64,000 nt of DNA from an uncultured bacterium (GCA_963822585.1 CAWGIE010000033.1:96001-160000), one strand, 5' to 3'. Positions 1 through 64,000 are shown, counted from the first letter of the stretch. A program made the numbers and translations. The notes: generated by a model from the sequence alone, not told the origin.

Positions 1-153
1 GGCGCCGGTTCCGACTGCCCGGTTCCGGGCGATTACACTCGGGAGGGATGCTCACAGCCGGCCGTCTTCGACGGCGATTCCGGACGCTGGGCGATCCGCG
101 GCGTCTCCCGGCTCTACTTTGGAACTGCTGGCGATATACCGGTAACGAGATGA
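1..153 (+). CDS. 3' end (partial) of a protein with C-terminal FG-GAP/VCBS-like repeat domain
   Basis: Frame 1 reads GAGSDCPVPGDYTREGCSQPAVFDGDSGRWAIRGVSRLYFGTAGDIPVTR*, nearly identical to the C-terminus of the gene ending at 2554. Confidence 0.85.
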   Translation, partial: GAGSDCPVPGDYTREGCSQPAVFDGDSGRWAIRGVSRLYFGTAGDIPVTR

Positions 154-256
154 GTATCGGGTGACTGCATAAGAACAATCACTGCGAACGATACCGACAC
201 CCCGCGATGGTCGAAGACCATTTCGCGGGGCGCCGGCGACGTCCCCGTCACCCGGT
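97..256 (+). repeat. Direct repeat, copy 1 (gene tail + two hairpins + second GAGDVPVTR* tail)
   Basis: Matches ~2498-2657; the ~103 nt after the stop codon differ at one position. Confidence 0.9.
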
Positions 257-500
257 GAATATGACGACGGCCGGATTGACTCGAAAGAGCCACGAGCACT
301 TGATTGCTCTGATTTGTTTTGAAAAGTTATAGAGCACCTGATTTCTCTGATTTGCCCGCAAGAGAAAAATCAGAGTGATCAGGTACTGATATCAAAGGGC
401 GGGGGAAGGGATCTCCCGTTCGTTCAGGAGCAAAATAATGAGCAAAGCCGACGCACTTAATGCTTCTCTGATCTCAGCCCGTCAAAAAAGGATACAACCG

Positions 501-2554
501 ATGAAAAACAAATTTCGATTCATTGCTTTTTGCGCCATTTTCCTGGCACCCGGCTTCATTCGCCCTTCCGGCAGCCGGGGGGCGCTCGGGGATATCGTCC
601 ATCAGATCGGGGTCAGTGGGACCAACTGGGGCGGAGGCGGTATCACCTGGCGTGACGGATATCTCTGGGAAAACGTCCGCAAGAAGCAGTATCTTTACCA
701 AAGAGACCCGGTAACCGGCAAGACCGTATCCACGATCTGGATAAACATCCTGAACGGGGTGGCCGTAGCCTGGGATTCCAAGCGGGGCACCTGGTGGCTG
801 ACCGACCCCTACGACCCCGACAATGCCAGTCCGGGAACAGCCTACGACGATATCCTCCAGTACAAGGCCAACGGAGGCAATTATATCAGCGGCTTCGATC
901 CCAAACTTTACGACAGCGACATTTTTTACGACGCGCAGCTCGACCGGATCTGGATCGGTTCCAACAACCCGCCGGGGAGCGGCTTTTTGGCCAAGTACAC
1001 CGTGGATGGGGCCCGGGACGGGAAGAAGATATATCCCGGGTTCGACGTCCAGGGGATCGCTCGGGCGGGTGATTACCTCTGGGTGGGAAACTTCAGCGAA
1101 GCGCCCCAGGCCGCTTATTACATTTTCCAGATGAAGCTGGACGGCACGCTCACCGGCGTTGCCTTCGGGACGCCGGGGAACGCGGCGGTCGCCGCCCTCA
1201 CCTTCGACGGCACCTACCTCTGGGCGCTTGTCCCCTCGAAGGGCGCCATTTATCAGATCGACATCGGGAACGGCGAGCCGCTTCCTCCCCCTCCGCCTCA
1301 GGCGACGCCGACACCGGACAACTCGTTCACCTACACGATCAATACCCTCTTCGACGACAACGCATTTACCGAACTCATCGACACCGACAACGCGGTTTTC
1401 AACCCGGAAGGATCCATCTCCTACTGGTGCCCGGCCGTCCGGGATGGAGAGGTCACGGGGAGCGTGACGTATCGGATCGAACTTCCCCTCGTTATCGAAA
1501 CCGCCTCTTTGACCGCCGCCGGGGCGGTCTTCTGGGGTGAGGGCGAGCTGACCGTCGAGGTCTCCCCCGACGGCGGATCCTATCACGAGGTCTACACGCT
1601 GGCCCGGGGCGGCGGCGACGCCGTGAGCGATAACCAGGAGCGCGACATCACCGCCTCCGTCGCCGGCAGCTCCACCGTCTACGTCCGGGCCCGGATGCGG
1701 GCCTGGAGTTCCTATTGCTCCCAGTTTCTTCGCAACGGGTCGACGGGAACCCGGTCCTGTCCCTCCGGGGATCGGCATCGGCGCCGGCGCCGCCGGCCGC
1801 CTCCCGGCCGCCCCTGATCGAGTCGGGCGACTATGACGGCGACGGCGCCGCCGAGATCGCCGTCTTCCGGGAGAGCAGCGGGCTCTGGTCGATCCGGGGC
1901 GTCACCCGGGTTTATTTCGGCGCCGCGGGGGACATCCCCGTTTCCGGAGACTATAACGGCGACGGCACCGCCGAGATCGCCCTCTACCGCCCGGGGAACG
2001 GGCTGTGGGCCTTCAACGACGCCGGCCGCGCCTACTTCGGCGGACCGGGGGACATCCCCGTCCCCGGGGACTACAATAACGACGGCCGGTGCGATATCGC
2101 CCTCTTCCGGGAGAGCATGGGGCTGTGGGCGATCCGCGGCGTCAGCCGGGTCTACTTCGGCTGCCCCGGCGACCGGCCGGTCCCGGCGGACTACACCAAG
2201 GACGGGGGGTGCGATATCGCCCTCTTCCGGGATGATCTCGGGCGCTGGGCAATCCGGGGCCACTCCCGGATCTACTTCGGCGCCCCCGGCGACACCTCTG
2301 TCCCGGCCCCGTACTACCCGAACGTCAACCGTTCACTCTGCGCCGTCTTTCGGGCAAGCACCGGTCTCTGGTCGATCCGCGGCGTCTCCCGCTTCTACTT
2401 CGGCGGCGGTTCCGACCGCCCGGTTCCGGGCGACTACACCCGGGCCGGGTGCTCCAGCCGGCCCTCTTCGACGGCAAGTTCCGCCCGCTGGGCCCTCCGC
2501 GGCGTCTCCCGGTTCTACTTTGGATCTGCTGGCGACATACCGGTCACGAGATGA
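501..2554 (+). CDS. Secreted multidomain protein: beta-propeller-like N-terminus, Pro/Thr linker, beta-rich domain, C-terminal FG-GAP-like repeats (frameshifted ~1740-1800)
   Basis: ORFs 438-1817 and 1715-2554 join; signal-like MKNKFRFIAFCAIFLA; PPPPPQATPTP linker; repeated GDY.gDG..dIAlFR..GLWaIRG.sR.YFG..GD.PV units. Confidence 0.75.
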
Positions 2555-2657
2555 GTATCGGGTGATTGCATAAGAACAATCACTGCGAACGATACCGACA
2601 CCCCGCGATGGTCGAAGACCATTTCGCGGGGCGCCGGCGACGTCCCCGTCACCCGGT
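2498..2657 (+). repeat. Direct repeat, copy 2
   Basis: See 97-256. Confidence 0.9.
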
Positions 2658-2751
2658 AAACTCGGGATGCAATCCTGGTCGCCGCCTTTACTTCCCTGCT
2701 CATCCTAATACCCGATTGGAAACATTATCTCAGGGGGATCAAAACGGTTTA

Positions 2752-2845
2752 AACCACGAAGAACACGAAGAGCACGAAGTTTTTACTAAAATGGGGAACA
2801 AAACCCTATTTCCCCTCAATCATCCTTCGTGACCTTCGTGGTGAA
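2752..2845. repeat. Inverted 9-mer micro-repeat element (CACGAAG class)
   Basis: ACCACGAAGAACACGAAGAGCACGAAG ... CTTCGTGACCTTCGTGGT. Confidence 0.85.
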
Positions 2846-3010
2846 TATCATCCGTGTTTGAGCTACGGTTTCTGCGATAATTTAGAGTAAGATATTTATT
2901 GGTGCTCTTAGCGGCGGACAGAGGTATACTGTTCAGGCTGATAATGCCGCCTGCTCCGGCAGGGCGACCGGAAAAGGAAAAACAGTAATCCCGGCGTGTT
3001 TTGCTCTTCG

Positions 3011-4835
3011 ATGAAAAAATTTTCCCGCAGCTATTATTTTTACGCTACTTTCGGGCTTATCCTCCTCGTCCACCTCTATGGAGTGTTTATTTTCCTCCCC
3101 CCGGCGAGGGAGCTTTGGGACAATTTCCCGATCATCAACAGCGATTACCTCCTGCACTATTACCAGGCGGATACGGCCCGGCATTTTATACGGATTTCCG
3201 GCCGCACCTGGGGTTACGATCCCCATCTGATGGCCGGATATCCGGCCAATACCATCTATGACATCGGGTATAAACTCTGCGAACTCTTCGTCGCGCTTTT
3301 TTCGTTTCTCGGAACCGGGCGGGCGTACAGCCTCTTTATCTTTCTCACTTTCATCATCCCTCCCCTCCTCATTTACGGGGCGGGGCGGAAATTCGATCTC
3401 TCCCCCCCGCAATCGCTGACCGCGGCGCTCCTGGCCGTCATTTTCTGGCACCTGGACCATAACATGAACGGGATCAGCTCCCCGCTGGAAGGGCTGCTGG
3501 GATGGGGGATGTTCACTTTCGCCTTCGGCTGTTTCCTCTCCGTCTTCGTGATCGCCGTCTTTTATCGCTATTCCCGCGAGGGAAGAAAAGGCGACCTGGC
3601 CCTCCTCTTCATCTGCGGACCGCTCCTACCACTGCTCCACCTTTTTTCGGTTCCGATCGTCGCCCTCCCGATCGCGGTCATCTTTCTCTGTTACCTCCGC
3701 CGGAGACCGCGGAAATACCCGGTCATCTTTCTGCTCTGGATCTTCTGGATACTGGCCTGCAACATCTTCTGGGTTATCCCCTTCCTTTCTTTCCACCATT
3801 ACATCCGCCGGTTCGAGGTCGGACCGATCCGCTTCGAGACCATCAGGAACTTCTTCATCTTCCGGGGGGGGCTTCGCCCCCTCTCCCTCTGGCTCTTCTT
3901 CGGGCTCCTGGGAACCCTGGGCTGGAGAAAAGACCGGAAAGGTCTCATGCTCGCCTACCTGGCCGTCATCGTGTGCTTCCTCTTCGTCTCTTTTCCGGGC
4001 AGCCTGGTTTTCCCTTTTCTCGACGCCCTGGAACCGGGCCGTTTCATCATCGCGCTCAAATGCCTCCTGATCATCCCCGCCGCCGTCGCCCTGACCAGGG
4101 CGGCGTCCATCATGCGCAGCCGCCTCCTCGCCTTCTTCATCTTCCTGCTCGTCCTGGTCGCGATGATTGTCTTCATGCCGCTCACCGGGCGGCTCTCGGC
4201 CCGGCTGCCGGAAAAAGCCGATCAATTGATCGCTTTTCTCCGCGAAAATACCAACCCTCGGGAGGATACTGGTCCAGGGATCCGATGCCCGCCATCCGGG
4301 GATGTGGTTCGGCACCCACGTCCTCTTCTTTCCCCTCTACATGCCGATCGAGCAGATCGGGGGACCGCCGGGGAGAGTCCCCCTCAAGCACCATTTCGCG
4401 GAATTCCAGTACGATTATCTTTTTGAACGGCAACTCTCCCGGCTAACACCGGAGGAGGCAAGCGGCTACCTCGATCTTTACAACATCAAATGGATCGTCG
4501 TCTGGTCTGACGGGGCGAGCGCTTACTTCAAGGGCCTGCCGGAACTGGTCGAAATGATCGGCAAGGTGGGGTATGGCGGCCGGAAATTCTATATCTTCCA
4601 GGCACGACGGGATCCCTCCTTCTTCATCCGGGGATCGGGCAGCATCAAGGCGGATTACGACCGGATCGAGATCGACAACCCCTCTTCCGGGGAGATCGTG
4701 ATCAAATATCATTGGCTGGAGACTCTGAAGACGGAGCCGAAGGTGGAGATGGAGCCGGTGATGATGCGGGACGACCCGATACCGTTTATTAAATTAAATA
4801 ACCCAGGGTATGATAGGATAACGATATCTAATTAA
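3011..4835 (+). CDS. Polytopic membrane protein, GT-C/YfhO-like glycosyltransferase (frameshift ~4260)
   Basis: ORFs 2996-4426 and 4302-4835; multiple TM helices; 'D..LHYY...WGYDP..MAGYP' loop; soluble C-terminal domain 'LDLYNIKWIVVWS'. Confidence 0.65.
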
Positions 4836-4857
4836 GAATTTACGTTTTTGGCGCAAC

Positions 4858-5049
4858 TAATGACGAATGACGAATAAAATCCAAATGACAAATGAACAAA
4901 TTTCCCATTTTCTTTCTGCGGCGCGGCGCGGGCAAGGGGGGCGCATCTGGGCATCCGCCTTCGCGAGAGCGCCGAAGCCCTTCGGCGGAGGCGCTTTGAT
5001 ATTCGTTTTTCGTCATTCTTTCGTCATTCGTCATTAGGATTTCGTCATT
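4858..5049. repeat. Inverted 7-mer micro-repeat element (AATGACG class) with internal GC-rich hairpin
   Basis: AATGACGAATGACGAATAAAATCCAAATGACAAATG ... TTCGTCATTCTTTCGTCATTCGTCATTAGGATTTCGTCATT; internal GCCGAAGCCCTTCGGC. Confidence 0.85.
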
Positions 5050-5142
5050 CATGTTGTTTCTCCTAATCTATTCAAATTCCGAAGAAGGAAAATAGCCCAC
5101 ACTTTTCACAGACGTAGTGGATTTACAGGTGCATCCCTTCCC

Positions 5143-6452
5143 ATGACCGAAACCAGCATTGGAAAAAAAATATTCTTCACCGTCATCACCGTTCTTCTCG
5201 CCGGGCTGCTGCTGGAAGGCGCCGCTTTCCTTCTCTCCTCTATCCTGACCGGGAAACCCCTCTCCCCGGCCCGCTGCCAGGCGGAGAGACGGCAGCTGAT
5301 CGGCACCGGCGCGCCGGGTGCGGGAGAGGGAGAAACCGCCGGGGCGGGGGCCGGGTACGAGCCGGGGCATTTCTACGAGGTGATCCATCCCTACCTGGGA
5401 TACGTCCGCGATCCCACCCGGATGCCCGATCATAACGAGTACGGCTTCCCCGGGAAGGAGAGCCCGATCGAGAAAAGATCGCCCGGGCGCCTGATTATCG
5501 GTATCTTCGGGGGGTCCTTCGCGGAAGACCTGGCCCGGGAGGGGGGAGACCACTGGTCGGCGTTTTGGGAGCTTCCCCTCTCTGCTCCGGCCGGGAGATC
5601 GTCATCCGCCCGATCGCCATCGGCGGATACAAGCAGCCCCAGCAGCTGCTCGCTCTCGCCTACCTTCTCTCCCTGGGGGCGGAATTCGACATCGTCATCG
5701 CCATCGACGGCTTCAACGAGGTCGTCCTCACCCGGCATGAGAACCTGCCGAAAGGCATTTTCCCTTTCTTCCCCCGCGGCTGGTACGCCTGGGCGGGGGG
5801 GAACGGCCAATCCCGCGCTGTTACAATATGCTGGACGGATCGCTCTGCTCGATGAAGCGCGGCGGCGGCGGGCCGTTCTCTTCTCCGCGATCCCCCTCCG
5901 CTACAGCCCCCTGGCCAACACACTCTGGAAATACCTGGACAACCGGACCGCGAGGAAGAAAAGAATGCTGGAGACCGATCTCCAGGAATATGAAATCGGG
6001 AGAGAGGAGGAGCCGGGCTACGCCGTCACCGGGCCCCGGTTCCGTTCCCGAAATAAATATCGGGCGTTCGCCGAAGTCTGGAAGAACGCCAGTCTCCAGA
6101 TGGATAAACTCTGCCGGGCCAACGGGATCATGTATCTGCATTTCCTCCAGCCCAATCAGCACCTTCCCGGTTCCAAGCCCATCGGGCCGGAAGAGGCAAA
6201 AGCGGCGCTCCAGGGGGCCCATACGGTTACCGGGAGGCGGTCAGGAAAGGCTACCCATACCTCATCCGGGCGGGAGAGGAGATGAAAAGCCGGGGAGTCG
6301 ACTTTCACGATCTGACAATGATCTTCCGGGACCACCCGGAACCTCTCTACATCGACAACTGCTGTCATGTCAGTGAAGAAGGGTACTCCCTGGTCGCGGA
6401 GAAGATCGGGGAAGCCATTATCGAGCGGCAGGAGCGGGACGGCGGCCGGTGA
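5143..6452 (+). CDS. Membrane-anchored SGNH-hydrolase-like protein (several frameshifts)
   Basis: Fragments give an N-terminal TM and the motifs HPYLGY, IGIFGGSFA, GGYKQPQQL, DGFNE, LQPNQ and YIDNCCH. Confidence 0.6.
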
Positions 6453-7720
6453 AGCACCCAGTCCTGAAGACAGCAGGTCACCCTTTTCCTTTCGCTGCTG
6501 ATCGGCCTGGTCATCTGCGAACTCGTCACCCGGATCGTCACCCGGACCGATGCGGACGGACAGGTCTATTTCCGGGGGGAACCCCTGCTTCCCTACCGGA
6601 TCCCGGAGAAACGGATCCGGGAGATACTGGACTACCAGGCAAGCCGGCCCGACCCCTACCTGATCCCCGATCCGGTCCTGGGCTGGACCATCGCTCCCCA
6701 CGGAGCGGTCGAGTCCGGCATCTACCGGGCGGATTCCCAGGGGATCCGTTCCGATCCCCGGGAATATGAACTCATCCCGCCTGAGGGAACGCTCCGGATC
6801 GCCCTCTTCGGCGATTCATTCACCCATGGCGACGAAGAGCCCTACCCCCAAACCTGGGGAAAACTCCTGGAAGACGAGCTGCGGAGAAGGGGTATCCGGG
6901 CGGAAGTTCTCAATTTCGGCGTCCCCGCCTATGGTCTCGGCCAGGCCTACCTGCGCTGGAACCGTCTGGGTCGCCGTTTCTCCCCCCTGATCGCGGTTTT
7001 GGGCTTCCAGGTGAGAACATCAAGCGAACGCTCAATATCTTCCGCTTACTCTACAGCTCTTCATCCGGCCTTCCCTTCAGCAAGCCCCGCTTCACCCTCG
7101 ACAACGAGGGGAATCTCCGTCCTGTCAACTCACCGACCATCCCCCCGGAAGAAGTGTTGTCCACCCTGAAAAATTTCAACTCCCACCCCCTGGAAAAATA
7201 CGAGTACTGGTACAACCCCAAAGCCTATTCCAGCTCCCTCTGGACGGAGAGCCGCTTTCTCCGGCTTCTCTACACCTTCCTTTTCCGGGGGAAGAGGAAC
7301 CGGAAAGAGGGGCCCGGCTGGCTCGCTCCGGCAGGGGAAGGCCCCTGGGTCACCCTCGCTCTGATCAGGAAGTTCGCCCAGGAGGTCCGGGGTTCGGGCG
7401 GGATCCCGATCCTGCTCCACACCCCGGCCCGGCAACAGGTAAACTCAATGAAACCCGGAGAGGATCCGTTCTATTACTTTATCCTCCGCCAAGCGGAAGA
7501 GGACGGGATCCGGGTCGTGGACCCGGCCCCGGAGATGCGGGGGAAGTCACGCCTTTTCAAAAAACGCGGCCATTACTCAAGCCGGGGGGGGAAGATCGTG
7601 GCCCGGGTTCTGGCGGACGCCATCGTCGGGGTCATAGCGGAGCAGCCTGATCTTTCGGCCGCCGAATTCACACTCCTTGACCAGGGAGAAGCCGGGGGGA
7701 AGCTCGGAAGCGGTCAGTAA
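6449..7720 (+). CDS. SGNH/GDSL hydrolase family protein (frameshifted)
   Basis: PDPVLGW, RIALFGDSFTHGD, NFGVPAYGLGQAYL and C-terminal GHYSSRG across frames; paralogous to 17762-18832. Confidence 0.7.
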
Positions 7721-9235
7721 AAACCGCAGGTCCGGGTGGATCATGTATAGCTTATAGTCGTCGATGATGATGTATCTGATCCCCCATTTTTCGAGGTAAC
7801 GCCGGAGCCCGGGGAGTTCCCCCCAGTAAAAGACGTTCCACCGGCAGCCGGCGTAGTGGCTTACCCCCATCCGGAACATCATGACGTTCTCGTTCTCGAT
7901 CCCCGCTATATTGCTCTTCATCCAGTCCCCCATGATCTTATACTCGTAGGGGATGCCCACCTTCTTCCATTTCCGCATGATGACCTCCCCCGAGCCGAGC
8001 AGCATGCCGGCCACGATGACGCCGATCAGCAGATAATAGCCCCCCGCAGAATCCGGGCGCCGGAGAAAGGGGGACGCTCCTCTCTCCCGGCGAGGACCCG
8101 GGCAAACACGATCAGCGCCAGCGGGATGTACGGATAGAAATAGCGGTGCTCGATCGTCACCACGACGAAGACCAGGGCGGGGGTGAACAGCGGAGCAGGA
8201 ACAAACCGGAAAGGAATTCCCGGCGGCGGCGGAAAATATGGAGGAAAAAAAAGATAAAACCGACCACGACCGCGCCCAGTATCATCGCCAGCAGCCGGAC
8301 ATTCATCCCCAGGTAAAAGGCGGTCTTTCCGATCTCGTGGTAGCCGTCCTCCAGGTTGTACCGGACGATCTCCATGAACTCGAAGGGGTGAAAAGAGCCA
8401 TCCTGAACATCCCCATTCCCTCTCTTCGTTCCCCGGAGACCTCCGGGTGAAAAATCGACTCCATGTGACGGAAGATGATCTCCGACTCGGTCGTGCCCCG
8501 GGCCTGCTCCAGCTTCATGCTCAAATCCTGGAAATGGCTGCTTCCGCTCACCTGCCAGGTCCCCGTCACCCGGTGGATGAAAATCCAGTAGGGAAGGCAG
8601 ACCAGGCTGAAAGCGAGGGCGAAAACGGCCGCCCGGAATATAAAGGCGCCCCCGGCAATCCGGAGGCGGGAAAACTTCCCAGAGGAAGAAAAGGAGCAGG
8701 AGTGGGAGAAATGCCAGGCCGGAGGGGTGCGTCAGAAAGGAGAGACCGATCAGCGCCCCCGCGAAGGGTAACCCGATAAAGCGGCGGCGGGAGAATGACC
8801 ACCAGAAAACGGAGATCCCGGCGAGGAGCAGAAAGGTGTAGAGAGACTCGGAGAAAGTTTCCACTGACCCGTAGACAAGGAGGGGAAAGATGGCGGTGAA
8901 GAGTGCGGCATACCGGGCAGTCCGGGTTCCGTAGAGGTCCCGGGCCAAAATATACACCGGGATGACCAGAGCGGACCCGGCCAGGACCGAAACCAGATGC
9001 CCGGCGGCCACCAGGTCGCCGGTCAGCTGCCAGGCGAGGCCGGTCATGATCGGATAGAAGGGGGGATGGATGACGTGGGGGACGCCGAACTCGGTCAGCC
9101 CGCGGCCGGTAAAAAGGTTTCGGGCCAGGAGCAGGTCACGGTGTCGCTTCCGCCCCCGGAGTCGATAAAACGAAAGGTGAAGAAAGAGACCAGCCGGAGC
9201 AGGAGCGCGACCGTTATGAAAAGGAGCAGATACAT
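7577..9235 (-). CDS. GT39/PMT-like (ArnT-like) membrane glycosyltransferase (frameshifted)
   Basis: HPPFYP, SVLAGSALVIPVY, SESLYTFL; C-terminal YIIIDD...LRFLL domain; paralogous to 10543-12185. Confidence 0.7.
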
Positions 9236-9256
9236 ATATTTTAAATACCGAAAAAT

Positions 9257-10546
9257 TTACAGAGGGACGATCACCGTGAAATAATAATGTATCGCCGCCG
9301 AAAGCACCGGCAGGACGCAGAAAGCCAGAAAATTGAGGCCGATCGAGTAGCCGATCAGCCCCTTCCAGAGCGGTTCCGGCACCCGGCGGCCCCCCCGGGC
9401 GACCAGGATAATCAAGACCGGGAGATAATCCAGGGAGAAGCGCTGGGCGTTGTACTGTCCCGCCCCGTTATTATGATAGAAGAGGGTAACGACCAGGGCC
9501 GCCAGGATAGAGAACCAGGCGGTGAAGAGGTACCGTTTCTCCCAGCGGGCCAAAAGAGAGAAGAAGAGGAAAGGGCTGGCGAAGGTAAGAGAAGTGCCGA
9601 GGGGGTTCATCCCGATCCTCCCCCATTCGCTGATGGAGGGAGGAAAGTCGATCGAGAACCCCTGGAGAAACATGTATACCGCGTTGAAGGGGAGGTAGGC
9701 GGATGAAAGAGGCCAAAGCGGGCCACCCGTTCTTTCAGGTAGCCGGTCATGGGCAGATAGGCGTATCCGGTATCGAAGAGGCTCCCGAAACGGGCCCCGT
9801 TAAAGGCCAGGTAAACGGCCACGCAGACGCCGAGAGTGATCAGGAAGCCGGCCAGGCGGCGGAGCGTGTCCCGCGGGGAGCGGTAGCCCTCCCGGTCCCG
9901 CAGGAGAAGAATAAAGAAGGGCGCGGAGAGGATCGTGAGCTGCCGGGAGAGGAAGGCAATCCCCAGGAAGAGCCCGGTCAGGGCGGCCCGGCCCCGGCCC
10001 AGAGCCTCGTTCAGAGCCAGCAGCAATCCGGTAACGGAAACAATGTGCGCAAATGCCATATTCCGTAACCATCCGGACCGCGGACCAGTAGGCGGTACCC
10101 AGAAAGAAGGCGGCCGCCACCCAGGGGATTTTCTCCGGCTCGATCCCGGCTTTCTTCAAAATGCCCCTGAGCAAAGGATAGTTAAGAACGGTCAAAAGGA
10201 GACTGACGGCCACCACCCAGGTGCCGCCCACACCCGCGACCGCGACTACCGGCACCAGGATGACGGCCGGGAAAGGCGGGAAAGGGACAAAATAGCGTCC
10301 CTGGAATACGGAGCAATCGTGATAGTAACGAACGAGATCCAGGCGGCCCTGCAGGAAGGCGGCGGCCTGGTGAACGGCCAGATTGCGCTCCCCGGATTTG
10401 GTGAGGACCGGAACCAGGCTGGCCAGAAAAGATAACCCCAGGATGAGAGCCCAGAGCAGCGCCGGCCTCGATATCTCCCTTATTCCTTTCATGATCTGTG
10501 CCTTACTCGAAAAGGTATACGCAGCTTCTTCCCGAAAGGGTATCAA
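9257..10546 (-). CDS. Membrane GT-C-like protein (frameshifted)
   Basis: ORFs 9800-10546, 9607-10059 and 9257-9673 join; QAAAFLQGRLDL, YFVPFPPFPA, FNGARFGSLFDTGY, QRFSLDYLP. Confidence 0.6.
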
Positions 10547-12185
10547 AATCTAAACCGATAGAGTACCGTCCTGCGGCCCCGGTAATCGATCTCGTGTACC
10601 CGCTCCAACTCCTTCGGCGGGGGAGCGTCTTTTAGCAAAAAGGCCAGTTCGGGGCGGGCCCAGGGGATGGTCCACTCATCGATGACCAGGTATTTTCCTC
10701 CGGAACGGCGGGCGTCTTCAAGCATTTTCTCATAGCTCCCCGGATAGGGGAGAGCGTGGGGAGAACCCGTGTAGAAGGGCACCCCCATCTTCCGGCTGAT
10801 GATCATCTCACCGGAGACGCCGGGGATGTTCTCCCGTCATCCATTCCCCCAGCAGCTTGTATTCATAAGGGACGGTGTTTATCTTCCGGGGTATCAGGTA
10901 GACGGTAGCCGCCAGCGACACGGCGGCCAGAATAACGGCGACCGCGGTCGCCGACCTCCGCTGAAGGCGGGAGAAGCTTCCCCCCTTATCCGGGGGAAGG
11001 GCCCGGCGAACGAGATAGGCCCCCAGACAGACGACCGCGAGCGGGATATAGGTATAATAATAGCGCATGTCGATTCCGGAGAGGGCCAGATACTGAAGAG
11101 TGCTGGCAAAGACGAGAAGCAGGAAGGTGTCCCGGAACCGCCATTCTCTTCCTGACGACCTTCCTGATCAGCGCCAGCAGCACCGCCAGCAGAGCGGCGA
11201 CCACCACCCCGTCGACCGGGAGACGGGGAAGGCCCAGTTTCCGGATCTGAGGGCTGCTTCCCCAGGTCGATGAAGGAAAGAAGGGTTCTTGAAGAACCCC
11301 CGGATGATCTTCGCCCAGGTGCTCACGGAGAAAGCCCCCCATGCCCCCCCCCCGCGATCCAATCCCGCAAGGCCTGATCCCGGTAGGTATAGAGAGAAAA
11401 ACTCACCTCCTCCCAGGATCTTCCCCGAAGTATCCCTCAAAAGTAAACGGCCCCCGCCCGTTCGTCGTCCAGTGACCCAGGTGGCGGCGCAGGAAGATCC
11501 AGTAGGGAAAGGAGACGATGGCGAAGCCGGCCGCCAACCCCGCCCAGCCGGCGGCGATGCTGCCGATCCCTTTCTTCTCCCGGGCCTTCCCGGCCAGTAA
11601 AGGCAGGACCGCGGCCAGGGGGAGAAGGAAGATCGCTTCCGGCCGCGCCTGGTAGGCGAGGCTGACGCCTGCTCCCGTCGCCAGGCCGAGCAGGAAGCGG
11701 GCCGGATGGCAGAGCGATAGATCAGGCAAAGGCTGAAGATGAAGAGAGTCGTGTAGAGAGAGACGACCCGGATCTCGGTGGAGCTGTAAATGAAGGGAGG
11801 AAGGACCGCGGTAAGTAATGCCGCGTAGAGCCCGGTTCTCTCATTGAAAAGGATCTTCCCCGCCCAGAAGACCGGCAAGACCAGGAGCGCCCCGAATATG
11901 ACCGAGACCAGCTGGCCCCCTAACTCAAGATTTCCGGTTATCTCCCAGAATAACCCCGCCAGAACCGGGAAAGGGCGAGTGAATGGTCTGAGGGCGATCC
12001 TGGAAGACAAGCCCCTCGCCGGAAAAAAGGTTCTTCCCGCTCGCCGCCATCACCACCCCGTCGATGCCCCCGTCCGCGCCCACGAAACGGTAACAGCTCA
12101 GGGCCCAGATCCGCAGCCCGAGCGCGAGCAGGAAGATCACGATAAGAAGCGGCCTTATCCGTTTTTTGTTTATTTTCTTATCCAT
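10543..12185 (-). CDS. GT39/PMT-like membrane glycosyltransferase (frameshifted)
   Basis: LALGLRIW, SVIFGALLVLPV, ARPEA; C-terminal YLVIDEW...ELAFLL. Confidence 0.7.
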
Positions 12186-12254
12186 CAGGATCCGGGTTCA
12201 TATAATCCCGGAGACATAAATAGTACCGGAAATCTCATTAATCGCCACCATACT

Positions 12255-12430
12255 AAGAACTTAGCCCTCGCGTTGCTCGGGCGATTAAAAATAGTCCCAG
12301 ATGGATTCGACTCCGCTCACCACAAGTTTACACAGATGAACACAGATTACATTCCCTCTACCTCATCCCCTTTAATAAACCACGAATCACACGAATCTGC
12401 ACAAATTCCCTATCCCCCGGCCTCTTTGAT
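12255..12430. repeat. Composite intergenic repeat (REP-like hairpins + 9-mer arms)
   Basis: AGAACTTAGCCCTCGCG...GCTCGGGCGA is shared with 28694-28745; ATGGATTCGACTCCGCTCACCACAAGTTTACACAGAT is an inverted near-copy of 54506-54542. Confidence 0.8.
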
Positions 12431-12734
12431 TAACAGACGATTGTCGTAGATCCGGCAGTTTTTGACGGGATGTGATTGAATAGGATAAATACTCTATTTT
12501 ATAATCGATCTGATGGAATTTTTCACCGGACCGCACAAAATCAAATTTTATTGTGAGCCGGAGGCTCATCCCGATGGCTATCGGGGAAATTCGAAGCAAT
12601 AAATTAGCGCCTTCGGGGTGACTTTCGCCACTAAGAAAAACAAATAGGGCAAAGATGTTAACCTTTCGCCTCCTCTCTTCTTGGTGCCTTGGTGACTTGG
12701 TGGCTATTAATTATTGAAATGACGAAATAGAGAT

Positions 12735-13406
12735 TCATTTTGCCGCCGACGGTGCCGAGCAGTGTTTGTCTTCCAGCATGGAAGAACTGCGTCCGGACCG
12801 AACGAGGGCCAGGGATATCATGTGATATCCGGGTTTCCCCAGTATCCTGAGTTCGTAACGGGCGCTCTTCCTTTCTTCCAGGCCGGCCGCGGAAAAAAGC
12901 CGGCGCCAGCCTTCCAGCGGCCGGAAAAATTTCCCCCGGTCGAGGCGCTGCATGAACCGGTGATACCATTCCCCCGGGGCCGGGGCGAGCGGTTCCTGCA
13001 CGATAACCATCCCCCCCGGGGCCAGCATCCCCACCAGGCCGCGGAGTACGGCGGCGGCTTTTTCTTCGCCGATATGGTGAAGAAGGGAGTTAATGAGAAT
13101 GACATCAAACCGTTCCGGCAGCCGCAGCGTTTCCGCGTCGCCGGCCAGGAAACGCCGGGAAGGATAACGCTTCCGGGCGGCGGCGATATACCGGGGGTTG
13201 ATGTCCACGCCGGTGTAATCCGCCCCCGGAAAGAGAGGGACATCGGAGCCCGGGCCGCAGCCGACCGAGAGTACCGCGGCGTCGGCGTAGTCGGCCCGGA
13301 TCGCCCGGATCGCCTCTTCTTTCGCGCTGTTTACGAAAGAAGAGTGCACACGATAAACCCACGGATTGGAAAGGATGCGGTCGATCAGTCTATCGAGCGT
13401 GCTCAT
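12735..13406 (-). CDS. Class I SAM-dependent methyltransferase
   Basis: VLSVGCGPG, YTGVDIN, FDVILINSLLHH; start moved to ATG at 13406. Confidence 0.85.
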   Translation of the reverse strand: MSTLDRLIDRILSNPWVYRVHSSFVNSAKEEAIRAIRADYADAAVLSVGCGPGSDVPLFPGADYTGVDINPRYIAAARKRYPSRRFLAGDAETLRLPERFDVILINSLLHHIGEEKAAAVLRGLVGMLAPGGMVIVQEPLAPAPGEWYHRFMQRLDRGKFFRPLEGWRRLFSAAGLEERKSARYELRILGKPGYHMISLALVRSGRSSSMLEDKHCSAPSAAK

Positions 13407-13465
13407 AGTTATACCTTGCTCAAAAAGGTGTTTTAGAAATCTTGCTCGAAACAAAAAAGATATCC

Positions 13466-13587
13466 GCCACGAAGGTCACGGAGTACACGAAGAATAGTAG
13501 GGAAAAATAAGATTTGCCTCATTATCTGTCAAAACCTTCGTGATCGCAGTCTCCCCCGATAAGTTCGGGGTGTTCTTCGCGGTGAAT
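13466..13587. repeat. Inverted 9-mer element (CACGAAG class) with nested CCCCGAT..TCGGGG hairpin
   Basis: CCACGAAGGTCACGGAGTACACGAAG ... CTTCGTGATC[..]GTTCTTCGCGGT. Confidence 0.75.
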
Positions 13588-14960
13588 TACTTTGTCGGTT
13601 CAGGCGTGTCTTCCCCCGGTTTCTCCCCGACCGCCAGGATGGAGGATCCGAAGGGAAATTTCGCCCGCCGGAGCCAGAGGGCCTCGGACGAAAAAACCAG
13701 ACCGAGCAGGCGGTTGACGAAATCGGGGGGGATGGTGAACTCGAACCCCTCCCGCCGGAAGCCCAGCAGCTTCTCCAGCCCCCGGGAGATAAGACGGACC
13801 AGGGCCACCGGGAGGAAGAGCAGGCTGCAGAAATAGGTGCTCCGGCGGACGGCGAACCCCGCCTCCCCGAGCAGGCGCCGCACCGGACCGATCCGGTACC
13901 GGCGGCGGTGACGGTTCAGGTCGTCATGGTGGCTCCACAGCCACCGGTACGCCGGAACAGTCAGGAGAAGTCGGCCTCCCGGCTTGAGCACCCGCCTGTA
14001 TTCGGTCAACGCCCCGAGGTCATCATCAATGTGCTCGATCACGTCGAGGGCGACAAGCAGGTCGAACGATGAATCGGGGAAGGGAAGGCGGTCCTCTTCC
14101 TCCATCAGGCGGACGTCGCGGCAGCCGCGCTTCCGGGAACAGCGGACCGCCTCGGCTGAAATATCCACCCCCGTGGCGTTTCCCAGCGACTCCAGGCGTT
14201 TCAGGGTGGCGCCGGTGCCGCAGCCGATATCGAGAATAAGGACCGGCGGCAGCGGCAACAGTCTCCGGCAGAACCCGAGGACGATCCGGCGGCGACCGAT
14301 AAACCACCAGTGGCTGTCCTCGGTCCGGTCGAAGTAGGTGTGAATGGTTTCCTCCGGGTGACGCCCCAGATCCAGCTTGGCCACCAGGAGAAGATGGGGA
14401 GGGAGCGGTTCCAGGTGGGCGGACACGGTATCCATACCGAATCCGTGGCGGCGGAGGAGTTCCTCCCACTCCCTCCGGCTCCGGAAACAGAGGCGTTCCG
14501 GGGGGCCGAAGTGAGCCTGTCCGGCCAGGGCGCGGGAAAGCCATTGCCAGAGCGGCTGGCGGTCAACCACCTCCATAACCAGCGGCGCGTCCGCCTTCAA
14601 AACCCGGGCGCAGCAGCTGATTAAAACTTCCTGAAGGCCATAATCCATTCGGGGGAGACTGCCGCAGATGACCGCCGCGTCCCATTTTGCTCCCGCGGGG
14701 GGAGGCTCCGGGGGAAACGCGATCCGGTCTATCACTGCGGAGGGACAATCCATTCCCGCCGGCGCCGAAGGTTCGGGGAAGCAGCACACAATCTTCCGCC
14801 CGGGCGAGCGTTCCGCCAGACGGGAGGCCGGCAGGACCGCTCCCTCTCCCCCGATAACAAGAATCCTCCCTTCGCCCGGGAGATGGGCATCGATCCTTTC
14901 GAGCAGGTCCCGAGACAGGGAACCGGGAAAGATGCCTTTCACCTTTTCATTTCCTCCCAC
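13587..14960 (-). CDS. Two-domain SAM methyltransferase (degenerate N-terminal domain + intact C-terminal domain)
   Basis: C-domain HWWF.GRR, ILDIGCGTG, LDVIEH, TVPA..WLWS.HD...H.RRY; N-domain has methyltransferase remnants. Confidence 0.85.
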   Translation of the reverse strand: MGGNEKVKGIFPGSLSRDLLERIDAHLPGEGRILVIGGEGAVLPASRLAERSPGRKIVCCFPEPSAPAGMDCPSAVIDRIAFPPEPPPAGAKWDAAVICGSLPRMDYGLQEVLISCCARVLKADAPLVMEVVDRQPLWQWLSRALAGQAHFGPPERLCFRSRREWEELLRRHGFGMDTVSAHLEPLPPHLLLVAKLDLGRHPEETIHTYFDRTEDSHWWFIGRRRIVLGFCRRLLPLPPVLILDIGCGTGATLKRLESLGNATGVDISAEAVRCSRKRGCRDVRLMEEEDRLPFPDSSFDLLVALDVIEHIDDDLGALTEYRRVLKPGGRLLLTVPAYRWLWSHHDDLNRHRRRYRIGPVRRLLGEAGFAVRRSTYFCSLLFLPVALVRLISRGLEKLLGFRREGFEFTIPPDFVNRLLGLVFSSEALWLRRAKFPFGSSILAVGEKPGEDTPEPTK

Positions 14961-15585
14961 CGACGACGTATAGGGAAAGAAGCAGACCGACGACCAGTAT
15001 GGCCAGAGCCACGCCGATCACTATCATCCGGGCACGCGCGTAGGCGGAGATGAGGCGCTCCTTGGCCCGGAGCCCCATCTTGATGTAATCTTTTTCCATG
15101 CGCTTTCCCACCGACTCCGCCAGCTGGAAGAGATGGCGTCCCTCGGTGTTGCTCAGTTCCTGGGCGAGCCGGTCGTTGTCCTCTTCTTCCCGGTCCCGGG
15201 AGAGAGCCAGCACCCGGGCCTGGACGACACGGTACTCGTCCCACCGGGTCAGCAGGTTCTTGAACTCCTCCCGTTCCTCATCGCCGTCCAGGTTTTTTTC
15301 GAGTTGGTGGCGGGCATCTTCGAAGAGAGTGAGGGCGCCGTCGATCCTCTCCTCTGCGGATCGGTGCTCTTCCCCGGTGGTGCTGATGATGTGATTTTTC
15401 TCCCCCAGGCGGACCCGGTACATTGCCAGCTCGAGGTCCCTGATACCGGCCACGCTGGGGAGGGTGTCGTCGGATATCTCCCGGGCGGATTTTTCCAGCC
15501 GGCCGACCTCGATAAAAATCACCAGACAAACCGCCAGGGCGATGACCATCATCAGCCCTCCCCCCAGCTGCAGGCCGACTTTCAT
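14947..15585 (-). CDS. Stand-alone MCP-type four-helix-bundle sensory protein with two TM helices
   Basis: MKVGLQLGGG-TM-...DTLPSV....DL...MYRVR..EKNHII... matches the 4HB_MCP_1 pattern; ends just after TM2. Confidence 0.75.
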   Translation of the reverse strand: MKVGLQLGGGLMMVIALAVCLVIFIEVGRLEKSAREISDDTLPSVAGIRDLELAMYRVRLGEKNHIISTTGEEHRSAEERIDGALTLFEDARHQLEKNLDGDEEREEFKNLLTRWDEYRVVQARVLALSRDREEEDNDRLAQELSNTEGRHLFQLAESVGKRMEKDYIKMGLRAKERLISAYARARMIVIGVALAILVVGLLLSLYVVGGRK

Positions 15586-16253
15586 GCCTCCCCCCCCTGC
15601 TCATCCCGGGCCGGTCGGGGATTGTCCTTCCGGCAGACGAAAAGGACGTCCGAGAGCGGGATATCTTTATGGGCCGGGAAGGTGGCGACGGAGAACCCGA
15701 TACCGGCCAGGAGGTTGATCCAGTTTCCGGGCCGGCGGAAATTCTGGCGCTTTCCGAAGTTGAGGGTCCGGTCGATGAAGAAGTGCGCGATCCATTTCCA
15801 GCGCGGTTCGTCGCCGACGTCCTCCATCAGGAGAAGACCGCGAAGAGGGAGGATGGCATAGCAATGACGAAGCAGCCGCTCCTGCTGGGGGTAGGTCAAA
15901 TGATGCAGGAAGTCGCTCATAATGATACAGTCGAAGGTGTCCTGCCTGATCTCAAGGCCGTCCTGGTCCCGGAAGGTGATGTTGCTCCTCCCTTTAACCG
16001 ACGTCTGGGCGGCCCTGATCCTCACTGCCTGTTTGTCGATCCCCACCACCCGCCGCTCGTTCCCGGTCAGGGCAAGATAGTTGGCCAGCATCCCCCGTCC
16101 GCAGCCGATATCGGCGATCCTCCCTTCGGGGGGGACATGGGCGGCGATGGTCATGAAGGGACAGAGACGCCAGCGCATCCTGACGTGCCAGCGCTGCCAG
16201 AAGGGAAGATCGGAGTAGAGGTTATACAGGTCTTTTGGAATCGGCGGAAGCAT
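15582..16253 (-). CDS. Class I SAM-dependent methyltransferase
   Basis: IADIGCGRG, VVGID, FDCIIMSDFLHHL. Confidence 0.85.
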   Translation of the reverse strand: MLPPIPKDLYNLYSDLPFWQRWHVRMRWRLCPFMTIAAHVPPEGRIADIGCGRGMLANYLALTGNERRVVGIDKQAVRIRAAQTSVKGRSNITFRDQDGLEIRQDTFDCIIMSDFLHHLTYPQQERLLRHCYAILPLRGLLLMEDVGDEPRWKWIAHFFIDRTLNFGKRQNFRRPGNWINLLAGIGFSVATFPAHKDIPLSDVLFVCRKDNPRPARDEQGGEA

Positions 16254-16327
16254 GTTGCTTTATAGAATCTCTTGTTTCGCGGGGGATATCATCGTTACAA
16301 AACCGGACAAAAATAAAAACGACCTTA

Positions 16328-16549
16328 AAATACGAAATACGAAATACGAAATAATATCAAAATCACAATGACCAAACCACCCCAACGCCTTCTTGCCTTG
16401 GACACTGTTAACTAATCAAACCAACCAGCAACTAATCCCTAATGTGATCGAGGTTTTTCTTAAACAATTTTTCTTTTTCGGCCGATTTTTACATTTAAGT
16501 TTTGGATTTTGAATTTCTTTCGGATTTCGATATTCGGATTTCGAATTTT
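16328..16549. repeat. Inverted 7-mer micro-repeat element (AAATACG/AAATCCG class)
   Basis: AAATACGAAATACGAAATACGAAAT ... TTCGGATTTCGATATTCGGATTTCGAATTT. Confidence 0.85.
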
Positions 16550-16600
16550 CCCTCGCCCTCTATATTTGAACCCTCTTTCATGGTAAAGACTATTAACCAA

Positions 16601-17635
16601 TTAAGAGAGCTCTTCATTCCTTATAAATCCTTGGGCGAGGGGTTGTACCCCCCGGATCAGCCACCAGCTCCCCTGGATCACCCCCAGGGACCAGGCCATT
16701 TTGGTCAGGAACTTGAACGGCATCATCAGGATATAGCGGGGCCCCTTCTTCATCGACCAGATCGTCATCCGCAGGTGACTGAGCAGCGAGAGGACCAGCA
16801 GGGTGACGAAGATCCAGGGATACCAGGGGATGAGAACGATCGAGAGCAGGGTGAAAAAATGAAGGAGCAGCTTGACGTGCTCGGACACGGTTCCCCGCTG
16901 GTGTGGTGAACCTCCCGGTGCAGCGGACGTAGAGGAACTTATGGCGGGCGGTCTTTAAATGACGCTGGAGATGCTTGAAGAGGCGGTCTCGGAAATAATG
17001 CCGGACCCGGACGTCCTTGAGGATCTTGATGGTGTAGCCGGCATTGGACCATCCGGTAAGCCGGAATCCACGTGTCCTCGACCAGGGGGAGCGAACTGGT
17101 CCAAATAGCCGATCTCGTCGAAAATCTTTTTCTTGATGGCGAAGCGGTATTCCCAGAAAAGAATCCGGCTCGTCAACTACATCAATGATTCTCATATCCC
17201 CGGAAAATCGGGGAAGAACCAGCAGATTCTGCAGATTGTGATTGTCCCACCAGGACATGACCACCCCCCGTTTCTCATCGGCGAGCAGCGGCTTCACCAT
17301 CCGGCTGATCGGATTCGGAGGGGACCTTGAGGTCGGAGTCCATGGTGATGACGAGTGTCGAGCCGGGCGGCCCGGATCGCCTGGTTGCGGGCCGCCGATA
17401 TTCCCAGATGGGGCCCGCTGATCAGCTTAGGCAGGGGTTCTGCTGCCGGACCACGTCCGGGGTGTTGTCGGTCGAGCCGTCGTCCACCACGATCACCTCG
17501 TAATCCGGGTAGTCCTGGGGGAGGAGGCTCTCCAGGCATTCTCCGATCATCTTCGCGTTATTGTAGATCGGGGTGATAACCGTCACCCGGGGGAGCTTAG
17601 CTCTTATCCGTTTTTCCAGCCTCGTTAGGACACAT
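16601..17635 (-). CDS. Glycosyltransferase family 2 (heavily frameshifted)
   Basis: Minus strand reads PRVTVITPIYNNAKMIGECLESLLPQDYPDYEVIVVDDGSTDNT; C-terminal TM segments in ORF 16601-16888. Confidence 0.7.
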
Positions 17636-17761
17636 TAGATTTACAACCGTGCTTATTCGTTCTTGAAGACGTTACAATCAATCCGATTCCTGCCGCGACT
17701 CTTCCCAATTCTGAGTCATCGTGTTCAAAACTCAACATAACGCCGAAGGCGTTATGTTATA

Positions 17762-18832
17762 TCAGATGGCCCCCGTGCTCACCAGATAATAATAGACCTG
17801 GCCGGCGATCACCTCCTGGCCGGCGGCGGAAGGATGGGCCCCGCCGAAAAGGTCCTGACCCGCCGCTTCCGCCTCCTGGAAAGCCGGCTGGCAGTCGACG
17901 ATCTCCACCCCCTGCCGGGCCAGATTGTCCCGCAATGTCACCAGATAGGAATGGTAATACCGGACCCGGTCTTTCAGAGGCATCAACACCAGGATGAATT
18001 TCCCGCCACTGCTCTCGACATCGTCCTTCCACCGTTCGATGATCTTCTGGGAAAGCAGTACCCCTTCGGCATACCGGTCCCGGGGGATCTTCTCTGCCGG
18101 GTAAACGGGATCGGGGATCTCCGGCAGCGACTTCCAGAGCCGGTCCTCCGGGGGGAAAAAGCGGTCGAAAAGATACAATCTCCTGGTATCGAAGAGGATA
18201 TCGGCCCAGCCGGCCGCCTGACGGTCCTCTTTGGTCTCCCGGGGGACCGGGACATGTTCGAGGTGAATATCACCGTCCCGGTACACAAAGCGGGGCTTAT
18301 GTCTCCCGCCTTCCTTCCATCGCGACTTGATCACGCGCTGGATATCCCAGCTGATGATACCGGCCAGCACAATCTCGGGGCGTAATTTCTCAGCCTCCTC
18401 CCGGTAACGGAGATACATCTGGCCGATCCCATACGCGCAGACACCCATGTTCAGAACCCCGACCCCCCGCTTTCCGGTCTTTTCGTTCAGGAGATAGGGC
18501 CAGGCATGGGAACCGTGCAGCTCGTCGCCGAAAGTGAAGGAATCGCCGAAAGCGAGGATGAGCCGGCCCGGAAGAGGGTTCTCTATCTCTTCTTCGTTGC
18601 CGGCCCGGGCGCCGTACCGGTCGATTACGACCTTCTTGACCACGGCGCCGGGGATGTGGGTCCAGCCCAGGACTTCATCGTAACAACTCCAGACCCCCGG
18701 CGCTTCCTCCGGCGCCGGGGGGAGCTTTATCGCCACATATACCCGGTAACCGACCTCAGCCAGGACAAGCACCAGGACTATCGAGATTACCAGGAGGACA
18801 CCGTTCAGCAGTATTGTCTTTTTCTTGGCCAT
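17762..18832 (-). CDS. Membrane-anchored SGNH/GDSL hydrolase
   Basis: ILAFGDSFTFGD, NMGVCAYG, HPSAAG. Confidence 0.85.
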   Translation of the reverse strand: MAKKKTILLNGVLLVISIVLVLVLAEVGYRVYVAIKLPPAPEEAPGVWSCYDEVLGWTHIPGAVVKKVVIDRYGARAGNEEEIENPLPGRLILAFGDSFTFGDELHGSHAWPYLLNEKTGKRGVGVLNMGVCAYGIGQMYLRYREEAEKLRPEIVLAGIISWDIQRVIKSRWKEGGRHKPRFVYRDGDIHLEHVPVPRETKEDRQAAGWADILFDTRRLYLFDRFFPPEDRLWKSLPEIPDPVYPAEKIPRDRYAEGVLLSQKIIERWKDDVESSGGKFILVLMPLKDRVRYYHSYLVTLRDNLARQGVEIVDCQPAFQEAEAAGQDLFGGAHPSAAGQEVIAGQVYYYLVSTGAI

Positions 18833-18951
18833 GGCCTATCAAAACCACGAAGGGCACGAAGAGCACGAAGGGTTTTTAAATCTATTATCTTCTTTCTCTC
18901 CCTGCCCCGGTCTGCCCGGAAGCATTCGATGAATTCTTCCGGATGAACCCG

Positions 18952-19934
18952 CTATGCGGAACCGGAAGTCCGGTTCGGATAACTCCGGTACCAACGAACG
19001 GTCCTCTCCAATCCTTCTCTCAAGTCGATTGACGGCCTCCAGCCGGAGGCATCGCGAATTCTGGTATGATCCCCCACAAACCGCCGGATCTCGTTCTCGC
19101 GATAGGGGAGCACCTCCGGGTCCACCCGGACCCCGCCTTCCATCATTGAGTCGATCAGCACTACCAGGTCCCGTAATGAGATCTCCTCACCGGTCCCCAG
19201 GTTGAATACCTCGCCATAGCCGCGGCCTTCCTTGGCCGCCAGCAGAAATCCCTCCACCACGTCGTCGATATAGGTGTACTCCCGGGTCTGTTCGCCGGCC
19301 GTCATCCGGACCGGTTCTCCGGACAGGCCGGCCCGGATCAACTGGGGAAGAAATCGTTCCACGCCCTGGCCCGGGCCATAGACGAGAAAGAGCCGCATAA
19401 TTCTGACCGATGCTCCCAGGGACGCGGCGGCCATCCGGCCAAACATGGTGGCGGCGGCTTTGAGAATGAATACGGGGAGATCGGATCGAGGGACATCTCC
19501 TCTCTAAACGGCGCCGGATTTCGTCCATAGGCCTCGGCGGTACAGGCGGAAATCATGATCTCGTAATCAACCCGGCTCAGAGCAGCTATCAAATTGACGG
19601 TGCCCCCCAGGTTTACTGCCAGGGCCTCATCGATCTTTCTCCAGTCCCGGCTGACATCGGTCATGGCGGCCAGGTGGAATACTCTCCGCGGCGCGATCTT
19701 CCGGATGGCCTCCTGTACGGCAGTCCGGTCGCGGATGTCGACGGGATAGATCCCGATCGCGGACTCCAGTCCGTCCAGCCGCCCCCGAGGAGCGTCCGGA
19801 TGAATCAGGGCCGAGACCCGGGCTCCTTCCCGGACCAGGCGCCGCGCCAGCGCGGAACCGATGAATCCTTCCGCCCCCGTGACCAGCACGGGAATAGTGC
19901 GATACCCTTCAATTGGCACGTTCTTTCCGCTCAT
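18952..19934 (-). CDS. NAD-dependent epimerase/dehydratase (possible CDP-dideoxyhexose reductase), frameshift ~19460
   Basis: VLVTGAEGFIG, VFHLAA, SPYSFSK, RLFLVYGPGQ, GEQTREYTYIDD. Confidence 0.85.
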
Positions 19935-19967
19935 CGTTTCATGGCTTGTATCATAGGGATCGGCAAA

Positions 19968-20052
19968 ATGGAGTAGTGGAGTGCTGGAATGGTGGAGTGA
20001 TGGGGAGAAGAATGCTCCGGGTCATCACTCCATTACTCCACCGCTTCATTAT
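19968..20052. repeat. Inverted 8-mer micro-repeat element (TGGAGTAN class)
   Basis: TGGAGTAGTGGAGTGCTGGAATGGTGGAGTGATGG ... CATCACTCCATTACTCCA. Confidence 0.85.
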
Positions 20053-20060
20053 TTTCCTCT

Positions 20061-21644
20061 TCAATCCCGTGGTACTCCGGCGGGCTTTAAATACTCTTCG
20101 ATCACTGTCGCGGCCACGTTCTCCGCCAGGATATGGTTTCCTTCCGGGGTGCAGTGCCCGAAATCACCGGCAAAAGCGTCCTTGAAAAGATCATCGTAGT
20201 CGGCATTTCGGAGTGCCTCTTTAAAAACGTCCTCGTTGTCGACGAAGATGATGTCGTCATGGTCTTCCAGCATCTTCTCGAGGGAGCCCACCGCTCTCAT
20301 CGGGTACTGGACGGCGACCAGCTGGATTCCCCTGCGATCGACGATCTTCGTGATCCGTTGGTAGCTGTCGAAGGTGATCGGGTTGTAGGTATTCATCAGG
20401 CGGCGACGGTCCTGCCGCAGGTATTGCTCGGCTTTTTCGGGCTCTCCCAGTTGCCGGTAGATGTAGGCCAGTTCCACGTAGGCCCTCTTGTGGTACGGGT
20501 CGCGCTCGATCGCGTTTTCGCAGACCCCGATCGCCGAGCGATAATCCCCCTCCGCTTCGTAGCAGCTCCAGAGCGTGACCGTGGCCAGGTAATTGTCCGG
20601 GTTGATCTCCAATGCCCGGCGGGCCCGTTCCTTCCCCCGGGCGATCTGTTTGTTTTTCCAGAAATCGATCCAGGCCAGGGAGGCAAGCGCCTGGTCGTTG
20701 GCCGGGTTGATTTCGATGGCCTTGCTGAAGGATTCCATCGCCTGGCCGTATTTTTTCTTCGAGAGGAAAGACCGCCCCAGGAGCGTCCAGGCCCTGTCGT
20801 TGCCGGGGTTAATCTCAATGGCTTTCCAGCAGGCCCGCGTCACGCCCTTATGGTACTGCTTGTTCAGATGGCCCCGCGCCCGGCCGACATATGCCTCGTC
20901 GCACCTCGGGTCCAGCTTGATCGCCTTTTCGAAGATTTCCGTCGCCTCTTGATACCGGTCCTGGCTGAGATAGCAGTCTCCCATCCGGACCAACGCGGCC
21001 GGGTCATCCGGATGTTTTTGCAGTTCCGCCCGAAGCTCCGCTTCCAGTTGAAAGAGGTCGTACTCCGGCCCCATCAAACCGCGGTACTGATAGAGATCGG
21101 GGTCGAGACGATTGGGGGAAGCCAGGCCGTACTTTTCCAGGGCGATTTCGATATTTTGCCCCAGCAGGGCCGCCAGTTTATAAACCCGGAACCCCTCGAT
21201 GAATTCCCCCAGGGAAGAGGTTTTTTCGTGCAGCCGGTGGCTGACCGAAGTGTCGTTGATCCCCATCATGGCCACGACCATATCGGGCCGGTAATCATCC
21301 ATCCAGCCTTCCAGATTATCCGCGATGTAGGCCGTGCTGCATCCGGGCTTCCCCTTGTTGATGACGGTAAAACTCTTGTCGGGAAATTTTTCGTCGAGAA
21401 GAGACTGCAGCTGGTTGGGATAGGCGTAGGTATGATCGCCGTCGTAGGTGGTGGACTCCCCGATACAGATGATGCGGTATTCTTCCTTGTTTTCCCGGTC
21501 GATCCGGTTGGGCCGGTCCCGGAGGGAAAGAACGACAAAACCGGCCAGGCGGAGACCGAGCTCCAGGAGGATAACCGTGACGATGATACTGCCGCCGATC
21601 AGGGCGATCTTCTGTCTTACTGTTGTTTTGCCTTTACAAGTCAT
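20061..21644 (-). CDS. SGNH-like protein with inserted TPR repeats
   Basis: N-terminal TM, IICIGESTT, MMGIND, about six TPRs, C-terminal DFGHCTPEGN; start at ATG 21644. Confidence 0.8.
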   Translation of the reverse strand: MTCKGKTTVRQKIALIGGSIIVTVILLELGLRLAGFVVLSLRDRPNRIDRENKEEYRIICIGESTTYDGDHTYAYPNQLQSLLDEKFPDKSFTVINKGKPGCSTAYIADNLEGWMDDYRPDMVVAMMGINDTSVSHRLHEKTSSLGEFIEGFRVYKLAALLGQNIEIALEKYGLASPNRLDPDLYQYRGLMGPEYDLFQLEAELRAELQKHPDDPAALVRMGDCYLSQDRYQEATEIFEKAIKLDPRCDEAYVGRARGHLNKQYHKGVTRACWKAIEINPGNDRAWTLLGRSFLSKKKYGQAMESFSKAIEINPANDQALASLAWIDFWKNKQIARGKERARRALEINPDNYLATVTLWSCYEAEGDYRSAIGVCENAIERDPYHKRAYVELAYIYRQLGEPEKAEQYLRQDRRRLMNTYNPITFDSYQRITKIVDRRGIQLVAVQYPMRAVGSLEKMLEDHDDIIFVDNEDVFKEALRNADYDDLFKDAFAGDFGHCTPEGNHILAENVAATVIEEYLKPAGVPRD

Positions 21645-21751
21645 ACTAAAACCACGAAGGTAACAAACGCCTTGAATATACAATCCTTCGTGACCTTCGT
21701 GGTAAATATCAGGTTACAAACCGGCTAAAGATAACCCGAGGGACAAAACGA

Positions 21752-22747
21752 TCACTCTTCACGTTCCCGGTCCAGCTCGGCCAGGAAGTCACGGTACCAG
21801 GCGATCGTTTCCCCCAGTCCTTCTTCAATCGTATAGGCCGGCTTCCATTCCAGCACCCGGCGCGCTTTCTCGGCCGAGAGATACTGGTGGTGGATCTCCC
21901 CCTTCACGGCATCGAGAACATCGGGTTTGATGTCTTCGCGGTCCATCAGCTTCAGGATCAGGTTAACCAGTTCCAGGACCGTAATCTGGCGCTCGTCGCT
22001 GAAGTTGAACGCCTCTCCGGCAACACCTTCCCGATCGGTCTGTTCCGCCATCAGGAGGTATCCTTTCACCGCGTCAAGGACATAAAAATAATCGCGGATA
22101 TAGGTGCCGTCGCTGCGGATGATCGGGGTTTCCCCGTAATAAACCGAACGGATGGTCCCCGGGATAATCCGGTTCCAGTTCAGGTCGCCTCCTCCGTAAA
22201 GATTACCGCAGCGGGCGATGGTCACCGGGAGCCCGTAGGTCTGAAAGTACGCCTGAGCGAGCAGGTCGGTGCAGCTTTTGGAGACGTCATACGGATGGCT
22301 CCCCCGCAGCGCCGCCGCTTCCGTGTAGGGAAGGTCGGTGTGAATCCCGTACGCCTTGTCGCTGGAGGCGACGACCACCCGCTTGACCGTATTCACCTGC
22401 CGGCAGGCCTCAAGCAGGTTCCATGTCCCCCTGATATTCGATTCGAAGGTGGAGCGGGGAGAACGATTGGCGATGGAAACAATCGTCTGGGCGGCGAAGT
22501 GAAAGACCGTGTCGATCTCGTACTCGTTGATTGCCCTCTCCAGAAGATCGTAATCGGTCACGTCTCCCCGGACGATATTGATCCGATCCCAGCAGCTCAG
22601 CTTTTTCAGGTTCGACTGGGGGACCAGATCCCGGATCAACCCCAATACGTTGGCGCCGCGTCGATAGAGAGCCTCGGTCATCCAGGAACCGAGCAGGCCG
22701 GTGCATCCGGTGACAAGGACATTCTTATTATTCCAGAAATTATTCAT
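21752..22747 (-). CDS. rfbG: CDP-glucose 4,6-dehydratase-like SDR
   Basis: [53 protein letters not shown]; near rfbF. Confidence 0.8.
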
Positions 22748-22759
22748 GAGTTTACAACC

Positions 22760-24320
<1,561 letters not shown>

Positions 24321-24327
24321 AGGGGTT

Positions 24328-25110
24328 TTACTTCTTCCAAGGAGCATTACCGCTCATCCACAGTTTTTCCAAATTTTCCATGTCGCGGTAGGTGTCCATA
24401 CAGTGCCAGAAGCCTTCGTGCTGGTAGATCGCCAGTTCGCCGTCGCGGGCCAGGTTTTCCAGGGGTTCCCGTTCCAGGGAGCCGTCGTCGGAAAGATAAT
24501 CGAAGACCTCCTTCTGAAAAACAAAAAACCCCCCGTTGATCAGGCCGCTCTTGACCTGGGGCTTCTCACGAAACTCCCTGACCAGCCCGTCCTTCACCTC
24601 CAGTTCTCCGAAACGGGTCATCGGACGAACACCGGTCACGGTGGCCAGCTTTCCCTTCTGGCGGTGATAGGCAAGCAGCTGATCGATATCGATATCGGAA
24701 ACTCCGTCCCCATAGGTGACCATAAACGTGTCGCCGTCGATATAGGGCTCAACCCGCTTGATCCTGCCCCCGGTCAGGGTCTCGAGGCCGGTGTTGGCCA
24801 GGGTGATCCGCCAGTCGGGGTGAAGACGCGTGTGGGGCGTGATCACCTTTCCTTCCCCCAGATCGAGGGTGAAATCGTTCGTGTAATAATCAAAATTGAG
24901 GAAATAATCTTTGATCATCTCGCCCTTGTAGCCCAGTGTGAGAACAAACTGCTTGAATCCGTAGGCGGAGTAGATATCCATGATATGAATGAGGATCGGC
25001 TTCTCCCCGACCCGGATCATCGGCTTGGGCCGGTACTCGGTCTCTTCGACCAGGCGCGTTCCTCTTCCCCCGCAGAGAATCACTACTTTGATCGTATTTT
25101 TTTCTTCCAT
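24328..25110 (-). CDS. rfbF: Glucose-1-phosphate cytidylyltransferase
   Basis: VILCGGRGTRL.EET..RPKPM, TGGRIKR, TYGDG, INGGFFV, FWHCMDT.RD, APWK. Confidence 0.95.
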   Translation of the reverse strand: MEEKNTIKVVILCGGRGTRLVEETEYRPKPMIRVGEKPILIHIMDIYSAYGFKQFVLTLGYKGEMIKDYFLNFDYYTNDFTLDLGEGKVITPHTRLHPDWRITLANTGLETLTGGRIKRVEPYIDGDTFMVTYGDGVSDIDIDQLLAYHRQKGKLATVTGVRPMTRFGELEVKDGLVREFREKPQVKSGLINGGFFVFQKEVFDYLSDDGSLEREPLENLARDGELAIYQHEGFWHCMDTYRDMENLEKLWMSGNAPWKK

Positions 25111-25838
25111 TGCATCAGCTCCTTCCCCAGGCGGTATCTGACTATGTTGCGGATAAATTCAATAATCGCGGCGATATTGATATGGGAGAACCCTTTCCCC
25201 CTTTTCCGGAAGACAACCGGGATCTCCTTCACGGTCAGCTTCAAAATGCCGGCCTTGACCAGCAGTTCGGCGTCCACGAACCAGTCCCGGGAGGTAAGAT
25301 CGAAGATATCCAGCCATTCCCTTTTAAAGATTCGCGGCTTGGCGTTGATATCATAGAATGGCAGATTGAACAAGATGCAGAACATCATCACGTAGCTGTT
25401 GGATATCCAGCGCCGGGAGAAACCGTCCAGCCGCAGCGCGCGGCGGACCTTGATCAGGTCAAACCCGGAGTCCGCCCACCGCAGAACCCGCACCAGACCC
25501 GTCGGTCCGACCTGGCCGTCCCCGTCCATGTAGCCGATCCATTCCCCTTCAGCTTCCCGAAGACCGCTGATGACCCCCCAGCCGTACCCGAGGTTTTTCT
25601 TCACGGTCACCTCTTTCAGGCGCGGGTCCTCTTTCGCCAGCTGCCCGATCAGCCCCGAGGTCCGATCGGAGGAGCCGTTATTGACCAGTACCAGCTGAAA
25701 GTTGAAGCCGGCGGCGTCCAGCGCATCACGCAATCCTCCGACCACCGGTGCGATATTCTCCTCCTCATTATAGAAAATGAGAGCTAGTGAAAAATCATAC
25801 TGCCTTTTATTCTTTCGATTAAGTTCTCCTGAATTCAT
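25083..25838 (-). CDS. Glycosyltransferase family 2 (polyprenol-phosphate glycosyltransferase-like)
   Basis: FYNEEENI, VNNGSSD, NLGYG, YMDGDGQ, WFVDAELL. Confidence 0.85.
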   Translation of the reverse strand: MNSGELNRKNKRQYDFSLALIFYNEEENIAPVVGGLRDALDAAGFNFQLVLVNNGSSDRTSGLIGQLAKEDPRLKEVTVKKNLGYGWGVISGLREAEGEWIGYMDGDGQVGPTGLVRVLRWADSGFDLIKVRRALRLDGFSRRWISNSYVMMFCILFNLPFYDINAKPRIFKREWLDIFDLTSRDWFVDAELLVKAGILKLTVKEIPVVFRKRGKGFSHINIAAIIEFIRNIVRYRLGKELMQWKKKIRSK

Positions 25839-25839
25839 A

Positions 25840-27900
25840 TTGGTTGTGGGATTGGTGTTGTTGTGTGTTTAATGTTGTAGTTATAAATAGTAGGGGATGA
25901 GAGATAAGAGGTGGAAGGGTGTAGGAAGGAAAAGAAAGATAGATAAGAAGAAGAAGGTTGAAGATGAAGAATAAATGAAGCAGGATCATGTAAACTTATT
26001 AGAGCAGAACAGAGCAGGGGTATGAAGAAAAAAAAAAAGAAGAAAAGAAAGAAGAAGGAGAGAGAGGAAGGAGAAGAAAAGTAGAAGAAAGGAAGAGAAA
26101 AAGAGAAGAGGAAATAAGCGGAGGTAATAGAGAGAATAAAGGGAGGAAGGTGTGATGGAGAGAAAGAAGGAGAAAAAAAAGAGAGAAAAAGATAAAAAAG
26201 AAAAAAGAAGAAAAAGAAGAAGAAAAAGGAGAAAGAGAAAGAAGAGAAAGAAAAAAGAGTAAAAAAAAAAAGAAGAAAAAAGAAAAGAAAAAAAGAAAAA
26301 AAAAAAAAAAAAGAAAGAAAAGACGAAAAAGAAAAAAGAATCAAAAGAATTAAATGGTCGCTTATAGTACCCGAACCTACCGGCGGGAGTAAAGACACAA
26401 TGTCGTATTCGCCGGGTGGAGTATGATATGATAACAAACAGCCCAGGCGATTAGACCAAAAAATAGGGGGGAGAGAAGAATAAAGAGTAGTTTATTTATA
26501 AAAGAGTAGGTGATAAAATGTGATATAAAAAATAAAAAAAAAAAGAAAATAAGTGTAGAAAGAAATGAAGTAAAGAATAAAGAAAAAGAGAATAATATAA
26601 AAAAATTAAGATATGTATATGATATAAATATTTATAGATAGAAATAAAAAAATGAAAAAAAAAAAATGATAGAGATAAGAGTTGTAACAGATGGAATTGA
26701 GAGGATGGCGAAAATTATTAAGGTAGGAGGTATAGGAGGGAAAGAATATTAAAGAGGAAAATTATATGATTAAAAGGTAAGATCTGAGAATGCGAGGTAT
26801 TAAAAAGATAGCTTCTTAAACTTTAGGGGATGTATAGATAAGGATGATGACGGGGGTTCGGTGATTGAGAAGCCGCCGGTTGGATTAAAATGATATGAGG
26901 AAAAACAGGATACAGCCGTCTAAAGGAAAGGTTAAAAGGAAAGGCATAGAGAGAAGAAGGTGACAGTTCCCGAGAAGGGCTAAAGATAAGAGAAGATACC
27001 ATCTGCACTATGAAGACCAGGTCTTAGTAAAATTCGAGGGGGGAGAGTAATAATAAGGTGTAAAGAGGATGTATTATTTTTGAAAGGTAGAGGGATTAAG
27101 ATAGAAAGAAGAGATAGATAAAAGGGAAGTATAATAAAAGAAAGAAGAGTTAGATTATATATTAAAAGGGGTGATGAGAGGGAGAAAGATTAAGTAAATG
27201 AAAAAGGAAGACTTTTGATCAGGAGAAAAAAAATTACTAAATCTCTGGCTATGATACCCCAGGGGATCTTGTTGATACTTTTGCGCATAAAATAATCGTA
27301 GTAGATGGCAGCGAACAGAAAAAAAAGGAAAGGTGAAGGAGATAGGTTAATAAAGAGAGAGTATAGATAGGTATTGATAGGAAAGGTTGGATAGTTAGAT
27401 CGTGAAAGGGAACGTATATACTGACAACGTGACAGATCATATTCTCCTGTTCCGTTATGACCACCGTGGCGTACTCCACGAGGGAATAATGGTTTTATAC
27501 AACGGGGAGGGAAATTCAGATGCACTGAGGGGAAGGGGGATGAAAAACAGGAACGGAATCAACGAATTTTTAAAATGACGATAAAACATTTACTTCGCTT
27601 TCTCATAACAGTAAGAGAACAGAGTGACGATGATAAGGCGGGAAGCTGGGATAAACCCCGCCGCGCTTATTTCACCCAGCCGGTTATAATCGCTGAAAGA
27701 TGTCATTTCTTATTACTATAATCCGCTTAATCAAAAGAAATATATTACATAGATGATAGTAAGGGTGTATTAATTGGTTTGAGTAATAATAGTGACTTTC
27801 TATATAGGTAGACACTATTCGCACAGTTCTTATAGAGTACAGAGATAGGTATTCTGAGAGGAAAGGTAAGTTAAGAATTTTTACAGACGAAGTAATTTTA
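25840..27900. other. Degraded purine-rich sequence, probable low-quality consensus over coding DNA
   Basis: A/G-only runs interrupted by short normal-looking islands; quality recovers gradually into the gene ending at 28664. Confidence 0.75.
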
Positions 27901-28664
27901 GGGTTTGCCGATTTAGGGAAACCTGGTTGAAAAAACAAATACGGCGGATTCGAATAATCCGCGGTAATTTTTCCCCAGCCGGTTTGGTCTTGGGAAATGA
28001 ATTCCAGGACCGTAAGCCCGGGGTGGCAGGGGTACATATTCTTCCCTGGGCCGGGTTTGATGCTGTTCTCAGGGTCAGAGGGAGACAATCCTGAATGGAT
28101 CCATACAGAAATCCCAATTTATCCAAGGCCGAAAAGGTATCGGAGGTCCGGAAAAACCGGGTGAACGATAGAAGGGGAGTAAAGCCGGAAGAGCCGAGAA
28201 TCTCCCTGCCTTTGCCGATTCTCGCCAGCTGGCCGGCTGGGGATACGGACGACAACTCTGCGCCGTTTTCCGGGGACGCGGAAAGCCGTATTGAGCTATT
28301 TCCTGTCCGCTCTTTTTCAGCTTGTGCAGGAGGATAATCCGCGGGTTCTTGACGCGAGTTCACTTCCTCGTAATAAAAAGGGGTGACAAAAAAAGTGCCT
28401 CTAACTCCCATCTTGCCGATCAGCAGACCAGGCTGACTATTGATTCGACCGGCGTATCATCTCGGAGCCCCTCGTTGGTAAAGACCGCGGCGATTGAAAA
28501 GTCTCCGGGTAAAGGTTAAGCGAAACCTCCTCATTCTCCCGGAAAGTAACCGGGGCATCCTCCAGGTACTCCCTCCAGACAGGATAGGTGTTATAGACCA
28601 CCCAGGCGCAGAGCAATGCCGTTAACGCGATCAGGAGCGGGAGAATTATGCGAGCCGGTTTCAT
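27684..28664 (-). CDS. Polysaccharide deacetylase/DUF2334-like protein, paralog of 45567-46706 (broken; 3' end uncertain)
   Basis: YNTY..WREYL..APVTF.EN..V.LNLYP, GVRGTFFVTP, GREIL, ALDKLGFLYGS and MYP.HP match the intact paralog. Confidence 0.65.
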
Positions 28665-28693
28665 AAGGAATGTCCAAAAGAACGAATTGTTTT

Positions 28694-28803
28694 AGAACTT
28701 AGCCCTCGCGCAGTCTACGCCGATTCAACGGGGCTCGGGCGACTAAATAAAACTACGAATTACGCAAAACTTGTCCTGAGCGTAGCGAAGGATTACACGA
28801 ATT
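28694..28803. repeat. Composite REP-like/9-mer repeat
   Basis: GCCCTCGCG..GCTCGGGC hairpin shared with ~12256; CTTGTCCTGAGCGTAGCGAAGG sits inside ACTACGAATTACGCAAA..ATTACACGAAT. Confidence 0.75.
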
Positions 28804-28877
28804 TCTAAAATATCCCTGCACTGTCGGTTCAATGCGTGCACATTCTTATTTTTTCAAAAAAATAAGATTATTGAAAT

Positions 28878-31454
28878 TCAAGGGAACCAGGCGGGGAGGT
28901 CGGGATAGACCGTCACCCGGTCGACCCAGAGCGGCGTCTCCCCGGTGGCGCTGACCCGGAACTCCAGCCGGTTCCCCAGACAATCGTTGGCGAAAGGAAG
29001 TGCGAACTCGACGAAACCGGAGCCTTCGGGGAAATCATCCCCGGTCAGTTCACGGACGGCCAGCGCCTTCTTCCCCAGGCCGGAGACCACCTCGATCCGG
29101 GCCCGGTTTTTCCCGCTCCCTCCCTCCCCGGCCCGGAGACGGAAGGACGCCACCCACGGCTGCGGAGGGAGGTTGACGTAGGGCCCCCAGACAAAGCATC
29201 CCGGCTCATCTCCTGGGGGACGATACGTCACCAGACGGCGGTCTGAAGAATCGCCGGCGGCCTCGTCCCGTCCCTCCGGAAAGGACAGTTCCCCGCCTTC
29301 GAAGACTCGGGTGTATTTTTCCCTCCACCATCCGGCATCTTCCCCGAAAACGTCCCGGAAGGCTTGATCGAAATGACCGGGTTCAAAATGAAATTCGCCT
29401 TTTTTCTCCCCGACCGGAGACCCCGTGTAACGTGCCAGGAGTCGGGCATCGATGATCGGTTTGATCAAGAACGCCTCCCCGTCATCCCCCGCCCGGGCCC
29501 GGATCCGGTAGAGGTAATCGAAAAAGGGGAAGCCTTCGCGGGGCTCAAAGAGCAGCAACTTCGGCTTCAGGTCGTCGGAGCGGATTTTTCTCTCCTCCCC
29601 GCCGACCGTTACTCTGAGGGTTGATCCCGGTATAGCCGGAAAAACAAGCAGGCCGATCCGGTCCAGCTTCGCCGGGGCCATTATCAGCCTTTCCACCGCC
29701 GACCTTCCCTCCACCCGGAAGCCGGTCTTCCCTAGGTACGTGAGGTCGTCTTCCAGGGTCATGATTACCGGAGAGGTATCGGAGTAATCGAAGTCGAGAT
29801 CCCGCAGCGGGATAGCCTGTTCTTCCCCCGCTGACTTCTCTTTCTTCAGGTAATAGATCTTGATGACGGGGTCAATGAAGCCGGTGTTCTCGAACCGGAA
29901 TGTCTTCACCGGGAACCGCCGGTCCAGTTCCCGGTAGTATTCCTGAGCGCTCTGATCGAAGTAAATATCATTGGGATCAAAAAATCTTTCATGCGCCGTG
30001 CTGCTGGAGACCAGGTAATCCACTCCTTTCGCCAGCAGCGAATCCAGGGGGAGCAGACAAAGATATTCCGGTTTTCCGATCACGTCGTAGGTGATATCGG
30101 AGATATGGGGAGAATACCGTTCCCGGACGATCCGGCTCCCCGGGGGTACGTTTTCCCAGATCCAGTCCCCGCTCAAGAGCCGGGTATCCCGCTGCCAGCA
30201 GCAATAGGCCACCCGGACATCGCTGACCACCGCCGGGAGTGCGATGGCCGCGGCCAGGACCCAGATGAGAATGACCTGGAGACCCGCGGGCAGCCGGATC
30301 TTCCTAATCAGGGTCACGATGAAGCAGGCGGCGATCAGGGGAATGAAGACCGTTCCGGGAAGAAAATCTTTGTGTCTGACGTTCGCCCTGAAGACGATGA
30401 CGGCCAACAGATAGACCAGCGGGAAGAAGACCAGGAAGAGTTCGTTGATCTTCCGGGTTTTGAAAGCCTTGATCGCTCCCAGAAGTCCCGTGGCCAGGAT
30501 CAAGACCCCGGTTCCGATTTTCAGGCTGGACGTATCGGCAAAGAACTGACGGAGATTAAGCCAGCGGTGGTACAGAAAAGAATGGGTCACGGTCGCGCGC
30601 TTATCCGTGATTAACTGATCCCGCCAGAAACGCGGTATCGCCCCCCGCCAGGCGGTCCAGTCCAGCCAGATGACGGGATAGGATATCCCCACCCCGAACA
30701 GGAAAAAGAGAAAAACACCCACAAGCCGCCCGTGGCGGACTGACCCCTCCCGGCCGTTCCGGCAGGCCCAGGTCCTTCCCAGGTGGGCCCCCAGCGGGGC
30801 GATCAGGGCCAGGGCGCCGTTGTGCTTCGCGCCCACCGAGAGACCGGCCGCCAGGCCGGCCAGGAGATACCATTTGAGGTCCCCTCGGGTGATAATATAA
30901 CTCGAGAAGAGAACGGCCAGGGCCACGAAAAAGGTGACGGTGATGTCGCTCTGGAGATACCGGGAATGGTTGACGATCTGGGGCATGAAAGCGGTCAGGA
31001 AGGCCCCGACCAGGGCGGCCTCTCTTCCCAGCAGATTGCGCCCCAAGCGGTAGATCAGGTAGACCAGCCCGGTCGAGAGCAGGATCTGGAGCAGCCGGTA
31101 GATCACGATCTGTTCGTTGAAAGATATCCAGCCGGTGAAAGAAAACGGCTGGGTCATGGTCAGAAAAGAGAGAGCCGCCCAAACATACTTGAAGCCGGCA
31201 TAGACCCAGCAGGCCGCGCCCATCAGGTACTGGGCGAAGAAGGGGTAGCAGATATTATGCCAGTACTCGGTAACCCCGGCCGGGCTTACCAAGCCCTCGT
31301 AAAAACGCTGGGCCCAGCGCTGGTAGAGACGCGCGGAGTCGTTATTGAAGAGCATCTCTTCCTGCTCGAAGAGGATACCCCACAACCGGAGCAGGAAGGC
31401 GGCCGACAGGATGAAGAAAAGGGTTATCTTCGTTCGGGTGAAGTCAGCCTTCAC
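28878..31454 (-). CDS. GT39/PMT-like glycosyltransferase with large C-terminal extracytoplasmic domains
   Basis: AFLLRLWG, HSRYLQSD, GLSVGAKHNG, DTR...GDWI..NVPPGSRI; probable GTG start at 31454 because the upstream ORF extension is MITE sequence. Confidence 0.8.
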   Translation of the reverse strand: MKADFTRTKITLFFILSAAFLLRLWGILFEQEEMLFNNDSARLYQRWAQRFYEGLVSPAGVTEYWHNICYPFFAQYLMGAACWVYAGFKYVWAALSFLTMTQPFSFTGWISFNEQIVIYRLLQILLSTGLVYLIYRLGRNLLGREAALVGAFLTAFMPQIVNHSRYLQSDITVTFFVALAVLFSSYIITRGDLKWYLLAGLAAGLSVGAKHNGALALIAPLGAHLGRTWACRNGREGSVRHGRLVGVFLFFLFGVGISYPVIWLDWTAWRGAIPRFWRDQLITDKRATVTHSFLYHRWLNLRQFFADTSSLKIGTGVLILATGLLGAIKAFKTRKINELFLVFFPLVYLLAVIVFRANVRHKDFLPGTVFIPLIAACFIVTLIRKIRLPAGLQVILIWVLAAAIALPAVVSDVRVAYCCWQRDTRLLSGDWIWENVPPGSRIVRERYSPHISDITYDVIGKPEYLCLLPLDSLLAKGVDYLVSSSTAHERFFDPNDIYFDQSAQEYYRELDRRFPVKTFRFENTGFIDPVIKIYYLKKEKSAGEEQAIPLRDLDFDYSDTSPVIMTLEDDLTYLGKTGFRVEGRSAVERLIMAPAKLDRIGLLVFPAIPGSTLRVTVGGEERKIRSDDLKPKLLLFEPREGFPFFDYLYRIRARAGDDGEAFLIKPIIDARLLARYTGSPVGEKKGEFHFEPGHFDQAFRDVFGEDAGWWREKYTRVFEGGELSFPEGRDEAAGDSSDRRLVTYRPPGDEPGCFVWGPYVNLPPQPWVASFRLRAGEGGSGKNRARIEVVSGLGKKALAVRELTGDDFPEGSGFVEFALPFANDCLGNRLEFRVSATGETPLWVDRVTVYPDLPAWFP

Positions 31455-31465
31455 TGCACATACCC

Positions 31466-31749
31466 AGGAGCCTGTCCGAGTAATGGCTCTCGACGCGTTT
31501 GGAGCGCCGGGCGGCCGGATGCAAGGCGCGGCGACGCAGGCGATGCTGAATGCATCGTTCCCGGCAAGCCGGGAGAACGCAGCAGACGGCTGCCCGCCGC
31601 CGAAACCCTTCGGGCAGCCGCCACGTGCGGCGCGACTCTGCGTTGCCGCGGCCTCGTAGTACCGTAGAGGGTACAACTTCGGCCTCGCGCCTTGATTCGC
31701 TTGCAAGTAACAGGCTGCGCGTCAGAGATCATTACTCGGACAGGCTCCT
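31466..31749. mobile_element. MITE-like non-autonomous element (~284 bp)
   Basis: Perfect 20-bp terminal inverted repeats AGGAGCCTGTCCGAGTAATG / CATTACTCGGACAGGCTCCT; internal CAAGGCGCG...CGCGCCTTG; no transposase. Confidence 0.8.
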
Positions 31750-31777
31750 AGATTGAAATTTTCCCGGAGGGAAAATT

Positions 31778-33145
31778 TTACAAGAAGATGCCGGCGATCG
31801 TCCCCGTCATGAAAGCGGCCAGGGTGCCCCCGATCATGGCCTTGAAACCGATACGGGCCAGGTCGTGGCGTCGCCCGGGCGCGATCCCGCCCAACCCCCC
31901 GATCTGGATGGCGATGGAACTGAAATTGGCAAAACCGCAGAGAGCGTAGGTGGCAATAACAATACTCCGGGGATGAAGCTTGACGCCTTCGGCGAGCAGA
32001 TTGGCCAGGTGGGCGTAAGCCACGAACTCGTTGATCGCCGTCTTTTCGCCCAGCAGACCGCCGATGACCATGCAGTCTTTCCAGGGGACGCCCATCACCC
32101 AGGCTAGGGGGGAGAAAATCCAGCCCAGAAGATTCGAGAGACTTAACCCGGTGGTTATCCCGAACATCCAGTCCAGAAGGTATCCCAGCCATTCGACCCC
32201 GAAGTTGACCAGGCTGATCAGGGCGACAAACGCCAGCAGCATCGCCCCCACATTAAGAGCCAGAGTAAGCCCGGTCCCGGCCCCGCTGGCAGCCGCGTCG
32301 ATAATGTTGACATTGGTCTTGGGAAGTTTGATCTTAACCCCTCCCATCGTCTTGGGATCCCCCGTTTCGGGATACATGAGTTTCGCCATCACGATTCCGG
32401 CCGGCGCCGACATGATACTGGCCGAGATCAGGTGCCCGGCGATATCCGGGAAATAGTCCTTCAGCATCCCCACGTAAGCGGCCATCACCCCTCCCGCGAC
32501 CGTGGCAAATCCCCCCACCATCACCACCATCAGCTCCGAGATGGTCATATCATTGATATAGGGTCTGACCACCAGGGGCGCCTCGGTCTGTCCTACGAAG
32601 ATATTGGCTGAAGCCGAGAGCGTCTCCGCTCCGCTGGTCTTCAAAAATTTTTCCATGATTTTGGAGAAGAAAGCCACTACCCGCTCCATGATCCCCAGGT
32701 AATAGAGGACCGCCATCAGGGAAGAGAAGAAGATGATAGTCGGGAGAACATTGAAAGCAAAATAAGCCCCGGTGGCCGCTACCATGCCGGGAACTTCCTT
32801 GAGGGCCCCGAATCCTTCCGGTCCGGACGGCATCAGAACCGGCACCGAATTTTGGACCAGGTTCCCGAAGAGAAATCTGGCACCAACCTCTGAGAAACTC
32901 AATAACTTCATAACCGCGGCGTTCATCGCCGAGAAGAAGACCTCTCCCGGGGCCGACTCGATACTGAATACCTTCTTAATCAACAGATTGAACGGACTGC
33001 TCGGCAGGATGATCAAGGCGAAGAAGACCTGAAGCGCGATCCCCAGGATCAGAATCCGGAAGCTGATCTTCTTCTTGTTGTTGGACATCAAAAAGGCGAT
33101 CCCCACCAGCACCAGCATCCCGAAAAAGCTGATTAAGCGATACAT
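31778..33145 (-). CDS. nupC: Concentrative nucleoside transporter (CNT/NupC family)
   Basis: VLPTIIFFSSL, ANIFVGQTEAP, GFATVAGG, NEFVAY, LCGFANFSSIAIQIGG. Confidence 0.95.
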   Translation of the reverse strand: MYRLISFFGMLVLVGIAFLMSNNKKKISFRILILGIALQVFFALIILPSSPFNLLIKKVFSIESAPGEVFFSAMNAAVMKLLSFSEVGARFLFGNLVQNSVPVLMPSGPEGFGALKEVPGMVAATGAYFAFNVLPTIIFFSSLMAVLYYLGIMERVVAFFSKIMEKFLKTSGAETLSASANIFVGQTEAPLVVRPYINDMTISELMVVMVGGFATVAGGVMAAYVGMLKDYFPDIAGHLISASIMSAPAGIVMAKLMYPETGDPKTMGGVKIKLPKTNVNIIDAAASGAGTGLTLALNVGAMLLAFVALISLVNFGVEWLGYLLDWMFGITTGLSLSNLLGWIFSPLAWVMGVPWKDCMVIGGLLGEKTAINEFVAYAHLANLLAEGVKLHPRSIVIATYALCGFANFSSIAIQIGGLGGIAPGRRHDLARIGFKAMIGGTLAAFMTGTIAGIFL

Positions 33146-33215
33146 GGATGAACTCCTCTGCTGTTAAAAACTGCCGATAGATTGATGTCGTGGCAACACA
33201 CAAGTCTTATCTTCA

Positions 33216-33331
33216 TGGAGTATTGGAGTACTGGAATAGTGGAGTGTTGGAGTGTTTGAGTACCTGAGTATTGGAATCCGGGAATGTCAGAGAATCCCCA
33301 TTACTCCATCACTCCACCATTCCATTACTCC
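33216..33331. repeat. Inverted 8-mer micro-repeat element
   Basis: TGGAGTATTGGAGTACTGGAATAGTGGAGTGTTGGAGTG ... CCATTACTCCATCACTCCACCATTCCATTACTCC. Confidence 0.9.
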
Positions 33332-33401
33332 CTTCTTCCCGATATATCGGTTGAGTATAGAGACATCAGTGACGGCGTGCTCAAAATATACAACCATCCA
33401 T

Positions 33402-34172
33402 TCACGCGTGCTTGCAAATCCCCCGCCGGGATTTGCGGATGAATTCCAGGATCACTTTCGCATCGGGGCCCAGGTCTTCCTTCTCGATCGCTTCTACCGC
33501 CTGATTAACATTGAGCCCGGAATGATAAAGAAGCTTGTAAACGCGTTTGACCTTCTGGCGGTCCTCCGGGGCAAATCCGGCCCGGCGCAGACCGACCGTA
33601 TTCAATCCGGTAACAAGAGATCTTTCCACGACCATCATGTATGGGGGGACGTCCTTTGAAATCCGGCTTCCCCCGCTGACCATGGTCAGGGCGCCGACAT
33701 GGCAAAACTGGTGAACGACGGCATTGCCGGAGACAAAGGCCTTGTCGTCGACATGAACGTGCCCGGCCAGAAGGGCCCCATTGGCAAGAATAACCTCGTT
33801 GCCCAGAACACAGTCATGCCCGACGTGAGAATAGCCCATGAGAAAATTCCCATCGCCGATCACGGTGACGCCCCCTTCCTGGGAACCGCGGTGGATGGAG
33901 CAGCCCTCCCGGAAGACGTTTCCCCGGCCGATCCGGAGAAAGGACTTCTCCTCTTTATAGGATAAATCCTGGGGGGCGTGGCCCAAGACGGCGAAGGGAT
34001 GGATCTCGTTGTCGGGGCCGATGGTGGTATTGGAAGTGATGTAGGCATGAGGGAATACCCGGGTCCCGGCGGCGATCTTCACTTTCCCTTCGATGATCGC
34101 GTAAGGACCGATCTCCGCGCCGGGGTCGATCTCGGCGGCGGGATCGATAATTGCTGTCTGATGGATTGACAT
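33402..34172 (-). CDS. lpxA: Acyl-ACP:UDP-N-acetylglucosamine O-acyltransferase
   Basis: MSIHQTAIIDP, hexapeptide repeats, PQDL, IHRG, HVGHDC, LAGHV, VHQF, KDVPPY, GLN.VGLRRAG; start reset to ATG 34172 (256 aa). Confidence 0.93.
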   Translation of the reverse strand: MSIHQTAIIDPAAEIDPGAEIGPYAIIEGKVKIAAGTRVFPHAYITSNTTIGPDNEIHPFAVLGHAPQDLSYKEEKSFLRIGRGNVFREGCSIHRGSQEGGVTVIGDGNFLMGYSHVGHDCVLGNEVILANGALLAGHVHVDDKAFVSGNAVVHQFCHVGALTMVSGGSRISKDVPPYMMVVERSLVTGLNTVGLRRAGFAPEDRQKVKRVYKLLYHSGLNVNQAVEAIEKEDLGPDAKVILEFIRKSRRGICKHA

Positions 34173-34219
34173 GGCGATCTGAGCCCTCTTCAGCTCGGGT
34201 TGGTGACAACTTTTCCTGT

Positions 34220-34265
34220 TTCGGGATTTTAATAATCGGATTTTTCCGATTATTAAAATCCCGAA
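34220..34265. repeat. Perfect 21-bp-arm inverted repeat, twin of 37895-37948
   Basis: TTCGGGATTTTAATAATCGGA-TTTT-TCCGATTATTAAAATCCCGAA. Confidence 0.9.
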
Positions 34266-34370
34266 TAATTCTATCAGAAACGTCGGAATCACAAATAAAA
34301 AAATCCCGAGGAAGCTCGGGATTCGACCATCTCGTTTCATCACTTACCGCCCCGGGGAGGAGCGATGAAA

Positions 34371-35402
34371 TCAAATGGGGTATCGGCCGTCCGCCGTTTT
34401 GGAGATGTTGAAACTGATGTCGACCGCTATCGCCTGATATCGCTTCCCCCGGTGATTGGTGATTTCGAGCAGACGGCCGCGGGCACGAAGCCGGTCTTTC
34501 TTCCAGTACTCTCCGCGGGCCGATCCGTCATAACAGATGAGCTGAACGTTTTCCCGCGCCTTCCCTTCCAGGACGACCTCCCCCAGCTCCAGGACGAAGG
34601 GAACGTATGAATTATGGGAATCGTCGACAACCGTCCCGGTCACCGTCACGTCCGGCTCGACCACGGTGATATCCGCCCCGGCCAGGGGCACATCGTCCCA
34701 GTTCTCGTACACAAAGAAGGGACAGAGCAGAAACCCCTGGTGATAGATCCGGAGCGGCCAGTATCGCCCGAACTCGAAGACCCGCCTCTCCGGCTCCTGC
34801 GATAACCGGTGGAGACGGTCCCGCACCCGGAGATTCTCCGAAAGGCTTCCCATGAAGATAACGTCGAAATCCATGTCCGCTTCTTCAATCCTCCCATAGG
34901 CCAGGGAACCGGTCACACCCAGCTTGGAGAGGGGAAACTCCAGCAGTTCCGCGCTCTGCTCGGCCCAGCCGCTGACCAGGTCCGGATACATCTCTTCGCA
35001 GAGCTTCAGGCTCCGGAAAGGGTCGAAGTAGCCCCGGAAATCGGAGAGGGGGAATTCGAGAAGATAATCGGCGACTTGCGGCCGGGGTCGGGAAGGATCC
35101 AGAGAAGGATCGACCTCATACTGCTTGATGAGCTGGGCGTCATTGAGGATGGCCACGTGCTTTCCGTCAACCCAGGCCTTGTGCATGGCCTGGTAGCGGC
35201 GCCCCCAGATTTCGGAATCGCCGGTTTCACACGGGTAGTAAATAATCTTGCCGATGAACTCCCCCGGGGTGGGATGGTAATAGCCGTGTGAAAAGACGAA
35301 GCAGCCGTCCCGGCGTAAAAAATAAATGGAGTCCTTCACCCGGTCCCCGAGCTCCGACAGCGGGCGGAGGAACTTCTCCATGATCTGATCGAATTTGTCC
35401 AT
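34371..35402 (-). CDS. Pol-beta-superfamily nucleotidyltransferase, COG1665-like (paralog C)
   Basis: LGVTGSLAYG...DMDFDVIF; N-terminal D..YFLR.DG.F.F..GY.HP; C-terminal V.DD..P / YDG..RG. Confidence 0.75.
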   Translation of the reverse strand: MDKFDQIMEKFLRPLSELGDRVKDSIYFLRRDGCFVFSHGYYHPTPGEFIGKIIYYPCETGDSEIWGRRYQAMHKAWVDGKHVAILNDAQLIKQYEVDPSLDPSRPRPQVADYLLEFPLSDFRGYFDPFRSLKLCEEMYPDLVSGWAEQSAELLEFPLSKLGVTGSLAYGRIEEADMDFDVIFMGSLSENLRVRDRLHRLSQEPERRVFEFGRYWPLRIYHQGFLLCPFFVYENWDDVPLAGADITVVEPDVTVTGTVVDDSHNSYVPFVLELGEVVLEGKARENVQLICYDGSARGEYWKKDRLRARGRLLEITNHRGKRYQAIAVDISFNISKTADGRYPI

Positions 35403-35429
35403 AAATCAGCTCGCTGCGGCTGCGACTTT

Positions 35430-35585
35430 AACCGCCAAGACACTAAGACATTAAGTGAAAAATAAAATAAGGTTAAGTCATTCGGTCTTTTCTTAATAGG
35501 CAATCCCAACACCCCGGCCGAAAAAGTTTGGAATTTTGATATTCGGATTTATTTAGGATTTCGACATTCGGACTTAGGATTTTTC
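35430..35585. repeat. Chimeric spacer: left arm of 9-mer class + right arm of 7-mer class
   Basis: ACCGCCAAGACACTAAGACATTAAG ... ATTCGGATTTATTTAGGATTTCGACATTCGGACTTAGGATTT. Confidence 0.7.
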
Positions 35586-35616
35586 CTTTTCAACTATAAT
35601 ATCCCTACTGTATGGA

Positions 35617-36666
35617 TCATCCACCAACCAGGATCTCATCCTTCTCGGCCGGCGCCTCGCCCACTTTCTTGATATTATCCCAGAGAGTGACCAAAACCGC
35701 CGGGTAGGTTTCTCTGTATTGAGTCACCTCGACCAGGCGTCCTTTCATCTCCAGAATATCGCCGTTGAAGAACTCCCCCCGCAGCGCGCCGTCATAGATA
35801 ATCAGGGGCAGCGGATCGGCCGGCGATCCTTCGATGGTCACCTCTTCCAGGGGCAGCAGAGGAGGCATGTAATTGGTGTGGGTATCGTCAGCCACTACCC
35901 CCCGGACGTCGACGCCGTCCCGGACGACTTCAACCCGGAAGTCCCTCAAAGGGGCGGTCTCCCATCGGTCGTAGGTGAAGAAGGGACAGATCAGGTAACC
36001 CTTTTCATACATCCGCATCGGCCACCAGCGGCCGAACTCGATCACCCGGTGTTCCGGAAGAAGCGAAAGACGCCGGATCGTCTGATAAACCCGCCGGTTC
36101 TCTTCGATCGTGCCCGGGATGACCAGATCGAGGTCGTCATCGCCTTCTTCGTAACGTCCGTAGGCCAGTGAACCGGTCAGTCCCAGGGTTTCCCAGGGGA
36201 CTTCCAGAGCCTCGGCCGCGACGCGGGTCCCGTCTTCAACCCAGGGGTAAAGCTGGATGCAGGCCCGAAGCGAATGGACCGGCTCGAAAAAACCGACAAA
36301 ATCGGAGAGAGAAAATTCCATCTCATACTCGACGAATACCGGTCGCGGCGCCGCGGGATCGAGCGAGGGATCGATCTCCCCGTGCATCTTGATCTGCTCC
36401 GGATGGCCGACGTAGATACACTCGTCCCCCACCATCTTTTTAGTGGTGCAGCCGTATTCCCGCCCGAAGATATCGATGCTCCCGCCTTTCCGGGGATAGT
36501 AAATGATCTTGCCGTACAGTCCGCCTTTCGGATGACAGTAACCTTCGGTGAAGACGAAACTTCCGTCGTTGCGCAGAAAATATAGCGAATCGGTTGCTCT
36601 CCCTCCATCCAGTTCGGAGAGAGGGCGGAGAAACCGCTCCATGATCTCATCGAATGTGTATTTCAT
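35617..36666 (-). CDS. Pol-beta-superfamily nucleotidyltransferase, COG1665-like (paralog B)
   Basis: LGLTGSLAYG...DDDLDLVI; EGYCHP; EFGRWWPMR; ICPFF. Confidence 0.75.
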   Translation of the reverse strand: MKYTFDEIMERFLRPLSELDGGRATDSLYFLRNDGSFVFTEGYCHPKGGLYGKIIYYPRKGGSIDIFGREYGCTTKKMVGDECIYVGHPEQIKMHGEIDPSLDPAAPRPVFVEYEMEFSLSDFVGFFEPVHSLRACIQLYPWVEDGTRVAAEALEVPWETLGLTGSLAYGRYEEGDDDLDLVIPGTIEENRRVYQTIRRLSLLPEHRVIEFGRWWPMRMYEKGYLICPFFTYDRWETAPLRDFRVEVVRDGVDVRGVVADDTHTNYMPPLLPLEEVTIEGSPADPLPLIIYDGALRGEFFNGDILEMKGRLVEVTQYRETYPAVLVTLWDNIKKVGEAPAEKDEILVGG

Positions 36667-36683
36667 GACAGACTTCCAACCCT

Positions 36684-37694
36684 TTACTCTTCTTTCTTGA
36701 TATTGTCCCGCAAATTAACCAGCAGAGCCTCATACTCGCGGGCAGCGGTCCGGACCAGGACCCGGCGGGCCGTGAACTCCAGGTAATCGCCGTTAAAAAA
36801 TTCGCCCCGGAGGGAACCATCGTAGATGATCAGGTCCAAATCCCGAGACCGTTTCCCGTTCAGGAGCAAATGCGAAAGAGTCATGATCGCGGGCATATAA
36901 ATGGTATGAGTGTCGTCGTCAACCATTCCCACCCCCTTCACGTCCTCTTCCAGTACGGTCATGGTGCAGTTTCTGAGCGGGATCTCTTCCTCGATACGGT
37001 AGTTGAAGAAGGAACAGATCATCATCTCCTCCCAGTAGAAACGGATCGGCCACCAGCGGCCGAATTCAAATACCCGGTTCCGGGGGTTGCGGGTCAGTTC
37101 CCTGATCTGCCGGAGAACGTTCTTGTTTTCGTCGATGCTGCCGTACCAGACCAGATCGATATCGTCATCCGGTTCTTCGAACTTGCCGTAGCAGGTGGAA
37201 CCGGTACAGCCCAGCCGATCGAGCGGGACATCGAGCCCCCGGCTGATGTCCCCAATCGACTTTCCGACGCAGGGATACATCTCCATCGCCACCCGGAGGG
37301 AGTGATGATGCTCGAAGACCCCTTTAAAATCGCTCAGGGGAAACTCGATGTGAAATTCCTCGTACACGGGACGGGGCGCCGTAAGATCGAGGCCGGGCGT
37401 GAGCTGGGACTGGAGCATCATCTGCTCGGGGTGCGGGATCAGGGTCAGTTCGCCGTCGATAATCCGCTTATAACTGCTCCTGAACTTCCGGCCGAAAATA
37501 TCGGTGTCGCCGGCCGGATCGGGCGCCAGCATGACTTTTCCCATCAGACCGCCTTCCGGATGCATGTATCCTTCGGTAAATACGAAGGCTCCATCCTTGC
37601 GGAGAAAATAATACGCGTCCCCCACCCCCATCTTCAGGCTGGAGAGGGGCTGCAGAAAACGCCGGATTGTTTTTTCATAGAGATCGTTCATCAT
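36684..37694 (-). CDS. Pol-beta-superfamily nucleotidyltransferase, COG1665-like (paralog A)
   Basis: LGCTGSTCYG...DDDIDLVWYG; EGYMHP; EFGRWWPIR; ICSFF. Confidence 0.75.
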   Translation of the reverse strand: MMNDLYEKTIRRFLQPLSSLKMGVGDAYYFLRKDGAFVFTEGYMHPEGGLMGKVMLAPDPAGDTDIFGRKFRSSYKRIIDGELTLIPHPEQMMLQSQLTPGLDLTAPRPVYEEFHIEFPLSDFKGVFEHHHSLRVAMEMYPCVGKSIGDISRGLDVPLDRLGCTGSTCYGKFEEPDDDIDLVWYGSIDENKNVLRQIRELTRNPRNRVFEFGRWWPIRFYWEEMMICSFFNYRIEEEIPLRNCTMTVLEEDVKGVGMVDDDTHTIYMPAIMTLSHLLLNGKRSRDLDLIIYDGSLRGEFFNGDYLEFTARRVLVRTAAREYEALLVNLRDNIKKEE

Positions 37695-37894
37695 ACTTCC
37701 TTGCGGTTATTCCCTGCGCGGAGGGCGGAATTGGACCGACACGGTCATAAATTAGCGGGTTTTCATTATTTATCGTAGTTCAGATTGATAATAACCGTGG
37801 ATTTAGCTCGTGACCAACAGTTCACCTCCATAACGGAATGTTCAGAGTCACATGAAGCACAAACAAACGCATGTTGTTTGAGTTGTTTTTTCGA

Positions 37895-37948
37895 CTGTTT
37901 CGGGAGTTCAATAATCGGATTTTTCCGATTATTGGAATTCCGAAACAG
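37895..37948. repeat. 25-bp-arm imperfect inverted repeat, twin of 34220-34265
   Basis: CTGTTTCGGGAGTTCAATAATCGGA-TTTT-TCCGATTATTGGAATTCCGAAACAG. Confidence 0.9.
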
Positions 37949-37989
37949 GGAGCGAAACGAAGGCAACTCCGTACAGAAAAAGGCCCGCC

Positions 37990-38018
37990 ACTATATTGAA
38001 TCGAAGAGACCCTGTCAA
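37990..38018 (-). promoter_or_regulatory. Sigma70-type promoter facing the nucleotidyltransferase triplet
   Basis: Minus strand TTGACA-N17-TATAGT. Confidence 0.7.
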
Positions 38019-38050
38019 ATACTAAATCAAAACAGAGATCGAAACCCAAT

Positions 38051-38080
38051 TTGACAAATCATCCTCTGAAATTGTAGTAT
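38051..38080 (+). promoter_or_regulatory. Divergent sigma70-type promoter for the hybrid kinase
   Basis: TTGACA-N18-TAGTAT, 40 nt before the ATG. Confidence 0.55.
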
Positions 38081-38120
38081 TGAAATCGAGTATTCTAAAA
38101 TTTTTCGGAGAAAAATTTTA

Positions 38121-39644
38121 ATGGCCACCATTCTGATCGCCGATGATCATCAGGATACCGTGAGGATGATCGAGCTTTTGATTAAAAGCTACACCGAGCA
38201 TACCACCATCACGGCCGCCAACGGGGCGGAGTGCATCGCCGCCGCGCCCCGGGCCAACCTCATCTTGATGGATATCCGGATGCCCGGCATCGACGGGATC
38301 CAGGCCTTCCGGACGCTTCGGGAAAATCCTGATACCGCTGAAATTCCTATTATATTCATGACGGCTTACCCCGACCAGGTCGCCGAGATCATCTCCGGCG
38401 ATAAGCTGGGAACCATCGACTATCTCCTCAAGCCGGTTTCAAAAGAACAACTGGTCAACCGCCTGAAAGTTCTTCTGGGGATCCGGGAGGCCCGGGTGCG
38501 ATTTAAAAAAACCAGGCTCTCCCCGTCGGAGCAGTTTATCCTGCTGCTGGCCGCCATGGAGCAATCCGCCGATGGCATCACCGTGACCGACCGGAACGGT
38601 TCCTGGCTGATGATCAACCATTCCCAGGCGAGCATGTTTGGATATACCAGCGACGAGTTCCTGGCTTTGAAGCCGTCCCGCCTTTACCGGCCGGAGAGCG
38701 CCCGGCGAATCGGGTCGATCATCAACAAGGAACTGGAACAGAATGATCACTGGGAGGGAGAACTGCAGGGAGTGAAAAAAAACGGGGATGTCTTCCCCCT
38801 CCTGGTCAGCCTGAGCGTGGTCAAGGATAACGCCGGATCATTCATCGGGATCATGGGTATTTCCAAGGACATCAGTGCACTGAGAAAAGCCTTCACCGAG
38901 CTGCAAAAAGCTCAGGAAGCCCTGATCCGCTCGGAGAGGATGAAAGCCCTGATGGAGATGATCCAGGGTCTGGCCCATGAGTTTAACAATCTCCTGGCCA
39001 GTATCCTCGGCAACACCCAACTCCTGATTGAAGACGTGGACGAAAATACCGCGCGCCGGCGGCTGGTGTCGATCGAGCGGGCGGCCACGACAGCCGCCGG
39101 GCTTCTGAAGAAGATGCAGGTTCTCCGGACAGGCGAAACCGGCAGCCGGAAGAACACAGCCGATATCCGTAACGTTTTGGAAGGCGCCCTGGCAATCGCC
39201 GAACCCCGATGGAGATCTTTGGCTGAAGAGAATGGCATTGCCATCACGGTGGAACCGCGGCTGCGCAGCACTCCTTTGGTCAACGGAACCGCGGAAGAGC
39301 TGAAAACCGCCGTTTTGAACGTCATCTTCAATGCCGTCGAATCGATGCCGGAAGGAGGCAGAATCAGCGTCCGAAACTGGAACAATGACCGGTTTGTTTA
39401 TATCCGGATTTCCGATAACGGTAGCGGGATGAGCGATGAAATCCGGGAAAAGGCCTTCGAGCCCTTCGTCACCACCCGCCGTCCGCTCCGGGCCGGGCTG
39501 GGCTTGAGTTCCACCTATGGCATTATCAAAAGACACGGCGGCACTATCCGTCTCCGGAGCCGGGAAGGACGAGGCACCAGCGTGACCATCAAACTGCCGA
39601 TTATCAAATCACTGGACACGGACAAATCTTCGGTTATAAAGTAA
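38121..39644 (+). CDS. Hybrid sensor kinase (REC-PAS-HisKA-HATPase)
   Basis: ILIADD, LMDIRMPGIDG, KP; PAS domain; GLAHEFNNLL; NAVESM, DNGSGM, FEPF.TT, GLGLS. Confidence 0.92.
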   Translation: MATILIADDHQDTVRMIELLIKSYTEHTTITAANGAECIAAAPRANLILMDIRMPGIDGIQAFRTLRENPDTAEIPIIFMTAYPDQVAEIISGDKLGTIDYLLKPVSKEQLVNRLKVLLGIREARVRFKKTRLSPSEQFILLLAAMEQSADGITVTDRNGSWLMINHSQASMFGYTSDEFLALKPSRLYRPESARRIGSIINKELEQNDHWEGELQGVKKNGDVFPLLVSLSVVKDNAGSFIGIMGISKDISALRKAFTELQKAQEALIRSERMKALMEMIQGLAHEFNNLLASILGNTQLLIEDVDENTARRRLVSIERAATTAAGLLKKMQVLRTGETGSRKNTADIRNVLEGALAIAEPRWRSLAEENGIAITVEPRLRSTPLVNGTAEELKTAVLNVIFNAVESMPEGGRISVRNWNNDRFVYIRISDNGSGMSDEIREKAFEPFVTTRRPLRAGLGLSSTYGIIKRHGGTIRLRSREGRGTSVTIKLPIIKSLDTDKSSVIK

Positions 39645-39885
39645 CGGACTAATTTACTGCTTCGGAATTTTCAGCCGGAGGCTGATGCGCCTCCGGTGCA
39701 CAATAATTTTATTTTTCCTTCGGAAAAATAAAAAATATATGTTTTGACCGACATTATATCTCGGTAATCAAGGTTAGGTATCAGCCGATGTGTAAAAGAA
39801 ATACTTTAATTTCATTGCCCCGGAGGAATCAATTTTGTCATTGTTCAAAACTTATAAATTTGCGAGCGCAGCGAGCTAATTTATA

Positions 39886-40620
39886 ATGACCAACCCATTT
39901 CTCCAATCGATCCAAGAATCGGGGTTCGTGGGACTGACTATCCTGATTCTTCTCTTCGCCGGGTCCATTTATTCATGGACGCTTATCCTCTATAAATACG
40001 TCCTTTTCCGCCAGGCACGGCGGTCCATTGATTCCTTCCTGAGAAAGTTTTCCGGTGTTAAGCAGGGAGCCTTTTCCCTCTCCTCAACCCACCTCGGCGG
40101 GGAGACCGATCCGGCATACGCCGTCTATAAAACCGGGTGCTCGGAATTGACCGCGGTGAACGAAAAATCAAATGCCACCCATCCCGGGGAGAGTGAAGAC
40201 TGGGAACGCCTGGCGGAAACCATGCAGAGAAGCGCCGACACCCAGACCCGCTTTCTGGAGAAAGGATTGATCTTTCTGGCCACCGCCGCCAGTACCGGCC
40301 CTTTGCTGGGCATCCTGGGGACTGTTTACGGCGTTCTGGTGGCTTTTCAGGGGATGGGCCGCTATGGCTCGGCCACCATCGACGCGGTTGCGCCGGGTAT
40401 TTCCGAGGCGCTGGTCACGACGGTCTTCGGGCTCATCGTCGCCATCCCGGCCCTGATCATGTACAACTATTTCAAACACTCCCTCAACGATCTTTCCTTT
40501 CAGCTGGACGTTTTTATTGCCGATTTCATCAACCGCGCCCGTGATCGGAACCCGGACAATGATTCTCCCCCTGGTAAATCAGCCGCCAAGGCACCAAGAC
40601 ACCAAGAAAAACCGGGATAA
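39886..40620 (+). CDS. tolQ: TolQ/ExbB proton channel
   Basis: GPLLGILGTVYG, VAPGISEALVTT.FGL.VAIPA; first gene of the tol-pal cluster. Confidence 0.88.
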   Translation: MTNPFLQSIQESGFVGLTILILLFAGSIYSWTLILYKYVLFRQARRSIDSFLRKFSGVKQGAFSLSSTHLGGETDPAYAVYKTGCSELTAVNEKSNATHPGESEDWERLAETMQRSADTQTRFLEKGLIFLATAASTGPLLGILGTVYGVLVAFQGMGRYGSATIDAVAPGISEALVTTVFGLIVAIPALIMYNYFKHSLNDLSFQLDVFIADFINRARDRNPDNDSPPGKSAAKAPRHQEKPG

Positions 40621-40839
40621 AAATCAAACGGCGAGGGTAACGATGCCCAGGCCACCCCAAAATAATATTTGTTCAACTTTCGGCCAACAGATTACCAATG
40701 CAACGAGTGTGAAATGTCAGATGAGGATAGGAAAGCCTTTTTCTCGTGTTGCATCAATGAAATCAATTTAATTTAAGCAACAGACCCCGATTGACTCAAT
40801 CGGGGTCCGAATAAAGTAGCGAGCGCAGCGAGCTAATTT

Positions 40840-41250
40840 ATGTACCGAAGACACAGAGATAAATCGGATGTCTTGAGCGAAGTCAACGTCCTTAATCTGG
40901 TTGACGTCATGCTGGTTATCCTGATCCTGTTTATCCTGGTCGCCCCGATCATGGAACACGGGATCGATGTCCGTCTTCCCGCCGCCTCTCCCTCCAAGAT
41001 CAACAGTTCGGAGCAGACCATGACGGTGAGCATCGCCCCCCCGGGGAAGATTTATCTGAACGACCAGCGGGTCACCCTCGATGAACTGCGGGGCCGGCTG
41101 GTGCAGGCCGCCGGGACCAATCCGGAGACACCCATCACGCTGCGGGCTGACGCCAAGATTCGTTACGAGGAGGTGATCAAGGTTCTCGACGAGATCAGAA
41201 ACAGCGGTCTGACCAGGATCGGAATCGCGACCCGTCCCTCCGCGGAATAG
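40840..41250 (+). CDS. tolR: TolR/ExbD
   Basis: EVNVLNLVDVMLVILILF, LRAD..IRY.EVI.VLD. Confidence 0.88.
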   Translation: MYRRHRDKSDVLSEVNVLNLVDVMLVILILFILVAPIMEHGIDVRLPAASPSKINSSEQTMTVSIAPPGKIYLNDQRVTLDELRGRLVQAAGTNPETPITLRADAKIRYEEVIKVLDEIRNSGLTRIGIATRPSAE

Positions 41251-41252
41251 CG

Positions 41253-41943
41253 ATGCTGCACAAAAAGACAACGTTATTTCTCTGGGTTCTGCTGGGCCAT
41301 CTCGTCATCCTCTGTCTCATTGTTCTCGTCGCCTCACCGTCCCGGAAGCAGTTCTATTCCAGCCCCATCACCTCGGTCGATCTGGTGGAACCGGTGGAGA
41401 TCAGCCCGGAAGCTGCTGAAGCCGAAGAACCCGTTATCGAGGAACCGCCGCCTCCGGAGCCGGAACCTGAGATCGAGACGGCTCCGGAACCGGCGACGGA
41501 ACCCCCTCCGAAAAAGATCATCAAACAGGTCGCGCCTCTCCGGGTCCCCAAAACCGACCTGAAAAAACGGCTGAAAGAACGTCTGGCGCAGGTCAAGAGT
41601 CCCGCTCCCGGACGGCCCGGGCAGAGCTCTTCCGTCAGCGCGTCCCGGGAGGACCGATTCCCCTATTCCTGGTACAACAACTTCATCCAGTCAAAGATGT
41701 ACAACCTCTGGAAACAGCCGCCCAAGTCCGCGGTCAAGGAAGAGACCGCGCCGGCGATTGTTTCTTTCCGGGTGTACCGGGACGGCCACATTGAAAATAT
41801 CCGCCTCCAGGAGTCCTCGGGGAGTTCCATCGTGGATGAATCAACCCTCCAGGCGGCCCGGATGGCCGATCCCCTCCCCCCTGCCCCAGGGCTTTCAGGA
41901 GGGATTTGAGGATTTTATCATTCTTTTCGAACTAACCGACTGA
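41253..41943 (+). CDS. tolA: TolA/TonB-family protein (frameshift near 41880)
   Basis: TM with conserved His, Pro/Glu-rich linker, TonB_C-like domain; ending LPQGFQEGFEDFIILFELTD in the alternate frame. Confidence 0.7.
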
Positions 41944-42129
41944 TTTTATTTCGCCCTGTCGGGCGACAAGGTGAAATAAAATCTTGAAAACAATCTCGGG
42001 CAGCGAACAAGACGCATACGATTTCTGAAGAATGTGATAGACCACCACCAATTTGGGATAATGTATTGCATAATCGGATCGAACTGATATGGTGGTGCTG
42101 AAAGAGATAATTCGACGGTGGCCGAAAAT

Positions 42130-43434
42130 ATGAAATACACACGATTATTTATTGCCGCGGTGCTGTTGTTTCCATTGATCGTCATTTCGGCGCGGGCGGA
42201 AACGCGGATCAAGGTCAGCAAGATGTACGCGCCCCAGATGACGCTGGCGGTGGTCGATTTCCAGGACCTGGGGGCGCCAGGAGGCCAGCGGGGATCGCAG
42301 ATGACCCGACTCCTCCGTGACGATCTTCTTATCACCGGCTTCTTCACCCCGGTCACCAACCGGCAGTTTGTCGCCGAGGCCGAGGCGGCGGACCGACAAA
42401 CGGGGAGAATTAATCTTCAGGAATGGAGTTCGATCGGCGCGGATGTCGTGGTCAAGGGAAACTTCCTTCTCGACGGCAACACCATAACCATCGAGTGCCG
42501 GGCGCTTCGGGTTTCGGAAGGACGGCAGGTTTACCTGAAAAAATACCGCGACACCGACGCCCACTGGCGAAAAATCATCCATACCATGGCCGATGAAATT
42601 GTCTTTGCCCTGACCGGGGAGAAGGGACTGGCCCGGACCGAGATCGCTTTTACGTCAACTCGGGACGGGGAGAAAAAAATATACACCATGGACGCCGGGG
42701 GGCATGATTGGCGGAGGATCAATTCCGGACGGGGGTTGGCCCTCTACCCCGACTGGACGCCGGACGGCCGAAGCCTGGCCTACACCAGCTACAGTTACGG
42801 ATTTCCCTGGGTTTTTCTCGACAACCTGGCCACCGGAAAACGGCGGGTCCTCTCCGCTCAACCCGGCCTCAACGCTTTTCCCGCTGTCTCCCCCGACGGG
42901 ATATGGGTCGCCCTGACCTTGAGCCGGGACGGCAATAACGAGATCTACAAGATGAGGATCGACGGTTCCGAGCTGACCCGCCTCACCCATACCCAGGCCA
43001 ATGACTGTTCCCCCGCCTGGTCGCCGGACGGGCGCAACATCGCCTTCACTTCCGACCGGCGGGGAACGCCCCAGATATACACCATGACCGCCGATGGAGG
43101 GCAGACACGGCGCGTAACCGTAACGGGAAGCTATAACACCTCCCCCGACTGGTCCCCCCGCGGGGATCTGATCGCCTTCACCTCCCGCATCAAGGGGCAC
43201 TTCGAGATCTGCACCATCAACGTGAGGACCGGGGAGGTGACTCAATTAACCCGTAACTGGGACGACGATGAAGACCCTTCATGGGCTCCCGACGGAAGAC
43301 ATCTGGTCTACAGTTCCCGGCACGGCGCCCGGACCAATCTCTTCGTCCTCGATATCGTCAACCCCCGGCCGATTCAGATCACCTCCGGTGAAGACTGTTA
43401 CAGCCCGGCCTGGGGACCCTATACCACCCGGTAG
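42130..43434 (+). CDS. tolB: TolB beta-propeller periplasmic protein
   Basis: TolB_N domain (IIHTMADEIV..LTG..G) plus PD40 repeats (PAWSPDG). Confidence 0.93.
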   Translation: MKYTRLFIAAVLLFPLIVISARAETRIKVSKMYAPQMTLAVVDFQDLGAPGGQRGSQMTRLLRDDLLITGFFTPVTNRQFVAEAEAADRQTGRINLQEWSSIGADVVVKGNFLLDGNTITIECRALRVSEGRQVYLKKYRDTDAHWRKIIHTMADEIVFALTGEKGLARTEIAFTSTRDGEKKIYTMDAGGHDWRRINSGRGLALYPDWTPDGRSLAYTSYSYGFPWVFLDNLATGKRRVLSAQPGLNAFPAVSPDGIWVALTLSRDGNNEIYKMRIDGSELTRLTHTQANDCSPAWSPDGRNIAFTSDRRGTPQIYTMTADGGQTRRVTVTGSYNTSPDWSPRGDLIAFTSRIKGHFEICTINVRTGEVTQLTRNWDDDEDPSWAPDGRHLVYSSRHGARTNLFVLDIVNPRPIQITSGEDCYSPAWGPYTTR

Positions 43435-43621
43435 CCGTTCTCTCTCGTCATCCCGAAAAAATTTTCTTGCCGGAATAAAAGTAATCATATATATACATTA
43501 ACTCACTCCGTTTGCTGCTGTGTGCGGCGCAGAAAGCAACTTTCTTAAAGAAACGATCGTCGGTCCGGCTGGAGACGGACTGCGGACACGTAACGTTGAA
43601 ACCAACAAGGAGTACCTGTTT

Positions 43622-44188
43622 ATGTCTATGAAAGCAACTGTCGTGGCATTGATCATTCTCCCGGTTCTGGCCGGCCTGACGGGATGTTCCTCAACACCCG
43701 AGCCGACCGCGACCCCGGAGGAACAGATGGCGGCCCTGGAGGGGATGGACCTCCCTCTGGCCCCGCTGAACATGGACGCGGCTTTTGGAGAACCCCGTCC
43801 GGATGACGCCCTGATTCTTCAGGAAATCCATTTCGACTTCGACAAATCCGAGATCAAAGATTCCGAAAAGCCGGTGCTGGAAGGAATCAACACCTGGCTC
43901 CTTAATCATCCCGGAGCAATCCTGATGGTTGAGGGATACTGCGACGATCGGGGCACTCTGGAGTACAATCTCGCCCTGGGGGAACGCCGGGCGCTGGGCA
44001 TTCGCACGTATTTGACCGGTCTGGGGACAAACCCGGAACGAATTCATACCATCAGTTACGGAGAAGATAAGCCTCTCTGTACGGAGAGCACGGAAGAGTG
44101 CTGGGGCCAAAACCGGAGGGGGCATTTTCTGGTCGATTACGGTGACACTGGCGGGGGAGAGACCATCGCCGCCGGGCCGTTGCAATAA
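43622..44188 (+). CDS. pal: Peptidoglycan-associated lipoprotein (copy 1)
   Basis: Lipobox LTGC; IHFDFDKS, EGYCDDRGT.EYNLALGERRA, ISYGE, NRR; RBS AAGGAG. Confidence 0.9.
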   Translation: MSMKATVVALIILPVLAGLTGCSSTPEPTATPEEQMAALEGMDLPLAPLNMDAAFGEPRPDDALILQEIHFDFDKSEIKDSEKPVLEGINTWLLNHPGAILMVEGYCDDRGTLEYNLALGERRALGIRTYLTGLGTNPERIHTISYGEDKPLCTESTEECWGQNRRGHFLVDYGDTGGGETIAAGPLQ

Positions 44189-44247
44189 GCTATCATTAAT
44201 ATGATTGCCGCCGGGCGCGGTGATAAAAATATCAGGAGGGATTACAT

Positions 44248-44928
44248 GTGATGAAGAAAAAGATACTGTGGACGCTTGTTCCCGTCGGCCTGCTGACGGT
44301 GATCGCATTGGCCGGGTGTTCCTCAACCCCCGAACCCACCGCGACACCTGAGCAGCAGATGGCGGCAATGGACGGCTGGGATATTCCCCTGGAACCGATG
44401 ACGGAAGGGATTGCCTTCACCGAACCGACCGCGGAAGACGCCCTGGTGCTGCAGGACATCCACTTCGATTTCGACAAGTCGGACATCAAGGAGCCGGACA
44501 AAGCCATCCTGGACGGCGTTTCCGCCTGGATGCTGGAACGGCCGGAAGCCCGGCTCCAGATCGAAGGGCATTGCGACGACCGGGGGACCAAGGAGTACAA
44601 CCTGGCCCTGGGGGAACGGCGGGCGTTGGGCGTGCGCAGTTTCCTGACCGGCCTCACCGTCAACCCGGACCGGCTGTACACTATCAGCTACGGCGAGGAG
44701 AGGCCGCTCTGCGCGGAAGAGACCGAGGAGTGCTGGGCGAAGAACCGGCGGGCTCATTTCCTGGTCGCCTACGGCGGGACCCAGACCGCGGCGGTGCAAC
44801 CCCCGGCTCCCCAGGAGGCCGTCGTCGATATTGAAGAAACCTACGTGGTGGAAGAACCCGTCCCCGAGCCGCAGGAAGTCGGCGCCAGACCCAGCCGGGG
44901 AAGGGCGATCGACCGGTACCACCAGTAA
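44248..44928 (+). CDS. pal: Peptidoglycan-associated lipoprotein (copy 2, extended C-terminus)
   Basis: Lipobox LAGC; EGHCDDRGTKEYNLALGERRA; NRRAHF. Confidence 0.9.
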   Translation: MMKKKILWTLVPVGLLTVIALAGCSSTPEPTATPEQQMAAMDGWDIPLEPMTEGIAFTEPTAEDALVLQDIHFDFDKSDIKEPDKAILDGVSAWMLERPEARLQIEGHCDDRGTKEYNLALGERRALGVRSFLTGLTVNPDRLYTISYGEERPLCAEETEECWAKNRRAHFLVAYGGTQTAAVQPPAPQEAVVDIEETYVVEEPVPEPQEVGARPSRGRAIDRYHQ

Positions 44929-44984
44929 CATTTTTGCTCCGCAAAAATGTTAGTTGAATGATCGTTAATCGACAAGTAACCACG

Positions 44985-45545
44985 ATGCTAAAACGGCTGC
45001 TACTATCGGCTCTCTGCCTGAGCCTTCCCTTCTTCTTCCTGGCCGGTTGTCGCACCACTCGTCAGCAGCAGCAGGACACCCAGAGGCAGCAATGGGAAGA
45101 CTCCCTCGGCCGCCGGATCGTGGATATCGAGGCGCGGCTCTTCGATCTGGAGAACAGCCTGGCGGCGATCAAGCGGGGACAGGACACTCTCGACCTCCGG
45201 CTGGCCCGGATAGAGAACAGCTCGACCAGCGGCAGCGCCCAGCAGAAGGCCGAGATCGAGGCGCTCCGGCAGGAACTGCAATCCACCCGGGGAGCTACCG
45301 AGAAGAAGATCAGCATCATCCTCGATGAGGTGGCACAGGAGAACGAACGTATCCTGAAATCGATCCAATCTTCCCGGGGAGCCGGGGGTTACTCCCAGGG
45401 GTACGAGCACGTGGTCAAATCCGGGGAAACCATCTCCACCATCGCCCGTGATTACAAAGTCACGGTTGACGCCGTGGTCGCGGCCAACCAGCTGGCCAAC
45501 CCCGACGCCATCCGTGTCGGCCAGATTCTCTTCATCCCTCAATAA
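44985..45545 (+). CDS. Coiled-coil lipoprotein with C-terminal LysM
   Basis: LAGC lipobox, heptad region, HVVKSGETISTIARDYKVTVDAVVAANQL..PDAIRVGQILFIP. Confidence 0.85.
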   Translation: MLKRLLLSALCLSLPFFFLAGCRTTRQQQQDTQRQQWEDSLGRRIVDIEARLFDLENSLAAIKRGQDTLDLRLARIENSSTSGSAQQKAEIEALRQELQSTRGATEKKISIILDEVAQENERILKSIQSSRGAGGYSQGYEHVVKSGETISTIARDYKVTVDAVVAANQLANPDAIRVGQILFIPQ

Positions 45546-45568
45546 GACCTCCCTTTCAGGGAGGTCTT
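45544..45568. terminator. Hairpin between convergent genes
   Basis: AAGACCTCCCT-TTC-AGGGAGGTCTT. Confidence 0.65.
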
Positions 45569-46706
45569 ATTGAGAAAGAATATCCACCGATACGGCCCGC
45601 CGGGGCGGGATCTTTCCCTCTTTCAGGACCTCTCCTTTATTCCCTACGACCCTGAATTTTCCCGTGGCGGCAGCGGTCCCTTTAAAGGTGATCGGGATAT
45701 CTTTCAACGGGTAGGGGCTCTGGTTCTCACAGGTGATGATCAGCGTCTCCCCTTCCCGTTTTGTCCGAACGGTCACTTTCTCCCGGGCCAGCCACCACTC
45801 GGCAAGTTCTTTCATCGTGCAAATCCAGGTATCCTGATTCTTCAAAAAGTCGATGAACTCTGCCAGCCGTTTCAGGTTCTCCGGCTCGCTGATCTGCGGA
45901 AGGTGGGTGAGAAAGACAAAAACACCGCCGCGCCGGTGGTAGCGATGGAATACTTCGAGCGCCTTCTCCGGCCGGACCGTGGGGTCGCTCTGAGAGGTTA
46001 TTTCCAGTAGCTGCAGACCGTCCGGGTGATACGGGTACATTAAACGGCGCCGGAAAGAAGGGACCAGCATCGTCTCCAGCGTGGTCGGAGGGAGGTCGAG
46101 GTCCGATCCGTAAAGAAAGCCCAGCCGATCGAGGGCCCGGAAGGTGGCCCGATTTCCGGAGAAACAGGGACTGCGGTGGCCGGCCGGAGGAAACCCGAGC
46201 TCGCTCAGGATCTCCCTGCCCCGGCGGATGATCTCGAACTGCTCATCTTCGGAGAGGAAGAGCATCTCCGCCCCCATCTTCACCCCCCGCCCCCGGTTTT
46301 TCTCGCAGAAGTGAGCCAAACCGTGCTGGGCGATTTCGTTCCCATCCGACCGGAGTTTCTCCATCATGGCCGGCTGGCCGCCCGGGGCCCGGAGAGGATG
46401 TTCCCCCAGAAGATCGGGAACGACAAAGAACGTCCCTCTGACTCCGGCATCCTTCAAGAGAAGCCGCAGCCGTTCGATCGCGTCCGGCGGCGTTCCGGCG
46501 GAGAGGTCATCGTTGGTGAAGACACTGGCCGAGCGGTTTCCCCCCGGGTAAAGGCCGAGTTCGATATCATCGTTCTCAAGAAACGCCACCGGCGGACCGC
46601 TCACGTAGTCCCACCAGATATAGTACGTATTGAATCCAATCCAGCCGAAAAGCAGTACGATGAGCAGCCCGGCGATTACTGATAATTTTCGGAGTTGTTT
46701 CTTCAT
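45567..46706 (-). CDS. Polysaccharide deacetylase/DUF2334-like membrane-anchored protein
   Basis: FTNDD, GTFFVVP, EIAQHGLAH, HRSP, LTH (NodB-type motifs). Confidence 0.75.
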   Translation of the reverse strand: MKKQLRKLSVIAGLLIVLLFGWIGFNTYYIWWDYVSGPPVAFLENDDIELGLYPGGNRSASVFTNDDLSAGTPPDAIERLRLLLKDAGVRGTFFVVPDLLGEHPLRAPGGQPAMMEKLRSDGNEIAQHGLAHFCEKNRGRGVKMGAEMLFLSEDEQFEIIRRGREILSELGFPPAGHRSPCFSGNRATFRALDRLGFLYGSDLDLPPTTLETMLVPSFRRRLMYPYHPDGLQLLEITSQSDPTVRPEKALEVFHRYHRRGGVFVFLTHLPQISEPENLKRLAEFIDFLKNQDTWICTMKELAEWWLAREKVTVRTKREGETLIITCENQSPYPLKDIPITFKGTAAATGKFRVVGNKGEVLKEGKIPPRRAVSVDILSQ

Positions 46707-46799
46707 TGCTGGAGCATTCGATAAAATCAATATGCTTTTATACTGCTGTTCTTTTAGATGATGTCATTGTTCAGAACTATAATTTTTCCGAAGGAAAAA

Positions 46800-48776
46800 T
46801 TATATGTCATAGAGTTCCCATTCCTCGTAACACCCCGGTCCCAGTTCTTCCAGAAACCGGGAGGGTCGCTGGATCACTTCGGCCCCGGAACGCTGACGGG
46901 CGGTCAGGGGATAAAGCAGGTAGAGTTCTTCCCGGCAGCGGGTGCCGGCCACGTAAAACAGACGGCGCTCCTCCTCCATGTTGCCGGCGTTGGTATAACT
47001 GGAAACGGGCGGAAATTTCCCCTCCGCCAGCCAGATGATGAAGACCGCGTCCCACTCCAACCCCTTGGCCTGATGAATGGTGCTGAGAACGACCATCTCT
47101 TCCCGGGCGCCCCGCTGGACATCGTGCGCGCTCAACCCGCCGATCATCGCCAGTTCGTCCAGAAATACCTCCAGGTCGCCGTAGCGGGCGGCGTAATTCG
47201 CCATCTGCTGGAGGTCCTCGATCCGACGTTCGTAATTGGGATACTTGCTCTGCAGGTACCCGTCGTAATCGCTCTCCAGAACCAGGCCGATCATCTCGGC
47301 CGGCCCTTTCCCGGCCCGGCGCCGCAGTTCCCGCACCGTCCGGGCGAATCCGGACCAGGCGGCCTGCACACCCGCGGGGAGGACCGCTTCCATCCCCTCT
47401 CCCTCCAGGGCGCGAAGCGGATCGGGGCTTGCCCGCAGATACTCCCAGATCTTCTCGGCGGACCGGGGACCGATCCGGGGGAGCATGACCAGGAGCCGTT
47501 TCCAGGCGATCTCATCACGGGGGTTGTCGATGATCTTCAGGTAGGCCAGGATGTCCTTGATGTGGGCCTGCTCGAAGAAACGGATCCCCGAACGGACCGT
47601 GAACGGGATCTCCCGCCGGGTTAATTCCATCTGCACCTCCATGGAGTGGTAGTGGGAGCGGTAGAGGACGGCGATCTCACCCGGATTGACGCCCTCGTCG
47701 ATCAGTTCCAGGATGCGCTGGGCGACGAACTCGGCCTGCTCGTAGACGTTTCCCGGCCGGATGACCACCGGCCGCGTCCCCGGTTTTTTTACCGGGCTCA
47801 GGGTCTTTTGAAAACCGTCTTCGGCGCTTTTCAGAATCGCGTTCGCCAGGTGAAGGATCTCGGGGGTGGAACGGTAATTGGTTTCCACGGTGTAGATCCG
47901 GCAGCCGCGGTATCGCCGGGGGAAATCGCGGATATTGCTGAAGAGCGCCCCCCGGAAAGAATAGATGGACTGGGAATCGTCGCCCACCACCATGATATTG
48001 CCGTGTTCGCTGCCGAGCCGGTCGACGATCCGGGCCTGGATGATGTTGGTATCCTGGTATTCATCCACCAGAATGTGCCGGAAGCGGCGGCGGTACTCGC
48101 CGGCAATTTCCGGGTAATCCGCCAGCAGGCGGTCGAAATAGATCAGCAGGTCGTCGAAGTCAAGATAGTTCAGCTCCTGTTTCCGCCGGGCGTACCGGGC
48201 GGCCACGTCCTCAACCTGGGGGAGCAGCCGCAGGAAGTGCTCGGCCTTCTCTTCCACGGCCGCTTCCAGGCTGGACCCGGTATTCCGGGCGTATCCGATA
48301 ATCTCCATCAGGACCCTCCCCCGGGGAAAACGCTTTTCCCGGGTATCGATCCCGGCCGCCCGGACCACCCCTTCGATCAGGACCCGGGAATCTTCCCGGT
48401 CCAGGATAGTGTAATTCGTCTTGAATCCCAGCAGTTCGGCGTGCTCCCGCAGGATCCGATTCCCCACGTGATGAAAAGTCCCGCCCCAGATCCGGGACGT
48501 CTCCACCGGGATCAGGGCTTCCACCCTCCGGAGCATCTCTTCCGCGGCCTTCTTGGTGAAGGTCAGAAGCAGGATCTCTTCCGGCCGCACGCCTCTCTCC
48601 AGAAGGCAGGCCACCCGGTAGGTGACCACCCGGGTCTTCCCGCTGCCGGCACCGGCGATGACCAGGATGGGGCCGTCCGGCGCCAGGGCCGCCGCCCGCT
48701 GCTGGGGATTGAGATCGGCCTCGTAATCGATCTTCCCAACCGGGGAAACGTGTTTTAATCCGTACTTCTTCTTCAC
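46800..48776 (-). CDS. UvrD/PcrA-family ATP-dependent DNA helicase
   Basis: AGAGSGKT, GTFH, VDEYQD, GDDSQSIYSFRG, NYRS, STIHQAKGLEW, EERRLFYVA.TR. Confidence 0.95.
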   Translation of the reverse strand: MKKKYGLKHVSPVGKIDYEADLNPQQRAAALAPDGPILVIAGAGSGKTRVVTYRVACLLERGVRPEEILLLTFTKKAAEEMLRRVEALIPVETSRIWGGTFHHVGNRILREHAELLGFKTNYTILDREDSRVLIEGVVRAAGIDTREKRFPRGRVLMEIIGYARNTGSSLEAAVEEKAEHFLRLLPQVEDVAARYARRKQELNYLDFDDLLIYFDRLLADYPEIAGEYRRRFRHILVDEYQDTNIIQARIVDRLGSEHGNIMVVGDDSQSIYSFRGALFSNIRDFPRRYRGCRIYTVETNYRSTPEILHLANAILKSAEDGFQKTLSPVKKPGTRPVVIRPGNVYEQAEFVAQRILELIDEGVNPGEIAVLYRSHYHSMEVQMELTRREIPFTVRSGIRFFEQAHIKDILAYLKIIDNPRDEIAWKRLLVMLPRIGPRSAEKIWEYLRASPDPLRALEGEGMEAVLPAGVQAAWSGFARTVRELRRRAGKGPAEMIGLVLESDYDGYLQSKYPNYERRIEDLQQMANYAARYGDLEVFLDELAMIGGLSAHDVQRGAREEMVVLSTIHQAKGLEWDAVFIIWLAEGKFPPVSSYTNAGNMEEERRLFYVAGTRCREELYLLYPLTARQRSGAEVIQRPSRFLEELGPGCYEEWELYDI

Positions 48777-48838
48777 ATATAGCTCTCTTCTCTTTTTGGG
48801 ATACTATCTATACTCTGCTCGAAAAGGATTTCGAGCAT

Positions 48839-48992
48839 AAAATCCTAAATCTTAATATCTAAATCCTAAATAAATCCAAAACCCAAATAATCAAATGTTT
48901 CAAATATCGCCGGTTTTAGCCCCCTGGTTTGGGATTTTTCAGTTTGGGTCATTTGATATTATTTAGGATTTAGGATTTGTTATTTGGGATTT
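48839..48992. repeat. Inverted 7-mer micro-repeat element (AAATCCT class)
   Basis: AAATCCTAAATCTTAATATCTAAATCCTAAAT ... ATTTAGGATTTAGGATTTGTTATTTGGGATTT. Confidence 0.9.
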
Positions 48993-49053
48993 CCCGATAA
49001 GCGTATTGGAATACCCGGAATTGTTGATCATCTATTGAATCATACTAAATATT

Positions 49054-49878
49054 TCATAACTTGATCTTCGGGTCCAGGTAATCCCGGGCGGCGTCGCCCA
49101 GTATATTGAAAGACATCACCGTCAGGGCCAGGGCAAGACCCGGGAAGAGGACGATCCAGGGCGCGGTCTTCAGGTACTCGCGGCCGGCGCTGATCATGAA
49201 CCCCCAGGTGGCGGTGGGAGGCCGGACCCCCAGGTCGAGAAAACTCAGGGCGGACTCGGCCAGGATAAAGGCGCCGATTTTCAGGCTGGCCGCGATCAAA
49301 ACGATGGGAACACAATTGGGCAGGATGTGACGGAGAAGTATCCGGAGAGGGGAGGACCCGCCGGCTCTGCCCGCTTCCACGTACTGCCGCTCTTTCAAGG
49401 CCAGGACTTCTCCACGCACCAGGCGGGCGATCGACGCCCATCCGACCAGGGAAAGGGCGAGCAGGACGGTGAAAAAACCGGGGGAAAGGACCACCGTGAT
49501 CCCGATCGCCAGTAGAAGACTGGGGAAGGCAAGGGTGATATCGGTTGCCATCTGCAGAACCCCGTCGACGATCCCCGGGAAATACCCTGCCGCCAGCCCC
49601 ACGATCGTTCCCAGCGCGAGGGCCAGGCCGGTCGCGAAACAGCCGATCAGGAGGGAAATCCGGGCCCCGTAGATCACCCGGCTGAAAATATCGCGCCCCT
49701 TTTCATCCGTTCCGAAAAGGTGGTTTTTCCCGGGGACCTGTTTCACCTCGTCCAGGTTGACGGCATCCGGATCATAGGGGGCAAGCAGGGGCGCCAGCAG
49801 GGCGGTCAGGACAATCAAAACGATAAAGCCGGCCGCCGCCGCCGCCAGCCTGTTTTTCTTAAAAAACCGAAGTTTCAT
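49054..49878 (-). CDS. Peptide/nickel ABC permease (DppC/OppC-like)
   Basis: HLFGTDEKGRDIFSRVIYGARISL; EAA loop; HILPN; start reset to ATG 49878. Confidence 0.92.
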   Translation of the reverse strand: MKLRFFKKNRLAAAAAGFIVLIVLTALLAPLLAPYDPDAVNLDEVKQVPGKNHLFGTDEKGRDIFSRVIYGARISLLIGCFATGLALALGTIVGLAAGYFPGIVDGVLQMATDITLAFPSLLLAIGITVVLSPGFFTVLLALSLVGWASIARLVRGEVLALKERQYVEAGRAGGSSPLRILLRHILPNCVPIVLIAASLKIGAFILAESALSFLDLGVRPPTATWGFMISAGREYLKTAPWIVLFPGLALALTVMSFNILGDAARDYLDPKIKL

Positions 49879-49936
49879 GTCAGAATCCTGCCCGTTTCTA
49901 CATCCGGTGGAGGGAAAAGGAGCCCCCTTCTTCCGT

Positions 49937-50054
49937 GTGGAGTACGGGAGTATTGGAGTGATGGAATAATGGGAACGCTCGCCGGACACCCGGTAAGACA
50001 GGTCGATGCCATTTCCCAACACTCCATCATTCCAACACTCCATCACTCCATTAT
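49937..50054. repeat. Inverted 8-mer micro-repeat element
   Basis: TGGAGTACGGGAGTATTGGAGTGATGGAATAATGG ... CCAACACTCCATCATTCCAACACTCCATCACTCCATTA. Confidence 0.9.
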
Positions 50055-50102
50055 TTCATTTTTTCTTTTTCTCTCTTGGTGTCTTTGTGTCTTGGCGGCT
50101 GT

Positions 50103-51104
50103 TTAATGATCATACCTTATTCGGGGATCGATGAATGCGTAGGAGATGTCAACGGCGATGTTGGCGGCGATAAAAATTACCGCCCCCAGCATGACGCAGC
50201 CGATAATCACCGGGTAGTCGCGCTGGAGGATGGCGTTCATCGCCAACCGTCCCACCCCGTCCCAGGAAAAGATCGTCTCCGTCAGAACCGCGCCGTTCAG
50301 GTAGGAACCGAAATCAAGGCCGGCCAGGGTTACGATCGGGATCAGGGCGTTGCGGAAGATGTGTCCGGTGATCACCCGGCGCCGGGAAAGGCCCTTGGCC
50401 CGGGCGGTGGCGACGTAATTTTCGCCTGACACCTCCAGCATGCTGGCCCGGGTAATGCGGGCCAGATAGGCGGCCGAACGGGAACCGAGCGTTACCGCGG
50501 GGAGTACCAAAAAGATCAACGCTCCGCCCCCCATCCCCGAGGGAGGGAACCACCCCAGGCAATAAGAAAAAACCAGGATCAGGATCAGGCCCAGCCAGAA
50601 GACCGGGATTGATATCCCGCTGATGGCCAGGAAACCGGCCAGACGGTCCCAGAAGGTTCCGGGATAAGAGGCGGAGAGTATCCCCAAAAACAGGCCGCAG
50701 ATAACCGCTATCAGTATGGCGGCCAGGGCCAGGCGGGCGGTATTCGGCAGCTTCTCCAGGATCATGCCGCCGACCGGTTGGCCGGTAAAATAGGACCGTC
50801 CCAGGTAGGGCCGCTTGAAGAGGGAGATCCAGGGGACGGTACGTCCCCCGAGGTGCCGCCGCTCGATCGTGGGAAGCTTGATAAAGGAGACACTCTTCAG
50901 GAACTTCCAGTACTGGACCGGGAGGGGGCGGTCAAGCCCCAGCCGTTCCCGGTTGCGGGCGATCACTTCCGGAGAGGTCCGTTCGCCGACCAGCGCCCGG
51001 GTGGGGTCGCCGGGGATGCTCCTGATCAGGATGAAGGTGATCAGCGTCACCCCCGCCAGCGTGGGAACCGCGATCAGGAGTCTTTTAACCACATACCTAA
51101 TCAT
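50103..51104 (-). CDS. Peptide/nickel ABC permease (DppB/OppB-like)
   Basis: PGDP, GLDRPLPVQY, TARAKGL, ETIFSWDGVG, RDYP, DPRIR. Confidence 0.93.
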   Translation of the reverse strand: MIRYVVKRLLIAVPTLAGVTLITFILIRSIPGDPTRALVGERTSPEVIARNRERLGLDRPLPVQYWKFLKSVSFIKLPTIERRHLGGRTVPWISLFKRPYLGRSYFTGQPVGGMILEKLPNTARLALAAILIAVICGLFLGILSASYPGTFWDRLAGFLAISGISIPVFWLGLILILVFSYCLGWFPPSGMGGGALIFLVLPAVTLGSRSAAYLARITRASMLEVSGENYVATARAKGLSRRRVITGHIFRNALIPIVTLAGLDFGSYLNGAVLTETIFSWDGVGRLAMNAILQRDYPVIIGCVMLGAVIFIAANIAVDISYAFIDPRIRYDH

Positions 51105-51158
51105 TGTGTTAACTATACCGTGCTCAAAAATAATCTCGTATTGAATATAAATCAATTA

Positions 51159-51445
51159 AAACCACGAAGGACACGAAGATCACGAAGTATTTTAAAATGA
51201 GTGTAATCCTATTTGTTTCCTTGACCATTCTTCATGTCGTGGGACAGTCGCTACGCTGCTTGTCCCGCAAGCGGGATCCGTCTCACTGCGTTCGGCTCGT
51301 GCTCTTCGTGATGAATTACTTCATTGTTGAGGGAAAATAAGGATAAAAATACCACGGAGTCTCGAAGCACACAAAGAATAGAGGGAGACGGGCGAAACAA
51401 TGTCCTTTCCCCAAAAACTTCGTGATCTTCGTGTCCTTCGTGGTA
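51159..51445. repeat. Two tandem inverted 9-mer elements (CACGAAG class), the first with a nested REP-like hairpin
   Basis: ACCACGAAGGACACGAAGATCACGAAG..[GGGACAGTCGCTACGCTGCTTGTCCC]..CTTCGTGATG; ACCACGGAG...CTTCGTGATCTTCGTGTCCTTCGTGGT. Confidence 0.85.
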
Positions 51446-51447
51446 AT

Positions 51448-52491
51448 TTAGTTAACTGCGGCCAGTTCGCGTTCCAGTTTCGGCCTTATCAGATTTTTCC
51501 GGTACGGCTCCATGAACGACTGGTCCAGGGCGGAGATCATCAACCCCTTGATCTCATCCAGGGTAAAGTTGAAATGCTCCATCGCCAGGAGAAGCTCGTT
51601 TGTGAAAGTGGTGTCGCAGATGGCGGGATCGTCGGTATTGAGAGAAATCCTGATGCCGTAATCGTAGAGACGACGTACCGGGTGAGACGCCAGGTCGGGA
51701 ACGGTCTTTGTCTGTACGTTGCTGGTCAGGCAGATCTCCAGGGGCACCCCCCTCTCTCTCACCCAGGCCATCATCTCCTCATCGTTGATGATCCGGATTC
51801 CGTGGCCGATCCTCTGGGCGCCCAGGGCTTCGATCGCGACCCGGATATTGGTCTCGCCTCCTCCCTCGCCGGCGTGGACGGTGACGTTGAGGCCGTTCTC
51901 CTGGGCAACCTTGAAGGCGGTAATAAAAAGCTCGGGAGGGAAGGCGGCCTCATCGCCGAAGAGATCGATCCCCACCACCCCCAGGCCGGTATAATCGGCC
52001 GCGGTATCCACCGCCCGCAGGGCCAGTTTCAGGCCGTTGGATCGGGAGATGCCGACAATAAAGCCGACGTCGATATCGAACTCTATCTCTGCCCGGCGGG
52101 CGCCTTTGAGGACCGCGTGGAGCAGCTCATCCCAGCCGTGAGGGGTCTCCAGCGTCATGAAGACGGGGCTGAACCTGAGTTCGAGCACCCGGATATTGTC
52201 CCGGGCGCAATCCCGGCAGACATAGTAGGAAACGCGCTCGATCGCCTCCAGGGTAGGGAACGCCATCCCGATCCAGAAAAATTTTTCCAGAAACTCCTGT
52301 AAACTGCCCACGTGCCCTTTAATCTGCACCAGCGACCGCAGTTCTTCCAGATCGTACGAGGCCAGCTTGACGTTGTAGTCACGGGCGATTTCCAGCAACA
52401 GCTCCGCCGAAATGCACCCTTCCAGGTGCCGGTGGAGTTCCACCTTGGGTAAATTCTTTATCCTCTCAATCGTTTTCTGATCCAGCGCCAT
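51448..52491 (-). CDS. add: Adenosine/adenine deaminase
   Basis: PKVELHRHLEG, HAGE, RIGHG, EICLTSN, NTDDP. Confidence 0.9.
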   Translation of the reverse strand: MALDQKTIERIKNLPKVELHRHLEGCISAELLLEIARDYNVKLASYDLEELRSLVQIKGHVGSLQEFLEKFFWIGMAFPTLEAIERVSYYVCRDCARDNIRVLELRFSPVFMTLETPHGWDELLHAVLKGARRAEIEFDIDVGFIVGISRSNGLKLALRAVDTAADYTGLGVVGIDLFGDEAAFPPELFITAFKVAQENGLNVTVHAGEGGGETNIRVAIEALGAQRIGHGIRIINDEEMMAWVRERGVPLEICLTSNVQTKTVPDLASHPVRRLYDYGIRISLNTDDPAICDTTFTNELLLAMEHFNFTLDEIKGLMISALDQSFMEPYRKNLIRPKLERELAAVN

Positions 52492-52623
52492 CCGATTGCC
52501 TCCCGTCCGGGTTACGATACATTCTCTCCCGACCGGCCGGAACATATCGGGGGCATTCCGGGGAAAGAGTTATCGCCAAGGTCGGTTAATGAACGTCATT
52601 ATAACCGGGGAAGAGAGCTTGGA

Positions 52624-54195
52624 TCAATACAAATTAAGCTCAAGATCGGTGAACTTATCTCCGTTATAGATAAGCGGGATCCGGTAATTCTTTACCCGCG
52701 GATTACAGATCATTACTTCCTTCTTGTGCCAGAGGAAGACCCAGGGGGCGAGTTCGACCACCCGGGCCTGCGCGGCTTCCAGCAGCCGTTTCCGTTCTTT
52801 CCGGTCGGTTGTCCGGGCGGCGGCGTCCAGTTCCCGGTCGACCTCCCGATCGCTGAAGCGGGACCGGTTGCCGCCGGGACCGATGTTGGCCGAGTGAAAT
52901 GTCGGGTAGAGGAAGTTTTCGGCGTCCGGGTAATCTCCCCACCAGGAGAGGAAGAAAATATCGAAATCACCGTCGTCGACGGCCTGCTTGAACGAACTCC
53001 ACTCCCGCTGGACCAGGACCAGCTCGATGCCGACTTTCTTCAGGTAGTCCTGGATCACCTCCGCGATGCTGAGAACTTCGCGATCGGCCTTGAAAAGCAG
53101 GGCGGCCTTCAGGGGCGGTTCAACCCCGGCGCGGGCCAGCAGTTCTCTTGCCCGAACCGGATCGTAGGGGTAGCCCCGGGGTACTGCCGGGAGAAGACCC
53201 GGCGGGACCGGCCCGGCGGCGGCCACCGCCCGCCCCTCCAGGATGACGTCGATGATCTTCTCCCGGTCGATCGCGCAGTTAAAGGCCTGCCGGACGCGCG
53301 GGTCGTTGAAGGGGGGGCGACGGCAGTTGAAACCGAGATAGTAGCAGTTGAGCCCAACCCGGCTCCGGACCCTCTCCTTCCAGGGCGCTTCGGTCGTGTA
53401 CTTCCTGTATTCGGCCCGGGGGACTTCCATGATATCGAGATTGCCCTGTTCGAACTCCACCACGGCGGTCAGCGTCTCCGGGATCACCCGGTAGAGTATC
53501 CCCGCCAGCCGGGGCGGACCGGCGAAGTAATCCGGGTTGCGTTCCAGGAGGATCCGGTTGTTGTGGCTCCATTCGACGAGCCGGAACGGTCCCGTCCCCC
53601 GGGGATGATCGGAGAACGATTCTCCGGGTTTCTCCACCGCTTCCCGGGGGACGATGGCGGCGTTGGGCATGGCCAGGAAATCAAGAAACAGGGCGGACGG
53701 CTCGCTCAGTTCGATCTCGACCGTATTCTTCCCGGCCGCCCGCAGTCCGGGCAGCTGTGTCGATTGGCCGGAGGTGAAGGCGGGGGCTCCCCGCACGTCC
53801 TTCAGCAACCAGGAACGGGGAGAGTTGACCGCGGGGTCGAGAATGCGGCGGAGAGAATAGACAACGTCGTCCGCCGTCACCTCCCGGCTGGTCGTGAATT
53901 TCACCCCGTTCCGGAGAAAAAAACGATATCCGCGGCCGTCATCCGAAATCTCCCAGCGGGAGGCAAGATCGGGCACGATTTTTCCCTCCGCGTCGAAACG
54001 GACCAGTCCGTTGAAGATTTTGGCCGCCAGCGCGCCACCCGGGACGTCCACGATAAAGGCCGGGTCAAGGGTGGAAGGGTCATCCTTCAGCATCAGGCGG
54101 AGATCGTTTTCTTCCTCACCGTTCCGCGATCCGCACCCGGTCAGAAGGAGGAGAAGAAATACGGCGATCCTTTCGATTGGCTGGCACCATTTCAT
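52624..54195 (-). CDS. ABC transporter substrate-binding lipoprotein, family 5
   Basis: LTGC lipobox; DPSTLDP, PDLASRW, GTGPF, RVRQA; start ATG 54195. Confidence 0.92.
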   Translation of the reverse strand: MKWCQPIERIAVFLLLLLTGCGSRNGEEENDLRLMLKDDPSTLDPAFIVDVPGGALAAKIFNGLVRFDAEGKIVPDLASRWEISDDGRGYRFFLRNGVKFTTSREVTADDVVYSLRRILDPAVNSPRSWLLKDVRGAPAFTSGQSTQLPGLRAAGKNTVEIELSEPSALFLDFLAMPNAAIVPREAVEKPGESFSDHPRGTGPFRLVEWSHNNRILLERNPDYFAGPPRLAGILYRVIPETLTAVVEFEQGNLDIMEVPRAEYRKYTTEAPWKERVRSRVGLNCYYLGFNCRRPPFNDPRVRQAFNCAIDREKIIDVILEGRAVAAAGPVPPGLLPAVPRGYPYDPVRARELLARAGVEPPLKAALLFKADREVLSIAEVIQDYLKKVGIELVLVQREWSSFKQAVDDGDFDIFFLSWWGDYPDAENFLYPTFHSANIGPGGNRSRFSDREVDRELDAAARTTDRKERKRLLEAAQARVVELAPWVFLWHKKEVMICNPRVKNYRIPLIYNGDKFTDLELNLY

Positions 54196-54351
54196 TGCCG
54201 CAACTCTATCACTAAACCGCAAAGAGGCAAAGATCGTAGTATCGGCTTCGCCTTGCAGGAAATGTAGTATCGCTCCAGGCTTACGCCCGGAGCTTGTAGG
54301 ATCACCGCGTTTGCTATTTTTTGGTTCACATCTATTTTTATTTACAGGTAT

Positions 54352-54645
54352 TCTCCATGTCCTCTGTGATCTCTGTGGTTTAAACACGGGACCATGGCAA
54401 AAAATACTTTAGTGTCAATTAGTGAAATTAGTGGACAAAAAAGAGGCCGAGGTAGAGGGAATTAATCGGGTCCCCGCAAAGTGCCTCCGGCACCGCGGGG
54501 TAAAAATCTGTGTAAACTTGTGGTGAGCGAAGTCGAATCCATCTGTGGACAAGCAAGGGTCCGAGGGGAGTCAGAGAAATCGCTCCGGGTAATTTCGCGT
54601 AATTCGCGAAATTCGTAGTTTAATCAAGGGGCCGCGGTAGAGGGC
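54352..54645. repeat. Array of different 9-mer arms alternating with a G-rich conserved motif
   Basis: CTCTGTG-, TTAGTG-, ATCTGTG- and TTCGCG-class arms; three are followed by variants of AAGAGGCCGAGGTAGAGGGA. Confidence 0.75.
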
Positions 54646-54686
54646 AACTCATCTTCAATCACATTCAAATCGTCTGTTTTTTCCAG

Positions 54687-56261
54687 CTATAAAAAGCGGC
54701 CGGGGAGTTTTCCGGTGTGCTCCCCGTCCTCCATCACGATCTCCCCGTTGACGATCACGTACTCGATCCCTTGGGGGTACCGCTTCGGCTCCCGGTAGGT
54801 CGCCCGGGAACGGATCGTCTCCGGGTTGAAGATCACCAGGTCGGCCGCCGCTCCTTCCCGGATCATCCCCCGGTCGGCCAGCCCCAGTTTCCGGGCCGGC
54901 TGCCCCGTCATCTTGAAGACCGCTTCCTCCAGCGTCAGGGTGCCGTCTTTGACGAACTCGTCCAGGACTTGCGGGAAAGTCCCGAAGGTCCGGGGATGGG
55001 GCTTTCCCCGGGAGAGCGGCCCGGTCGCCGCCCGGGCGGAGGCGTCGGAGCCGATCATGCAGTAGGGCTTCCCCAGGATCCGCCGGAGATTGTCCGGGCT
55101 CATCCCGAAGAAGAGCGCTTCCACGTTCAGCTCCTCCTCGATCAGGAGTTCGTAGAAACAGTCCAGCGGGGAAACGTTCCTTTTCTCCGCGATCTGGGCC
55201 AGGTTCATCCCCTCGATGGACCGGTTCGCCTCCGTCGCGACATGGGAAATCACCACGCCGTCCCAGTCGTCCCGGTCGACCTCAGGCGACATCCGGCGCC
55301 GTTCCGCCGGGTCCTTGAGCCGGCGCAGTTCTTCCCCGGCGCCCCCCTCGCTGGCCCAACCCGGCAGGAGGATGTCAAGCTCCGTGGCCGAAGCGAGATA
55401 GGGGTACCGGTCGCAGGTGACGTTGAAACCGCGGGAACGGCTGGCCTCGATCTTTTCCAGACAGGCGGCGAGACGCCCCCAGTTCCGCCGCCCCTGCGCC
55501 TTCAGGTGCGATATCTGGAGAGAGACCCCCGTCTCTTCCGCCAGGCGGATGGCTTCCCCCACCGCTTCTTCCACCGTGTCGCTCTCGTTGCGCATGTGGG
55601 TGGCGTATATTCCTTCCGCTTTGGCGGCCAGCCCGATCAGCCCGGCCAGCTCTGCGAAATCGCTGAAGCTTCCCGGGGGATAAACCAGGCCGGTCGAGAT
55701 TCCCCGGCTCCCCGCCGCCAACTCATCTTCCAGGAGAGTGAGCATCCGCTTCATCTCCTCCCGGGAGGGAGAGCCGCCACGGTACCCGATAATCGATCCC
55801 CGGAGGTTCCCGTGACCGGTCAGGGGGACGATATTGACCGCGGTCCCCCCGTCCTCGACTCTCCGGCGGTACTCCCCGAGTGTCGCCCAGTCGATGGTAA
55901 TTTCCAGGTACTGCTTGCGGACCCGTTCCCGCTTCTCTCCGGCGAGGGGAGAGGCGGAACCGCCGCACTGTCCGATCGCCTCCGTCGTCACCCCTTGCCG
56001 GACCTTGCTCTCGGCAAGGGGATCGATCAGGATGGTGAAGTCGGAGTGGGAGTGAATATCGATGAAACCGGGGGCGAGAACCAGGCCCGGGCCCTCGATC
56101 ACCCGGTCCGCCTCTGAGTTGCCCAGGTCGCCGACAGCGTCAATCCTCCCGTTCCGGACCCCGACATCCGCCTCAAAGGCCACTTTTCCGTTCCCGTCTA
56201 CTACCCGAAGATCACGGAAAAGTAGGTGATATATAATTTTTTTGTCTATTTTCTTAGTCAT
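54687..56261 (-). CDS. N-acyl-D-amino-acid deacylase (D-aminoacylase family)
   Basis: PGFIDIHSHSD, QGVTTE..GQCG, STGLVYPPG, THMRNE, ISHLK, GSD, HPRTFGTFP. Confidence 0.92.
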   Translation of the reverse strand: MTKKIDKKIIYHLLFRDLRVVDGNGKVAFEADVGVRNGRIDAVGDLGNSEADRVIEGPGLVLAPGFIDIHSHSDFTILIDPLAESKVRQGVTTEAIGQCGGSASPLAGEKRERVRKQYLEITIDWATLGEYRRRVEDGGTAVNIVPLTGHGNLRGSIIGYRGGSPSREEMKRMLTLLEDELAAGSRGISTGLVYPPGSFSDFAELAGLIGLAAKAEGIYATHMRNESDTVEEAVGEAIRLAEETGVSLQISHLKAQGRRNWGRLAACLEKIEASRSRGFNVTCDRYPYLASATELDILLPGWASEGGAGEELRRLKDPAERRRMSPEVDRDDWDGVVISHVATEANRSIEGMNLAQIAEKRNVSPLDCFYELLIEEELNVEALFFGMSPDNLRRILGKPYCMIGSDASARAATGPLSRGKPHPRTFGTFPQVLDEFVKDGTLTLEEAVFKMTGQPARKLGLADRGMIREGAAADLVIFNPETIRSRATYREPKRYPQGIEYVIVNGEIVMEDGEHTGKLPGRFL

Positions 56262-56437
56262 CGTTCGCAAAACATCTTATCACTATTTTATTGCTGTAGG
56301 TTTATGATATTTTCCTTCCTATGCTTGGAGATTACGCAATATTACCTTCTTGAGGTGAACTAGGTATCTTACCTCCGTCTGGAGGTTTATGGACGATCCC
56401 TAAATGCCGGAGACACACGAGAATAGATCCAACATCT

Positions 56438-56477
56438 GATTAAACATTTTCTGCCGATCGGCAGAAAATGTTTAATC
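56438..56477. repeat. Perfect 40-bp palindrome
   Basis: GATTAAACATTTTCTGCCGA|TCGGCAGAAAATGTTTAATC. Confidence 0.9.
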
Positions 56478-56543
56478 GGAGATCGGCCACAAAGGGGAAA
56501 GAGCGCTGGAAGTGATGCGGCGGTTTATCGGCCGGGGTATTCT

Positions 56544-57662
56544 TTACTCAGCCAGCCGGACGTCGCCCAGGTTGTCTTCGAGGACGGCGAGATACTCATC
56601 GAGCGGGTGGCGCTTTTTGTCGACGATCCGGTAGGTGGTGATCCCCACCCGGTGTCCCTTGATCCGGATCCGGTTCCCCTTACGCCAGTCCCCCCGCTCC
56701 GCCCCGTGGTGGATGATCAGGCGGCTGATCCCGGGCTCGGCCTTCCCCGAAACCTTCACGTCCTCCAGCATCAGGATGGTGGGGTTGACCGCGTTGTAGG
56801 TGTCGTCGGCAACGGTCGCCTCCACCTCCACGGGCCCCAGGTCCGCGCAGTCGAAGTTGCGCAGGGGGGCTTCTTCGGGGTCGAGGAAAGAGAAGAAGGG
56901 GCAGACCATGAACCTCTCATCCCCGACGTGGTCCCAGAACCGGATCGGCCAGTACTTGCCGAACTCGTACACCTGCCTCTCCTCATGCTTGTCTGTCAGG
57001 GTGTACATGAAATTGACGATCCGTTTGATCTCCGGGGTGGAGGCGTAAACGACGAAATCCAGGTCATGGGGATTGGCATACGTCCCCAGGGAGACGGAAC
57101 CGGAGATCCCCAATTGAGAGATGTCGATCTCCAGCAGCTCGGCGGTGTGTTCGGCGATGGTCTTGATCTTGCTCGCGACGGGAGCCTCGCCGGCTTTGTC
57201 CATGATGCACTGAAGCGAGTTCCGGTGAGGGAAACAGGCGACCAGGGAGGTCAGGGGGACACGGGCCTTGAATATCCCGTATATCGGCCGTTCGATATCT
57301 TTCTGTGTGGGGTCGATCTCGATATACCTGGCCAGCTGCAGAGGGTAGAGCTGATCGAGGGGCTCGTTCTCCATGATCTCCTTGGTGATATTCTCGAACG
57401 GGAGCCCGAAGATATTTTTAATGCAGTGCGGGGGAACAGTCCGGGACGGGTCGAGGAGAACGTAAAAATAATGGGCATTGACGATCCTCTCTTCCCGGGG
57501 TTTCTCGATCTGATGATAATAGCCCTCGGTAAAGATGAACGTTCCGTCGTCTTTCAGAAAATACATGGCGTCCCGGAAGTCATCGTCCGCGTTGATGGGC
57601 AGAGCGAAACGGGAAAATTCCGGGTCTTTTCGCATTTTTTCGATAATCGGGTTCACTTTCAT
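56544..57662 (-). CDS. Pol-beta-superfamily nucleotidyltransferase, COG1665-like (paralog D, more divergent)
   Basis: DAMYFLKDDGTFIFTEGYYH; LGISGSVSLG...PHDLDFVVY; EFGKYWPIR; VCPFF; VADDT; HHGAERG. Confidence 0.75.
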   Translation of the reverse strand: MKVNPIIEKMRKDPEFSRFALPINADDDFRDAMYFLKDDGTFIFTEGYYHQIEKPREERIVNAHYFYVLLDPSRTVPPHCIKNIFGLPFENITKEIMENEPLDQLYPLQLARYIEIDPTQKDIERPIYGIFKARVPLTSLVACFPHRNSLQCIMDKAGEAPVASKIKTIAEHTAELLEIDISQLGISGSVSLGTYANPHDLDFVVYASTPEIKRIVNFMYTLTDKHEERQVYEFGKYWPIRFWDHVGDERFMVCPFFSFLDPEEAPLRNFDCADLGPVEVEATVADDTYNAVNPTILMLEDVKVSGKAEPGISRLIIHHGAERGDWRKGNRIRIKGHRVGITTYRIVDKKRHPLDEYLAVLEDNLGDVRLAE

Positions 57663-57831
57663 CACCTTCCTGAATCATCTCGGTTATAAAAGGTAAATTC
57701 CGAGTCCGGGTCTCTTAATAGGAATGGATCTTCATGAGACCCGACTCGGTATTTGAGCGTCAGTCTATCACAACCGGGAGACTTTTAAAGTATAAAATAA
57801 CAAAGGGTCAAGGGGTCATCAAGGGGTCATC

Positions 57832-58972
57832 AAGGGGTCAAGTCTACTCTTGGCTCATATTTGAAATAGTGATAGACTTCTTCCTTCACCGCAGCGGTGG
57901 GTTACGACATACATACTAAGTACATGAAAAAGGATCCTCTATGGCCCGTCCCTTGAGAATACTTTACCCCGGTGCCTGGTACCATGTGATGAACCGGGGC
58001 GCGGGAGATAAAAATATTTTCAGGAATGACTCCGATCGTTACGGATTTCTGCGCCTTCTCGAAGAATCCGTTGGAATGTGGAATATTGAAGTTCACGCTT
58101 ACTCCTTGATGGAAACGCATTATCACATCCTGATAAGAACTCCCCTGGCTAACCTTCCCCGGGCTATGCGTCACATTGATGGTGTACATACTCAACGCTT
58201 TAACCTGCGCCATAATACCGACGGTCACTTATTCCGGGGGAGATACAAATCAATTTTAATCGATAAAGAACACTATCTATTGGAAGTAGTACGCTATATC
58301 CACCTTCAAAAAGTGAGAGCAGGATTGATTGATGATCCGAAAAATGATCAATGGTCATCTCATCAGATATATCTATCCCCACATTGCCAAAGATCGTGGT
58401 TGTTTATCGATACAATCCTCGGGTTATTCGGTACCGATATCAACAGATCCCGAAGAAAACTCGACAACTTCGTCAAGAAAGGTGTTTCAGAGGAATTAGA
58501 ACAATTTTATGGTAAACAACGTCTCTCTCCTATTCTGGGTTCCGAAACATTCATCAATAGAATAAAAGAGACTTATGTTATTCCTGTAGAATTGTCCTAT
58601 GAGATTCCAGATGCTAAGATTATGCTCCAAGTCCCGATCAATCACATTACCCAAGCCGTTTGTTTGGTATACGGAATATCCTTGACTGAACTTAAAAATT
58701 CCAACCGGGGGAGAAGGAATACTGCGCGGAATATGGCCGTTTATCTTGCCCGGAAAGTTGGCGGATACACCCTCAATGAGATCGCGAGTTATTTTGGTTG
58801 TAAGAATTACTCGGGAGTTAGCTCAATTATTCAAAGGTTTGAGCAATATACAATCGAGAATACCGATGTGGAGGAACTGAGCTTAAAAGCCAAAAAACAC
58901 ATTTATCAATTTTTGGCTGAAGAAGCGGAAGGCAGATGAATAAATATGAGCCAAGAGTAGACTTGACCCCTT
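57832..58972. mobile_element. RAYT/Y1-transposase element bounded by perfect 31-bp inverted repeats
   Basis: 57832-57862 AAGGGGTCAAGTCTACTCTTGGCTCATATTT is the exact reverse complement of 58942-58972; interior is visibly more AT-rich than the host genes. Confidence 0.85.
57941..58939 (+). CDS. REP-associated tyrosine transposase-like HUH protein with C-terminal DnaA-type HTH
   Basis: MARPLRI.YPGAWYHVMNRG, LMETHYHIL (HUH), GHLFRGRYKS, RYIH, WSS; C-terminal ARNMAVYLARK..GYTLNEIA.YFG...YS.V. Confidence 0.9.
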   Translation: MARPLRILYPGAWYHVMNRGAGDKNIFRNDSDRYGFLRLLEESVGMWNIEVHAYSLMETHYHILIRTPLANLPRAMRHIDGVHTQRFNLRHNTDGHLFRGRYKSILIDKEHYLLEVVRYIHLQKVRAGLIDDPKNDQWSSHQIYLSPHCQRSWLFIDTILGLFGTDINRSRRKLDNFVKKGVSEELEQFYGKQRLSPILGSETFINRIKETYVIPVELSYEIPDAKIMLQVPINHITQAVCLVYGISLTELKNSNRGRRNTARNMAVYLARKVGGYTLNEIASYFGCKNYSGVSSIIQRFEQYTIENTDVEELSLKAKKHIYQFLAEEAEGR

Positions 58973-60921
58973 TTTTAGTGGCGGCGGTGATCGTGGTCGC
59001 GGCGGCGGTGCGGGCAGTTTACCTCCTCCAGCTTTTTCCCACCCCCTTCTTCGCCTACCCGGTCCTGGACGCGCAGTACTATCTGACCTGGGCCACGGAC
59101 TTGGCCCGGAGCGGGTTTCATTTTTTTCCCGGGTACCAGGGGAATCCCCTCTATCCTTATTTTCTGGCGTTCCTGATCCGGTTTCTCCATGCCGGACCGC
59201 TCCTGATCCGGATAGTCCAGCACGGTCTCGGGGTCCTCACCTGCCTTCTTCTCTTCCGGGCCGGAAAACACCTTTTCGGGGAGAAAGCCGGCCTCCTGGC
59301 GGCCTTCCTCTATGCCGTCTATGTCCCCGCCGTCTTTTACGAAGGCTGGCTGCTTTCCGCTTCGTTGACCGCTTTTTTGGCCGCGGCGCTGCTGGTGTCC
59401 CTGCTCGGGGCCGGCGACAGCGGGAAAACGGGGAACTGGATCGCCGCCGGCCTGATCGGCGGTATCCTCACCCTCGCCCGGCCGACCCTGCTGCCGGTCG
59501 GGGCCTTGCTCTGGCTTTTGATCTTCTTCCGGGGGAAAAAGCCGGATGGAAAGCGCCCCTTTCTGCTTTTCCTGGCCGGGGCGTTGATCGTGCTCGTCCC
59601 CTCATCGGTGTACCTGAGCCTGGCACGCGGGGAGCCGGTCCTGTTATCCTCTCATGGAGGAGAAAACTTTTACATCGGCAATAACGCCGCCGCCACCGGC
59701 GTCAGCAGGATCCCCGACTTCGCCCGGGGCACCCCGGCACTTCAGCATGACGACTTCCGACGGGAAGCGGAACGCCGCGCGGGACGTCCCCTCTCCCCCG
59801 CCGGGAGTTCCCGCTTCTGGTTTCGGGAAGGATTCGGTTTCATCGCCGGCCATCCGCTCCGCTTTCTCAACCTGTTGATCCGCAAGATCGTTCTTTTTTT
59901 CAGCGCCGGGGCATTCGCCGATAATTATGATCTCCCCTTCTTTCGGGAGCGGCTCCCGATCCTGCGCCTTCCTTTCTCCTGGCATCTGCTCTCAGCGGCC
60001 GGCATCCTGGGGATGATCACCGGCTGGAAGGAACGGAAACGACTGGGGATCCTTTACTTCCTCACCGCCGGTTACACGGCCTCGATCGTCCTCTTCTTCA
60101 TCGCCGACCGGTTCCGCCTCCCGGCCGCCCCGTTCTTGGCCCTCTTTGCCGCCGGCGCCCTCTCCTCCATCTTTGGTTTACTCCGGAGAAGGGAAATCAA
60201 AAGAATCGCCATCGTCATTCTTCTCGGGCTGCTGCTCTTCATCGCCGGAGGACTCTTCCCGGAGGGGACGCCTTCGTATGCCGCTTTCTATACGGCGGGA
60301 GAGGTTTATTACCGCGCCGGCCTGTATCAGCAGGCGATTGATTACATCGAACGCGCCCGGTCTTCGCTGGGGACGGATACTTCCGAGGGAAAGCATATCG
60401 GTTACCGGGTCCGGTACGCGCTGGGCCAGGCGTATTTGGGAGCGGGGGAACCGGAAAAAGCGCAAGCCGAGTTCCGGAAACTGCAAATGGATTACCCGGG
60501 CGAACTCCAGGATGCCGACTTCGAGATCGGCAACGTCTACGCCGAACATCATCTCTACCGCGTTGCCCGGGAATACTACCGGGCGGCAATAAGCGAAAAG
60601 CCGGATCATTACCGGGCCTGGAATAATCTGGGAATGGCGTACCGCGAGGAAGGCGAGACCGGGAAGGCCCAAGACGCGTTCCAGACCGCGCTGGGCCTGA
60701 ACCCGGAATACGCCCCTGCTCATGTCAACCGGGGAAACCTCCTGGTCCGGGAAGGTAAATTCGAAGCGGCGTTGGATGAGTTCAACGCGGCGCTGCGGAT
60801 CGATCCGGCGCTGGTTCAGCTCCACCTCTCGGCGGCCTTCTGCCTCCAGAAACTCAACCGGCTCCCGGAAGCTGAAGAGGAACTGCGCCGTTGCCCTCCC
60901 GCTTTCCGGGGCGAGCGCTAA
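58936..60921 (+). CDS. GT39/PMT-like glycosyltransferase with C-terminal TPRs
   Basis: LDAQYY..WA, PLYPYFLA, ARP, GGENFYIGNN, RFRLP; TPRs (AWNNLG, AHVNRG). Confidence 0.85.
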   Translation: MNKYEPRVDLTPFLVAAVIVVAAAVRAVYLLQLFPTPFFAYPVLDAQYYLTWATDLARSGFHFFPGYQGNPLYPYFLAFLIRFLHAGPLLIRIVQHGLGVLTCLLLFRAGKHLFGEKAGLLAAFLYAVYVPAVFYEGWLLSASLTAFLAAALLVSLLGAGDSGKTGNWIAAGLIGGILTLARPTLLPVGALLWLLIFFRGKKPDGKRPFLLFLAGALIVLVPSSVYLSLARGEPVLLSSHGGENFYIGNNAAATGVSRIPDFARGTPALQHDDFRREAERRAGRPLSPAGSSRFWFREGFGFIAGHPLRFLNLLIRKIVLFFSAGAFADNYDLPFFRERLPILRLPFSWHLLSAAGILGMITGWKERKRLGILYFLTAGYTASIVLFFIADRFRLPAAPFLALFAAGALSSIFGLLRRREIKRIAIVILLGLLLFIAGGLFPEGTPSYAAFYTAGEVYYRAGLYQQAIDYIERARSSLGTDTSEGKHIGYRVRYALGQAYLGAGEPEKAQAEFRKLQMDYPGELQDADFEIGNVYAEHHLYRVAREYYRAAISEKPDHYRAWNNLGMAYREEGETGKAQDAFQTALGLNPEYAPAHVNRGNLLVREGKFEAALDEFNAALRIDPALVQLHLSAAFCLQKLNRLPEAEEELRRCPPAFRGER

Positions 60922-61079
60922 AAATGCAGTCCCGCAATTTATTGAACCGCGGATTATGCTGATTACAAAAACAATCCGCTTAATCCAGCCTGCCCTCGGT
61001 TTACCGGGGTTTAATCCGCGGTTTTATCCCGATGACGATCGGAATCACGATGGCTATCGGGGCAATGTCAGGCCGTCGA

Positions 61080-61574
61080 TCAGCCTCTCTTTTTCCGTCT
61101 TCCCTTCTTTTTCGGGCGGCCGCGCTTTTTATACACCGGCTTGATCCCCAGCCGTTCCCGCACCTCCGGGAGTTTCATCTTCCTGACGGCGATAAACGTG
61201 GCCAGGTTCTCACCCCGGGGCTGCGACCGTCCCTGCTCCCAGGACCTGATCGCGGCGACGCTCACGCCCAGAAGACGGGAGAACTCACCTTGCTTCAGCT
61301 TCAGCCGTTTTCTCTGGGCCCTGACCAGCCGGGGGCTGATCCGGGCTTTCCGGGCCTCTTCCTCCGGCACCGCTTCCGGCACCGGAGCGGCCTCGGCCAA
61401 TAGCTTCTTCTGCCGGGCGATTATTTTCTGCAGACCGGCGATCGTCTTCTCCTGTCGGGAGACCGTCCGGGTAATTGCCACCAGCCGGCCGCGCAGCGGC
61501 ACAAAGGCCTTTTTTACTTCTTTCCGAGAGATGCGGCCGATCTCTTCTTTTAAAATTTTTGCGATATCCGCCAT
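61080..61574 (-). CDS. Coiled-coil + XRE-family HTH protein
   Basis: MADIAKILKEEIGRISRKE; RKRLKLKQGEFSRLLGVSVAAIRSWEQGRSQP. Confidence 0.8.
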   Translation of the reverse strand: MADIAKILKEEIGRISRKEVKKAFVPLRGRLVAITRTVSRQEKTIAGLQKIIARQKKLLAEAAPVPEAVPEEEARKARISPRLVRAQRKRLKLKQGEFSRLLGVSVAAIRSWEQGRSQPRGENLATFIAVRKMKLPEVRERLGIKPVYKKRGRPKKKGRRKKRG

Positions 61575-61756
61575 AAAAACCTCCTTAGCTATTACTATCA
61601 GTGTTATTCATTAAGGGCGCCGTGCAAAACCGGTTTTTAGCGCACCGCTGATTGATAGCACTATTTTTGATATAAACGGCAACGGTGTCAAGGAGGAAAT
61701 TATCCGCGGCCATGACGGAGGCTCCGGATGGCCGGCAGGGATTTAACGGCTGGAGG

Positions 61757-62368
61757 TCAAGCGGACGGCTTGCGATAGCGGACCAGAAAGCAATCCTGAC
61801 CGTCTTCGAGATACTCGGGGATCAGTTCCAATTTCCTGCCCCAGTCACGGAAGCATTCGAGCGGGGGTAGATAATCACCGGCAATTACCTCCCGTTGAGC
61901 GGCATGAAAATGATTGATCTGCTCCCGGCTGCAAGCGTGCAGGATCATGATGATCCCGCCGGGGATAAGGACCCGGCGGCATTCCCGCAGTACGTCATCT
62001 TTCCGGTCAAAATGGGGGAAAGAACAGAAACTGAAGACAAAGCGGATACTTGCGTCGTCAAGGGGAAGATGATGGGCATCGGCCTGCACCCGGTGCAGAA
62101 GGGGATGCGCGCTATACCGGCCGGCTTCCGTGAGCATCCCGGATGAGATGTCCAGGACCAGACAGCGGAGAGGATAAATATCAATCAGGTAATTGGCGAA
62201 TCTTCCCGTCCCCCCGCCCAGATCAATGACCACCCCTCCCCGGCCAAGCTCTTCTCCGGGCAAAACCTCATCAAGAAGCGTCCGTTCCCGATCGTTGAAA
62301 ATGTTATTCTCGTGCCATCCGGGGGAGAGATCGTCAAAGAAGGAGCGTTTTTTTTCTGTCATCGTCAT
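61757..62368 (-). CDS. Class I SAM-dependent methyltransferase
   Basis: FFDDLSPGW, VIDLGGGTG, LDISSGML, SFPHF, SREQINHFH. Confidence 0.85.
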   Translation of the reverse strand: MTMTEKKRSFFDDLSPGWHENNIFNDRERTLLDEVLPGEELGRGGVVIDLGGGTGRFANYLIDIYPLRCLVLDISSGMLTEAGRYSAHPLLHRVQADAHHLPLDDASIRFVFSFCSFPHFDRKDDVLRECRRVLIPGGIIMILHACSREQINHFHAAQREVIAGDYLPPLECFRDWGRKLELIPEYLEDGQDCFLVRYRKPSA

Positions 62369-62371
62369 CGC

Positions 62372-62917
62372 TCAATCCCCCTCCACGGCGGAAGCAGCCA
62401 TAACCGGCTGCTCTTCGATTATCCGTAGAATCCAGGGGATGATGCCCGTCTGTATGATTGCCCCCGGAAGTCCCCAGAGCAGTGCCGGTACCAGGAGCCA
62501 GAAGGCCGGAAGCTCGATCACCAGACCGGCGCCCAGGATAAATATCGCCCGTACCCCGCGCTGAATGATAAAGGCGACGACCAGACAGGCGTATATATTC
62601 CACCTTCTCTTCCGGTAGGACCAGAAGATCCAGAGGTTCATCGAGACCGCCTCCAGGACCATCAGGACCGCGACCGGCGGATAGAGGGGGGGCATCCCGG
62701 TAAAAAAAGACGAAAGCAGCGGGACGGCGACGGAGAGGACCAGGGTGGTCCGAAGATGAAGGGTGCAGCCGGCGATAAGAAGCGGCAGAAACATCGGCAT
62801 CAGGTGAGTCCCCAGGCCGAACGGATGAAGCAGCAGGGGAAGGAAGAGCGCGGCAGCGCCCCAAACGCCGCCCCAGATCATATCGCGAATATACAGTTGA
62901 TCAACTCTGTCTCTCAT
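62372..62917 (-). CDS. ECF transporter S-component-like membrane protein
   Basis: LPLLLH..G....MPMFLP, PLLSSFFTGMPP, GLPGAIIQ; start reset to ATG 62917. Confidence 0.8.
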   Translation of the reverse strand: MRDRVDQLYIRDMIWGGVWGAAALFLPLLLHPFGLGTHLMPMFLPLLIAGCTLHLRTTLVLSVAVPLLSSFFTGMPPLYPPVAVLMVLEAVSMNLWIFWSYRKRRWNIYACLVVAFIIQRGVRAIFILGAGLVIELPAFWLLVPALLWGLPGAIIQTGIIPWILRIIEEQPVMAASAVEGD

Positions 62918-62963
62918 TATTATAAGCTCGTTATGTATCACTCGGGCACAGATAACCAATAAG

Positions 62964-64000
62964 TTAAAAGGATAGAGATGCTTCTCCCCACAGCCAGCGT
63001 CCCGGCATCGGGTACCCTTCCACCGTCTGGTAGTTTTCATCAAAAACATTATTCACCTTGAAGGTCAGGACCGCGAACGTATTCAGATCGCAGCTGAGCT
63101 TGAGATCGGTAACACAGTAATCCTCGTCCCGATCGCTGAAGCGGAGGCCATCAACCAGGCTGGTCGTGCTCTGGAGGGAGAAGGCGCGCCAGATAAAACG
63201 GTTGATCCACTGCAGAACATGGGGGGCCAGGCCGTCCACCCGGTGATTCTGGTCAAGATAGGTATAGGAAAGGAGCGACTCAAACCAGGAACAGGGGGTC
63301 ACCACCCCGGTCAGCTCGACGCCCTTATTCACCAGGCCGCCGGTATTCTCCGCCTGGGGGGGGGTGAAGACGATCAGGTTGTCGGCATCGATGTAGTAGC
63401 CGGTAAGATCGAGGGCGAAGAAGTCGCCGAAATTCCGGCGAACCCCCAACTCGCTGCTCCAGGCTTCCTCGGGTTCCAGATCCAGGGACGAGGGAGGGAA
63501 GATATAGAGATCGCGGATGGTGGGGGCTCGGTAACCCCGGGATACCTGCCCGTGTAAAACCGTGTCTTTAAAAAGCAGGTAGCGGGCGCCGAAGCGGGGG
63601 AGGACTTCCGAAGCGGCATGCTCGGCCAGCTCCAGGCGGCATCCCGCCTGGAGCGTCAGAGAATCCCAGAACGTCTGCTGATCATCGAGATAGATGCCGC
63701 CCCGGGTTTCCAAGTAGCGGCCGTAATCCACATCCATCTTCGTGTTCTCCGCGTCGCCCTCCGCCTGCTGGATATCACCGCCGACTTCCACCCGATTCTC
63801 TTCGGTTAAGATAATGGACTGGTACCCCGTCATCCCCAGGGTCCGGTCGTGGGACTTCCAGCCGTCGTAGCCGGTAAAATCATGCCTCCCCCGCTGGCCG
63901 TATACCGTCACGGCGCCCCGGGTCTCGGCGAAGGTATTATATAATGTCAAACCGCCGCCGCCGCGGAGGACGTCCCGGGTATCGTCGGGATGGGGATCGG
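62964..64000 (-). CDS. TonB-dependent outer-membrane receptor (5' end outside window)
   Basis: RGYRAPTIRDLY, LEPE, NNVFDENY...GYPMPGR, C-terminal Phe. Confidence 0.9.
   Translation of the reverse strand, partial: DPHPDDTRDVLRGGGGLTLYNTFAETRGAVTVYGQRGRHDFTGYDGWKSHDRTLGMTGYQSIILTEENRVEVGGDIQQAEGDAENTKMDVDYGRYLETRGGIYLDDQQTFWDSLTLQAGCRLELAEHAASEVLPRFGARYLLFKDTVLHGQVSRGYRAPTIRDLYIFPPSSLDLEPEEAWSSELGVRRNFGDFFALDLTGYYIDADNLIVFTPPQAENTGGLVNKGVELTGVVTPCSWFESLLSYTYLDQNHRVDGLAPHVLQWINRFIWRAFSLQSTTSLVDGLRFSDRDEDYCVTDLKLSCDLNTFAVLTFKVNNVFDENYQTVEGYPMPGRWLWGEASLSF

Follow-up and report, generated by a model that had tools for sequence, protein, structure and literature searches.

Pol-beta nucleotidyltransferases, which are marked by the motif hG[GS]x9-13Dh[DE]h, underlie RNA tailing, antibiotic modification, second-messenger immunity, and protein AMPylation. 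Here, we analyzed a window of 64,000 nucleotides, the whole stretch of DNA under study, from an uncultured bacterium of the phylum Auribacterota, in which three adjoining genes (C, B, and A, in this order) encode proteins made up of an N-terminal domain, a Pol-beta palm, and an OB fold. With PF01909 enzymes and minimal Pol-beta nucleotidyltransferases (MNT, KNTase clan), these proteins have in common the hG[GS] motif, the DxD motif, the third carboxylate, and the palm fold, but they add an N-terminal β domain, and the OB fold replaces the helical second domain or the HEPN partner. MNT-HEPN toxin-antitoxin systems consist of a small nucleotidyltransferase (~100-150 aa) beside a HEPN gene, whereas the proteins studied here have 336-349 aa and three domains, and no HEPN family was seen among their Pfam-scanned neighbours. 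Compared with non-canonical PAP/TUTases (TUT7, Cid1, Trf4, and CutA), the family has no PAP-associated or central helical domain, shows ~13-18% identity, is acidic, and has a palm of only ~100 residues. No PAP-associated family was found among the Pfam matches listed, and in the model no helical domain follows the palm. Similarly, the helical lobe and the effector gene of CBASS CD-NTases (CdnE and CdnG) are missing, with no PADLOC match, setting the family apart from that class.

Two further groups were compared. ANT enzymes are acidic, and one of them, ANT(2'')-Ia, acts on a small-molecule acceptor; it ranked first in the Foldseek search with the N-terminal model, at a non-significant E of 0.19. 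The match is weak, the family has no resistance context, and a resistance gene would hardly occur as nine conserved chromosomal paralogs. CitX and MdcG are Pol-beta-clan enzymes that use a triphosphate donor, and the Pfam description of MdcG refers to the movement of a phosphoribosyl-dephospho-CoA group. They were considered as a lead only: two of 106 diverse family members matched MdcG weakly, at a single locus (E 0.047, below significance), and the acyl-carrier context of these enzymes is missing in Auribacterota genomes.

Domain architecture and catalytic motifs

The three genes proved to be intact, co-oriented ORFs at exactly the coordinates proposed in the initial annotation (Table 1), and the start of B lies 17 bp past the stop of C. 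Protein identity ranged from 40 to 48%, with B and C being 48% and 40% identical to A, respectively, and B 47-48% identical to A and C. The alignment of the three proteins contained 98 invariant columns, and all the shared motifs that had been named beforehand were found within them, i.e., D..YFLR.DG.FVF..GY.HP, LG.TGS..YG...D.D.D, EFGR(W/Y)WP.R, DD.H..Y.P, and YDG..RGE. In a genome-wide search, the paralogs matched each other with E ~1e-101, and thus their likeness is far above chance.

Table 1. Positions of the trio, of the domains and motifs of protein B, and of other features of the window.
Feature	Position	Strand	Basis or remark
Gene C, first of the trio	36684..37694	minus	336-aa intact ORF; N-domain, Pol-beta palm, OB fold
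Gene B, second of the trio	35617..36666	minus	349-aa intact ORF; protein modelled
Gene A, third of the trio	34371..35402	minus	343-aa intact ORF
B residues 1-112, β-rich N-terminal domain	36331..36666	minus	Secondary structure from AlphaFold2 models
B residues 140-242, minimal Pol-beta nucleotidyltransferase palm	35941..36249	minus	Fold search and motifs
B palm, G162-x-T-G-S166	36169-36183	minus	
B palm, D178-x-D180	36127-36135	minus	
B palm, E210	36037-36039	minus	
B residues 243-340, C-terminal OB fold	35647..35940	minus	
AT-rich spacer between B and A, 214 bp	35403..35616	minus	Spacing of the same two genes in genome G043, 18 bp
Candidate sigma-70-like promoter upstream of C	37990..38018	minus	TTGACA-17-TATAGT, 11/12; consensus match only
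Weaker candidate sigma-70-like promoter upstream of C	37788-37816	minus	Consensus match only
Terminator-like hairpin	34301..34324	minus	10 bp stem and T-run, 47 nt past the stop of A
Fourth paralog, D	56544..57665	minus	373-aa ORF

The AlphaFold2 model of B had a pLDDT of 94.5 and a pTM of 0.91 (pLDDT 95.0 for residues 1-245). When residues 140-241 were used in a fold search, almost solely Pol-beta-fold enzymes were retrieved, in agreement with an α/β palm, and the best structural neighbours were TUT7, CutA, Trf4, TUT1, Tailor, GLD-2, and Cid1. A, B, and C all carry the sequence LG(L/V/C)TGS...D.D.D, which conforms to the signature of these enzymes. Residues G162, G165, D178, D180, and E210 were invariant in 41 family members, and G165, D178, and D180 were at least 90% conserved in 106 diverse members. 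The third carboxylate, E210, is placed by the model on the strand 207-210, and we infer that it is a metal ligand. The palm, which extends to about residue 242, passes directly into the C-terminal domain. This β-rich domain, already noticed in the initial annotation, is real and is an OB barrel; its neighbours were RPA, the PolC OB domain, MCM, SSB, and the anticodon-binding domains of class IIb aminoacyl-tRNA synthetases. The best matches were therefore nucleic-acid-binding OB folds, and the BFVD viral library gave SSB-like OB matches only. The conserved residues of this domain are V258, D261, H263, Y266, P268, Y291, R296, G297, G302, and D303; conservation is highest at D, H, Y, and R and not over a basic surface. 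The net charge of the domain averages -4, and its pI is 4.4-6.1 in A, B, and C.

The N-terminal domain has family-conserved residues of its own (D26, Y29, F30, R32, D34, G42, Y43, H45, P46, P58, and G68), and no match to it was found in fold, PDB-profile, protein atlas (residues 1-112), or Pfam searches. That it is a diverged copy of the OB domain was ruled out by hhalign, with a probability of 0.2%. Moreover, in Foldseek searches against the PDB, neither the whole protein nor the N-terminal model had a match at E ≤ 0.001, and sequence searches of the PDB with B, the family profile, the N-domain profile, and the OB profile returned nothing significant.

Next to these structural results stand those of the family libraries. 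The Pfam family PF01909 (NTP_transf_2) matched B with 14.2 bits (E 0.059), below the gathering cutoff of 21 bits, and did not match A or C. Six of 28 distant relatives nevertheless exceeded this cutoff, with 22.4-29.8 bits, and the family is thus tied to PF01909 by transitive homology. Together with the fold search, this bore out the earlier proposal of Pol-beta-type enzymes with an intact metal-binding motif; based on the model, A, B, and C very probably have the Pol-beta fold and are enzymatically active. Among the 106 diverse members, 37 matched NTP_transf_2 at E ≤ 1, 14 weakly matched the MTPAP-like palm family PF22600, and three weakly matched the tRNA_anti-codon family PF01336 (best E 0.051). 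At cutoff, Pfam did not recognise A, B, or C; NCBIfam gave nothing for them or for 19 of the 20 relatives scanned, the twentieth (P0182) being matched through a fused methyltransferase domain only; and PADLOC assigned no family to any of the genome's nine paralogs. The description of the family as undescribed thus holds for these three libraries. Several homologues bear the generic JGI label 'predicted nucleotidyltransferase', and the assignment to COG1665 proposed in the initial annotation, which we take as presumptive, draws on this label. In keeping with the mostly archaeal COG1665, a distant archaeal branch, mainly from Bathyarchaeia, is homologous over the full length (hhalign 99.9%, E 1.7e-31); the archaeal-type layout suggested at the outset was therefore recovered with all three domains. 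A full-text literature search, which did not cover the supplement of PMC2794190 (an NTase-fold classification), yielded no occurrence of 'COG1665'. In total, 536 cluster representatives from bacteria and archaea belong to the family. In one relative, the family protein is joined in a single chain to a UbiE/BioC-like SAM methyltransferase, and in another (P0172) the family's OB domain is joined to a Schlafen/AlbA_2 domain; longer fused forms were not found among 8000 candidates, which is weak evidence. Collectively, the family is uncharacterised. Its minimal palm is flanked by an unassigned N-terminal domain on one side and an OB fold on the other, and neither the libraries nor the literature searched provide a name for it. 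We also considered that it replaces a missing CCA-adding/poly(A) enzyme, and this was rejected, as PF01743 is present in the genome at 94.6 bits.

Since the fold neighbours are TUTases and nucleic-acid-binding OB folds, the family could act as RNA- or ssDNA-directed terminal nucleotidyltransferases, in which the OB domain would hold a single-stranded 3' end (e.g., of a tRNA or a small RNA), the palm would add one or a few nucleotides, and the paralogs would differ in their RNA. The weak matches to PF22600 and PF01336 and the coupling of the OB domain to AlbA_2 in P0172 are consistent with this. However, the family is acidic, in its OB domains as in the whole proteins, within a proteome that is not (pI of 4.70-6.44 in all nine paralogs, while 21 other proteins of the window have a median of 7.35), and the conserved OB residues are mainly acidic or aromatic. 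In addition, the model has the palm running straight into the OB fold, with no PAP-associated helical domain, RNA-processing genes were not recurrent near the family loci examined, and a canonical PolyA_pol/CCA enzyme is already encoded in the genome. On balance, we regard this explanation as somewhat unlikely.

Paralogs in the genome, the phylum, and archaea

The genome-wide search showed that the genome holds nine paralogs: the trio, D in the same window, and five elsewhere. Six are thus dispersed outside the trio, four of them as single genes (D on C33, and those on C26, C47, and C23:35763). The initial annotation had regarded the triplet as a self-contained system, and this did not stand; the trio is one cluster of a dispersed, nine-member paralog family. 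Within the phylum, family members were detected in 17 of the 61 genomes searched, and the distribution was all-or-none, with either zero or 6-10 matches per genome. A, B, and C each fell in an orthologue clade of their own with seven rows (SH-aLRT 100 for the C clade), and the dN/dS values were 0.07-0.20 for C, 0.10-0.16 for B, and 0.09-0.24 for A, indicating purifying selection. The expansion is therefore neither strain-specific nor under relaxed selection, the two weaknesses against which the original proposal had been set. Positions fixed within orthogroups and differing between them were evenly spread over the domains (8-16% in each), so no specificity module was apparent. Relatives were absent from 50,697 phage and 72,556 plasmid records searched by tblastn.

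The archaeal loci, which were found with a single protein as the query, also contained paired copies: a second family member adjoined the first in eight of ten archaeal or other loci. On the tree, the Bathyarchaeia pairs were split, with the query-type copies forming a supported clade and the partner copies falling outside it. Adjoining paralogs thus recur independently in archaea, which makes their joint action plausible. A complex prediction for C and B, run with their own orthologue alignments and without controls, scored 0.00 and points neither way.

A stricter version of such cooperation is that A, B, and C are the subunits of one hetero-oligomeric enzyme or catalyze consecutive steps of one nucleotidyl-transfer pathway, the trio being the functional unit. 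The presence of three adjoining matches at the trio spacing in 15 of the 17 positive genomes argues for it, as do the short gap between C and B, the catalytic residues kept in all copies, the independently conserved pairs in Bathyarchaeia, and the all-or-none distribution. Against it are the six dispersed paralogs, four of which are single genes, and the 214-bp spacer before A in this genome. Moreover, the makeup of the trio varies by bacterial family: the tree for f14 puts no trio gene but the third beside the B clade as its sister (SH-aLRT 96), and a gene of the A type sits elsewhere in the genome, outside the trio. We consider it unlikely that the trio on its own is the functional unit.

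Putative transcription unit, neighbouring genes, and acceptor

The trio is bracketed by promoter-like and terminator-like sites (Table 1), and it may form a transcription unit of its own, a tentative reading based on sequence matches. The terminator-like hairpin precedes the likely start of lpxA; LpxA models align to the lpxA ORF only from residue 58-60 onward. The flanking genes were as first described, with lpxA (NCBIfam equivalog, 331 bits), nupC, and a PMT_2 glycosyltransferase downstream, and a histidine kinase and Tol-Pal genes among the further neighbours. Rfam at the gathering threshold gave no match in 20-40 kb, and no partner gene common to the genome's six paralog loci was found.

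The family could also be protein nucleotidylyltransferases performing AMPylation or UMPylation, as GlnE, GlnD, and MNT do, with one target protein per paralog. We judge this to be very unlikely, as no target or partner gene is conserved, the GlnE, GlnD, and MNT families gave no sequence match beyond the generic NTP_transf_2, and f1 genomes, including the one studied here, show no adjacency to PCMT. Least probable of all is a role in defence or signalling, as CBASS-like cyclic-oligonucleotide synthases or toxin-antitoxin nucleotidyltransferases: in line with the initial annotation, no HEPN, CBASS effector, or toxin family was present among the Pfam-scanned neighbours, nor was an antitoxin, the PADLOC and phage/plasmid searches were negative, and the vertical inheritance, synteny, and purifying selection across the clade are unlike those of mobile defence islands.

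We then turned to the genes that lie near the paralogs. In this genome, two of the three A_deaminase genes occur at ~4 kb from a paralog, and the trio has one of the two nupC genes at a distance of 1.2 kb, but none of the six PNP genes lies near a paralog. Downstream of D, the same strand carries genes for Amidohydro_3, SBP_bac_5, A_deaminase, and two ABC permeases; the D orthologue of G043 likewise has Amidohydro_3 behind it. Elsewhere in the phylum, the G011 trio has a gene of the adenosine deaminase family at a distance of 3.5 kb, as the only case in the 35 other-genome loci searched, and PNP_UDP_1 is found near the f14 trios. At one Thermoproteota locus, two family genes are closely packed on one strand with genes of the GHMP-kinase, pterin-binding, and GCHY-1 types, and CitG is located ~3.4 kb from this pair on the opposite strand. 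This proximity of nucleoside genes was spotted post hoc; it is not universal, and much of it may be inherited gene order. Because the proteins are acidic and purine/nucleoside genes recur loosely nearby, we lean tentatively toward a small, soluble, nucleoside- or cofactor-like acceptor, and give bulk RNA or DNA a lower likelihood. The gene run of the Thermoproteota locus and the methyltransferase fusion of one relative count on the same side.

Proposed mechanism and its meaning for the family

Our preferred reading, to which we assign a probability of roughly 40% as a whole, is that the trio forms its own unit and encodes three cytosolic Pol-beta nucleotidyltransferases, belonging to about nine old paralogs with non-redundant roles, which act jointly and tend toward a small-molecule acceptor. 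In the mechanism that we propose, each enzyme would bind NTP-Mg2+ in its palm and move the NMP onto a hydroxyl group of the acceptor, which would be held in the cleft between the N-terminal and OB domains. These two domains would stand in for the helical substrate domain of TUTases and kanamycin nucleotidyltransferases, and adjoining copies would probably cooperate, as a heteromer or in consecutive steps.

A more far-reaching version, which we find improbable, is that the paralogs form a panel of acceptor-specific nucleotidyltransferases whose adjoining copies are obligate heteromers, as the pairs kept independently in Bathyarchaeia would suggest, and that they make or tag molecules derived from nucleosides or cofactors, or else specific RNAs, within an undescribed pathway. 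If this were true, the pathway would be linked in Auribacterota to purine/nucleoside salvage and, in some archaea, to the making of pterin cofactors, and the N-terminal domain would be a new substrate-binding fold.

For the preferred reading, as for the family in general, what we have is a well-defined target for biochemistry rather than a demonstrated new system. That a single clade of an uncultured PVC-group phylum keeps about nine copies, each conserved separately, points to a sizeable, uncharted nucleotide biochemistry. With the acceptor identified, hundreds of 'hypothetical proteins' would gain an annotation, and a new class of nucleotidylated metabolites or a new RNA mark might come to light.

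The trio and its paralog family

The three adjacent minus-strand paralogs A, B and C were found as intact open reading frames, and every motif attributed to them by the initial annotation was present, within the 98 invariant columns of the alignment of the three proteins. In this alignment, B and C were 48% and 40% identical to A, and further comparisons of B with A and with C gave 47-48% identity. The gap between C and B is 17 bp. The B-A spacer is 214 bp long and AT-rich in the source genome, G000, the only one with the repeat-containing spacer, and 18 bp separate the orthologues in another Auribacterota genome, G043. Since a promoter-like site precedes C and a terminator-like hairpin follows A, the trio looks like a transcription unit of its own.

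Features of the window
Feature	Position	Strand	Description
Gene C	36684-37694	minus	336 aa, intact ORF, first in transcription order
Gene B	35617-36666	minus	349 aa, intact ORF, second in transcription order
Gene A	34371-35402	minus	343 aa, intact ORF, third in transcription order
Paralog D	56544-57665	minus	fourth copy in the window
Candidate promoter	upstream of C		sigma-70-like, 11/12 matches; consensus match only
Candidate terminator	47 nt past A stop, ahead of probable lpxA start		10-bp hairpin and T-run; consensus match only
B-A spacer	35403-35616		repeated AAATCC(T/G)AA-like words
Run headed by D	49057-57665	minus	same-strand genes
Transposase ORF	57941-58936	plus	332 aa, IS200-like Y1 transposase domain and DnaA C-terminal HTH domain; adjoins D
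T-rich stretch	22760-23501		538-base T run (90% matches), then 31 A and 93 T
A/G-rich stretch	26024-26349		low complexity, ~320 bases
Epimerase gene	18955-19934	minus	NAD-dependent epimerase/GDP-mannose-dehydratase type, apparently split into two overlapping ORFs
N-terminal part	19341-19934	minus
C-terminal part	18955-19446	minus

Elsewhere in the window, the two low-complexity stretches, both inside the glycosylation gene cluster, account for its GC dips and skews and are most likely assembly artefacts of the MAG; the split in the epimerase gene probably reflects a frameshift or a mistake in assembly.

Nine family copies occur in the G000 genome (4.51 Mb in 48 contigs; completeness 89%, contamination 7.8%): besides the trio and D, contig 23 carries three, and contigs 26 and 47 carry a single copy each. 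We found no evidence for the discrete three-gene system proposed initially, the trio being part of this nine-copy family. The family was present in 17 of the 61 phylum genomes sampled, with 6-10 matches in each, while 44 gave no match at E<=1e-10. In 15 of the 17, three matches lay side by side with the spacing of the trio, and another conserved tandem array, of two genes, recurs in phylum genomes. Named homologues came from Candidatus Auribacterota/Aureabacteria (Euphemobacter, Tritonobacter, 'PVC group'). Maximum-likelihood analysis of 75 copies (15 genomes) with 8 outgroup sequences gave A, B and C a separate seven-row clade each (SH-aLRT 100), in which orthologues were 73-82% identical. 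The trio of bacterial family f14 is partly different in composition: the tree places only its third gene as the sister of the B clade (SH-aLRT 96). Pairwise Nei-Gojobori dN/dS across five genomes was 0.09-0.24 for A, 0.10-0.16 for B and 0.07-0.20 for C. Given the separate clades, the recurrence in 17 phylum genomes and dN/dS values of 0.07-0.24, the expansion is old, lineage-wide and under purifying selection; the strain-specific expansion with relaxed selection, which the initial annotation had named as refuting its reading, was not observed.

Domain architecture and relation to known nucleotidyltransferases

None of A, B and C matched Pfam or NCBIfam at E<0.01; at E<=10 only B matched NTP_transf_2 in Pfam, with 14.2 bits over the GS...DxD stretch, under the 21-bit cutoff, and PDB sequence and profile searches with the family were empty. 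A profile search of 1.84 billion representatives retrieved 536 relatives at E<=1e-3. Among 28 distant relatives scanned, six exceeded the PF01909 cutoff, of which A, B and C themselves fall short, and of 106 diverse members, 37 matched NTP_transf_2, 17 matched Polbeta and 14 matched the MTPAP-like palm at E<=1. The proteins have the fold and the defining features of the Pol-beta superfamily and would work like its nucleotidyltransferases; the catalytic residues are intact in all copies. None of the criteria tested for CD-NTases, MNT-HEPN pairs or PAP/TUTases applied to the proteins.

The architecture is an N-terminal domain without known match, a minimal palm and an OB fold; a helical substrate domain is absent. 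The first of these (residues 1-112 of B) is beta-rich, with D26, Y29, F30, R32, D34, G42, Y43, H45 and P46 conserved family-wide, and was matched neither by the fold and atlas searches nor by the Pfam tally and the search of PDB profiles. Nor does it derive from the OB domain by divergence, hhalign giving the two a probability of 0.2%. Two database relatives vary this layout: P0182 (533 aa) is a family protein fused to a C-terminal class-I SAM methyltransferase (UbiE/BioC-type), and P0172 (337 aa) matches in the OB domain only and also carries a Schlafen/AlbA_2 domain.

Archaeal relatives belong to Njordarchaeota, Methylarchaceae, Bathyarchaeia, Thermoproteota and Hydrothermarchaeota. As homology of this branch to the family spans all three domains (hhalign 99.9%, E 1.7e-31, 299 columns), the earlier label 'archaeal-type' is right in part. 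Bacterial relatives outside the phylum include proteins of Actinoplanes and Gordonia.

Gene neighbourhoods

Downstream of the trio lie lpxA (331 bits to the NCBIfam equivalog, with LpxA models starting to align at residue 58-60 of the ORF), a NupC-family nucleoside transporter gene and a PMT_2 glycosyltransferase gene; upstream and divergent are a response-regulator/PAS/histidine-kinase gene and a Tol-Pal cluster. By tblastn, lpxA followed the array in 6/14 other-genome loci examined (G043, G055, G027, G059, G050 and G056), with nupC in five of these six, and neither flanked any of seven f14 loci. A PCMT-family methyltransferase gene (cluster from five genomes) lies directly 3' of the array in genomes of families f14 and f21, and was confirmed by Pfam in G020, G056, G051 and G045. 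In loci L031, L042, L049 and L050 (f14/f21), this protein-L-isoaspartate O-methyltransferase-family gene comes directly after the array, and the order in G056 is family pair, PCMT, lpxA.

A PNP_UDP_1 phosphorylase gene lies ~1-4 kb from f14 trios. The genes that follow D on its strand encode Amidohydro_3, an ABC-type solute-binding protein (SBP_bac_5), a member of the adenosine deaminase family and a pair of ABC permeases. The run may serve as one unit for salvage or uptake, and in G043 Amidohydro_3 likewise comes after the orthologue of D. No partner gene common to the other G000 copies was found. Two of the three A_deaminase genes in G000 sit ~4.1 kb from a paralog, one of two nupC genes sits 1.2 kb from the trio, and none of six PNP genes is near a paralog. 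Since the +/-5 kb zones around six paralog loci cover ~1.6% of the genome, the A_deaminase placement is unlikely by chance (~1e-3 by our own estimate, for a pattern spotted post hoc and not universal). Part of this proximity may be inherited gene order.

A second family member adjoined the first in 8/10 loci fetched from named genomes. In Bathyarchaeia (L059-L065, MAGs), family genes stand in pairs with divergent transcription; the query-type copies group in a supported clade that leaves out their partners. In a Thermoproteota MAG locus (L066, 673-12421), two family genes end a tight same-strand run of GHMP-kinase, DUF1464, flavoprotein/Fer4, pterin-binding/DUF4346 and GCHY-1 (folE2-type) genes, which resemble methanopterin/pterin biosynthesis genes; nearby on the opposite strand are a TrmB-HTH + TiaS-TCKD-domain protein and CitG. 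Because two lineages far apart have each conserved neighbouring paralogs, it is plausible, if tentative, that these act together, in a heteromer or one step after the other, a reading that would overlap the others.

Proposed reaction and acceptor

We propose that NTP-Mg2+ would bind in the palm and that the acceptor would sit between the N-terminal and OB domains and receive the NMP on a hydroxyl. D26, R32, D34 and H45 of the N-terminal domain and D261, H263, Y266, R296 and D303 of the OB domain are conserved in the archaeal branch as well as in every paralog; together they probably form the lining of one pocket. We favour a small nucleoside- or cofactor-like acceptor over RNA, with a probability of roughly 0.4, on the basis of the acidic paralogs (pI of all nine 4.70-6.44, whereas 21 other proteins of the window have a median pI of 7.35), the acidic OB domain (mean net charge -4), the nearby nucleoside, purine and amidohydrolase genes, the pterin-operon locus and the methyltransferase fusion. 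RNA or ssDNA is a somewhat less likely acceptor, to which three things point: the kinds of protein that are the structural neighbours of palm and OB fold, weak matches to PF22600 and PF01336, and the joining of the family's OB domain to AlbA_2 in P0172. Protein nucleotidylylation is improbable, and a defence or signalling role highly so: PADLOC found nothing for the nine paralogs, no toxin, defence or CBASS partner was present among the neighbouring genes scanned, and tblastn gave no match in phage or plasmid collections.

A full-text literature search found no paper on COG1665, the family whose layout the initial annotation had likened to that of the proteins, and the term 'nucleotidyltransferase' is absent from the main text of the main Auribacterota genome paper. 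Collectively, the catalytic fold is a known one, and the three-domain family built on it is undescribed and shows an unusual, ancient, approximately nine-fold paralogy. It is a real, well-defined, uncharacterised enzyme family, and a good target for biochemistry.
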